Of a stretch of DNA of 64,000 nucleotides, positions 1 to 64,000 are shown in pieces. The number at the start of each line of letters is the position of its first letter. Within the stretch, counting starts at the first letter, position 1. Made by a program: the position numbers and the translations under genes. The DNA is from Torpedo marmorata (Eukaryota). The stretch spans positions 147,374,001-147,438,000 of the forward strand of contig OZ360225.1 in assembly GCA_977017645.1 (NCBI GenBank). Direction: 5' to 3'. The notes below the pieces were generated by a model. It had not been told where the DNA came from and did no database searches. It saw only the letters and a program-made list of their open reading frames with translations.

Positions 1-59
1 CAGCGTTTACACCTCAAATTTTAACTGGGCGATCTCGTGTTCCTTTCGTCACAAGGTTT

Positions 60-518
60 CGTGTGGGTGCCGCAGGAAGACTGTCAGCAGCCAAAAGTTC
101 CATCTATGGCTCCCCTTACATCCCGTGAACTCCGATTATTTGAGGAGGGACACAAGATGGTGGCCAATCTCCCCCCCCTTACAAGTCCACGCTATCTGAC
201 CATTCCATCGGCTTGCAATGCTCCTCCGGCACTGGCGAACCCAGCAGTATCTTTGATCGACCACGATACTCTGTCCCCTGTACACGTGGGGCCCTTCATT
301 TTAGCCTTTTGACAGAACATCGCTCCCACCCAATTACCAGGTTGTTTTTCCTTGAACCATTCTCGTAGCGCCAATCTGTGGTTCGAAGGGTTCAAATAGT
401 GACAATCCTCGCTACCAGGGGCGTAGCTAGGGGGGGAGCCGCAAGCCAGCGTTCAATCGGAGGGCGTCCCGTATTCCATTGGAACGGCAGGGAATGGTCT
501 GTGGGATCCGAATGGGAG
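60..518 (+). promoter_or_regulatory. CpG-enriched promoter/5' UTR region upstream of the MASTL exon
   Basis: Locally GC/CpG-rich; YY1-like CAAGATGGTGGC at about 153-164; lies directly upstream of a first coding exon. Confidence 0.45.
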
Positions 519-704
519 ATGGAGGTTCCCAGCACCGAAGACGCTAGTCCTGCCGCCCCGTACAGGAATGTGAAGGCAATCAAGGTGCCGGCAGCCCCCA
601 GCATCGAGGACTTTGTTATTATCAAACCCATCAGCCATGGGGCATTTGGTAAAGTGTACCTGGCTCGGAAAAAACACCCCGAGAATAAGGTGTATGCAGT
701 CAAG
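519..704 (+). CDS. MASTL: MASTL (Greatwall kinase) first coding exon, 62 codons; possibly an orphan or duplicated copy
   Basis: MEVPSTEDASPAAPYRNVKAIKVPAAPSIEDFVIIKPISHGAFGKVYLARKKHPENKVYAVK matches the MASTL N-terminus (PSIEEFSIVKPISRGAFGKVYLG...YAVK). It ends at AAG|GCAAGT, a phase-0 GC-type donor. No exon 2 was recognised in the window. Confidence 0.85.
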
Positions 705-1174
705 GCAAGTACTGGATTCAGTGGTCAGCTGAAATACGATAGCTGAAGATTTGCTGCAATCGAAACTAAATGAGCCACGTTATGTCTTTTGGTGTTCTAG
801 TGCAGAAAGATTGTAATTTTCTCGTGACATTTGGGCATGTGTAGGCGTGCTTGGTGGCTGTGGGGCAGAACTCGCTCATCCATGGTTCTTTTTTAAACGT
901 GGATTAACATGATGTATATATAATGATTTATTGGATGCCCAGGCATTCTTGGACTGACCAAAATGGCTTGCTTTGGGGGCAATATACTAGTTGACTTAAA
1001 ATATGACAGAAAATTACAAAAATAGGTTATATAAAAAAAAACAGTACGTGATAGGAAAATCTTAAGGTGGATTTCGTGATCAGCAGCCCAATATCCATAA
1101 AATACACCTAAACGTATTCAGGAAGCAAAATCTTCATTGTCCAGTGATATCTTTTGAACATTATCACTATTCTT

Positions 1175-1967
1175 ACCTCTACCGCTTCCTCTGGTATCTC
1201 ATTTCACATACCTCAACCCCTCTGTTTGAGGTCCCTTTTAAATCTTTTCCTTCAAACTTTAAACCAATGGCCTTTAGTTTTAGACTTCAGTACTCTGGGA
1301 AAAAAGATTCTGGCTATTTACCTTATCTACGTCCATAGAACATTACAGCACAGCACAGGCCCTTCAACCCACGATGTTGTGCCGACCTATGTAAACCTAC
1401 TCCACAACAATCTCATCTTTCTCGATATCCTGTTGCCCACTGTATTTTAAATACCCCTTAATGTAAGGTCACTGTTCACCCTGCTGTGCCCCAGAGAGAA
1501 TGTCCCAGCCTATCCAGCCTCTCCTAATAACTCAAGCTAGCCAGTTCCAGTAAGATCCTTGTGAACCTTTTCTGCACCCTTTTCAGTTAATGGCATCTTT
1601 CCTCTGTCTGGCTGACCAGACCCGCACACAATACCCCAAATGCTTCTCATTAATGTCTTGTGCGGTTGTATCATAACGTTCTAACTCCTTTATTCAATAT
1701 CGTGACCAATGAAGGCAAGCATGCCAAATGTCTTCTTCACCACACTGTTTACCTGTGTTGCTGCTTTCAAGGAGCTTAGCCCTGTTCAACAACACTCTCC
1801 AGGGCCCTACCATTTTCTGTGTAAGTCCTACCTTGGTTTGACTTACCAAAATACAATATCTCCCACATTTGAATTCCGTTCCAACTGTCATTCCTTGACC
1901 CACTTTCCCATTTCATCCAGATCCTGTTGTAATCTCATAACCACCTTCACTGTCCACAATACCACCA
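1175..1967 (-). mobile_element. Degraded CR1-type LINE 3' fragments
   Basis: Matches the CR1 3' ends seen elsewhere in the window (CATAGAACATTACAGCACAG...AGGCCCTTC, CACACAATACCCCAAATG). Confidence 0.6.
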
Positions 1968-2218
1968 ATTTTTAGATTTTAGATTTAGACATACAGGCCA
2001 TTTCGGCCCACGAGTCCGTGCCGCGCAATTACACCCAATTAACCTACACCCCCGGTATGTTTTGAACGGTGGGAGGAAACCGGAGCCCCCGGGGAAAACC
2101 CACGTAAACACAGGGAGAACGTACAAACTCCTTACAGACAGCGCGGGATTCGAATCCCGGTCCCGATCGCTGGCGCTGTAAAGGCGTTGCGCTAACCGCT
2201 CCGCTAACCGTGCCGCCC
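1968..2218 (-). mobile_element. tRNA-derived V-SINE, near full length
   Basis: The minus strand has an A-box-like head GGCACGGTTAGCGGAGCGG, B box GGATTCGAATCCC, V-domain GGGGGCTCCGGTTTCCTCCCAC, a LINE-like tail and terminal (TCTAAA)n repeats. Confidence 0.85.
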
Positions 2219-3399
2219 AGATGTTATTCGTGAACTTGCTAACCATGCTAAGTACATTGTCATCCAAGACTGATATAAATAACACAAAGGAGGGAAGGAA
2301 GGTGGTGGGGGGTGGCAGAAGAAGCCAAATTTTACAACTGTTTTGATTGCTTCATCTTACATGTCTGTAATGTTGTGAGCCAGTTTGAGAAGCAATGTGT
2401 GAACTCCTTTGGTTACCATTTTGGTGAAAAAGGGCACTGTGAATGAGCCACCTCTTGGTTCTTGTGTTTCATTATCTAGGCATTACTTCCACCTGTGTAT
2501 CTGTATTACAGAAATTAGTGAAGGTACTCCACTGACATCTAATATTTGGGCTAAGTCATGTTTTCACACTTTGTGTTCGGATGAAAGGAGGGGCTTCATA
2601 TCCTGATCTATTGCCCTTTTTGATTATCTGTAAAATATTCCATTCTTTCTTCAGATGTAAGTGAGATAACCATAATATTATTGTCACTGCATGCCCATGA
2701 ATTCCATTGCCAAATGCTGGCTATGATAATCCATGTTATTCTCCATATTGTTATGATCACTGTATCTGATCGAGCATATGCATCCAATAAACAAAACCTG
2801 AAAAGTAGACTTTTTGACTTCCTCATTGTCCTTGATAATTTTATTCATTACTTTCCCTGTTTGAATCGTTGGACAAAATCTTTGATTACAAGGAGATTTT
2901 GATTTCATTGATTTCATTCTTAAATCACTCCTCTCTCAGATCTGTTTGTCCTGATAATATTCGCTTTAATTGATTCTCATAAACGTTTCCATAAACTTTC
3001 CACGATCATTCTGTGCCCTGTGATTGCTTCAATGCTGACTCCATCCACTCCTCCCCCATTACTCAGTCCATCCTTCATCCTTACCTAATTTCTTAAGTAA
3101 ATATGTGATTATAAAACAAGTCCACAATGTCTCATTGTGCATGTGATTATTCAGTGTTTCTTTTTAAACTAATGTTTTCTTACCAAATATTACCTCACCT
3201 TGGCCTTAAACTGCCTCCTATGCTACAATAGCTACAACCTATGTTCTTTAAGGCTGCACTTTCTGTGGTTTTGACTGTGACTTGATTTTTTTGACTCTTA
3301 AGTTGATTTTGTTGGAAATCAGTTTCTCCATAGAGTGTTTGACAGAGCTTTGATGATTACCACACATTAAGCACTTTCTGCTATAACCACAGTAAATGT

Positions 3400-3540
3400 C
3401 CCTACATTTCCTCCCCACCTCCTGCCAGGGCCACAAACACACCTTCCAGGTAAGGCAGAGCTTTACATGTACATTGTCCAACCTAATCTACTTCATTCGG
3501 TGTACTTGGTTCAGTATCCTCTACATTGGTGAAACCAAAC
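3400..3540 (+). mobile_element. Penelope-like element fragment (GIY-YIG start)
   Basis: Translates QGHKHTFQVRQSFTCTLSNLIYFIRC...LYIGETK, homologous to the endonuclease at 29084-29437. Confidence 0.7.
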
Positions 3541-3745
3541 ATACAGCATGGTAGCAGGCCCTTCGGACCTATGAGTCCGTGCCGCCCAAATATACCAATT
3601 AACCGACAGACCCTGTATGTTTTTGGAAGGTGAGATGAAAACAAAGCACCAAGAGGAAAGCCATGGGGAGAACCTACAAACTCCTTACAGACAACATCAT
3701 GTTCAAACCCAGGTCGCTGGTGCTAATCACAACACTAACCATGTC
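3541..3745 (-). mobile_element. Degraded V-SINE
   Basis: Shares ACAAACTCCTTACAGACA and the tail with 1968-2218. Confidence 0.7.
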
Positions 3746-5402
3746 TCAATTTGTTATTTTCCACTAAAAAATATACACACAGAGAAATTTTCCTTAAATC
3801 TAAGGGAATGATCAAATCATGATTGCTATCAAAAGGATTCTGGGGTTTAGTTGCTACCATGCTGTATCACTAAAAAAACAAATGAGCCAGTGGTAGGCTT
3901 ACTGAAGTCCAACTTGTCGTCATATTGCATCTGATGTTTGCAGATATATTTTTAAAATTCTTCAGGCTGGCAGATCTCTTGCAGTTTCAAGGCCTTTGTC
4001 AGTTGTTTAAAGGCATAAAACAACAAAATCCATTGTTGCTTTGCTTCAGTGCCCATGGTTTTAATTTGTCATTGTATATATAATAAAATCTATTTGCAAT
4101 GAAACAATTTGAACAAGAGGTTTCAATGGAAAGGGCAAGTTATTCTGCAAGCATATACATAGTGGAATTTTTTTAATCCAGAGAGTGAGAGTGTGATTTT
4201 ACAATTTTCATTCTTTTTTTCCCATTGCATTTTAAGTTCTAAAGCTCAATTAAAGTCTACATTAAAGCTTAAAAACCATTAGAACATCAAAAATTAGAAC
4301 TAATTTGCATTGTTACTTTCATAGAAAAAAACATTATTTGAAGAAAGGCAGTATTTGAGAATAGACTCTAATGTTCCAAAACTATTTCTAAAATTACCAA
4401 ATCAAAATTTACATTACACATTTCATAATGTGTGGGAATCGCAGATGCATAATTTTAAGAATCTTATATAACTTGAAATATTATCAAACTTAAGTTTGTC
4501 TATTATGGATTCTGTTTTTATTTTTTCCATTATTAATTAAATTCAATATTCCTTAGTTGATAAGCCAAAAAAAAAGAAAACTAGAGTTTACGTTATTAAG
4601 TTAAGTTCATATTTTAAGTTTAAATTTATTTGTCATGTTATATCTGATAGACTGAGAAGAGTTATTTTGCCAGCAGTCTAACAGGTTATCTCCAACATAA
4701 AGAGCTTGTGCTTTTAAACAAAATTAAATTAATAAACTAAATGCTACATGTAGAGATATTCTTTCCATAGGTTCTTTGGTTTCCACAGTAACTGAAAAAG
4801 GGTAAGAGAACTGAAAAAAATAATTATCAAATTAACAATACTTTAGCAGAAGAATAAAAAATGATTAGAGCTTCACCTAGCTTGAGTACTCTTTTGAAAG
4901 CATGGAATCTTTTTGAAGAGATTTGTCCCTCAAATATGAAATAAATGGATATAAAGAATTTTGGAAATGCTCTGAATCTATTTATCAGACTCTTTTTATA
5001 ACACACTGCTTTAACATATTTTCTTTCCAAAATATCTTTCACTCTCGAGATTCAATTTTATGTGACAAAACAACTGTAGGCGGGTATGGGAGGAGTTAGT
5101 CGGAAAACTAATTTTCAGACTTGCAATGATTGCATTAAACAGTGCTATAAAGAGTGTTCAAATTACAGCTAAACAATATTACACATCTTAATTTAGATTC
5201 CCTTAAATAGAAGCAATTTCTTCATGAAGCCAAATTAAAATACATTTTCTTGAAAAGATCTGTTGATTGAAAACCAGACTCTTGTTACTTTGAATTTCAG
5301 CTTCAAAGCCACAACTTACCTTTAATTTTTCTCAGCTGTCAAGACATCTGTTGCTTAAGAAGAAACATGCCAATGTCTACAATTAGTCCTTAGTCTTTAT
5401 TT

Positions 5403-6366
5403 TGTTACAAATTCAAACCAGCAACGACAGAAGACGCAATGCAAAAGTGGTAAAATTGAAATTTATATTTATTAAAGACAATTAAACATATAATTTCACA
5501 ACAATTAATCCCACTATAAACGTCTATAAACACTATTCTTATCTAAAAAGTGTGTGTGTGTGTGTGTAAAGCCCAGACCATTACAGTCTGTGCCCAACCC
5601 TCATGTAAAAATGGAAAACTTTCCCCAAAAACCCCAGGTCAGTCATAAAAACAAGTCAGTCCCAAAAATACAGTCCACAAAATTTCACTCTCTATGTTCA
5701 GTGTCCAAATTCAGCTCTGTGTGCTGGCAAGAAGGACTTCTTAATGAATGTTGGAGAGAGAGACAATGACTGTTTATGCTTACGAATGCTTGGCCTGCTT
5801 TTCTTCTCTGTTGACTTTCCCTTCTGGTAGTTTCACAAGGATTGCAAATCCAAATACGTTTTGGATTGAGGTGTGTACTTGGATCTCACAGCCTGTCTCG
5901 CTGATCTCACATCTGTTCTTCACAAAAGTTGCCTTCAACTCAGGATTTTGCTGAATCACCAAGGCCTTGTTTTTCGCCCAGCCTTTTCTCCTGGGATGCA
6001 CAAGCCTGGATTTTGCTGATTCAAGAGGCTCTGTGCTCTTCTCCCAACCTTTTCCTCTGGGATGCACAAGCCTGGATTTTGCTGGGTTCTCCCGCCTTTG
6101 CAACTCCAAACTGCCACTGATTCAGTTTTCCATGACTGAACTTTTAAGGCCTTTTTAGCAGAGGTCTTCAACTGCCTTTTTCAAAAGACCAACCAAGTAT
6201 ATCTTTCCACAGTTTGTCTCCCCCTGGTGCCTCTCTTTTGTAAGTACAACAAGTCCTGGGCAAGTTAACTCTTTCAGTACCAGGTCCCAGTGTGTACTCC
6301 AAAAGACTTCATTCATCCTTCCTGCTGACTGCCCGCAGTCCAAATAGTCAGTCATGGGCCATAACA
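5403..6366 (-). mobile_element. Solo LTR of the Gmr1-type family at 24628-33776
   Basis: TGTTACAAATTCAAACCAGC...CCATAACA termini, colinear with the LTRs at 24628-25561 and 32831-33776. The flanks (ATTT / GGTT) do not form a TSD. Confidence 0.9.
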
Positions 6367-7860
6367 GGTTCAAAATACTTCCAAGACTCTATGTACAAAG
6401 AAAAAATTTAAACCACTTTATACACTGAGAAATATTTATTCATGTGATGGGTTAAGAGGCCACCTTCTAGTAAACGTGAGGTCATATTCACACAAAGTAG
6501 TCATACCATTTAAAACTAAGACTGTGAAACACAAATGGAAAAAAGCTTTCAGCAATGATCAGAATAGTGACTGATACTGAAAAGTCTATTTAAAGATATA
6601 GTTTCACAAAAAGAATATCCATGCAAAAACTCAGGCAATCTTTCACACAGTGATTCATTGTACTCGCACAATTTCATGTTAAGCCTTACTTTGCATCATA
6701 GCTCAGTGCCTTTCACATCTTCAGGATCAATTCAGACTCTAATCTTATCTCTGTCCCAAATACTCCAAGTAACGGGTTTTGATCGAATGGTTCACAGACA
6801 TCCTCACTCTTCTTCTCTCTGGACTCATTCACATATGGACCTTAAGGTTGCTCCACAAATATCTAAGTACTCTCCTTTGGATTCTGTTGTTTTACTTAGT
6901 TCTGTAAATTAACTGTCTGTGCTTCATCCTATTATTCTTCCTTCCTTTGCTCTGTAAATGAAGAAATTTTGCTCTATAAATGCTGAACTATTTTCTTTTA
7001 TCTTTGCTCTCTTGTATGTCTCTTATAATTCCTTCAGTGTTTTAATGTCATAGGAACAGGCCCTTCGGCACAACTTGCCCACACCAGCCAAAATGTCCCA
7101 CACACACAGTCCCACCAGCCTGTGTTTGGCCCTTTGGCCTCTAAACTGATACTATCAATGTACTGTCCAATTGTTTCTTAAACATTGCAATAGTACTTGC
7201 CTCGACCACCTCCTCCAGTGGTCCATTCCATATACCACCACCCTCTCTGTAAAAAAGAAAGTTAGCCATCAGGTTCCTATTAAATCTCTCCTCTCTCACT
7301 TTAAACCTATATCCCCTCGTTACTAATTGCCCAACTCTGGGCCGAAGACTCTGTGTGTATACCCGATCTATTCCTCTCCGCCCCCCTGCCCCCCCTCCCT
7401 GAGTCCTGGCAACATCCTCATAAGTCTTTTCTGCACCTTTTCCAGCTTGGCAACATTTTCCTGCAGCACGGAGACCAAAACTGTACACAATACTCCAAAT
7501 GGGGCCTCACGAACGTCTTATGCAACTGCACCATGACCTCCCAACTTCCATTCTCAATACTCTGACTGATGAAGGTGAATGTGCTGAAAGCCTTTTTGAC
7601 CACCCTATCTATCTGTGACACTACAGTCAAGGAGCTATGTACCTGTGCTCCTAGATCCCTCTGCTCCACAACACTTCCCAGATCTCTTCCATTCACTGTG
7701 TTGGTCTTACCCAGCCAATCTCAATGATTTGTTTGGCTATGGACCCCTTAGGACTCTCCTCAAAGTTTAAGGGCCCCCTTCCCTGTAAAGCAGTCAAGTT
7801 TTGGTTTCTTCCATACTTCTCTCCTACCAACTACATAAAATGTACCCATGTTAGACCTAC

Positions 7861-10800
7861 TGTGGTAAACCACTGTATATATGTTTGTAGTCGTCTGGAC
7901 ACGCCCCTTGCTGACTGTACCTGTAGCTCCACCAACAGACCCCTGAATAAAGCCCATTGTGCCACAGCTCCCTCCCCAGTCCAGGACAGACGACCAGCAG
8001 GGACGTGCCGTCATTCCGATGTAAATAAAAGCTTATCAGTTTCTACATAACTTCTAGTATTTCGGAGTTATTGATGGTGCATCAAATTTATTTACATCGC
8101 TTTTGATAATGGAACAGTTCCTGAAACCAGAAAAACTGGAACTCAATCCTCAATCACCTGAGGAATCCAACAGCTTCGAAAACTGGCTGCGTTATTTTGA
8201 AGCATTCCTGCGGGCCTCCGCTACAGTCGTTAGATCAGAGGACGAGAAACTGCAGGTACTACATTCCCGGGTCGGGCCCCGGGTATATTCGATGATCAGG
8301 GACGCCGAATCATATCAGGACGCCATGGACATGCTGAGGAGCCAGTACCTGAAGAGGGTAAATGAGGTCTACGCTAGGCACCTCCTGGCTACCCGAAAAC
8401 AGCGACCCGGGGAATCGAGCGCCGAGTACCTTTGGGCCCTGTGAACCCTCGGACGGGCCTGTGGCTGCAAGGCCGTGATGGCCGCGGCAAACACGGAGGA
8501 TCTCATTAGAGACGCCTATGTTGCGGGTATCCGATCCAATTACATACGGCAGAGATTGTTGGAGCAGGGTGAGCTTAACTTGCAGAGGGCAGTCGACCTA
8601 GCAGGCATGCTAGAAGTAGCCCTCCAAAATATGGATGCTTACTCAGCTAACAATGCGGCCGCCTCGTGGTTACCGAGGGCGCTGCCATCTTGGGACGTGG
8701 GAGGGCCGCAAGCCTGTGGAACACCGCAACCGCCACGTCCCATCAGCGACTCGACCACGGCCGCTATACTCCGCGAGCAGCCGAAGTACTACTACTGCGG
8801 CCAAGACAAGCATCCCAGAAAACGCTGCCCGGCGAAAGACGCGGTCTGTTCTAGCTGCGGGAAGAAGGGGCACTACGCGAAAGTCTGTAAGTCCAAGCCG
8901 CCCTCAAGATCCAGCAGCGCCGCGTGCGAGCAAGGGGCGCCGCCATCTTCCCAACTCAGCAGCACCGCGTGCGGACCATGGCGGCCGCCATCTTGGGACC
9001 GAACACCACATCGCTTCTATGGAGCCCGACAGCGATTCAATACTGGCCTCCATCACGCTGGATCAAGGGATCCCCCATCAACTGGCCAGATCGATGATGG
9101 ACATCGAGGTGGATGACCACAAGACGAGCTGCCTGTTCGATAGTGGGAGCACGGAGAGCTTTATACACCCCGCCACGGTGCAGCATTACCGCCTCACGGT
9201 AATGCCGGTAAGCCACAAAGTCTCCATGGCTTCAAAGTCCCATATGGCAGAGATTCACGGCTACTGCCTAGTGACTCTGACTGTGCTGGGCACAGAGTAC
9301 AAACACTTTAAGCTACTTGTTATGTCACAGCTCTGCGCTGCCATGCTACTGGGGCTAGACTTTCAGTGTCACCTTAAAAGCGTGACGTTGGAGTACGATG
9401 GGCCCCACCCCTCACCCCCCTTACTTTCTGTTTGTAAACCGCCCACCGCAATTCACCCACAAAAGCTCCCCGGACTCCTCTCCCACCGCGTCCAGCCAGC
9501 AACCCACAGATTTCCCAACGCGCACGACCTGCGGCCTTTCTACCCTCCGGATCACCCCTACACCACTATTCGCTAACCTTACCCCCGACTGTAAACCCAT
9601 TGTCACCAAAAGTAGGCGATACAGCGCCGGGGACAGGGCCTTTATAAGGTCGGAGGTGCAGCGGCTATTGAAGGAGGGGATCATTGAAGCCAGCACCAGC
9701 CCCTGGAGAGCCCAAGTGGTGGTGGTAAAGAATGGGGAGAAAAACAGGATGGTCATTGACTACAGTCAGACCATCAACAGATATACGCAGCTGGACGCAT
9801 ACCCTCTCCCCCGCATAGCCGACATGGTGAACCAAATCGCCCAATACCGGGTATTCTCCACCATCAATTTAAAGTCGGTATACCACCAGCTCCCTATCCG
9901 CCTGGAGGACCGCCAATACACTGCCTTCGAGGCAGATGGCCGCCTCTATCATTTTCTGAGGGTTCCCTTTGGTGTCACCAACGGAGTCTCGGTCTTCCAG
10001 TGGGAGATGGACCGAATGGTTGACCAGCACAGGCTGCAGGCCACATTCCAGTTCCTGGACAACATTTCCATTTGCGGCCATGACCTACAGGATCATGAAG
10101 CCAATCTCCAAAAATTCCTCCAGACCGCCAAACTCCTCAACCTTACTTATAATAAGGATAAATGCGTCTTTGGCACAACACGTTGGCGATCCTTGGCTGC
10201 ATCGTACAGGACGGAGTCATTGGCCCCGATCCATACCGCATGCGCCCCCTGTTGGAACTTCCCCTCCCCCACAGCCTCAAAGCCCTGAAAAGGTGCCTGC
10301 GCTTTTTCTCGTACTATGCCCAGTGGGTCCCCAATTATGCAGACAAGGCCCGCCCCCTCATCAAATCTACCTCTTTTCCCCTGACGTCAGAGACCCGTGC
10401 GGCCTTCAGCCGCATCAAGGCAGACATCGCCAAGGCCGCGATACACGCTGTGGACGAATCCACCCCATTCCAGGTGGAGAGCGATGCGTCCGACTTCGCC
10501 CTGGCCGCCACCCTCAACCAAGCGGGCAGACCCGTAGCTTTCTTTTCCCGCACCCTCCAGGGCCCAGAAATCCGACACTCCTCTGTCGAGAAGGAGGTCC
10601 AAGCCATTGACAAGGCAGTATGGCACTGGAGACACTACCTCGCCGGCAAACGATTCACCTTGCTGATGGACCAACGTTCAGTTGCTTTCATGTTTAACAA
10701 CCAGCAGCGAGGCAAAATCAAAAATGACAAGATACTGAGGTGGAGAATCGAACTTTCCACCTACAATTACGATATCTTGTACCGGCCGGGAAAATTCAAT

Positions 10801-12243
10801 GAGCCCCCAGATGTCCTATCCCACGGAACATGTGCCAGCGCACAAATAGACCGCTTACAAGTCCTCCACAGCAACCTCTGCCACCCCGGGGTCACCAGGT
10901 TCTTCCACCTCATCAAAGCCCGCAACCTACCTTACTCCATCGAGGAGGTCAGGACCATGACCAGGAACTGCCAGATCTGTGCGGAGTGCAAACCGCACTT
11001 CTATCAACCAGTCAGAGCGCACCTGATAAAAGCTACCCGCCCCTTTGAATGCCTGAGCATCAATTTCAAGGGACCCCTCCCCTCCTCTGACCGCAACGTG
11101 TACTTCCTCAACATTATTGATGAGTACTCACGTTTCCCGTTCGCCATCCCCTGTCCGGACATGACCACAGCCAAAGTCATCAAGGCTCTGCACAATCACT
11201 TCACCCTGTTTGGGTACCCCTGCTATATTCATAGCGACTGGGGGTCCTCTTTTATGAGTGACGAGTTGCGTCAGTACCTGCTGGCCAGAGGCATCGCCAC
11301 AAGCAGGACCACCAGTTACAACCCCTGAGGGAACGGGCAGGTGGAGAGGGAGAATGCTACCGTCTGGAAGGCCACCCTCCTAGCTACTGTCTGGAAGGCC
11401 ACCCTCCTAGCCCTAAGGTCTAGAGGTCTTCCAGTCTCCCACTGGCAAGATGTCCTCCCCGATGCACTCCACTCAATCAGATCGCTCCTATGCACCGCCA
11501 CCAATGCCACTCCACATGAGAGAATGTTTTCCTTCCCTAGGTTGTCCGCTTCAGGGACCACACTTCTGACCTGGCTGACGTCCCCAGGGCCGGTCCTACT
11601 CCAGAGGCATGCGAGGAGCCATAAACATGACCCACTGGTCGAAAGGGTCCATCTCCTCCACGCCAAACCCCAATACGCCTACGTGACATACCCTGATGGG
11701 CGGGAGGTCACGGTCTCCGTTCGGGATCTGGCACCCTCAGGAGTCCCTGACACCATTACCGACCACCCTGCGCCCCCCCCCACCCCACCTACCGCTACCT
11801 ACGATGCACCGAAGCCATGGTAGGTGACCCCAGCCCCTGGGGATGGCATGACAGATTCGTCGCCACACATCCACCAAGACAGAGCCGACAACAACACACA
11901 GGTGGTCCAAACAGGACTGGATGCAACAGCTGCGCCGCAGCCAGCACTACGACGGTCACAGTGGCAGACCAGACCACCTGAAAGACTCCATTTGTGAGAA
12001 CTTTAATTCACTTTACCCCGCAGGGCTCTTTTTAAAAAGGAGGGGTGAATGTGGTAAACCACTGTATATATGTTTGTAGTCGTCTGGACACGACCCTCGC
12101 TGACTGTACCTGTGGCTCCTCCCACAGACCCCTGAATAAAGGCCATTGTGCCACAGCTCCCTCCTCAGTCCAGGACAGACGACCAGCAGGGACGTGCCTT
12201 CATTCATAACTTCTAGTCTTTCGGAGTTATTGATGGTGCATCA
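7861..12243 (+). mobile_element. Compact (4.4 kb) Ty3/Gypsy LTR retrotransposon, complete but inactivated
   Basis: LTRs 7861-8084 and 12050-12243 (TG...CA); 5-bp TSD CCTAC; PPT AAAAGGAGGGGTGAA; gag with CCHC knuckles, PR (LFDSGS), RT, RNase H (ESDASD), integrase; internal stops and frameshifts. Confidence 0.95.
8109..11823 (+). pseudogene. gag-pol of the Gypsy element (gag-PR-RT-RH-IN), disrupted
   Basis: ORFs 8103-8444, 8475-9116, 8635-9576, 9398-10288, 10162-11328 and 11341-11823 tile the domains; TGA stops at 8442 and 11326 fit CGA>TGA decay. Confidence 0.9.
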
Positions 12244-12771
12244 CCTACCAAAATGTAACACCTCATGTTTCCCTGCCCACCTGTCCAAGCAATCAAAATC
12301 AAAATCCTGCTGAAATCTTTGGCAAACATCACTATCTACAATACCAGACACTTTAACATCGTCCGTAAACTTGCTCATCACGCCATATATCTTTTCAAGT
12401 AAATCATTGATATAGATGACAACCCAATGGGCCAGCGCCGAACGCTGTGGCACACCACTAGTCACAAGCCTGCAGTACAAAAACAACCTTCCACCATCAT
12501 CCTCTGCTTTCTTCCATGAAGCCAATTTTCTGACAATTTTACCATCTCACCTTGGATCCCATGTGACCTAACCTTGCAGAGCAGCTTACTGTGTGGAACA
12601 TCATTGCATGCCTTGCTGACATCCATATACACAACATCCACTGCTCTGCCTGCGTCAACCTTCTTGGTCACATCTTCAGAAACCTCTATCAGATTTGTGA
12701 GACATGACCTTCCAGTTGCAAAACCATGTTGACTATCCTTGATTAGCCCTTGTCCATCTATGTGCATGTAA

Positions 12772-13240
12772 ATGTAGTGGACACATCCCAGAACATCACA
12801 GGCAAAACCCTCCCCACCATCGAGAACATCTACAGGGAACGCTGCTGTCGGAGAGCAGCAGCAATCATCAAGGATCCACACCACCCAGCACACGCTCTGT
12901 TCTCACTGCTGCCATCAGGAAAGAGGTAGAAGTGCCACAAGACTCGCACCGCCAGGTTCAGGAACAGCTGCTACCCCTCCACCATCAGACTCCTCAACAA
13001 CAAACTCAATCAGGACTCATTTAAGGATGCTTGTGCACTTTATTGATTTTTTATTCTCTCTGTATTGCAGAGTTTGTTTACATTCGTTATCTGTGTACAG
13101 TTCTTTATTTGTTTATGTATACGCTGTGTACAGTTTTTTTTTGCACTACCAATAAGTGGTAATTCTGCCTCGCCCACAGATAAAAGAATCTCAGGGTTAT
13201 ATGTGATGTCATGTATGTACTCTGACAAAATCTGAAATCT
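12772..13240 (+). mobile_element. Rex1/Babar-like LINE 3' fragment
   Basis: Encodes IIKDPHHPAHALFSLLPSG, like the C-terminus of ORF 30190-32106; the tail ends in AAATCTG repeats. Confidence 0.7.
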
Positions 13241-14460
13241 ATTTCCATTCTCCCTCAGAATGCTCTCCAGTAACTTACCAAGCGCAGATTTTCTGCTCAC
13301 TGGCCTGTTTTTCCCAGGCTTTTCCCTGCAGCCCTTTTTGAATAGAGGCACAACATTTGACACTCTCCAGTTCTCTGGCACCTCACCTGCACGTAATTAT
13401 GACTCAAAAAACACCTGCAATTTCTTCAATTGTCTCCTCCAAGCCTGCAATCTGTTGTTTGTCAACAAACATCTGCTAAAAAAAAATCACAACTGCCACA
13501 CCTGATCTGCAGCCTCAAGGAGCATTCAAACCATTTAATGTTTATTTATGTGAGATTTTCTGTCTTAATAAAATCCTGTGGCAATCTGTCTTCTATTTTA
13601 ATCTTCCTCGCACAGTATTAGCTTCTATAATTGGGAATTAAGTAATTCAGGAATATTTCCAGTCATCATTATTTTCCTTGAAATGCAAAAGTCTCCAACC
13701 TGAAGGAACTATAGTTTGTCTGGCCACTTTTAGAGTTTTCCAATCTCTTTTAGAGTTTGGCTTTGCAACCTACAACACAACTGGCTGGTGTCTTTAAGTA
13801 AGTAGTTTTATTTTGATTGCATTTTATACTTTCTATAAATATTAGCAATACTTTGTCACTCTTACAAACCAACAAAACTACAATCAACTCACAGACCTTC
13901 AAACTGGCTAAAGGTTGCTGTGTGTATGTTCCAGAATTAAGCTGAGCTCACTTTATGGAGTTAAATCTCTACTTTTATTCTTCTTTGAAATGCAACATTG
14001 TCTTTGTATTCTTGATCTTCATTGTCCAGCACTGTAGATTTATGTTCATCTCTCTGGTTAACGACTGAGACTCCATTCTCCAGGGCCCTTAATTATAAGA
14101 TGCACCATCTGTACCATGTGCCTTATTTTTATCTTGTCACACAGGTTGTAAATTTCTGTGGACTATTTGATAAGGTCACAATGCTCCTGTTTATCAGTTT
14201 GTACTGCACTTCACAAGTTAGCAGTGGATTTTTGTGCAACATAAACCCACACAATTCAAAGTTCTTGCTCTTTAAGTTTACCTACTTGTGCTTTTCTGTG
14301 AAATTGGATAATTCTACATTAAGCCCAACATGTTCTCAAATGTTATCAAGTGGCATGTACCAATATCTTATTCATGGATGTTCAGCTTGGGTTCTGCCAG
14401 AAACTGCAGCTCCAGGCTTCAATAGATACTTGACCCAAATTAATAAAAGAGCTGAATTCT

Positions 14461-14808
14461 AAAAGTGTTGTCCAGTTGACTCCTGTTGACTCTAAAAGTA
14501 TCATCTGGTTGACTCCTGTTGACTCTAAAAGTATCGTTTGATTGACTCTAAAAGTGTGGTCTGGTTGACTTCTGTTGACTCTAAAAGTATTGTTTGATTG
14601 ACTCTAAAAGTGTGGTCTGGTTGACTTCTGTTGACTCTAAAAGTATTGTTTGATTGACTCTAAAAGTGTGGTCTGGTTGACTTCTATTGGCTCTAAAAGT
14701 ATCGTCTGTTTGACTCCTGTTGACTCTAAAAGAGTTGTCTGGTTGACTCTAAAAATGTCATCTAGTTGACTGCTGTGGACTCTAAAAGATTTGTTTGGTT
14801 GACTCTTG
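14461..14808. repeat. Minisatellite with about 33-bp and 23-bp units (CTAAAAGT...CTGGTTGACTCCTGTTGACT)
   Basis: TTGACTCTAAAAG recurs about ten times. Confidence 0.9.
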
Positions 14809-15044
14809 TTAACATCATTGCAGCATTTGACAGTGTGTAATATTAAGCTACCCAATAAAAATGAAGACATTTGGAGCTGGGGAGAACACTCCACTGGCAG
14901 AAAGATGTTTTGAAAGAAAGAAGATGACTGTGTTACTGGAAGGCAATCCGCTCAACTCCAGAACAGTCCCTATAGGTGCTTTTCAGGGCAATGTTCTAGA
15001 TCCAGCCATTTTCATTGGTTGGAAATTGAGACTTTCATTAATGA

Positions 15045-15400
15045 TTGGACAGCATAATAGTGTAACACCTGGTGCTGCTGCATCATGGCTTCAGTGACCC
15101 AGGTTCAACCCTGACCTCTAATGCTCTAATGTGGAGTTTGCATGTTCTCCGTGTGACAGAGTGATTTCTCCCAGGTGCTCCGGTTTCTTTCCATGGCTAA
15201 ACGAAATGCTGCTTAGTAAGTTAATTTGTTAGTCAGATTGACCATAGCATTAAGAGGCATTTAGTCAGGAATGGAGGGATTTAGACGATGTATAGGCAGA
15301 CGGGATAAGTATCCATTGGCATTACATCAGCACAGACATGGTGAGCTGAAGAGCCTGTTCCTGTGCTATTCTGTTCTACGATCTTTGCAGGTAGGTGGCA
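15045..15400 (+). mobile_element. Degraded V-SINE followed by a CR1-like tail
   Basis: CCAGGTTCAACCCTGACC, GGAGTTTGCATGTTCTCC, GGTGCTCCGGTTTC. Confidence 0.65.
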
Positions 15401-16874
15401 GGAAAAATCAGTGGAGAGGTAAGAGACGTGTGAGAGAGAAGAGACTACAGGGAAATAAATGGTTGAATGAGATTCACAGGATTGCTCTGAAAGCAATGGG
15501 CCAAATTGCCTCCTTCCAGGTCATAAGGAAATCTGGAATATGATGGTACAATGTTCAACTCCATTCGAGCTACTAGTGGAGCAGCTGTGGCCAAATGCAG
15601 CAGAACCTGGAGAATATTCAGGTATGGGCTGATGAGTGACAAGTACTGGCCACAAATCCCAGGCAATAACGTAAGAGAGGGAACAATCGCTTCCTGACAT
15701 TTGTCAGCAGTGCCATCATTGGCTCCCGAGCATCAATATTCTGAGGATCACTGCTTACCAGAAATTTCACAGCAGTAACCACATGAACACGATAGGTGCA
15801 AGAGCAGGTCGGAGTCGGTGAGTGGCTCACCTCCTGACATCACAAACCCTTCCCAGCACCTACAAGACACAAGTCATGAGAGTAAGAAAATATTCTTCCC
15901 TTAGTTGGATGATTTACAACTGCAATAACACTCAATAAGATCAACACCTTCCATGACAAAGCTCCCTGCTTGTTTGGCATTTTACATGGAGTCCTTTTGG
16001 AAACAGCTCTGTCCAGCTGCAGAGTGTGTATCCGGTATCATTTGTTAATCTTGTTCATCTTCAATATCTGTTCGCACACACAGGGGTGATTAGATTTCAC
16101 TATTATTTTATTAATCTACAGTATAAATTGCTCTAATTCATATGGGTTCTTTGACAACATATCCTAAGATGGCCAGGTACACTATCCAGAATAACAAGGC
16201 AGCGGTCCCAAGTGATTATCTCCAACTTGTCCTCTAAAAATATACTGTCCTGACCTAAATATGTACCACCAGTTGTAGAGTTGCATAGCATAGAAATGGG
16301 CCCAATGGCCCACTTCTCCATGCTGACTCTTTTGCCTAGTTACACTAATACATTAGGATCTTATTCTTCTATCTGTGCCATGCCGATTTAAGTGTCTGTC
16401 AAAATGCCTTTTAAATATGGTAAATATGTCTGATTTCACCACCTCTGGCAGAGGGTGTTCCAAATATCAACCACTTTCTGTGTAAAGGGAGACATACCCA
16501 CCAGGTCCTCTTTAAAACTCCTTCCCCTCAGCTTAAACTATAGAACCACAGAACATTACAGCACAAAAAACAGGCACTTCGGCCATTCTAGTCTGTGCTG
16601 AACGATTATTCTGCCTCGTCCCACTAACCTGCACCTAATCCATAGCCCTCCATACCCCTCCCATCCATGTCACTGTCCAATGTTTTCTTAAATGTTAAAA
16701 TTGAGCCTGCATTCACCACTCAGTTGGTAGCTCATTCCACTCTCCCACCACTCTCTGCATGAAGAAGTTTCCCCTCATGTTCCCACTAAACTTCTCCCCT
16801 TAACCCATGTCCTCTGGTTTGTATCTCACTCAACCTCAGTGGAAAAAGCCTAGTTGCATGTACTCTATCTATAC

Positions 16875-17249
16875 CAGTGGTTTTCAAACTGCCCCCCTAA
16901 ACTCACATTCCACCTTAAGAAATCCCTATGCCATAAGTGCTCTGTGATTAGTAAGGGATTACTTAAGGTGGTATGTGAGTGGAAAGAAAAAGGTTTGAAA
17001 ACCACTGTTTTAATCGTACCTAATTGACTTGTTATGTGCACGGTTTCATAACTCCAAAGGAAATGGGCCAATGATAATTTTTCTCAAGCAAAATATTTCA
17101 GTAACAATTGGGTCTAGAGCAGTGGTTCTCAACCTTCCCTTCCCACTCACATACCACCTTAGGCAATCCCTTACCAATCACAGAGCACTTATGGCATAGG
17201 GATTGCTTAGGTGGAATGTGAGTTTAGGGGGGCAGTTTGAAAACCACTG
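16875..17249. mobile_element. Non-autonomous hAT (Charlie-like) compound MITE
   Basis: TIRs CAGTGGTTTTCAAAC; 8-bp TSD ATCTATAC (16867-16874 and 17250-17257); two inverted ~130-bp arms, each bounded by CAGTGGTT...AACCACTG. Confidence 0.92.
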
Positions 17250-17510
17250 ATCTATACCCATTATAATTTTGTACACCTCTATCAAATCTCCCCTCATTCT
17301 TCTATGCTCCAGGGAATAAAGTTCTAACCTGTTTAACCTTTTCCTGTAACTTGGATTCTCAAGTCCCAGCAACATCCAAGTAAATCTTCTTTCAATTTTA
17401 TTGACATCTTTCCTGTAGGTAGGTGACCAAAACTGCACACAATACTCCAAATTTGGCCTCACCAATATTTATAAAACTTTACCATAACATCCCAACTCCG
17501 ATACTCAATA

Positions 17511-18039
17511 GTAAAACACGAAAATCAGTAGAGACTGTGGTTGAAGTAAAAACACAATGCTGGAGAAACTCAGCAGGTCAAACAGTGTTCTTTATATAGC
17601 AAAGGTAAAAATACATAACCGATGTTTCGGGCTTGAACCCTTCATCAAGGTATGGAAAAATGTTGGCAGGCGTCCGAACAAAAGAGTAGGGGGGGAGGTG
17701 TGGTCACAAAGGTAGGAGGTGATAGGTGGAGAAGGGAGGGAGGGGACAGCAGCGATCAAGGGGAGACGGGAAGGCTAGGTGAATAGAGAGGGAAGGGGGG
17801 AGGAGAACTGGAAAGGGGAAGGGAGAAGAGGAGAGCAGGTTAGCAGAAACCGGAAAAGTCGATGTTAATGCCATCTGGCTGGAGAGTGCCCAGACGGAAA
17901 ATCAGGTGTTGTTCCTCCAATTTACGGGTGGTCTTGGTGGGATAGTACATAAGGCCATAGACAGACATGTGAGTGTGATACAGAACTGAAATAGTTGGCT
18001 ACTGGGATGACTGCTGAGTTTCTCCAGCATTGTGTTTTT
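17511..18039 (-). mobile_element. Penelope-like element 3' fragment with an inverted pLTR piece
   Basis: 16-bp TSD ACTCCGATACTCAATA; end of GIY-YIG; 18011-18041 is the reverse complement of 17546-17576; hammerhead-like core at 17621-17648. Confidence 0.85.
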
Positions 18040-20126
18040 ACTCCGATACTCAATAATTTGATTTATGAAGGCCAATGTGCCAAAATCTCACTTTACGACC
18101 CTATCTAGGGAATTATTTATCTGTATTCCTGGATCCCTCTGTTCTACCTCACTCCTCAGTGCTCTACTGTTTACCCTGTATGTCCTACCTTGGCTTGTCC
18201 TTCCAAAATACAACACTTCTCTGCATTAAATTCCATCTCCCATTTTGCACCCCATTTTTACAGCTGCTCCAGATCCCTCTGCAAGCTTTGAAAGCCTTAG
18301 AACACCTTCCAATAACTTACCTACTACTGATATCATGTTCACCAGCCTATAATTTCCTGGGTTAATTTTGGAACCTTTTTTAAACAATGAAACAATATGG
18401 GCTTCGCTCCAATCCTCCAGCCTTTCACCCGTGGCTAAGTACATTTTAAATGTATCTGCCGGAGACACTGAAATTTCTACACTAGACTCCCTCAAGGTCC
18501 AAGGAAATACCTTGTCAGGCCCTGGGGATTTATCCACCTTTATTCACTTTAAGATAGCAATCACCTCCTCCTCTTTAATCTGCTTGTTTGCCTCACTTCC
18601 CTAGACTCTGTGCCAGTTTTCAGAGTAAATACAGATGCAAAAAAAACATTTAAGATCTCCCCCATCTCTACTGGCTCTATACATAGCCAACCACAATGAT
18701 CTTCAAAGGGACCAATTTTGTCTCTTACTATCATTTTGCTCTTAATATACCTTCAGAAGTCCTGAAGATTTTCCTTCACCTTGTCTGCCTAAGCAACCTC
18801 ATGTCTTCTTTTAGCCCTTCTGATTTCCTCTTGTTTTTTTTCCTGCATTTTTTATACTTCTGATGTATCTCATTTGCTCCTTGTTGCCTATATCTGCTGT
18901 ATACCTCTCTCTTCTTATCCAGATTCCTGATATTCCTCAAAAACCAAGGTTCCTTATGCCTGTTAACTTTGCCTTTAAGCCTTGCAGGACCATACAAACT
19001 CTGTACTCTCAAAATTTCACCTTTGAAGGCCTTCAACTTACCGAGCACATCCTTGCAAAAACAAACCTTTCTAATTTAGGCCTTACTCCAATTTAGAATC
19101 TCTACCCAAGGCCCAGACCTATCCTTATCCATAATTATCTTGAAACTAATGGCATTATGATCACTGGACCCAAAGTGTTCCCCAACGCATACTGTACTTC
19201 TGTCACCTGCCCTGTCTCATTCCCTATTAGGAGAACCAGTATTGCACTCTCTCTGGTTGGTACCTTGATATATTGATTTAGAAAAATTCCCTGAACGCAT
19301 TTGACAAACTCTAAGCCATCCAGCCCTTTTACAGTATGGGAAATATGTGCAAAGTTAAAATCACCCACCATCACAACTTTATGGGGCTGAGCTGATTGGC
19401 TTCCAGCACACAGTCATCCTCCTTTATGCAAGATGTTTCCAGCCAGTGGAGTATATTCCTCAGCTCCAAATGTTGTCAATGTAATTTGGACATCTTGACA
19501 TGCCCTCTTTTTTTCCCCCTTACCATGGGAAAGAATTTTGACTATCTACCCTGTCTGGGCATCTCATAATCTTATACATTTCCATCAGGTCAGAACTCAT
19601 CTTCCTTTGCTCCAGGGAAAACAAGCCCAGCCATCCTATTTGTCCCCATATTAAAGTCCATCAATCCAGAAAACATCCTGGTGAATCTCCCTGCATTCTC
19701 TCCAGTTTAATCACCAATTCAAAATACTGGAACTCCATAACCAATAATATCCCTGGGGTGCTTTTCTGCAGTCTGCAGGCATTGAGGAAGGTGACTCAGC
19801 ATCATCTATTGAAGAACAGTTTGGGATGGGTGCAAATGTCTTCGCCACAACATGTACATCTCATAAATTAATCAATAAGAATCATCAAAGGAATGCTCAT
19901 AATAATTGAGGAACGACATTCATAAATACTTACTTTCACATTATCTTCAACAGTTTTGTTTTCACAATTGCTTCCAATTTCTGCAAAACAAATCAACCTT
20001 TCATTCATTATTGGACATGCAGCACATGTGCAATTTTTGGTGAGAAAATTTGGTACACTTATGAGAAAATATTAGGGTTAGGGCTAGACCTTTTTTTTTT
20101 GGAGCTAATGGATGCATGTTTCGGTT

Positions 20127-21222
<1,096 letters not shown>

Positions 21223-21295
21223 GCCACTAAACTAAACAACAGGCTTCCATGGAGAGAAGGGAAGACACAGAAGAAAAAGCAACAGATCTTCACCA

Positions 21296-21400
21296 TAAAA
21301 ACACAGCAATCCTGGAGAAACTCAGCAGGTCACGCAGCGTCCATAGGAGGTAAAGAAATATAACCAACGTTTCGGCGTCTGCAGACTTTCGTGTTTCACA
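21296..21400 (-). mobile_element. Penelope pLTR fragment
   Basis: CTGGAGAAACTCAGCAGGTCA...ATAACCAACGTTTCGG is shared with the other pLTR copies. Confidence 0.65.
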
Positions 21401-21668
21401 TCTTCACCGTGTTAGGCTAATTCCACCTCTCCAATGGTTGCACCCACATCCTCTCCAGGGCACTTAGTGGCCTAAAGCCACTGCAAGGCAAGTAGAGGTC
21501 ATATCATTGAACTTTTGCATTGAAATCTGCTGCAGGAATTCACACACAGAACTGATCTGCCGGACAGGCAGATCAGTAATTGATCAGGCATAATAAGAAA
21601 ACAAAAGATTAATGTCTCAGCTGTTAATTCATAAGAGTTGGCAACTTAATGCAGGGCCTGTTTTATTT

Positions 21669-21806
21669 TTGATGAAGGGCTCAAGCCCGAAATGTCGGTT
21701 ATGTATTTCTACCTTTGCTACATAAAAGACACTGTTTGACCTGCTGAGTTCTCCAGCATTTGTGTTTTTTACTTCAACCATGGTGTCTACAGATTTTCGT
21801 GTTTTA
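21669..21806 (+). mobile_element. Solo Penelope pLTR starting inside the hammerhead core
   Basis: TTGATGAAGGGCTCAAGCCCGAAATGTC...; 15-bp TSD CTGTTTTATTTTTGA (21658-21672 and 21807-21821). Confidence 0.85.
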
Positions 21807-22196
21807 CTGTTTTATTTTTGACTGAGTGTGAAAGACGCAAGTTGAATGTTGCATACCTTTTGCATCAGTTTCAATCATTTATGCCTAAATAAGCATTGAG
21901 TGTCTTTATGATATCATCACATATCTGAGTGATACCAGGGAAATGAGACCAGGCCAAGGTGAATCACAATTGGAAGTACCCAATCCAGTATTTTCATTAG
22001 CAGAGCTACCATTGGAAATGGGTTCACCCTCATTTAAAAGGCTTTAGGGGTAGATCAGTCCAATTTACAGGAATACATATTGCTTCAGAGGTTAAAGGAA
22101 ATGTTATAAATATCATGGGATGGTCATTGCCAACCTCTGTGCATCTCATCATGAATCTACAGTATGGTTGGACATTGCTGAAGCACAGAGGGTATC

Positions 22197-22967
22197 TGTT
22201 GTGAGTGGGGAAATAGGTTTGGTGGGTCTCAAAGGCAAGGACTCTAGACACACAGCTTTGGTTGTAAAGAATTTTATTTACAGAAGGCAAAACGTGGAGG
22301 AATGGCAGCAGAGGCAATACACACACACACATGCACAATTTACAGCAACCGTTGGGAAAGTAGCAGCGGCGATGGAACAACGCGCAGTTTAATAGCGATC
22401 GTGGGAAAAGTCAGGACGGCAATAAGCAACGCGCAGTTTAATAGCGATCGTGGGAAAATCGCGTGGGAACAAAGTACACGCACACAACCAACTGGGTACA
22501 TACAATAGTCAAGGAAAAATCAATACGATGCCCCACCACCCCTTGACTCAGTGCAGGCACGACTCTATGCTACTTAGGGACACTAATTAAACGCTCCCAA
22601 CCCTTTTAAACAGTGCATATCTTACCAACAATTTCTCCAGTGCCCTTCCACGGTTCGAGGCCTGGAGTGAAGCAGGGTGGTCCCAAGCTGGCAAAGAGGG
22701 AGAACAAAGAACACGTGGCACCTTTATAGGGCTGGGGGGTCCAGCCCAGGTCATTAGCAGGGGGCCAATGGCTCAGTGCCAGGAAGGTTAAGCTGATTAC
22801 AAAGGCCAATGGCCCAAGGCCAAGTACAAAGCAATTTTTAAATTGGCCAACGGCAAGGTGTGCACTAATGGGTGGGGCTGGGCCAAACCTTGATTGGCAG
22901 GTGGTGTGTCCTCCGATTAGGTAGGGGGCAGTGCTGTCACGTGACAGCCACGACCCTTCCCAATACA
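22197..22967 (-). mobile_element. Solo LTR (ERV-like or Gypsy), antisense to RALYL
   Basis: TG...CA termini; 5-bp TSD GTATC; clustered CCAAT boxes; minus-strand TATAAA at 22723-22728 and AATAAA near 22272-22278. Confidence 0.8.
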
Positions 22968-23514
22968 GTATCATGCTAATAAATGAAAGCTTGAATCTCT
23001 GATTAGAAGAATGACAGGAACAAGTAAACTGCAGATTGCAAAAAAAAATCTGATTCTATTGACATATTAGTGAGATAAATGAATAAGTTGTATTGAAAAC
23101 ATAAAAACATCAGTAAGCTTTCTGTTTCTCACACCATTCTGAATTCACACCATGGCTGATCAGCCCCAATTTTCCTGGACTATAAGATAATAATAATGAG
23201 GTAATAAGTTTATTGTCATATGCATTGTATAATGTACATACATATGCATTGAAGTTCTTACTTGCTGCACCTGAACAGGTACTTGTTAAAAAAACTTTAA
23301 TAGTAAACTTATTTGAATTAAAACGACAATAAATACATAAGAAAGATCGATAATAAATATTCACAGTGATCCTAGTGAAAAAAAAGTAAATTGCAACAGT
23401 GTAAACAGGCTTCCTGTGCTGTTGGAACAGGCCATGATGAGTGTAACAAGGGAGGTTCAAGACTCTGATAGCTGTTGGAAAGAAGATGTTCTTAAACCTA
23501 AGGGTGCCAAAAAG

Positions 23515-23768
23515 GAAAGCCTGCAGATACTAGTGATTGTAGTGCAATACACAAAAGTGCTGGAGAAAATCAGCAGGTCATGTAGCATCTGCAGGAAGCA
23601 AAGAGATATAACCAACATTTTGGGCTTGAACCCTACATCAAGCTTTTTATTCAGGTGCCTGCCTGCTTTTTGCTCGTACTTTGACGAAGGGCTCAGGCCT
23701 GAAAATTGGTTATATCCTTTTGCTTCCTAAAGACACAGCTGAGTTTCTCAAGTACGTTTGTGTATTAA
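23515..23768. mobile_element. Penelope inverted pLTR pair, degraded
   Basis: GCTGGAGAAAATCAGCAGG...GGGCTTGAACCC, then in inverse orientation TTGACGAAGGGCTCAGGCCTGAAA...GCTGAGTTTCTC. Confidence 0.7.
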
Positions 23769-23794
23769 ACCGCGAGGTACTTGTTTTCTGGCTT

Positions 23795-24515
23795 AGATAT
23801 AGGGGAAGAAGTAGGCCATTCGGCCCATCCATCATCCAATCTGCCATTCAATCATGAGCTGATCCATTCTCCCACTCAGCCCCAGTCCCCTGCCTTCTCT
23901 CCATAACCTTTGATACTCCAACTATTCAGATACCTATCAATCTCTGCTTTAAATGCACCCAACGACTTGGCCTCCGCAGCTGCCCGTGGAAACAATTCCA
24001 GAGGTTCAGCATCCTCTGGCTGAAGAAATTCCTCCACATCTGTTTTAAATGAGCGCCCTTTAATCCTGAAGTTATGCCCTCTTTTCCTAGACTCCCCTAC
24101 CATGGGACACAATTTTGCCACATCTACTCTGTCCAGGCCTTTCAACATTTGCAATGTTTTTATGAGGTCCCCTCTCATTCTTCTGAACTCCAAGGAGTAT
24201 AGTCCCAAGAGCCGTCAATCGTTCCTCATATGCTAATCCCTTCATTCCAGGAATCATTCTTGTGAATCTTCTCTGAACCCTTTCCAATACCAGCACATTA
24301 TTTCATAAATAAATAGCCCAAAACTGTAACCCGTACTCCAAGTGAGGCCTTATAAAGCCTCAACATCACATCCCTTCTCTTGTCTCCTATTCCTCTCGAT
24401 ATGAATGCCGACCTTGCATTTGCCTTCTTCACCACTGATTCAACCTGGAGTTTCACCTTTAGGTTATCCTGCAGGAGAATTCCCAAGTCCCTTTGCACCT
24501 CCTTATTTTGAATCT
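23795..24515 (-). mobile_element. CR1 LINE 3' fragment
   Basis: LERVQRRFTRMIPGMKGL and LYSLEFRRMRGDLI ORFs. Confidence 0.85.
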
Positions 24516-25708
24516 GCATCTTCTGCCCGAAGGTAGCAGTGAGAAGAAGTTGTGACCAAGGTGATGGAAGTCCTTTATGTTGTTACGTGCCTTTTTTTTT
24601 ATTTTTTAAATAATTTATTTTTCATTTTGTTACAAATCAAACCAGCAACGACAGAAGATGCAATGCAAAAGTGTTAACATTTATATTTATTAAAGACAAT
24701 TAAACATATAATTTCACAACAATTAACCCCACTATAAATATCTATAAACACTATTCTTATCTAAAAGGTGTGTGTGTGTGTGTAAAGCCCACACCATTAC
24801 AGTCTGTGCCCAACCCTCATGTAAAAAAAATGGAAAAAGTTTCCTCAAAAACCCCAGGTCAGTCATAAAAGCAAGTCAGTCCCAAAAATACAGTCCACAA
24901 AAATTCACTCTCTATGTTCAGGGTCCAAATTCAGCTCTGTGTGCTGGCAAGCAAGACTTCTTAATGAACGTTGGAGAGAGAGACAATGACTGTTTATGCT
25001 TACGAATGCTTGGCTTGCTTTTCTTCTCTGATGACCTTCCCTTCTGGTGTTTTCACAAGGATTGCGAATCCAGATCCGTTTTGGATTGAGGCGTATACTT
25101 GGATCTCACAGCCTGTTCTTCACAAAAGCTGCTCTCAACTCAGGATTTTGCTGAATCACCAAGGCCTTGCCTCTGGTCCCAACCTTTTCCTCTGGGATGC
25201 ACAAGCCTGGATTTTCTGATTTAAGAGGCTCTGTGTTCTTCTCACAACATCTTCTCTGGGATGCACAAGCCTGGATCCTGTTGAGTTCTCCCACCTTTGC
25301 AACTCTAAATCTGCCACTGATTCAATTTTCCACGACTGAACTTTTAGGCCTCCCTGCAGAGAGCCTCCAGCTCCCTTTCCAAAGGTTCAACAACCAAGTT
25401 TATTTCCACAGTGTGTCTCCCCCTGGTGCCTCTCTCTGGTAAATACAAGTAGTCCTGGGCAAGTTAACTCATTCAGTACCAGGTCCCAGTGTGTACACCA
25501 AAAGACTTCATTCTTCCTGCTGAGCGTCCGCAGTCAAAATGGTCAGTCATGGTCCATAACACCTCCCACCCACAAAGAAAATTTTGGTCTGCCAAAACAA
25601 GATTTTGGAAATTGAGCTGTTACAATATAAACAAAACCCACAATGTTCATCCACAAACACAAAATATGAACTATTTTCATTTATAAAGTTTAGCATCTAG
25701 AAAGGCAA

Positions 25709-28524
25709 TCAGCAATTACATTTCCCTTTTATATGTGTTATTACCAAATCATATTTTTGCAAAATTAGACTCCAATTCAACAACCGTCGATTCTTATTTT
25801 TCATTTTAAAAAGAAAAACCAATGGATTATGGTCAGTATACACTATGAATGGTTTTTGAGCTGTACAGATATAAACATCAAAGTGTTGTAGAGCCAACAC
25901 AAGAGCCAACAACTCTTTTTCTATTGCTGAATAATTCCTTTGATGATCATTGAACTTCTTTGAGAAGTAGGATACAGGATGGTCAATGTCCTCTTCGTTC
26001 TTCTTCTGTAACAGCACCGCGCCCACAGCTTCATCGCTGGCATCCACGGCTAAAGAAAACGGCTGTTCTAAATTAGGTGACTTAAGCACAGGTTGGTGGC
26101 ATAACATGGCTTTCAATTTGACAAATGCTTCCTGACAACCTGTCGACCATACAAATGTTTCTCTCTTTCTAAGCAAATTTGTGAGAGGGAGCACAAGATC
26201 AGCAAAGTTTTTACAGAACTTGCGGTAGTAGCCAATCATTCCCAGGAACCTCCTCAGAGTTTACTTACCAGTTGGAACAGGGAACTCGGAAATAGTCACA
26301 ACCTTTTCCTCTACTGGCGCCAACTGCCCCTGTCCTACTACATAACCCAGAGAATTAACAGTCCCATGACCCTCTCTGAAACTGGTTTTATCTGTCTTCT
26401 CCTTACCCCTGTCAATAAGCAGCACCTCTGGTAAATATTCAGTCTCTTTGTGCGGCACCTGTTCAAGATATGGCTTAATCATATTCACATGACAGACCTG
26501 TGTGTCTCGTCTGCGATTAGGTGTTTCTATGACATAGGTGACATCATTAATTTTTGACTTAACTCTATAGGGTCCTGAAAATCTAGCCCTAAGAGGATTT
26601 GAATGGATGGGAAACAGAACTAATACGCTCTCACCAGGTTTAAAAGTTCTCATCTTAGCCTTTCGATCATACCAAACCTTCATTCTCTGTTGAGTGGCCT
26701 TTAAATTCTCCTTTGCCATCTCACAAGCCCTATGCAACTGATCCTTAAATTTGGAAACATAATCTAACAGATTTAAATGCACATCACTGTTAATCCACTG
26801 TTCTTTTAATAATCTTAAAGGACCTCTCACCTCATGTCCGAAAACTAACTCGAATGGACTAAAACCAAGTGATTCTTGGACAGACTCCCTCGCTGCAAAT
26901 AACAACAAATGAACCCCCTCATCCCAATCCTTTTCACAACAATAGGTTCTAATCATGTTTTTCAAAGTCAAATGGAACCTCTCCAAGGCCCCTTTACTTT
27001 CTGGATGGTACGCAGAGGATACAATCTGTTTAACTCCCAGTCCATCAACCACTTGTTGGAAAATGCCTGACATGAAATTACTGCCCTGATCTGATTGAAT
27101 TTCCCTTGGCAAACCTACCAAGGTGAAAAACTTTACCATAGCCTTTACAATTGACTTTGCTTTAATGTTTCTCAGAGGAATGGCCTCTGGAAATCTGGTG
27201 GCTGCACACATAATTGTTAACAAATACTCATTCCCCGCTTTGGTTTTGGGCAATGGGCCAACACATCCACAAACACTCTCGAGAAAGGCTCACTGAAAGC
27301 AGGGATAGGTTGCAAGGGTGCCACCGGGGGACTCTGATTAGGTTTACCCACCACCTGACAAGTGTGACAGGCCCGGAAAAAGCTTACAACCTCCCTTCTC
27401 AAACAGGGCCAATAAAATTGTTTCATTATCTTCCTTATAGTTTTCTTCACCCCAAGGTGACCACCAAAGGGTGTGCTATGAGCCAAAGTTATTATTGCAT
27501 CCCTATATACTTTAGGGATCACAACCTGCTGCACTACTGCCCATTCTTCATTGGCAGGAACATCACGTGGTCTCCACTTTCTCATCAACACCCCATCTTT
27601 TTCATAATAACCCACTGGCACCTTTTTAATCTCCTCTTCAGAGAGAACCTTATCCCTTACCTCAGCAAGATCAGGATCGTCCTTTTGCCTTGCTATTAGC
27701 TCCTGTCGGGATAGTGACAAATCTGTGCCTTTTGGTGTCTTATCAGTGGATGGGTGTAACACAGGAGATTGCTCAACCTTTTCCAGGTTTTCTTGATTAT
27801 CACTGACTTTTTCTTTCACCAATGTATTTTCCACTGCCTTCCCTACAGTGACATTTTTCTTAGACATGGCCCTGGTTATGGCACATGCCGGATAAATATC
27901 AGAGTCTTTCTCTGACTTATCAATGACTGGCTTAGTGGTCATTCGCACTGCAGGCACTACTTTACCCTTGGCCAAGTCATTGCCTAGCAACAGTGAGACT
28001 CCTTCCACTGGCAAGTCTGATCTCACTTCTATTATAACAGGTCCTTCCACCAAGGCTGAGTCCAACACAATTTTGTGCAAAGGAATGGACTCAACATCAC
28101 CCCCAATTCCTTTAATTAAATTCATGTCACCGGTGTTAGTAGCTTCATAAAATTCCAAGACACTATCTAACACAAGTGACTGAGCAGCTCCAGTATCTCG
28201 CAAGATTTTCACTGGAACTTCATTTGATCTTGCCTTAACTGAAACAAAACCATCAGTCACAAAAGGTTTAAATATATCCCTAACTTTGTCAGTAAATTTA
28301 TCTCCTTCCTGGGTGTAATGCCTCTTCTCACTCTGAATACAAGCATTAGGTGTTGCATCCTTTTCTCTCTTCTTTTTCAACACTGGACAGCTTGCTAGCA
28401 TATGACCAGCCTTCCTACAGTAGTGGCAAATGGGACCCGAAGGGTTATCCCTTTTCCACTTTCCTTCATCCCTTTCCTTAACACCACTTCCAAATTTACT
28501 TTCCACTTGCTTGGGATTATCCAC
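25709..28524 (-). pseudogene. Gmr1-type pol: zinc knuckle, protease, integrase, RT C-terminal stub, RNase H
   Basis: ORFs 27217-28524, 26261-27253 (SDQGSNF, SAYHPESKGALER) and 25709-26239 (AVDASD, YTDHNPL). Confidence 0.9.
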
Positions 28525-28784
28525 ATTGACCTTTTGGAAAATTCTGCCTGACGTCCACTTAGGCTTGTGGGTTAAAGCTTATTCATCTGCTAACTTAGCT
28601 GAATTTTGCCAAGCTTTCACCTCCTTTTCATCTAAGTATGCCTTAATATCCTCAGGAACACACCTTTTTATCTCCTCAGTCATTATCAATTCTCTCAATT
28701 GATTGTAATCATTGTTTACCGCCTTAGATGTGCACAACCGGTCAAAACACACAACCTTTTCATAGGCAACCTCTGTGTAAGATT

Positions 28785-29897
28785 AAAGTAAAAAACACAA
28801 ATGCTGGAGAAACTCAGCAGGTCAAATAGTGTCTTTTATGTAGCAAAGGTAGAAATACATAACCGACGTTTCGGGCTTGAGCCCTTCATCAAAGTATGAG
28901 AAAATGCTGGTAGGCGTCCGAACAAAAGAGTGAGGGGGGAAGGGGGATGGCAAAGGCAGGAGATGATAGGTGGAGAAAGGAGGGAGGGGACAGCAGCAAA
29001 GAGGGGGAGGAGGGATGGCTAGGTAGCTGGAGAAAAACAGGAAGGACAGGTGAGGGGGGAGGGGAAGGGAACGACAAGCAGGTTTAGTGGACAGCAGAAA
29101 AGTCAATGTTAATGCCTTCTGGCTGGAGAGTGCCGAGACGGAATATGAGATGTTGTTCCTGCAATTTGCGGGTAGTCTGGGTGGGATAGTACATGAGGCC
29201 ATGGACAGACATGTGAGTGTGGGAGTGTGACCCGGAATTGAAATGGTTGGCTACTGGGAGGTCGCTGTTGTTGCGGACGGAGAGGAGGTGCTCAGCAAAG
29301 CGGTCTCCCAATCTACGACCGGTCTCTCCAATGTAGAGAAAGCCACAAAGGGAGCACCGGATGCAGTAAATACGTTCTCTGGATGTACAAGTGAAGTGTA
29401 GTTTCACTTGGAAGGCCTGTTTGGGGCCCTGGACCATGGTGAGGGGGGAGGTGTGGGTGCAGGTGTTGCACCTCCTGCGGGCACAGGGGAAGGTGCCAGG
29501 GTGTGAAGGGTTGGGAGGGATGCGTGCACGAGTGAATCGCGGAGGGAGCGGTCCCTACGGAAGGCCGAGAGGGGAGGAGAAGGAAAAATGTGTCTGGTGG
29601 TAGGATCCTGTAGTAAGTGCCGGAAATTCCGGCGGATAATGTGTTGGATGCGGAGGCTGGTGGGGTGGTAGGTGAGGATGAGGGGGATTCTATGTTTGTT
29701 GCGTCTGGGGGCAGAGGGGGCCAGGGCAGATGAGCGGGAAATGGAGGAGATGCGGGTGAGGGCTGAGTTGATGGTGTTGGAGGGGAAGCCACGTTTGTGG
29801 AAAAGGCAGACATTTCAGAAGATCTGGAGTGGAACACCTCATCTTGGGAACAGATGCGGCGGAGGCGGAGAAATTGAGAGAAGGGGATGGAGTCCAA
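28785..29897 (-). mobile_element. Penelope-like element (RT C-terminus, GIY-YIG endonuclease, pLTR) inserted in the Gmr1 gag
   Basis: SIPFSQFLRLRRICS and IYCIRCSLCGFLYIGETGRRLGDRFAEH; 13-bp TSD TCTGTGTAAGATT. Confidence 0.93.
28858..28899 (-). ncRNA. Minimal type I hammerhead ribozyme (C3U variant) in the Penelope pLTR
   Basis: CAUACU-UUGAUGA-A-GGGC(UCAA)GCCC-GAAACGUC-GGUUAUG: core boxes, stem II, palindromic ACGU stem III, bulged stem I. Confidence 0.7.
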
Positions 29898-30285
29898 TCT
29901 GTGTAAGATTGGTTTGCTGATCTTTTTAAATTTCTAAACTTCTGTCTATAAGCCTCTGGAACTAACTCATAAGCCTGGAGTATAGCCTTTTTCACCGTTT
30001 CATAATCAGCAGCTTGCTCCGTGGTAAGAGTAGAATAAGCTTGCTGAGCTTTTCCTTTTATTACACTTTGTAACATAAGAGACCATTGGTCTTGTGGCCA
30101 TTTTAATTTCACAGCCACCTTCTCAAAATGCTGGAAGTACTTATCTATTTCTGCCTCCTCAAATGGAGGAACCAACCTAACTTCTCTACTTGCCAAAAAC
30201 CCCTCAACAGGATGACAAATTTGATCTTTTTGCTCTTCTCGTCTCCTCTTATTTTCCAACCTCATCTTTTCCAGCTCATATTTCC

Positions 30286-32268
30286 ATAGACCTAAATGAA
30301 TATGCAACAGGTGTCACCGACTTCATCAAGACCTGCGTGGATGAGTGTGGGCCCATGCGCAAATACCGCGTGTTCCCCAACCAGAAGCCCTGCATGAATC
30401 AGAGAATTCGCAACCTGCTGAGGACGAGAACAAGGGCGTTTAAGGCCGGGGACCGGGATCTTTACAAGAAGTCCAGGCACGACCAGCGGAAGGCCATCTC
30501 TGAAGCAAAGTGGCAATTCCAGAGGAAGCTGGAGACAGAGACAGATACACGCCAGCTATGGCAGGGAGTGCAGGCCATAACAGCCTACAAAGCTCGGGCG
30601 AACACTATAGACGGCTGTGATGCTTCACAACCCGATGAGCTGAACACCTTCTATGCCCGCTTTGAGAAGAAGAACAAAACAGTGCCTACTAGAATCCCTG
30701 AAAAGGCTGAGGACCCTGTGATATCTGCCTCTGAGGGCGACGTCAGGACATCATTCAAGAGGGTGAACCCTCGCAAGGCGTCAGGCCCTGACGGCGTACC
30801 TGGCAGGGTACTGAAAATCTGCACCAACCAACTAGCCGGAGTGTTCACGGACATTTTCAACCTCTCATTGCGGCAGTCAGAGGTTCCCACCTGCTTCAAA
30901 AGGACATCAATCATCCCAGTACCCAAGAACAGTAGTGTGGGCTGCCTCAACGACTACCACCCAGTAGCACTAACTTCTACTGTGATGAAATGCTTTGAGA
31001 GGCTGGTCATGGCCAGAATTAACACATACCTGAGCAAAGATCTGGACCCACTGCAATTCGCCTATCGTCACAATCGCTCCACAGCAGATGCAATATCGCT
31101 GGCTCTCCACTCAGCTCTGGATCACCTCAAAAACAGCAATTCATACATACGGCTGCTCTTCATCGACAACAGCTTGGCCTTCAATAACATTATTCCCTCA
31201 GTGCTGGTCAAGAAGCTACAAACTCTAGGCCTCTGTACCCACCTCTGCAACTGGATCCTTGACTTTCTCATCGGAAGACCACAGTCAGTACGAATTGGAA
31301 ACAACGTCTCCTCCTCACTGATTATCAACACAGGCGCACCCCAAGGATGCGTTCTTAGTCCATTGCTCTACTCGTTATACACCCATGAATGTGTGGCCTG
31401 GCACAATTCCAATGCCATCTACAAGTTTGCCGATGACACCACAGTTGTCGGCAGAATCACAAACGGCAATGAGGAAGCATACAGGAGGGAGATAGATCAG
31501 CTCGTTGAATGGTGTTATGGCAACAACCTTGAGCTCAACGTCAGCAAAACCAAGGAGATGATTGTGGACTTCAGGAGGAAGTCAGGGGAAGACAACCAAG
31601 TCCTCATCGAGGGCTCAGTAGTGGAGAGGGTCAACAACTTCAAATTCCTGGGTGTCAACATCTCCGAGGATCTGTCCTGGAGCATCCACATTGATGCAAT
31701 CACAAAGAAGGCTCGTCAGCGGCTATACTTTGTGAGGTGTCTGCGGAGATTCGGTATGTCACCAAAGACTCTTGTAAACTTATACAGGTGTACCGTGGAG
31801 AGCATTCTGGCTGGTTGCATCACTGCCTGGTATGGAGGCGCCAACTCCCAGGACAAGAGTAAACTCCAGAGGGTTGTTAACTCAGCCTGTGACATCACAG
31901 GCACCAAACTTCACTCCATCGAGGACATCTACATGAGGCGGTGTCTTAAAAAAGCAGCCTCTATCCTCAAAGATCCCCACCACCCAGGCCATGCCCTCTT
32001 CACTCTGCTTCCATCGGGAAAAAGGTACAGGAGCCTAAAGACAAGCACTCAACGGCACAAGGACAGCTTCTTCCCCGCTGCCATCAGATTCCTGAATAAT
32101 CAATGAACCAAAGACACTGCCTTACTTTTCGTGCACTATTGTTTATAATTTTTTATAGTAATGTCGTAAGATGGTTAATATGAATGTTAATTGCACTATG
32201 ATGCTGCCGCAAAACACCGAATTTCATGACTTGTTCATGACAATAAATTCTGATTCTGATTCTGATTC
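30286..32268 (+). mobile_element. Rex1/Babar LINE, 5'-truncated, with an open RT ORF (to 32106)
   Basis: GPDG, ALTSTVMKCFERL, GAPQGCVLSPLLY, KFADD; 3' AATAAA plus (TTCTGA)n tail; interrupts the Gmr1 gag. Confidence 0.93.
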
Positions 32269-32289
32269 TATTTTTCTCCTCGTTCTCTA

Positions 32290-32470
32290 AGTCTAATCTC
32301 CTTTGTTCCAATTCCGTGTCTATTTTCTTTTGTTCCCTGGCTACCTCCAAGTCTAATCTCTTTTGTTCCCTGGCTACCTCCATTCTAATCTCTTTTGTTC
32401 CATGGCTACCTCCAATTCTAATTTCTTTTGTTCCCTGGCTGCCTCCAATTCCAATTTCTTTAGTTCCAAC
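32290..32470 (-). repeat. 33-bp coding tandem repeat (LEVAREQKRLD-like coiled coil) in the Gmr1 gag
   Basis: TTTTGTTCCCTGGCTACCTCC repeats about five times. Confidence 0.8.
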
Positions 32471-32813
32471 TGTATGTTTTCAGAAGTTTTACCCTTGGGA
32501 AACTGCTCTAACACTCTCTCCTCAAACTTTTTTTCTTTTATATAGTATTTGACAATTTTTCTCCCAATCTCTGCCTTTTTCATAGATGGTTTTACTGAAG
32601 CAATGCCCAATTTTGTTGCTATAGACACTAACTGTTCCTTTTACACCTTTTTTAAAGTATCAGGTTCAGGTGATTCCAAAAATTTTCCTACATCCATTGT
32701 TGCTGGTTTTTCGTTACACACACACTCGCTTTTTAATTATCTTTACAAAAGGAATGTCTTAAACCAGACTGGGATTCCTTCAATTACCAAGATGGATTTT
32801 GATTCAAATCCAA

Positions 32814-32826
32814 GGACGAGCCCCCA
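32814..32826 (-). promoter_or_regulatory. tRNA-Pro primer-binding site
   Basis: Minus strand reads TGGGGGCTCGTCC 4 nt after the 5' LTR, identical to the first 13 nt of the MLV tRNA-Pro PBS. Confidence 0.9.
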
Positions 32827-35130
32827 ATTTTGTTACAAATTCAAACCAGCAACGACAGAAGACGCAATGCAAAAGGGTTAAAATTGAAATTTATATTTAT
32901 TAAATTAAACATATAATTTCACAACAATTAACCCCACAATAAACATCTCTAAACACTATTCTTATCTAAAAGGTGTGTGTGTGTGTGTGTGTGTATAAAG
33001 CCCAGACCATTACAGTCTGTGCCCAACCCTCATGTAAAAAAAAAATGGAAAAACCTTCCCCAAAAACCCCAGGTCAGTCATAAAAACAAGTCAGTCCCAA
33101 AAATACAGTCCACAAAAATTCACTCTCTATGTTCAGGGTCCAAATTCAGCTCTGTGTGCTGGCAAGCAAGACTTCTTAATGAACGTTGGAGAGAGAGACA
33201 ATGACTGTTTATGCTTACGAATGCTTGGCTTGCTTTTCTTCTCTGATGACCTTCCCTTCTGGTGTTTTCACAAGGATTGCGAATCCAGATCCGTTTTGGA
33301 TTGAGGCATATACTTGGATCTCACAGCCTGTTCTTCACAAAAGCTGCTCTCAACTCAGAATTTTGCTGAATCACCAAGGCCTTGCCTCTGGTCCCAACCT
33401 TTTCCTCTGGGATGCACAAGCCTGGATTTTCTGATTCAAGAGGCTCTGTGTTCTTCTCACAACATCTTCTCTGGGATGCACAAGCCTGGATCCTGTTGAG
33501 TTCTCCCGCCTTTGCAACTCCAAAACTGCCACCGATTCAATTTTCCACGACTGAACTTTTAGGCCTCCCTGCAGAGAGTCTCCAGCTCCCTTTTCAAAAG
33601 TTCAACAACCAAGTATATTTCCACAGTGTGTCTCCCCCTGGTGCCTCTCTCTGGTAAATACAAGAAGTCCTGGGCAAGTTAACTCTTTCAGTACCAGGTC
33701 CCAGTGTGTACTCCAAAAGACTTCATCCTTCCTGCTGAGCGTCCGCAGTCCAAATGGTCAGTCAAAGTCCATAACAATTTTCAGAAATTTTCACAAAACA
33801 TTAATAAACCATCACGAAGTATACACGTTTCAAACATATCGAATACAGAATACATTACCCCGCTTAACCCTCCCTTCCCCACCAAAAAAAGGAAAAAAAT
33901 AAAGAAATCCAAATCAAAAAGAAAAAGAAAAGAAAACTTAACATACCGTCAGTGCTTACAGCTTTTGTAAATATTTGTGGATGTCACACCCTTAAAATAA
34001 TTATACATTACATTATACCATACCTCAGAGGTTTGATTACAACTGAGCACCAATGTGCTCCAAGTACGGTTGCCACACTTTAACAAAGTTATCGTACTTA
34101 TTTCTAAGACTATATGTAATTTTTCCCATGGGGATGCAGCTGTACATTTCCGTAGACCATCGAGTGATGACAAGGGGGGAGTCGGACTTCCAAGTAACTG
34201 CAATGCATTTTTTTGCCACGGACAGAGCAACTTTTACAAATTGAATTTGGAATTAGGATAATCTGTTGCTTATGTCCATGAGGTTTTCTAAAAGATACAA
34301 CTCCGGGTCTAGTGGAAAGGCTACTCCCGTAATCCTAGTTAGTACGTTAGCGAAATCATGCCAAAAGGGCCTTACCTTTGCACATGATCAAGTGGAGTGT
34401 GAAAAGGATCCATTTTCTATACCACACCTGAAACACATTTCTGATATTTCTGGTTTTGACGTGTAGTTTTTGTGGTGTAAGATACAATTGGTGTAGGAAA
34501 TTATAATGAACCAGCCTATATCTGGCATTAATGACTGCTGTCATGCTATCTAAACACCAGTCTGACCAGCATCGTTCGTGAATTGTTATGCCCAAGTCCG
34601 ATTCCCACCTCTCTCTCGATCTTTGTAGGCCCGGCTTTGGGCTTTCGCTTTGCAGTACGAAATACATTCTAGATATTAATTTAGGTGCATTTCCCAATCG
34701 AAGCAACTCTTCCATTTCATGACACCTAGGTGGGGTCATTGTAGGACCCCATCTATCCCTCAAGAAGGACCTTAGTTGAAGAAAACAGTAAAAGGTTCCA
34801 TTAGACAAATCATATTTACTCTTCAATTGGTCAAAAGACATAAGTTGTCCTTTCTCATAACAATCTTCAATATATCTGGTGCCAGATATTTAAGATTTTG
34901 TTACCCAACGCCATGGGTATAGTTTCATTTTGGATCAAAGGTGGCTTTGGTGATATTTCCACCCTTCCTCCAGCACATTCATTGATTTCCTGCCAAATCT
35001 TAATCATGTGTTTTAGAATGGGGTTGTCCGTTCTTCCAGATATTAATTTGGTGTTCCATTTGTAAATAAAATATTTCGCTATTTTCTCTCCCATGGTGTG
35101 TAGTCCAATTTGGACCCACGAGGGGGGATC

Positions 35131-35800
35131 CATGCCTTGCATGGATATCTGCAGTGAATGGGAGGTTGGAGCCTGTTATGGACCTGGCTGCGTTTGCTTC
35201 CTCCTGCAGCCTTCTGCATTCCTGGGCACTTGAATTACCAAACCGGGCTGTGATGAAACCAGTCGGTATTCTTTGAGAGATTGTTATCTTATTATTTTGG
35301 CACCATGCCACTGGACTTGTAATCTATTCCTCCTCATCGTTATTTGATACCCGGCTCATTACTCTGATTTCATCAGCAAATCTTAAGATGGTGTTGGAAC
35401 AGTATTTAGTTGTACAGTATTTAGCTGTAAAGTTGTGGGTGCAGAGGGAATATGGTGAGGGACAGACTACACCTCCTTGAGGAGTGCCTGTGTTGAGTGT
35501 GATCGTGGAGGAGATGTTGTTACCCATCTTCACAGGAAGTCCAGTTGTGGGGGCTGGGGGCAACATGCTGCAGCCTGCATCTCAAAGTTTAGGGAAGAGT
35601 TTTTTGGGGACCATGGTAGTGAATGCAAAGCTGTAGCCTATCAACATAAGTTTGATATTGCTGTCCTTGGTGTCTAAGATTTCTCGGCTGAGTGGAGAGC
35701 GAGGGAGATGGCATCTTCCACACATCTGTTTGGCTGGTAGGCAAATGGAACTGCAGAATCATAGTCATTAATATTGACAAAGCTGCTGAGAGTCTCTAAT
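35131..35800 (-). mobile_element. Old Rex1-like LINE fragment; continues at about 24516-24590
   Basis: NNISSTITLNTGTPQG...ILRFADE ORF at 35324-35566. Confidence 0.7.
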
Positions 35801-36189
35801 GACTTAGTGACTGCGTTAATAGGGTCTGTCTGTGAAGCTCTCCATTAATTTGGGTGCATATAAGGGGGAAAAGGTCGTGCTTGCAAATATGATGTAATAA
35901 ATTCCAACCTATTCAATTGTGAACAGTAAAATACTCAATATGAAAACCAGATAACAAATTGCTAAAATTCATAGGAATAAAAAACTAAAAAGACATTTGA
36001 GGCATGACAAAGGTAAAATAGGAAGCCTGGTACCTGATGAAGTGGAAGACAGTACAAGCTATCTAGCTCAAATCAGTGATATTGGAAACCTTATGACAAA
36101 GAACAAGATACCTTAAATTTGTGCATTGAACACAGAAAATATATAGTGTCAATAGCAGAGAAATAGTGTAAAGAGCAGAGAAATGGCAG

Positions 36190-36637
36190 ATGGCTTTTAC
36201 TCCGTACGTATGAGTTATAGCACTTTGGGAGGTCAGATGTAAAGGGATCGTATACGGTTAATGGGAGAACTCTTAATATGTGCAGAGGGATCTGGGAGTT
36301 CAGGTCCATAGCTCATTAATAGTGGCCATGCAAGTAGAAAGGGTGGTAAAGAGGTTTATGGTATGCTTGCCTTCCTGGGGCAGCAGTGGGGTTTTAATGT
36401 GAAGAAGGCATGTTGCAGCTATGTAAATTTTGGTTAGGCCACACTTGGAGTATTGTGTGCAATTCAGGTTGTCCCATTACAGGAAGATTGTAGCGGCTTT
36501 GGAAAGAGTAGAAAAGTGACTTACCAGTTTCTTGCCTCAACTGGAGGTATGAACTCTGGGGAGAAATTGCACAAACTTGGGTTGTTTTCTCTGGAGTGTT
36601 GGAGGTTGAGGTGAGACCTGATAGAAGTTTATAAAAT
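36190..36637 (+). mobile_element. CR1 fragment
   Basis: GTTAGGCCACACTTGGAGTATTGTGTGC and GACCTGATAGAAGTTTATAAAATC. Confidence 0.7.
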
Positions 36638-36798
36638 CACTGCTAATTAACTCTAATACCCAATTTCTTACAACTAATCACCACTTAACCTAGCCCTAGG
36701 CCCGAAAAAGCTCCCTTTTTAAACAATTTTACAACTCCAAAATACTTACTCACAAAGCACCAGTCACTCCTCCCACTCCAACACTCCAACGCAACACT

Positions 36799-37686
36799 CC
36801 ATGACTGTGTGGCCAGGCACAATTCCAATGCCATCTACAAGTTTACCGATGACACCACAGTTGTCGGCAGAATCACAAACGGCAATGAGGAAGCGTACAG
36901 GAGGGAGATAGATCAGCTCGTTGAATGGTGTAATGACAACAACCTTGAGCTCAACGTCAGCAAAACCAAGGAGATGATTGTGGACTTCAGGAGGAAGTCG
37001 GGGAACATGACCCAGTCCTCATCGAGGGCTCAGTAGTGGAGAGGGTCAAGAACTTCAAATTCCTGGGTGTCAACATCTCCAAGGATCTGTCCTGGAGCAT
37101 CCACATTGATGCAATCACATAGAAGGCTCGTCAGCGGCTATACTTTGTGAGGTGTCTGCGGAGATTCGGTATGTCACCGAAGACTCTCGTAAACTTCTAC
37201 AGGTGTACGGTGGAGAGCATTCTGGCTGGTTGCATCACTGCCTGGTATGGAGGCGCCAACTCTCAGGACAAGAGCAAACACCAGAGGGTTGTTAACTCGG
37301 CCTGTGACATCACAGGCACCAAACTTCACTCCATTGAGGATATCTACATGAGGCGGTGTCTTAAAAAAGCAGCCTCTATCCTCAAAGGACCCCCACCACC
37401 CAGGCCATGCCCTCTTCACTCTGCTTCCATCGGGAAAAAGGTACAGGAGCCTAAAGACGAGCACTCAACGGCACAAGGACAGCTTCTTCCCCGCTGCCAT
37501 CAGATTCCTGAATAATCAATGAACCAAAGACACTGCCTTACTTTTCGTGCACTACGGTATTATTTATAATTTTTATAGTAATGTCGTAAGATGGTTAATA
37601 TGAATGTTAATTGCACTATGATGCTGCCGCAAAACACCGAATTTCATGACTTGTTCATGACAATAAATTCTGATTCTGATTCTGAT
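36799..37686 (+). mobile_element. Second 5'-truncated copy of the Rex1/Babar LINE
   Basis: Near-identical to 31383-32268, including the (TTCTGA)n tail; carries frameshifts and a stop. Confidence 0.92.
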
Positions 37687-39178
37687 CCCATGCCTCAAGA
37701 CTTTCTGAACGAGTCTCTCGTGGGGGACCTTGTCAAATGCCTTACTAAAATCCATGTAGACCACATCTACCGCCTTACCCTCATCAATATTTTTTGTTAC
37801 CTTCTCAAAAATCTCAATTAGGCTTGTGAGGCACGACCTTCCCATCACAAAGTTATGCTGACTATCCTTGAGTAGACTGTACTTCTCCAAATGCTCATAG
37901 ATCCTATCCTTAAGAATCCTCTCCAATAGTTTGCACACCACTGACGTAAGACTCACCGGTCTATAATTCCCAGGATTCTCCCTTTTAAACAAGGGGAGTA
38001 CATTTGCCATTCTCCAATCCTCTGGCACCTCTCCTGCGGCCAAAGAGGACTCAAAGATCATAGCTACTGCCCCAGCTATCTCTTCCGTCACTTCCCACAG
38101 CAACCTGGGTATGTTGTATCCAGCCCAAGGGACATAAATCTTGATATTTTTAAGAAGATCCAACACTTCCTCTTCCTTAATCTCCACATTGTCCAGCACA
38201 CAAGCCTGTTCTATTCTGACCTCACCCTGATCAAGGTCCTTTTCTCTTGTGAATACTGAAGCAAAGTATTCATTTAGGACAGTGGTTTTCAATCTGCCCC
38301 CTAAACTCACATTCCACCTTTGAAAACCACTGTTTTAATCGTACCTAATTGACTCGTTATGTGCATGGTTTCATAACTCCAAAGGAAATGGGCCAATGAC
38401 AATTTTTATCAAGCAAAATATTTCAATAACAATTGGGTCTAGAGCAGTGGTTCTCAACCTTCCCTTCCCACTCACATACCACCTTAAGCAATCCCTTACC
38501 AATCACACAGCACTTATGGTATAGGGATTGCTTAAGGTGGAATGTGAGTTTCGGGGGGCAGTTTGATAACCACTGATTTAGGACCTCCCCAACCTCCTCC
38601 ACCTCCAGGCACATGTTGCCTTCTTTATCCTGTAGCGGCCCCACCTTCATTCTTGTCATCCTTCTGTTCTTCACATATGCATAGAACGCCTTGGGATTAA
38701 TTCTACATGTCAAGGCTTTCTTATGCCCCCTTCGAGCTTTACTGAGTCCTTTCTTAAGCTCCTTCCTGGCTACAATATACTTCTCATGAGCCCTTCCTGT
38801 TTTCTGCTTCCTATATCTAATATATGCTTTCTTCTTCCTCTTGACTAGCTGCCTCACCTGTTTTGTCAACCATGGTTCCCTTTTCCTATCCTCTTTTCCC
38901 TTTCCCAGTGGGACAAACCTATCCTGAACCCAGCACAAGTGGTTCCTAAACATCCTCCACATTAGTTCTGTGCTATCTCCCTTGAACATCTGTTTCCAAT
39001 TTACTCTCACTAGTTTTTTCTTCATCCCATCATAATTAGCCCTTCCCCAATTAAGCACTTTCCCATTTTGTCTGCTTTTATCCTTTTCCAGAGCGATGCT
39101 AAAGCTCAGGGAGTTGTGGTCACTCTCACCATAATTCTCCCCCACCGAGAGGTCCGCCACCTGACCAGGTTCATTACC
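37687..39178 (-). mobile_element. CR1 LINE internal fragment (EN end to RT start) hosting a hAT MITE
   Basis: ESDHNSLSF, NPGNYRPVSLTSVVCKLLE, VDVVYMDFSKAFDKVPH. Confidence 0.88.
38280..38575. mobile_element. Second copy of the compound hAT MITE, left arm internally deleted
   Basis: Same TIRs and core as 16875-17249; 8-bp TSD ATTTAGGA. Confidence 0.92.
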
Positions 39179-40155
39179 TAGGATTAGGACGTGCATTTAA
39201 GGTGAGGGGAGGATAATTTAAAGCAATTTTTTTTTTTTTTTTTTTTAAACACAGAGCCTGAAACAGGTGGCCAGAAAGAGTGATGGAAGCAGATATAATA
39301 GTGGTGTTTAAGAGGTTTCTAGATAGACATGAATATGCAGGGAAGAGAGGGATATGTATTATGTGCAAACAGCGGAATTTTATTTTAATTTAATGTACGG
39401 CGCAGACATGTGGGCTGATGGAGCTGTTCCTCAAAATAGGTGGTGAAGAAAAAATTTGGTTGAATAAATAGAATAATGAAGTACCTTTTTAAGATTAAAG
39501 GAGGTCGGTGTTCAAAGGAACACAAATCATTGGAAGCTAACTGGAAATGCAAACAATATGTTGGCCTTTAATGAAAGAGGATTTGAGTAAAAGAATAAAG
39601 ACATCTGTTCCAACTATATAGAATCAAGGTGAAACTATGTCTGGAATATTGTTTGCAAGATTGGTCTCCCTATCGAATGATGAATATACTTATGATTGAG
39701 AAAGTGCTGTGAAGGTTCATCGGATTGATTCCTGGTATGATGGGTTTGTCTTGTGAAAAGAGATTAAGCAATTTGATTTATAAACTCTTGAGTGAGAAAA
39801 ATAAGGGGTGTTCCTGTTTCAATGTACTCAATTCTTGTAGGGCTCAACAAGCTTAATGTGGAACTCATCTTTCCCGTCTGGAGTGTGAAGAACAAGTTCT
39901 CGCACTTCAAGATAAGAGGCTAATTATTCATGATGAAGATAAGGAGAAATGTCTTTACCTATTGGGCAGTGAATCTTTGAATTCTCCACTCACATTTGTT
40001 GTGGAGAGGCTCAATTAAAGATTAATTGCTTTTTAGATATTAAGAGAATTAAGGTATATAGGACGAGTGCAGGTAAGTGACCATGAATCAGCCACAATCT
40101 TATTGAATGGCAGAGCAGACAAAGTATTAACTTGTACTTCTATTTCTTATGTTCT
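39179..40155 (+). mobile_element. Old CR1 3' fragments
   Basis: TCTGGAATATTGTTTGCAAGATTGGTCTCC, AAGGTTCATCGGATTGATTCCTGG; tail TTCTTATGTTCTTATG. Confidence 0.6.
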
Positions 40156-40633
40156 TATGTTATGCTTGGAATTAATTCATACGTGAACACAAGGTAATCC
40201 AGTAAGAAATGGGGCCAAATACCATTCATGATCTTTGTCCCATTTAACAAACCAACAGGAACACCACAAACCATTTTAATCATTACTAGAAGTAATTGAG
40301 AAAGTTTGGAATAAAGAGTCAGGTTGGACGATGCGCAATGATATAGAGTACTGACTTGGATTTGTTCTTGAATCACACATGCTGTCCAAGTCAGTGAGTA
40401 CATGAGAGCTAACATTTAATCAGGCATGCAAGATAATTAAATCTATCGAAAAGGCCTCCATAAACATGAAGAAATGTCAGTTGGTAGAAAAAGTTAATGC
40501 ATGTATTGTATGCAGACCAGCAGAAGAAGCAATGATGGGAGTTCTAAGTTTGAATCAATGATACCTGAGCATAGAGCTTGAGCACAGGAGCAAAGAATTC
40601 CAGAGATTCTCTCCCTTCTGCAATGAAAACAAA

Positions 40634-41498
40634 TTCAAGATTCAAGATTCAATTTATTGTCACAGCAATACGACAGTGTCATATACCACGAAATTTCTTT
40701 TTGCCTGCTCCAAGGCAGACAGATTCGCCATCGGCAGAAACTGCCTAGGCGCCTCTAACATTCCTTACAATCAGAGAAAGAGAAGCAAAAGAGAGTCCCC
40801 CCAGAGTCACCAAGTGTCCATAGATTCGCCTCCAGCGCTTCCGCAGCCACACAGAGTCCAGTCCAAACGATCGGCATCCCGAGCTCCAGATCCGAACCTC
40901 CAACACGGTCAGGTCGCCCTCGGCACCCCCTCACATCCCGGTTCCGATACCTGGTACTCCTCCAGCCAGTTCGAGCCAACCTCCAGCAGTCCGCAGCCCA
41001 TCGTGAGTCCCCCGACAGCAGTCTCCAGCAGCCCACAGCCTCCGCGGGTTCCTCGCCTCGAGTCGCCAGCAGCCCGCCGCATGCACTGGTCCTTCAGCCT
41101 CAGAGCCCCTCACTGGTCCGCCGCCCTGGTCACCGTCCCTTGGGTCGTCTCCTCCGCTTCTCCTTCTCAGACGGGGGTGATCTTCCCGTCCACTGGTGCC
41201 CTGCTCCAGTCCCCCGCTTCCCCGGAGTCTGCAGCCCCTCGTGGCTGCTGCCGGTTAATAGGCGCTGCCATCTTGGGCGCAGACCCCGCGGTCGCGGGAT
41301 CTTAAATAAAACCACCGTCGGCTCCTTTAACGGGCTGTTGAAAGCCCGTGCGGAACCGACGGCAGTCGACTGGGCGGCTGGACCCCGCGGGAGCGCTGTA
41401 TCTCCGCTCCCACGCTCCCCGCGGGTCCGCACCAGCGGCAGCGCTGCCGCTACAGCGGCTCCGGCAGCGCGGCCATCTTCCGGATTACTACGCACCTC
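40634..41498 (-). mobile_element. CpG-rich non-autonomous retroposon with a Rex1-type 3' tail
   Basis: The minus strand starts GAGGTGCGTAGTAATCCGGAAGATGGCCG and ends GACAATAAATTGAATCTTGAATCTTGAA; no recognisable protein. Confidence 0.6.
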
Positions 41499-41499
41499 A

Positions 41500-44400
41500 A
41501 TTTAAAATGACTATCCCTTTATTTTGTAGTTTTGCCCCTTGTTCATGATCCTCCTATGGGTGATAACATCTTAACATCTACATTGCCAAGCCCCCTTAGG
41601 ATGTTATATGTTTGAATAAGATCACCCTTCATTCTTCTAGCCTCCAGTTGTGGTCTTACCAACACCCTGTCTAGCTGTAGCAAAACCTTCCAATACTTAA
41701 AATCCAACCCCTTTGCAATAAAGGCCAACAGTCATTTGTCTTTGACTGTTGGAGTACAGAACGATGAGGGGGTACCTCATAGAGGCATTTCGAATGCTGA
41801 AAGGCCTGGAGAGAGTAGATGTGGCAAGGATGTTTCCCATGGTAGGGGATTCTAGGACAAGAGGGCATAAAATGATAAAAGGGCGTCAATTTAAAACAGA
41901 GAAGCAGAAATTTTTCTTTAGGCAGAGGGTCATGAGTCTGTGGAACTTGCTGCCACAGGCAGCTGTGGAAGCGAGGCATTGGGTGTATTTAAGGCAGAGA
42001 ATAACAGATATTTGATTAGTCAGGGCATCAAGGGTTACGAGGAGAAAGCCGGGGAGTGGGGCTGAGTGGGAGGATGGATCAGCTCATTAGGATGGCGGAG
42101 CAGACGATGGACCAATGGGCCTACTTCTGCTCCTTTATCTTGTGATCTTGTCTTCTTAACATCTTGTTGGACCTGCCTGTTAACTGTTTGTGTTCCATGC
42201 TCAAGAACAGCAAAATCGCTCTGAACTTCATTCATATGCAGTCTCTCTCCATTTTGATTTATCTTCCTGAAATGCATGAGCTCATACTTACCCACATTAA
42301 ATGCCAGTTTCCAGATTTTCACTCCGTCTAGATCCGATTGCAGAATCAGTGTCCTATCACAACACGCCCTTCCAACTATTTCTGTATCATCACTGAATCT
42401 TGAAACCTTGCATTTTATTAGCTCCTCCAGGTCATTAATGTAAATAATGACAATTGAGGACCGAGAACCGATTCCGTGGGTACAGCTGGGAAGGACCCAC
42501 ATATTCCAATACTTTGGTTTCCATGTGACAGCTAGTATTCAGTGCATACTGACAAACTTCCACCAGTACCTTGGGCTATTAATTTAGGCAGTAACCTCAT
42601 AGGTGACATCTTGGCATAGCGGACTCAATGGTCCAAATGGCCTACTTCTGCTCCTCTTTTGGAAATCAAAATACACTACATTTACAGCAAATTTGTAAAA
42701 TATGATTTGCCTTTCATAAAACCACATTGACCTGGCTCATATTTCCTTTATTATTAGTTATTTCCTCTGATTATTGACTGTAGCTTCCTGCCAATGTTAT
42801 ATATTAAAATCGCTGACCTGCCGTTCCCAGCCTTTAGTCTCCCTCCCTTTTTGAACAAGGGAGTCTCATTGGGTGTTTTACAATTTCTGGACTCCTCTCA
42901 GAATTTAATGAGTTTTGAAAAATCTCAATCATTGATTCTTCTATTTGTGCAGCAACTTATTTAAAATCTTTTGGGCAGGCCTTCAGGTCTCAGTGATTTG
43001 TCTGCTATTAGCTCTGTGAATTTCTCCAATACTTTGTCCCTTGTGATTGGGATTTTTTACAAGTTCCTCCCTGTTATTTGAATTTAGCCCATTTTTTATC
43101 TAGGGGATTGTTACAGTATCCTCCATAGTGAATACTGATGTAAAACATTGATTTAACATATCTTCCATTTCTGCTTTTTTGTTATTAATTCACTAGCCTC
43201 TTTCTCTCGAGATCCCATACTTATCTTAGCCACAGCCATCCTATTGAAATATCCATAGAAACTCCTTCAGTTTTTTTTTATATGACATGCAAGTTTTCTC
43301 TCAAAATCAATTTTCTTCCTTCTTTTATGTGCTTGTCACTTTGTATGTCCTACATTTCAATTGAACACTTTCCTCGACCTCTCTGTTAACCACAGATTGA
43401 GCTTCTTTCTCATGTAATTACATTGGATTCCTACCTGACCTTATCACAGTGTTGACCCCATTTCTTCAAGCAATAAGAAAGATCAAACATAGTAGTGGGG
43501 GAAGAATTAATGAAAGATGTATGATCTGTGGAAGAAATGTTCAGCAGTAAGTTGTTGCTCAGTAATATTTTTGTGCTTTCTGGCTCTGATGACCTCAACT
43601 TTCTCTCAACAGCAACCAACAATGTACTTAAACATGCTTGCAATACTTTATAAAGTGAAGCTGGTGCTGTGATTAATCATGTCATAAGAACTTAAGAAAT
43701 AAAAGCAGGAGTTGACCACTTGGCCTATTGACCTTGCTCCACCATTCCATAAGATCATGGCTTATGTGATTGTGGACTCAGCTCCACTGACCCACCTTTT
43801 CCCAACAACCATTACTTTCCCTACTATACAAAAACCTATCTGTGTCTTAAATGCATTCAATGAGGCAGCCTCTACTGTTTCCTTGGGCAGAGAATTCCAC
43901 AGATTCACTACTCTCTGGGAGAAGCAGTTCCTCCTTATCTCGGTCTTTAATATACTCCCCCAAATCGTGAGGTTATGTTTCCTAATTCTAGTTCAGGCCT
44001 GTCCGTGAAAACAATCTCCCTGCTTCTGTTATCTATTCCTTTCATAAAGTTATACAAGATCTTCCTTCGACCATCTTAACTCCAATAGTCCCAGGCTACT
44101 CAACCTTTCTTCATAAGCTAACACCATAATTTCTTGAATCACCTGGTAAACTTCCCTGCACCACCTAAAAAGCCAGTACATCTTTCTTCAAGTAAGGAGA
44201 CCCAAACTGCACACAGTATTCCAGGTGCAACCTCGCCAGTAGCCTGTACAGATGAAGTCGAAGCTCCCTGCTTTTAAATCAAACCACATCCCATTTACCT
44301 TATTGAGTACCTGCTGTACCTGAAAACTAACATTGTTGCAATTCATGCACAAGCACTCCCAGGTCTCTCTGCACAACAGCATGTTCCAATTTTCCACCAT

Positions 44401-44697
44401 TGAAATAATAATCCAATCAACTATTTTTATTTTCAAAGTAGATGACCACACATTTACCAGACCGCACATCTGCCAGACCCTTGCCCACTCACTTAACCTA
44501 TCTATATCTCTCTGAAGACTGTCTTCTACACAATTTGTGTTTGCACTCAATTTAGTGTCATCAGCAAAAGTAGATGTGCACTGATTCCCACGACACACCC
44601 CTAATCACTGACTGGCAACTAGAGAAACAAATATTTATTCCAACTCTCTGCCTTCTATTGTTTAACCATCCATTCCTCCCAACTCTATACATCCTTT
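41500..44697 (-). mobile_element. Cluster of old CR1 fragments, including a plus-strand 3' end at about 41753-42148
   Basis: IYINDL, FSDDT/FADDTKL, LVRPQLE, MRGYLIEAF pieces. Confidence 0.7.
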
Positions 44698-44702
44698 AGT
44701 AT

Positions 44703-47700
44703 TGATGAGCCCATCAATAACTTCAAAAGACTAGAAGTTACCAAGAACTGAAAGGCTTTTATTGGCAAAAGAATGAAGCTACATTCGTGCTGGTGATCTG
44801 TCCCGGACTGGGGGAGGAGCAGTGGCACAATGGCCTTTATTCAGGGGGCCTGAGGGAGGAGCCACCAGGACAGTCAGCAGAGGGCATGTCCAGATATATC
44901 ACCCAGCCCACAACCTATACATAGTGGTTTACCACATTCACCCCTCCTTTTAAAAGAGTCCAGTGGGGTGAAGGGTATAACAATATTTACAAAGAATTAA
45001 AATTACAAATCGAGTCGATCAGGCGGTCGAGTCCGCCGCTGTGATCGGCGCAGTACTTGTGGTGATGGGGCAGGAAGCAGTGCTGCCTCCTGCCTGATTT
45101 GGGGTACCAGCAAGTCTGGCGTTCGCGAAACCTCGGGTCAACATGCCGGTACATTTGGTGTCATATTTGAATTGGGTGGTGCCTCTTGTGTGTCCTTAAT
45201 GGTAGGTATGGGGGTAACAGTAACTACGGAGTGTTCGAGGGCGGCGGCGGGTCCCAGTGCTCCTGCGGGCGCCAGGTCCCGGATGGAGACCGTGTCTTCC
45301 CGCCCATCAGGAAAACCACGTAGGCGTACTGGGGGTTCGCGTGTAATAATTGAACACTCTCATGTTTCCGGAGCAGCACTGGCCCTGAGGACGTCAGCCA
45401 TGCTGGTAGGGTAGTCCCGGTGGTCGACTTCCTGGGGAAGGAAAAGAGTCTCTCATGAGGGGTGGCATTGGTGGATGTGCAGAGCAGGGAGCGGATGGAG
45501 TGGAGTGCTTCGGGAAGGACTTCTTACCAGCGGAAGACTGATAATCCCTTAGACCTGAGGGCTAAGAGTGTGGCCTTCCAGAACGTGGCGTTCTCCCGCT
45601 CCACTTGTCAATTGCCCCTTGGGTTATAGCTCATGGTCCTGCTAGTCACGATACCCATGGCCAGCAGATATTGGCGCAGCTCGTCACTCATAAACGAGGA
45701 CCCTCAGTCACTATGGATATAGCAGGGGTATCCAAACAATGTGAAGAGTTTGCGGAGGGCTTTTATGATTGAGGTGGTAGTGGTATCGGGGCAGGGAATG
45801 GCGAAAGGAAACCGTGAGTACTCGTCAATGACGTTGAGGAAATACAAATTGCGGTCGGAGGAGGGAAGGGGCCCTTAAAGTTGACGCTTAGTCCCTCAAA
45901 TGGGCGGGTTGCTTTTATCAACTGTGCCTTGTCAGGATGGTAGAAGTGCGGTTTGCACTCTGCGCAGACTTGGCAGCTGCCAGTCATCGTCCTGACCTCT
46001 TCCAGGGAGTACGGCAGGTTACGGGCTTTCACAAAGTGAAAACCCCTGGTGACTCCGGGGTGGCAGAGGTCACAGTGGAGGGCATATAACCGGTCGATCT
46101 GTGCGATAGTGCACATCCCCCGGGATAGAGCATCGGAGGGCTCATTGAGCTTCCCGGGCCGGTACATTATATCATAGTTGTAGGTGGAGAGTTCGATTCT
46201 CCACCTCAGGATTTTTTATCATTTTTGATTTTACCCCGCTGCTGGTTGCTGAACATGAATGCGACTGAGCGTTGGTCAGTCAGCAGGGTAAACCTTTTGC
46301 CGGCGAGATAGTGCCTCCAGTGCCTGATAGCTTCCACTATGGCTTGGGCCTCTTTCTCCACGGCTGAGTGCCGAATTTCTGGGCCTTGAAGGGTACAGGA
46401 GAAGAACGCCACCGGTCTTCCCGCCTGGTTGAGGGTATAAGCCAGTGCGAAGTCGGACGCGTCGCTCTCTACTTGAAAGGGAGTGGACTCGTCCACCGCG
46501 TGCATTACTGCTCTGGCAATGTCCCCTTTTATGAGGTTGAAAGCCTCACGTGCCTCCGCTGCAAGGGGAAAAGTGGTGGACATGACTAGGGGGCGGGCCT
46601 TGTCCGCATAATTAGGGACCCATTGAGCATAGTAAGAAAAGAAGCCCAAGCACCTTTTGAGGGCTCTGAGGGTGTGGGGAAGTGATGACCCCGTTCTCCA
46701 CAACACACCCCAGGATAGCGAGTCGGGTGGTTCCGAACACGCACTTATCCTTGTTATAGGTGAGGTTAAGTGCTTTGGCCGCCTGGAGGAACTTCCGAAG
46801 ATTGTTATCGTGGTCCTGCCGGTCGTGGCTGCAGATAGTGATGTTATCTAGGTATGCAAAAGTGGCCTTTAATTTGTATTGGTCCACCATCCTGTCCATC
46901 TCCCTCTGGAAGACGGATACCCCATTTGTTACCCCAAAGGGGACGCGCATGAAATGATAGATTCTGCCGTCCGCCTCGAAGGCGGTGTAGGGGCGGTCCT
47001 CCCGGCAAATGGGGAGCTGGTGGTAGGCAGATTTGAGGTCTATGGTGGAGAATAGCTTATATTGGGCTATCTGGTCCACCATATCTGCGATGCGTGGTAG
47101 AGGGTATGCGTCAAGCTGTGTGAAACTATTGACGGTCTGACTATAATCTACCACCATCCTGTTTTACTCCCCGTTCTTGACAACAACCACCTGGGCCCTC
47201 CAGGGACTCGTGCTCGCCTCGATGATCCCTTCCCCAAGTAATCTCTGCACCTCTGACTTAATGAATGCCCTGTCCCCTGTGCTGTATCTCCTGCTTTTGG
47301 TTGCCATGGGTTTACAATCAGGGGTCAGATTGGCGAACAGTGTTGGGGCAGGAACTTTTTTTTAAAATATTTTATTTAAAATTTTAAATCACTCAATAAT
47401 ACATATATAAAATACAAAATTATCAAAATACATGATATATATTTTCACCCCACCTCCCTCCCTCCCCTCCCTAACCCTCCCACCCCTACTATTCTAATAA
47501 AGTAAAAGAAAAAGATGAAAAAAGAAAAAGATAGAGTAAGGAGAATGTCAATCTAAAAAAGAACTATAAGCTAATTTTATTGTGGAAGATAGGATCGCCA
47601 GTCAGATCTGATATCCAGAGATCTTCAAATCCTTAAACCAACAGTTTTTATATATGGGCTCCATATTTTCAAAAATAAATGATATTTGTTACGTAAATTA

Positions 47701-49862
47701 TAAGTAATTTTTTCAAGTGGTATAGCTGAACGAAGTTCTGCATGCCATCTTTCTAACCCTAAATCTACATCAGATTTCCATGTAACAGCAATGCATTTCT
47801 TAGAAACAGCTAAAGCAATTCGCAAAAATTCTATTTGATACATATTTAATTTCATCTTAATACTAATTCTTTTAATATCTCCAAACAAAACTATCATAGG
47901 ATCCATTGGGAGTGTAATTCTTAATACTTTGTCTAAAAACTTTTTAACTTTCAACCAAAAATCATATATCTTTGGACAAAGCCATGTAGAATGTACAAAA
48001 GAACCTTCCTCTCTATTACATCTAAAACATAAACCAGATAATGTCAGGTTAAATTTCTTTAATTTTTTAGGTGTTAAATATAATTGATGAAAAAAATTAT
48101 ATTGCACTAGTCTATATCTAACATTAATAATCTTCGCCATACTTTGTTTACATAATTCTTTCCAATGTTCTTCATCTATTGTTACATTCAGATTGGGGGC
48201 GGGATCTTGAGTGTGGATAGACTGCAAGTAGTGTGGTGTGACAAAATATTTCTGCAGTTTTTAAGAATTTGGTGATTACCGACAGTAATTGGTGGGAGGG
48301 GCCCGTCATACTCCATAGTCACACTTTGGAGGTGACTCTGGAAGTCGAGCCCCAGTAGTACAGGTGCACACAGTCGGGGCATAACCAAGATCGTGAAGTC
48401 CCAGTATTCAGTGTCCTGCACCACTAGCGTCGCTACACAACCCCCCCCCGGATGTCTGTTGTGTGCGATCCGGAAGCCATGGCAACCCTCTGGCTTACCA
48501 GCTGTGTCTTGAGGCCGCATCGCTGTACCGTGTCAGGGTGGATGAAGCTCTCTGTGCTGCCTGTGTCGAACAGGCAGTTTGTTCTGTGTCCCTCGACCAG
48601 GATGTCCATCATTGACCTCGCGAGTTGGTGGGGTGCACTCTGATCAAGTGTAACTGACGCCAACGTTGAGTCGCTGTCTTGATCCGACGCGATGGAGTGC
48701 CTGCTGTCCCGGGATGGCAGCACCCTGTGTCGGCGCAATGGTGTGGAACAAAATAGCCACTCCCATGACTCGCACGTGTTGGCCGCGGATAAGTAAGATG
48801 ACGGCGACGGTAGTGACGACACACAAGATGGCCGCCCCCAAGCCTCACACGCGGCGCTGCTCGATCCCACTCGCGGTTTAGATCTACAGACCTTAGCAAA
48901 ATGGCCTTTCTTCCCGCAGCTGGAGCAAGTCACTTCTCAGGCCGGGCAACGTTTCCGGGGGTGCTTTTCAAGTCCGCAGAAGTAGCATTTCTCGGACTCG
49001 CGGCTGCTGTGGTCAATTCACCGGCATGGTGTGGGGTCTGCGGTATCCACGGAGCCTGCGGGAGATCGCGCGCCTGTATAGCATCAGAGTTCTGTAGCGC
49101 GGCCTCCAGTGTATCGGCCAGCTCGATCGCGGAACGGAAGGTGAGGTCAGCTTGTTCCAGCAGCCGCTGGTGCACATACACTGACATGGTCTCCATAACA
49201 AAAGCATCTCTTACTAGGAGCTCTGTGTGTTGTTCGGCCATCAGTCCCTGGCAGTCGCAGACCCGCATGAGTGTTAGTAGGGCCCGTACGAACTACGCGC
49301 TCGACTCCCTGGGCCGCTGCTGCCGCGTCGCTACCCTGCTTCTCGCATATACAGTATTAACAGGCCGTATATACTGCATTTTAAGGGCATTCATAACGTC
49401 TTCATAAGTCTGCAGATCTCAGATCATGGAGTAGACTCGTGGGCTTACCCTAGAGAGGAGGACTTTGGGTTTTGCGGCGTCTTCTTGTACTTTGATCTCC
49501 TCCAGGAACGACTCAAAACAGGCTAGCCAGAGTTCAAAAGCATTGCCAGCCTCTGGTGTTTGTGGATCGAGGTCCAGTTTGTCTGGTCTCAAGACATTCT
49601 CCATGCTTACAATTTTGCCAATAAAATTGATGAGCCCATCAATAACTTCAAAAGACTAGAAGTTACACAAGAACTGAAAGGCTTTTGTTGGCAAAAGAAT
49701 GGAGCTACATTTGTGCTGGTGATCTGTCCCGGACTGGGGGAGGAGCGGTGGCACAATAGCCTTTATTCAGGGGGTCTGTGGGAGGAGCCACCGGGACAGT
49801 CAGCAGAGGGCATGTCCAGACCTATCACCCAGCCCACAACCCATACATAGTGGTTTACCACA
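44703..49862 (-). mobile_element. Compact Ty3/Gypsy LTR retrotransposon, sister subfamily of 7861-12243, with an L1-like insertion
   Basis: LTRs 44703-44936 and 49628-49862; 5-bp TSD AGTAT; PPT 44937-44951; gag MENVLRPDKLDLDPQ, LFDTGS, YLDN, ESDASD, integrase. Confidence 0.95.
47355..48191 (-). mobile_element. 5'-truncated L1/Tx1-like LINE inside the Gypsy pol
   Basis: ORF2 C-terminus with CFRC...HSTWLC knuckle; A-rich tail; same family as 57803-59565. Confidence 0.88.
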
Positions 49863-49941
49863 AGTATGTAGAAGATTTTGTGCAGCATCTTATCAAACGC
49901 CTTTTGGAAATTTAAGTATACAACACTGTTCCCCTTTAATA

Positions 49942-50127
49942 CCCCAGCATAGTGGTTAGCGCAACGCTGTTACAGCCCCAGCGAATGGGACCAGGGTTCG
50001 AATCATGTGCAGTCTATAAGGAGTTTGTATCTTCTACTCATGTCTGTGTGGGTTTCTTTTGGGGGCTCCGGTTTCCACCCACCATTCAAAACATTACGGG
50101 GATTGTAGATTAACGGCGTGTAATTGC
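49942..50127 (+). mobile_element. V-SINE, truncated by the adjacent LTR
   Basis: GTGGTTAGCGCAACGCTGTTACAGC, GGGTTCGAATC, GGGGCTCCGGTTTCC. Confidence 0.8.
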
Positions 50128-53100
50128 TGTGGTAACTTCTACTTTGAAAAAGGACCACTCGACAACTTCAAGCTCAAAAGAACAACTTTATCTGCAACAG
50201 CAAAACCATACAAATGCAGAGTCTTATTTTCTTCCTCTGTTTCTTTCCCTCTGGCAACACACAGCATGGCCTCCAAGCTATATACAAGGCACACAGGAAG
50301 TAAAGACGACAGACAGGAAGTAAAACCCCTCCCAGCCTCACTTTAAAAACAGCTCACATTACAACACTTCTCCCCCATAAAATCCAACATGCCCCAAATA
50401 TAAAGAACAATGGTGTCATTAGCTTGTGTACTCCTAAAATGTATAATAACATCTCAGCAACAATAATATAAAAACATCCAAAAAATGTGGCAGATTCCAC
50501 ATTACAGTCTAAAAAACCTGTCCAATCAAAGATTTAGTCTGTCAGGAGGTTCGCGAGTGCGCTGTGATCTGCGCACTACCCCCGATGACCCAGCAGGCAC
50601 CGCTGACAAAGGTATTTTGGGCGAATCTGATGTTGGGGGCATAAGAGGGGTCTGTGTGGGAATGTCCATCCTCTTCAGGGGACCCAGACCCCTCTGCCAG
50701 CATCTCTCTCTCTCTGGCAAACTCACCGGGGAACAAACTTCCACAGTAGTCTGTCTCACCATTGGGAACTCCATGGAACTGTCCGCCTCCGAGTACGTAT
50801 CATGACGCAAGCGCACATGGTCCTGATGTCTGCGGAAAACACGTCCGTCAGTCAGCTTAACAACATAGGAGACAGGCCCACTCTGCTTAAGAATAACCCT
50901 GGTAAGCCATTGTTGATTGTTTCTCACATAGACATTGTCATCTGGTTTTAACTGTCTTTCTCACGCATGTTGATCATGTCCCTCCTTCTGCTTTTCCTGC
51001 TTTCGCTCCACTCTTGCCTTCATGTCCGGGCGCAGCAGGTCCAATCTTGACTTGGGCCTATGCCCCATCAGCATCTCCACTGGAGTGCGTTTAGTTGTAG
51101 TCTGCGGCGTAAGGCAATATTTAAACAAGAAACGTGAAAGCCAGATGCGAAGAGAGTCCTCTGTCATCCTCTTCAGGCCTTCCTTCACTATCTGAACAGC
51201 CCGCTCAGCCAAACCATTTGAGACTGGGTGGAAAGGGGCTGTCCGAATGTGATGAATGCCATTCTGCTGCATGAACTCACTGAACAGCTCACTGGTAAAT
51301 GTCGGGCCATTATCAGTGACCAGAGTGTCAGGCAACCCCTGGACTGCAAACACTTGCCTGAGTTTGTCTATGGTTGAGTGGGCTGTAATGTTGCCCATGA
51401 TGTGAGCTTTTATCCATTTGGAATGCGCAACCACCATTACTAGAAACATCTGCCCCATAAAAGGGCCAGCAAAGTCCAAATGTAGCCTAGACCAGGGGCG
51501 GTCTGGCCACTCCCATGGGTGCAAAGGAGCTGCTGGTGGCATTTTCTGATTGATCTGACATTGCATGCATGATTTTACCTTGTTCTCCAGATCCTGATCC
51601 ATTCTTGTCCACCAGACGTAGGATCCTGCAAGGCTTTTCATTTGAGACACCCCTGGATGAGTCTCATGAACTTCCTCCACAATCTTTGAATGGCCAGGGG
51701 GAGGCACGATGACCCTCTCCCCCCAGAAAATGCAGCCATCCTGCAGACTCAATTCTGTCTTACATTTGGCAGAAGGCTTCAGTTCCTCTCCTTCCACGAT
51801 ACTGGGCTATCCTTGTAAAAGGAAAGTCTTGACTTGAGACCGGACTGGGTCCCTCTATCCACTGCTTTATCTGAGTTGCCTTTACAGATGTCTCTGACAG
51901 CCTCTCCAATGAAAACACCGTTTCTGGAGGCACATATGTAGTCTCCAGTGTCTCAGGTAAAGGTAGATGACTCAGCGGATCAGCATTTGCTTTATCCCCA
52001 CCTGCTCTGTACACAATAGTGCATTGGTAGGCTCACAATGTGAGAGCCCAACGCTGTATCCTAGCTGAGGCTAGCAGTGGGACACATCTGGTCTCACTGA
52101 ACAGGCTCATCAGTGGTTTATGATCAGTATAACTTTTGAATGCACATCCATAAAGGTACTGATGAAAACGTTTGACCGCAAAAACAATGGCCAAACCTTC
52201 TTTGTCTAGCTGTGAATATCCCTTCTCAGCAGCCGTCAGGGTACGTGAAGCAAAACCAATAGGCTTCTCTGAACGGTCCTCTATTACATTAGAGAACTGA
52301 CCCTACTCCATAGGGTGAGTCGTCACATGAAAGGGAAATCTCTTTATCTGGGTCAAAGTGAACCAGCAGCTTCACTGAGTGGAGGAGTTCTTTCACGTCC
52401 TTGAAAGCTTCCTCCTGCTCTTCACTCAACTGCCACTTGGAGCTATTGTGCAACATCTTGTGCAGTGGGGCCAAAACCCCTGAGGTCAGGAAGAAACTTG
52501 CCATAATAATTCACCATGCCCAAAAATGATCTAAGTTCTGTGACACCCTTTGAGCTTGGGGCCTCCTTGATAACTCTCACTTTGTCCTCCACCGGGCAGA
52601 GCCCCTCAGCTGTGATCTTGTCCCAGGTAGGTCGCACTCGGTGCCAGGAACACACATTTACCACGTTTCAATCGCAGCCCTGCATCTGAGAGCCTCTTCA
52701 ACACCTATTCCAAGTTAGCCAGATGCTCCACCTCCGTGGCCCCCGTGATCAAAATATCATCCAGATACACCGCTACGTGCGGAATCCCCTGCAGCAAGAT
52801 GTCCATTGTCCTTTGGAAAATGGCAGGGCTGGACGCCACTCCAAACACCAGGCGATTATATTTAAATACCTTAAGCGTGTTAATTGTGACATTCTCCTTT
52901 GAATCCTCATCGAGCAGCAGCTGTTGGTAAGCGTGGCTCATGTCCAGCTTTGTGAATAGCTTACCCCCTGACAGGGTCGCAAACAGGTCATCCACCCGTG
53001 GCAATGGGTATTCCTCCAGCTTAGAGACCTGATTCACCATAAGCTTATAGTCCCCACATATCCTCACCATTTTGTCTGCCTTCAAAACTGGAACAATGGG

Positions 53101-53950
53101 AGCTGCCCACCTTGAAAACTGGACGGACTCAATGATTCCCAACCACTGTAAATGTTTCAGCTCCTCCTCGACCTTGTCTTTCATGTTGTAGGGCACTGCC
53201 CTGGGCTTAAAAAACGTGGTGTGGCCTCAGGATCAACATTGAGTTTCACTGTCACGCCCTTCAATGTGCCCAGCTTATCCCTGAAAACATCACTCTACCT
53301 CTGCAGAATGTTCTCCGCCGTGTGTGCATACTTAATTTCATGCCAGTTGAGCCGGATTTTGCGAAGTCACTCGCAGCCCAAAAGACTGGGCACGCTGCAC
53401 TTAGCTATCACCAGCCTGGCTTCCGCCTTCTGACCCCCGTATAAAATATCCACATATAACACCCCTAAATGAGGTATGGGCTGCCCCGTATTGGTCCTGA
53501 GTTTGAACTTTGACAGTCTGATGGGAGGCAGGTTGGACCCCCATGTCCTCCTGTAGATCTCCTCACTGATGACTGATATTGTAGCCCCTGAATCAATCTC
53601 AAACTTAATTTCCTTTCCTCTGACAGTGACTGTGGCAGAATATGGTTCAGGTGGTTCCTCATCTGTTTCCACTCCAAATATATTGTAAGCACCCGTTGTC
53701 TCTTCATCTGCTTCTTCTGGGTTGTGTGTGGCTACCAGAGCCCATTGAGCTTTCCTCTGCCGAGGCTTAACCTTACCCTTTGAACTCCTGCACTTCTTAG
53801 TTAAATTTCCCTTTTTGCTACAACCATAGCAGAGTGTTTTTGAATTTGCACTCATTTGCATAGTGCATCCCTCCACACCAAGAACATTCTACCCACTTTG
53901 CTTGTATACCAGTCTCCCTCCTGACTTGGTACACTGCCACTGACTGCAAA
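50128..53950 (-). mobile_element. Mag-like Gypsy element, 5'-truncated; 3' LTR 50128-50366
   Basis: Two knuckles, FEIDSGA protease, RT (WAAPIVPV, YLDD), RNase H, integrase (LHLDFAGPF, TDNGPTF); PPT GGGGGAGAAG next to the LTR. Confidence 0.9.
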
Positions 53951-54038
53951 CCCCCCACCCCCACCCCCCCATCTGCCCCCACCCCACCCCCCCCAATCCC
54001 CCCCCACCACCCCCCACACCCCCACACCTCCCCACCCC
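53950..54038. repeat. C-rich low-complexity tract (G-runs on the minus strand)
   Basis: (CCCCCA)n-like runs. Confidence 0.85.
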
Positions 54039-54039
54039 T

Positions 54040-54945
54040 TTGAGATGATCAGAGCTGTGTTCACAATTTTCTGCAGTTGCTTGCAATCTTGGGTAGAACA
54101 GCTCCCGCACCAGGCAGTGATGCATCCTGACAGGATACGCTCAATGGTAGATCTGTGGAAATTGTTGAGGGATGCATGTGACATCCCAAATTTCCCAAGG
54201 CTCCTGAGAAACTAGAAATGTTGGTGCACCTTCTTGGTCATCACATTGCAGGGCAGGTTGTTGGAGATATTTATACCACGAGAGAGAGAGACCTAGGAGT
54301 ACGGGTTCATTGTTTCCTGAAAATGGTGAGGAAGGCATTTGACACACTTGTCTTCATCAGTCAGGGCATTGCAGACAGGAGTTTGGACATCATGTTACAG
54401 CTGTACAAAACATTAGTCCGGCTGCATATGAAATACTGTGTGCAGTTCTAGTCACTTTGCAATGGGAAGCATGTCATTAAACTGTAAAGAGTGCAAAAAA
54501 GACTCACGAGAATGTTACTGGACTGGTGGGCTTGAGATAGGCGTGGCTGAATAGACTGGGCCTTTTTTTCGCCTGGAACATAAGAGGCTGCAGGGTGACT
54601 ATAGAAGTATATAAAATCATGAGGGTCATTGATAAAGTGATTAAACACAGCCTTTTCCCTGAGTAGGAGCGTGTAAAACAAGAGGTCATAATATAAAGTG
54701 AGGGAGGAAAGATGTAAAGATACTGAGGGACATCCTTTTTACACAGAAGCTGGTGCATGTATTGGACAAGCTGCCAGAAGAAGTGGTGGAGGCAGGTACA
54801 ATTATGACATTGAAATGATATTTGCACAGGGACATGGATCGGAAGGAGTTTGAGGGATATGGGCAATGACATTTGAGAATAGCTCCCACAGACAGACGAG
54901 TTGGGCTGAAGGGCCTGTTCTATGCTGTATAGTACTATGTCTCTA
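54040..54945. mobile_element. Rex1-like fragment (minus, about 54040-54270) and CR1 3' fragment (plus, about 54285-54945)
   Basis: RSTIERILSGCITAW; LYKTLVRLHMKYCVQF. Confidence 0.7.
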
Positions 54946-55791
54946 TAAGTCTGAAGATTGAAGATACTTCACAACATCTTATGAACCTGTGAGTTTGGTA
55001 AAAGTAACACTAATATAGAGGGGAAAATCTGTTGATGTAATGAAATATGTAGAATCTGCAAATACGTTAAATCAGTATTTTCAATGGAGAAGTATATTTT
55101 ATACATATTATCTGCTGTGAACAACAATACTGTTTTAAGATAGTTACACTCTTAACAATTGTGTAACTGCTATCCTGATAATGTAAGGTGTATGGAAGAT
55201 TCCAGAGGCCTTGATTAAACCTGTTTGTACACTCTTTTGGTAGAGGTTTAAACCCATGAAGAACCAGTGCAAATCAATAAACACCATGCAGGAAAGAGGG
55301 AGTTGTCTTTGGTGGAAAAAATGTGATTGACTGCTGTGTTTGGGAGTTCCACTATTAAAGAATAATTGTTTGGCTCTGGGAGACAGTTAATCAAAGTTTG
55401 TCCTGTAACTTTCCTGGGTGACAGCCTACCAGTTGGCAGAGTAGCAAGTGGAGATCAGCATGATCGGAAGCATGTTCCTCACAGCATATTAAGATATTAT
55501 ATTCACATTTTGGAAGTTGTAATCATCTTGTCAAAGTAAATATATTGTTTAATATAATACAAAATTGATTTCCAGAGAACCATATGTTCATTAAATAATT
55601 TTTTGGAAAATGGTACATACTTGAAAGGAGAGGGAGGTTATTAGAATCAAGATCAGTTAAGTCTGAATTTTTGATCACTGTTAATGTATTAAATTTTATT
55701 TTGAGGCAAATTTCTATTGGACATTATGGAAATGAAATGATGTCCATATCTCAAAGAATAAAAAAAGAACCTCTCTGCCCTATTTTAACAG

Positions 55792-58700
55792 TGTTGCAAA
55801 ATAACAAACCCTGTTAGTACTAACAAAGGAACAGCAATGGAATATGCACCAGACAATGGTAAATTCAAAAATAGTTTTTATTTAAACTATTAATAACATA
55901 ACATATCTTACTTATCTCTAAACTTAACTCTAACTTAAACCCCACTACGCGCAAATGTAAACGTGTGTGTGTTAAAGTACAAACTATTTCAATCTAAACT
56001 TAAATCTGAAAAAGTCAATTCTTAAAGTCCAGTTTCCAACTTCTTTTGTTGAACTTCAGAATCCCTTTTAAATTATAATTCAGAAGTTATTATAAAGCAA
56101 GAATGGAGCATTCAATTTCTTTCAAACTCACACGTCTTTTGATGAGTGGTCTTTCAGAGATAGTCTTCATACGAGTGTGTTCACAAGTTTCCCCCTATCT
56201 TGTTAGGGTTATGGAACTGTGATCTTCACGATGATTTCTTTCTTAATCAGGAGTAACATACGGTGATGTAATCTTTTCTTAGAAACAATTTGAAAGTGGT
56301 CTTACTTATTTTAAAAGCCACTTATATGGTGTATCTCCTATGATAAGGATAATACACAGAAACAGCACCTCCATTCATTCAGAGATCACTGCTCATAAAA
56401 TGATTCTGCCTTTCCAGAATATCAAAGTTCTTCAGACTTTAAATCTTTGTCTTTCCAAAGTGTCAGAGTTTCTTCAGTCTGGTTCAATCTGTTTCAAAAT
56501 GTCTCTGTGCTTTCATTATATATTTCTGACATCATGTGACATTACATCACCACAGTTTTAGTTTCATTTTCGAAAGCATTACCTCATGCCTTTCTTCAAA
56601 ATCACTTATCCACAAAACATCTGACCTCATCCCTGTTCCAAGATTATAAGTGATTACGACTCCGAATAGTCTGGCACATGTCACTCAAATGGCACTTGAG
56701 TTTGCAACAGCTGCTATCATAAGGCTTTTAAAAACCACACATTGTCCTTAAATCACTTAAATGCACTTCTGTTTCATTATTGGCTGTTGTCTTCTTAGAA
56801 GCGGCGACTCCAAACTGAACTCTCTCTCTGAGTAATGGGTTTTTCCTGCAAATGTGCTGTGACCTGTGTGTGACCCTGTACCAGCCCACAACTAACCTTA
56901 CTAAGATATATAATTCTATAACTTAAATTTAAATATTAATATTAACACATCTGTTACACCTCCGTTCCACAGAGAAAATTTTGAACTTCTAAAAGGTCAA
57001 AATTTTAAATTACAATCTACCATTTATTTAATAGATTTCTTACACAATATGATACAAACAAATATTGCAGAAATAACACGTATATTCAACATCTGGACAG
57101 GCAATCAGCAATAACATTGTCTCTGCCCCTAACATGAGTTATTGCTAAGTCATATCCTTGTAAAATTAAACTCCAGTTCAATTACTGTCTATTTTTAAGT
57201 TTCATTTTACTCAAAAACACCAATGGATTATGGTCAGTGTAAACCACAATTCATCCCATAGCATTGCAAATATAAACCTCAGTGTTGCAAAGCCCATACA
57301 AGAGACAATCATTCCTTTTCAATAGTAGAATAATTCTTTTGGTGTTGATTGAATTTTTTTAGATACATAAGCCACTGGATGTTCAATACCATCATTTTCA
57401 CTTTTCTGCAATAAAACTGCTCCTGTCGTGTCATCACTAGCATCTACTGCTAAAGAGAATGGCTTTCCAAAGTCAGGTGAACTAAGCACAGACCTGTGAC
57501 ATAAAATGGCTTTTAGTTTGTCAAAAGCTTCCTGACAAATTGTTGTCCAAATAAAGTTTTCACCCTTTTTCAAAAGATTAGTCAGAGGAATGGCAATATC
57601 TGCAAAATTTTTATAGAACTTTCTGTAGTACCCAACCATTCCTAAAAATCTCCTTACAGCTTTCTTACCCATGGGCACAGGAAATTCAATAATTGTCTGA
57701 ACTTTAGCTTGAACAGGCGCCACTATTCCTTGGCCAACAACATAACCAAGATAAGTCACCTTAGCATGACAAAATTCACTTTTAGCAAAATTAACAGTAA
57801 GATTTTTTTTTTAATTATTTTATTTAAATTTTTTAAATCACATAATACATAATTCAAAATATATAGTTTCCAAAATACAGTGATATAAATTTCCTCCCCC
57901 CGCACCCTCCCACCCCTCCCCAACCCCCCCAACACCACTATTCTAAAAATAGAAAAAGAAAAAAGAAAAAGAAAAAGAGATTAATAGTGAGGAGAGAACC
58001 ATCTGAAAACCAATTTTAATCTGGAGGTTAAACTCGCCAATAGATCTGATTTCCAAAAATTTCAAATCCTCATACCCATAACTCTCATATATGGGCTCCA
58101 AATTTTTTAAAAAGAATGATATTTATTACGTAAATTATAAGTAATTTTTTCCAAAGGAATACACGAACGAAGTTCTGCATGCCATCTATCTAAATTCAAA
58201 TCTAAATCTGATTTCCAAGTAATAGCAATACATTTTTTTGAAACAGCTAAAGCAATACGCAAAAATTCTACCTGATACATATTCAATCTATTCCTAATAC
58301 TAAATTTTCTAATATCTCCAAATAGAAATAACATAGGGTCCATTGGAAACCTAACATTAAAAACTCTCTCTAAAAAATTCTTAACTTTAAGCCAAAAATC
58401 TTGAATCTTTGGACATAACCATGTAGAATGAACAAATGAACCTACTTCATTCTTACATGTAAAACACAAATCCGACAATGTCGGATTAAATTTCTTTAAT
58501 TTTTTTGGTGTTAAATAAAATTGATGAAAAAAATTATATTGTACCAATCTATACCTAACATTAATAACTTTAGTCATACTTAACTTACATAAATCTTCCC
58601 AATGTTTTTGAGCTATATTAATATTTAAATCTAATTCCCATTTTAATCTTGATTTATGTAATCCTACTTTAGGCATTTTTCTCTGAAATAATTTATACAT

Positions 58701-61700
58701 TTGAGAAATAAACTTATTAACATTTGCTTTAGTAATTAGTAATTCTAACTCATTATACCTTGGAGCAATCAAATCTTTTCCTAATTTCTCAACCAAAAAA
58801 GCTTTAACCTGATAATAAGCTAACCATGTATTATCTAATATATCAAATTTTTCTTTCAATCTTTGAAACGTAACAAATCTTCCAGCTTCAAAACAATCTT
58901 TAAAATTTTTAATACCTTTTTGAAACCATGTTTTCAATAACTGATTATTCATAGTAAATAATAAAAGTGGATTTTGATATAATGGTATATTTAAAGAAAT
59001 TATTCCTTTCCCGCCTATTTCTTTATCTACCTGTGTCCATACTTCCAATAAATGTTTAATAATCGGTGAATTTTTCTTTTTTACTAATAGTAATTTAGAA
59101 TTCCACTTATAAATAATATCCTCTTTATAATTTTCTCCTATATTATTTAATTCTATATTAATCCAAGCAGAAGTTTTAGCTAAATCAAAAAATTCATTAA
59201 CAAATTTTAATTGAGCTGCTTTATAATAATATTGAAAATTAGGGAGTTGCATTCCTCCCATCTCATAATTCCATGTTAACTTCTCCATACTCACTCTTGC
59301 TAACTTCTCTTTCCATAAAAATTTCCTAACTATAAATTTTAAATCTTTAAAAAAAAATTTTGGAATTCCAAAAGGAATTGATTGAAAAAGATATTGAATT
59401 CTTGGAAAAATATTCATCTTAATACAATTTACTCTCCCCATTAAAGTTATAGGTAAATCTTTCCAATTTTCCAAATCTTTCTTTATTTTCGTAAATAAGA
59501 GTATATAATTTAATTTATATAAATTTTCTAATTTTGTATCCACTTTTACTCCCAAATATTTAATTAATTAACAGTAAGATTGGCTTTCAAAAGTTTATCA
59601 AACAATTTCTCTAACGCAGAGCTGTGTTCTTCCCATGTATCATTCCCTGTAACCAAGTCATCAATATAAGCATCTGTATGTTTTAAATCTTGAGTCACAG
59701 AATTAATCATCCTTTGAAATGTTCCTGGAGCATTCTTCATTCCAAATGGTAAAACATTGTACTCATATAAACCTGATGGGGTTACAAAAGCAGAAATTTT
59801 CCTTCCTCTTTCTGTTGAGGGAACACACCAGTAACCTTTTAATAAATCTATATTTGTAAGAAAGGTAGCTTTTTCAATCTTATCCACACAATCATCCACC
59901 CTAGGGGTAGGATAAGCCTCTGTCTTTGTCACTGCATTAACTTTTCTATAATCAGTGCAAAATCTAACTGTCCCATCTGATTTAGGTACCAGTACACAAG
60001 GTGAACTCCAATCTGAAGTAAAATGTCTAATAATATCATTCTTTAACATGTACTCAATCTCTTGATCTACCTGTTTACATTTTTCAATATTCATTCTGTA
60101 TGGATGCTGTTTGATAGGATTTGCATCTCCAATATCAACATCATGGCAAGCGATGGAAGTTCACTGTGGCACATCTGGAAATAAATTTCTGAATTTTAAA
60201 ATCAACTGTTTTATTTGTTCCTTTTCCTAAGGTTTCAAATGAGCCAACTTCTCATCCAAATTTTCCAATATTGAATTAGGAAAACGAACTGGAACAATAT
60301 TCTCTTTACAATGACTCTCACAAGAATCAGCTTGTATGGTCTCATGATCCATAACTTCCTCACTTTTCTCCACAGCCATTACCTCTGGTGAAGGCTGCTT
60401 CTGGCTAACATCCATATTCTCAAAATAAGGTTTTAATATGTTAACGTGGCAACTCTGTGTTTTACGTCTTCTATCAGGAGTTTTAACCACATAATTAACT
60501 TCATTTACCTTAGATTCTATTTCATAAGGTCCTGAAAATTTTGCTATAAGAGGATTAGAAATTGTTGGAACAAGAATTAACACCTTATCCCCTGGTTTAA
60601 AATTTCTCTCTCTTGCTTTTCTGTCATACCAAACCTTCATATCATCTTGAGCCATTTTTAAATTCTCCTTAGCTATCTGACTGACCTTCTGTAAATGATC
60701 TTTGAACTTTGAAACATAATCTAACAAATCTAACTGTACATCCTCATTAACCCACTGTTCTTTCAACAACATTAAAGGTCCCCTAACCTCATGTCCAAAT
60801 ACCAATTCAAAAGGACTAAGGCCTAACGATTCTTGTATTGTTTCCCTTACTGCAAACAAAAGTAAATGAACACCTTCATCCTAGTCCTTCTCATTCTCAC
60901 AACAATAAGTCCTCATAGTTTTTAAAGTCGAAAGGAATCTCTCCAAAGCTCCCTGAGATTCTGTGTGATATGCAGATGATGTAATTTGCTTAGCTCCCAA
61001 TTTATAAACTAACTGCTGAAATACCCCTGACATAAAATTACTTCCCTGATCTGATTGTATCTCTTTAGGCAAACCTAATGAAGTGAAAAATTTCACCAAA
61101 GCCCCAGACACAGTTTTTGCTTTAATATTACTAAGTTGTATTGCTTCAGGAAACCTGGAAGCTACACACATAATGGTCAATAAATATTCATTTCCAGCTT
61201 TTGTTTTGGGCAATGGACCAACACAATCCACAATAACTTTAGAAAAAGGTTCCTCAACAACTGGAATAGGTTTTAAAGGTGCCACTGTGGGACTTTGATT
61301 AGGTTTCCCCACAACCTGACAAGTGTGACATGTCCTATAAAATCTCTCAACAATCTTTTCTTAAATTAGGCCAATAAAATTGTTTCATAATTTTATAGGT
61401 AGTTTTCTTTACCCCAAGATGTCCACCTAAAGGTGTGCTATGAGCCATGTTCAAAATCTCATCTCTATACTCTTTAGGAACCACAACCTGGTGAACAACT
61501 GCCCATTCTTCATTAGCAGGAATCTCAAGTGACCTCCATTTTCTCATCAATAGACCATCTTTGAAATAGTAACCAACTGGCACTGTCTGAATTTCTTCAT
61601 TAGAGAGGGCGTTGTCCCTAACGTCAGCAAGACCAATATTTTCATTTTGTTTCTCTATTAATTTTTACCTGGAGAGTGACAAATCTTTTTCCATCTGCTG

Positions 61701-63120
61701 TTCACTATCACAGACTTCTAACCCCTTTAAATCATTTTGTACATTACTGCCTTCACTGGCAAGCCTTCTTGCCATCGCCCTCGTCACTGCACACACTGGA
61801 TATATATCTAAATCTGTCTCTGTTTCATCAATGACTGACTTATCTATTAATTTCACTGCCGGGATAACGTTACCCTCTGCCAAATCACTTCCTAATAATA
61901 ACGAAATTCCATCCACTAGTAAACTGGATCTCATCCCTATTTTAACAGGTCCATTAACTAATTCTGATTTCAACATTATCTTGTGCAAAGGTATCAATTC
62001 CGAATCACATCCAAAACCTTTAATCAAATTTATTTCACCTGTGGCAGTCTTATCATTAAACTCCAAAACACTGTCTAACACAAGTGACTGAGCTGCCCCA
62101 GTATCTCTGAGTATTTTTACTGTTACCTGTGGTGATCCTTCCTCTAATGAAATTTTACCTTGACACAAAATATTCAAATTCCTTCCTAATCTTACCAGCA
62201 GCTCCTTTTTGACTACCATGTATTTCATCTCTTTGAATACAAGCCTCTGGTACGGTTTCCTGTTCTCACTTTCTCTTCAAGGAAAAACAATTCGCTACCA
62301 CATGACCAGGTTTCTTACAATAATTACAAAATGGACCAGAAAGTTTCTCCTTTTTGTTTTTTTTCCTTCTGTACCTCTAGCACTATTTCCCCATTTACTC
62401 TCTACCTTAATTGGATACTTTAAACTACCTTCTTTAAAAGGTTTACCTTCTGAAAAAGGTCGATTGGGTACAAATCTCACTTTGTGAGTTAAGGCATATT
62501 CATCGGCTAATTTAGCAGCCTCCTGCCAAGTTGTCACTCCCTTTTCATCTAAATATATTTTGATATCATTAGGAATACACCTTTTAATTTCCTCAACCAA
62601 CATCAACTCTTTCAGTCTCTTATAATCACCATTTATTTCTTTTGATGTGCGCCATCGGTCAAAGCACACAACTTTATCATAGGCAAACTCCATAAAAGAC
62701 TGGTTCCCAGCTTTCTTCAAATTCCTGAATTTTTGTCTATAAGCCTCTGGAACCAATTCATAAGCCTTAAGCACAGCTTCCTTTACTGTATCATAATCAG
62801 CGGCTTCTTGAATTGTAAGGGCAGAGTAAGCCTGCTGAGCCTTCCCTTTTATTACACTCTGTAACATGAGGGACCAATGGTTTCTTGGCCACTTCAAACT
62901 CTCAGCCACTTTCTCAAAGTGTTGAAAATATTTATCAATATCATCCTCATTAAATGGAGGAACTAACTTTATTTCTCTACTAGACATAAAATTCTCACGA
63001 GAACCAAGAGATGAAGCTCCTGCTCCTCTCATTTCTAGTTCAAACCTCCTGTTTTTTCTGCTTCTTCCGCCTCAAATCTCCTTTGCTGTACTGCTTCCTC
63101 TCTATCTTTCATAACTCTCT
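55792..63120 (-). mobile_element. Second Gmr1-type Gypsy element (gag-PR-IN-RT-RH), 5' LTR missing; 3' LTR about 55792-56958
   Basis: Gag LVPPFNEDDIDKYFQHFE, LRDTGA, IVDCVGP/SDQGSNF integrase, then RT (YIDD) and RNase H (AVDASD); purine-rich tract next to TGTAACA. Confidence 0.92.
57803..59565 (-). mobile_element. 5'-truncated L1/Tx1-like LINE with an open 482-aa ORF2 C-terminus (58107-59555), inserted in the Gmr1 RT
   Basis: 16-bp TSD AATTAACAGTAAGATT; LPITLMGRVNCIKMNIFPRIQYLFQ, GGMQLPN, CFTC...H...C; poly(A) tail. Confidence 0.93.
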
Positions 63121-64000
63121 GTAGCCTTTTCCTGTCCTGTGCATTGGTACTTCCACACCAGACAATGATGCAATCCGTGAGAATGCTCTCCATGATACAC
63201 TTGCAGAAAATTTAATTTTTAAATTTAGACATACAGCACGGTAACATGCAGACACGGGGAGAACGTACAAACTCCTGACAGACAGTGCTGGATTCGAACC
63301 CAGGTCACTGGCGTCATAATGGCATTGTGCTAGCCGCTACACTAACCGTGCCACATGCTTTGCAAGAGTCTATGGTGACATACCAAATCTCCTCAAACTC
63401 CTAACGAAATATACCGCTGGCGAGCCTTCTTCATGATTGCATTGACATGAAGGCCCTAGGATAGATCTTCAGAGATGTTGAAAGTCTCTGACCAAGGAAG
63501 TAGTAGAGGCTATCTAACTACTTCAATATATTTGGGACGCAGTTAGATAGATTTTTGTATCGTATGGGGAAGTTAGGGTTATGGGCAAATGCTAGTGCAC
63601 AGCCAGATTAGCCATAATCTCATTGAATGGCAGAGCACACTCAACAGACCAGATGGCCTACATCTGCTCCTGTTTCTTATGATTCACTTTGTGAATTCTG
63701 TCAGCAACTCTGCTTCCACTCTCTCTCCAGCAGTGCATTCCAGGTACTCCCTTCTCTCTGAGTGATAAAGGTCCCCTCAGTTCCCCTAACCTGAAGTCTT
63801 TTCCCTCTAGTTTTATTCATCTAAAACATGGGGAAAAGCTTGCACCACCTATACCCCTCATAATTTGATATACCTCAACTATGTCCTGCCTCTGCTTCAG
63901 GTAAAACTGACCTTGCCTATCCAATCTCTCCTCATCCCAGACAACATCCCAGTGAATGTTTTCTGCAACTTCCTCAGTGCTATCACGTATTTCCTACAGT
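63121..64000. mobile_element. Rex1-like fragment with a nested V-SINE (about 63215-63352, minus), followed by CR1 fragments
   Basis: GATGCAATCCGTGAGAATGCTCTCC; GAACGTACAAACTCCTGACAGACAG...GGATTCGAACCC; CR1 tail motifs. Confidence 0.65.

Follow-up and report, generated by a model that had tools for sequence, protein, structure and literature searches.

Published accounts tie the priming of reverse transcription from an element's own RNA to the Tf1/sushi group and to Tcn1, predict it for the plant TAR copia elements, and describe a pretzel of three duplexes (PMC6317226, PMC3601003, PMC6934838, PMC5445492, PMC6238403, PMC4600332, PMC8220671; cf. also PMC8556966, PMC10085805, PMC11042837, PMC5341516, PMC7175516, PMC5443660). 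[quoted passage not shown] The preliminary description of the DNA studied here had likewise associated the mechanism with Tf1/sushi, which association is indeed that of the literature, but the prediction for the plant TAR elements provides a precedent outside that group (PMC6317226).

With Tf1 and Tf2, Tj1, and Tf1/sushi, the family that we describe shares the Ty3/gypsy domain order, the lack of a tRNA-type PBS, complementarity between a segment of the LTR and the PBS, and a stem directly beside the primer duplex, as those features are set out for the former elements (PMC7175516, PMC10085805, PMC4600332). Tf1/sushi is nevertheless a chromodomain group, whereas 38 aligned relatives were without a Chromo or SH3_Tf2-1 match and the clade occupies a long RT branch of its own. 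Moreover, the Tf1 primer consists of the RNA's first 11 bases, while the corresponding LTR segment of the focal family (hereafter, the arm) has 14 bases, ends in a poly(A)-type signal, and probably lies 37–61 nt inside the RNA; and of the three duplexes of the Tf1 pretzel, the central one and one flanking stem are present here, but the third, 3' of the PBS, was looked for and was not evident. The plant TAR copia elements (Houba, Osr-1) and the gypsy element Tcn1 resemble the focal family in that self-priming has been predicted from complementarity between PBS and LTR (PMC6317226); TAR, however, is copia and Tcn1 sits with Tf1/sushi, whereas the present family belongs to a metazoan gypsy clade devoid of a chromodomain. 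The fungal copia element GalEa, with its Conserved Hairpin Site, also has no tRNA PBS and carries a structure at the primer position, but its partner strand is in the internal region, its authors reporting that they found no complement in the LTR, whereas the partner in our family is in the LTR (PMC5445492). A search of full-text papers yielded no account of self-priming in a chromodomain-less animal gypsy clade.

Two related elements and the complement beyond the LTR

The window—by which we mean the whole stretch of 64,000 nt from Torpedo marmorata that was analysed—contains two complete but decayed Ty3/gypsy elements of the same family: element 1 at 7861-12243 on the forward strand, with the target duplication CCTAC, and element 2 at 49862-44703 on the reverse strand, with the target duplication ATACT. 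Both are flanked by a 5-bp target duplication and have a polypurine tract in addition to TG...CA LTRs of 224–235 nt, and their Pfam domains follow the Ty3/gypsy order PR-RT-RNase H-IN. The two LTRs differ at 9 of 194 and at 11 of 234 aligned bases in the respective elements, whose internal blocks are 73–82% alike. In element 1 (forward strand), a 5' LTR of 224 nt at 7861..8084 (TG...CA) is followed by gag-PR-RT-RNase H-IN at 8109..11823, interrupted by stops and frameshifts and with no chromodomain match, then by the polypurine-tract region at 12031..12049 and the 3' LTR at 12050..12243, which LTR has lost the arm and its AATAAA through a deletion of 30 nt. That deletion lies between two CATT repeats. 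In element 2 (reverse strand), the 5' LTR occupies 49628..49862, the gag ATG is at 49604, and the 3' LTR occupies 44703..44936.

All the strings and coordinates quoted in the preliminary description proved to be exact upon re-checking. The PBS position of element 1 (8087..8099, forward strand), situated 2 nt past the end of the LTR, is the exact reverse complement of 8017-8029 within the LTR; the arm as we delimit it (8017..8030, forward strand) comprises seven variable letters plus AATAAAA and is the predicted self-primer, with its 3' end at 8030 as the cut site predicted from the sequence. In element 2, the PBS position (49613..49626, reverse strand, read 49626-49613) begins 1 nt past the LTR end and matches the arm of the 3' LTR (44770-44757) at 14 of 14 bases and that of the 5' LTR (49696-49683) at 13 of 14. 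A 13-nt complement arose in none of 5000 base shuffles of the element 1 LTR, the maximum being 12. With its spacer of 2 nt and its 13 bp, element 1 represents a one-letter variant; its sister copies have mostly a 1-nt spacer and 14 bp.

Covariation and probable joint drift of the arm and the PBS

We scanned the T. marmorata genome (6.2 billion bases) with a junction pattern composed of constant letters only (AATAAAAG ... TCAATTTTATT ... ATGG), which pattern gave 27,657 matches and, when reversed, none. For the analysis of covariation the first 90 listed of those 27,657 places were taken, 87 of them distinct, the variable letters being ignored in the choice. Helix positions 1 to 7 were Watson-Crick paired in 79, 85, 85, 84, 81, 80, and 73 of the 87 copies, against maxima of 54, 40, 79, 58, 53, 47, and 60 when the partners were shuffled; position 8 was at chance (11 of 87; shuffle mean 10), whereas position 11 again exceeded the shuffles (53 of 87; maximum 45), so that the end of the helix is not perfectly clean. 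Pairing was perfect over all seven positions in 53 copies, which together contained 23 different heptamers, and over six positions in 65 (shuffle mean 4.3), although these cell counts are not independent events because the copies share kinship. When 50 of the 87 copies were picked for diversity, 97.4% of the cells paired, versus 37–54% in slid controls, and both sides had changed in seven of the seven variable pairs. Within one subfamily group, a by-eye count at the position beside AATAAAA in the first 100 listed of 3,732 places gave 50 C-G pairs, 42 T-A pairs, and 8 mismatches, and both types of pair were found on the same U5 background.

The pairing extends to distant relatives. Among the homologues listed, the closest named proteins were from rays and catsharks (76–81%), followed by those of a sea anemone, Hydra, a tunicate, and Trichuris/Trichinella (56–62%). 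From 80 metagenome loci we obtained 37 gag starts, which number, less two with short upstream DNA and one weak second site, left 34; a junction at the LTR end could be called in 28, and in 26 of these the PBS paired over at least 11 bases with one mismatch allowed, the paired junctions comprising 18 different PBS 12-mers. By comparison, a PBS set against the LTR of another family reached 11 bases in none of 456 trials. The spacer after the LTR end was 1 nt in nearly all the called junctions, and the arm mostly ended in TAAA(A) followed by RCCT. The viral contigs searched contained no relative and the plasmids searched only one distant match; Rfam gave no match to positions 7800-8300, and the Atlas search returned only generic retrotransposon clusters. 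The preservation of pairing between differing sequences, originally noticed in two subfamilies, thus reaches far past those two, both in the 87-copy sample and among the distant relatives; on this comparative evidence the duplex is real, far beyond chance, and clade-wide.

As the preliminary description had stated, neither element has a PBS starting with TGG. When 45 different PBS 14-mers and the corresponding predicted primers were compared with 52 of the genome's tRNA genes (47 of them distinct, from 50 of 61 matches), the longest agreements were of 5–7 bases, and none of those 52 genes contains AATAAA; over the 12 anticodons and eight amino acids that this set represents, no match exceeded seven bases. 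That a host tRNA, a tRNA half, or another small RNA serves as the primer, the match to the LTR being incidental, would find a parallel in the half-tRNA priming described for copia lineages (PMC6317226) and some room in the span of the comparison, which is of eight amino acids only; but such a host primer would keep the PBS constant rather than tying it to the LTR arm, and we consider the explanation very improbable in view of that objection, of the start of the PBS, and of the shortness of the matches to tRNAs that are themselves devoid of AATAAA. A stronger argument against a tRNA than this screen of eight amino acids is that the PBS tracks the LTR arm through dozens of states. Because the 14 letters at the site of tRNA docking covary with the element's own LTR, the family likely primes from its own RNA. 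We accordingly keep the original proposal of a Tf1-like self-priming by the arm/PBS duplex without a tRNA as a probable one, priming being the likeliest function of a covarying duplex at that position.

The manner in which the helix changes bears on the same question. Among 609 helix cells, 567 were Watson-Crick, 8 G-U, 8 A-C, and 26 other, G-U thus being no commoner than A-C, whereas the neighbouring stem, just 3' of the arm, had 31 G-U in 290 cells and not a single double change. When the block being scored was left out of tree building, the arm underwent 9.6 changes per column, as compared to 5.9–10.0 in masked upstream blocks and 3.3 and 2.9 in the two strands of the neighbouring stem. This masked-block control, in which the rates were the same, led us to discard the notion of faster evolution in the arm than in its flanks. 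Steps in the arm coincided with steps in the PBS in 49 of 67 instances, versus a fraction of 0.21 in the non-partner control. A helix maintained by selection alone should, we would argue, be slower and richer in G-U; a helix that changes at the rate of its unpaired neighbours and has few G-U pairs fits with a copying of the primer into the PBS. In Tf1, about half of the cDNA is described as ending, on the 3' side, in the primer copied into DNA (PMC11042837), which copying would, by analogy, be the step that rewrites the PBS from the primer.

We examined 20 mismatched copies, in 14 of which the 3' LTR was within reach; of the 21 discordant cells, the 3' arm matched the PBS in 13, both LTRs agreed against the PBS in 7, and the 3' arm alone differed in 1. 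Since the 3' LTR still matched the PBS in 13 of those 21 cells, many of the mismatches arose after insertion, and the pattern as a whole appears to be that expected from decay after insertion.

These data also bear on whether the duplex might only hide the 5' poly(A) signal, or else function in packaging or in translation from the gag start, with some other primer in use. The partner strand exists only past the 5' LTR, the AATAAA is covered by the helix in this family, and the gag ATG lies 10–20 nt past the PBS, all of which would suit such roles. A merely structural helix, however, would be expected to tolerate G-U and to change slowly, in the manner of the neighbouring stem; the arm/PBS helix begins 1 nt past the LTR end in nearly all the called junctions; no other primer site is visible; and 9 of 18 distant relatives still pair although the arm has neither hexamer, AATAAA or ATTAAA, at its end. 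We thus regard that explanation as quite improbable, and the masking of the poly(A) signal, which the preliminary description had contemplated, is unlikely to be the main role of the duplex, though it may occur as a side effect in this family.

Predicted transcription start and proposed position of the primer

A second conserved AATAAA, absent from the preliminary description, stands 76–100 nt upstream of the first (at 7946 in element 1). The AATAAAG box to which it belongs (7946..7953 in element 1, forward strand; 49767 in element 2) was present in 83 of 87 copies, and in 80 copies an initiator-like CAGTC followed at 31–34 nt, the distance being 32 nt in 73 of the 80, which initiator-like calls were based on the initiator consensus. 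A spacing of 32 nt is that of a TATA box to an initiator, and the box is likely TATA-like, given its fixed distance from the initiator-like word. From this spacing a start is predicted at A7978 in element 1, within CCCAGTCC (7975..7982, forward strand), a point that follows the box by 32 nt and precedes the arm by 39 nt, and at the A of 49735 in element 2 (reverse strand). The distance from CAGTC to the arm, in contrast to that from the box, varies (37, 38, 39, 49, 60, or 61 nt). This geometry suggests that transcription starts some 39 nt upstream of the arm of element 1, in which circumstance the arm would lie inside R and the primer would be internal. Among the distant relatives, TATA-like words occurred in 4 of 18, at differing distances and with no common spacing.

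A second initiator-like word, the less constant TCATTC, closely precedes the arm, 4 nt upstream of it (8011-8016 in element 1); that transcription would start there, next to the arm as in Tf1, is rather unlikely in our estimation, whereas the internal arm, on a leader of about 50 nt, has a nearly even chance of being the primer. With the upstream start, the probability of the arm/PBS helix in the predicted fold was 0.96 for element 1 and 0.76 for element 2; with the near start, the mean was 0.91 and the value exceeded 0.8 in 77 of 87 copies. The helix is therefore predicted to form from either candidate start.

The two U5 hairpins of the preliminary description were sustained in part. The hairpin TTGATG/CATCAA adjoining the PBS (8071..8085 in element 1, forward strand) is conserved, with 99% of its cells paired and one pair changed on both sides, but has a competitor: its 5' strand is shared with the stem GCCTAT/ATAGGC, which is stacked on the arm/PBS helix and in which that strand pairs with the letters immediately 3' of the arm. 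The inner TAACTTC hairpin (predicted at 8048..8070 in element 1, forward strand) appears in the fold predicted for each of the two elements; the letters at this place differ in further subfamilies. Across the junction, the LTR end (8071-8085 in element 1) forms in many subfamilies a perfect palindrome of 16 bases, which palindrome could serve for RNA dimer formation or for alternation with the stem beside the arm.

In the mechanism that we propose, the transcript would start upstream of the arm, probably at 7978, and the arm would fold onto the PBS with the stem stacked directly 3' of it. The cut would then be made between ...TAAA(A) and RCCT by a nuclease—the element's own RNase H, if Tf1 is a guide—and would leave a 3'-OH facing the LTR end. 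The minus-strand strong-stop DNA would span U5 and the short piece of R situated 3' of the cut and would jump to the 3' R, and plus-strand synthesis would copy the primer back into a new PBS. Once the primer is so copied, the arm and the PBS would change together without a selected double mutation. We found no tested precedent for this putative layout; Tf1 primes with the tip of its RNA at the 5' end, while here the primer would be 37–61 nt inside.

The arm of the other end of the RNA must be weighed against that of the 5' end. If the 3' end of the RNA, trimmed or cut back to ...AAUAAAA, annealed to the PBS and primed there, the RNA would be circularised, and the first strand transfer would make use of the 37–61 nt of R that lie upstream of the arm. 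The termination of the arm in a poly(A)-type signal and the R segment upstream of the arm that the promoter spacing implies are in keeping with that arrangement, which moreover accounts equally for the copying of the primer into the PBS; pairing between 5' and 3' ends is known, furthermore, in Ty1. For this arrangement, however, the poly(A) tail and what remains of R would have to be removed, and the 5' arm, only about 55 nt away, is already predicted to occupy the PBS, with the probabilities given above for the two elements. The two possibilities make opposite predictions about recombination, in that the arm should travel with U3 if the 5' arm is the primer and with U5 if the 3' end is. A nearest-neighbour test gave one instance for U3, four for U5, and six ties, thereby leaning toward the 3' end; but four-gamete rates, at five sites each, lean the opposite way in one group (0.08 versus 0.38, toward U3) and hardly at all in the other (0.19 versus 0.25). 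Overall, priming by the 3' end is, in our judgement, improbable, though less so than the masking or host-RNA explanations.

Searches for chimeric LTRs gave 0, 1, 0, and 3 matches, the three being point variants of one subfamily. The single match (L293; G000:C1:64286717-64289790) passes from an element-2-type 3' LTR into U5, PBS, and gag of the element-1 type; the two types switch immediately 3' of the arm in this tandem junction, which probably arose after insertion.

Placement of the clade

The absence of a chromodomain noted in the preliminary description was borne out: none of 38 aligned relatives had a Chromo or SH3_Tf2-1 match, nor was either domain found in the IN tail of element 1 or among the Pfam labels of the 120 homologues listed. 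In an RT tree of 44 rows, which included no Tf1 or sushi rows and no CsRN1, Cigr-1, Tor, or MolGy references, the family and its relatives formed one branch (100/100, stem 1.89) separate from the plant chromovirus-like, errantivirus-like, Mag-like, and Gmr1-like rows. These lineage labels, including that of the six plant elements, which we take to be chromovirus-like by their motifs, are our own assumption, except for L307, which has an envelope match. The focal RT was not nested among the few Mag-like, Gmr1-like, and errantivirus-like representatives, and with 15 rows sisterhood to any of the four lineages was compatible with the data (p-AU 0.24–0.40), chromoviruses being included at 0.24. 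The assignment to a non-chromovirus lineage thus stands as regards the domains and the long separate RT branch, while a sister relationship to chromoviruses is compatible with that same tree. The best solved relative was the Ty3 RT (E 2e-29), against which the focal RT scored 101 bits, a plant control 181, and an errantivirus-like one 182. This genome provided no chromovirus reference of its own, since the chromodomain matches inspected look like host genes and its SH3_Tf2-1 matches are integrase-before-RT elements.

Most likely, then, judging from the sequence features, the family works like Tf1, its membership in Tf1/sushi being a separate matter. The family is not a typical chromovirus. Tentatively, and with odds that we would place somewhat below even for the whole taken jointly, it may belong to a large metazoan Gypsy clade whose self-priming arose independently of Tf1/sushi and has a different geometry, with an internal poly(A)-ending arm or the RNA 3' end as primer, the PBS rewritten in each cycle, and the arm and PBS free to drift jointly.

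Self-priming is apparently the rule in this chromodomain-less clade, of which a single vertebrate genome contains at least 27,657 junctions and to which proteins named from rays, catsharks, a sea anemone, Hydra, a tunicate, and nematodes are related. An internal primer, if true, would represent a second way of building a primer from an element's own RNA and would bear on which came first, tRNA priming or self-priming. The freedom with which arm and PBS drift together provides a sequence signature by which self-priming families may be found at scale, whereas annotators based on tRNAs will report such elements as being without a PBS.

The RT of the clade has a further peculiarity, in that its catalytic motif is mostly YLDN in place of YxDD. 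Both elements have LDN for xDD (9386-10285; 46615-47163), as do 89 of the 120 homologues listed, a further 19 having D and 12 no motif match. It is unusual for Asn to occupy this catalytic position throughout a clade. Our literature search found no paper that joined YLDN with reverse transcriptase, and the searched supplements of PMC6238403, PMC8556966, and PMC6317226 contained no motifs by which the clade might be named.

Other repeats share the window. Two Gypsy elements with the integrase before the RT, presumably Gmr1-like and of a family abundant in the genome, occupy 25709-30313 and 59564-63071, and a decayed Gypsy element of another lineage, which we take to be Mag-like and which served as an outgroup, lies at 50961-53888. 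A LINE-like fragment inside element 2 (47625-48260) is 81% similar to 58061-58360. Two sequences 79% alike (2050-2205 and 49946-50101) are copies of a short repeat that has a tRNA-like GGATTCGAA box and is probably a SINE, and tandem repeats occur at 14458-14806, with a spacing of 23/33 nt, and at 32286-32480, with one of 33 nt.
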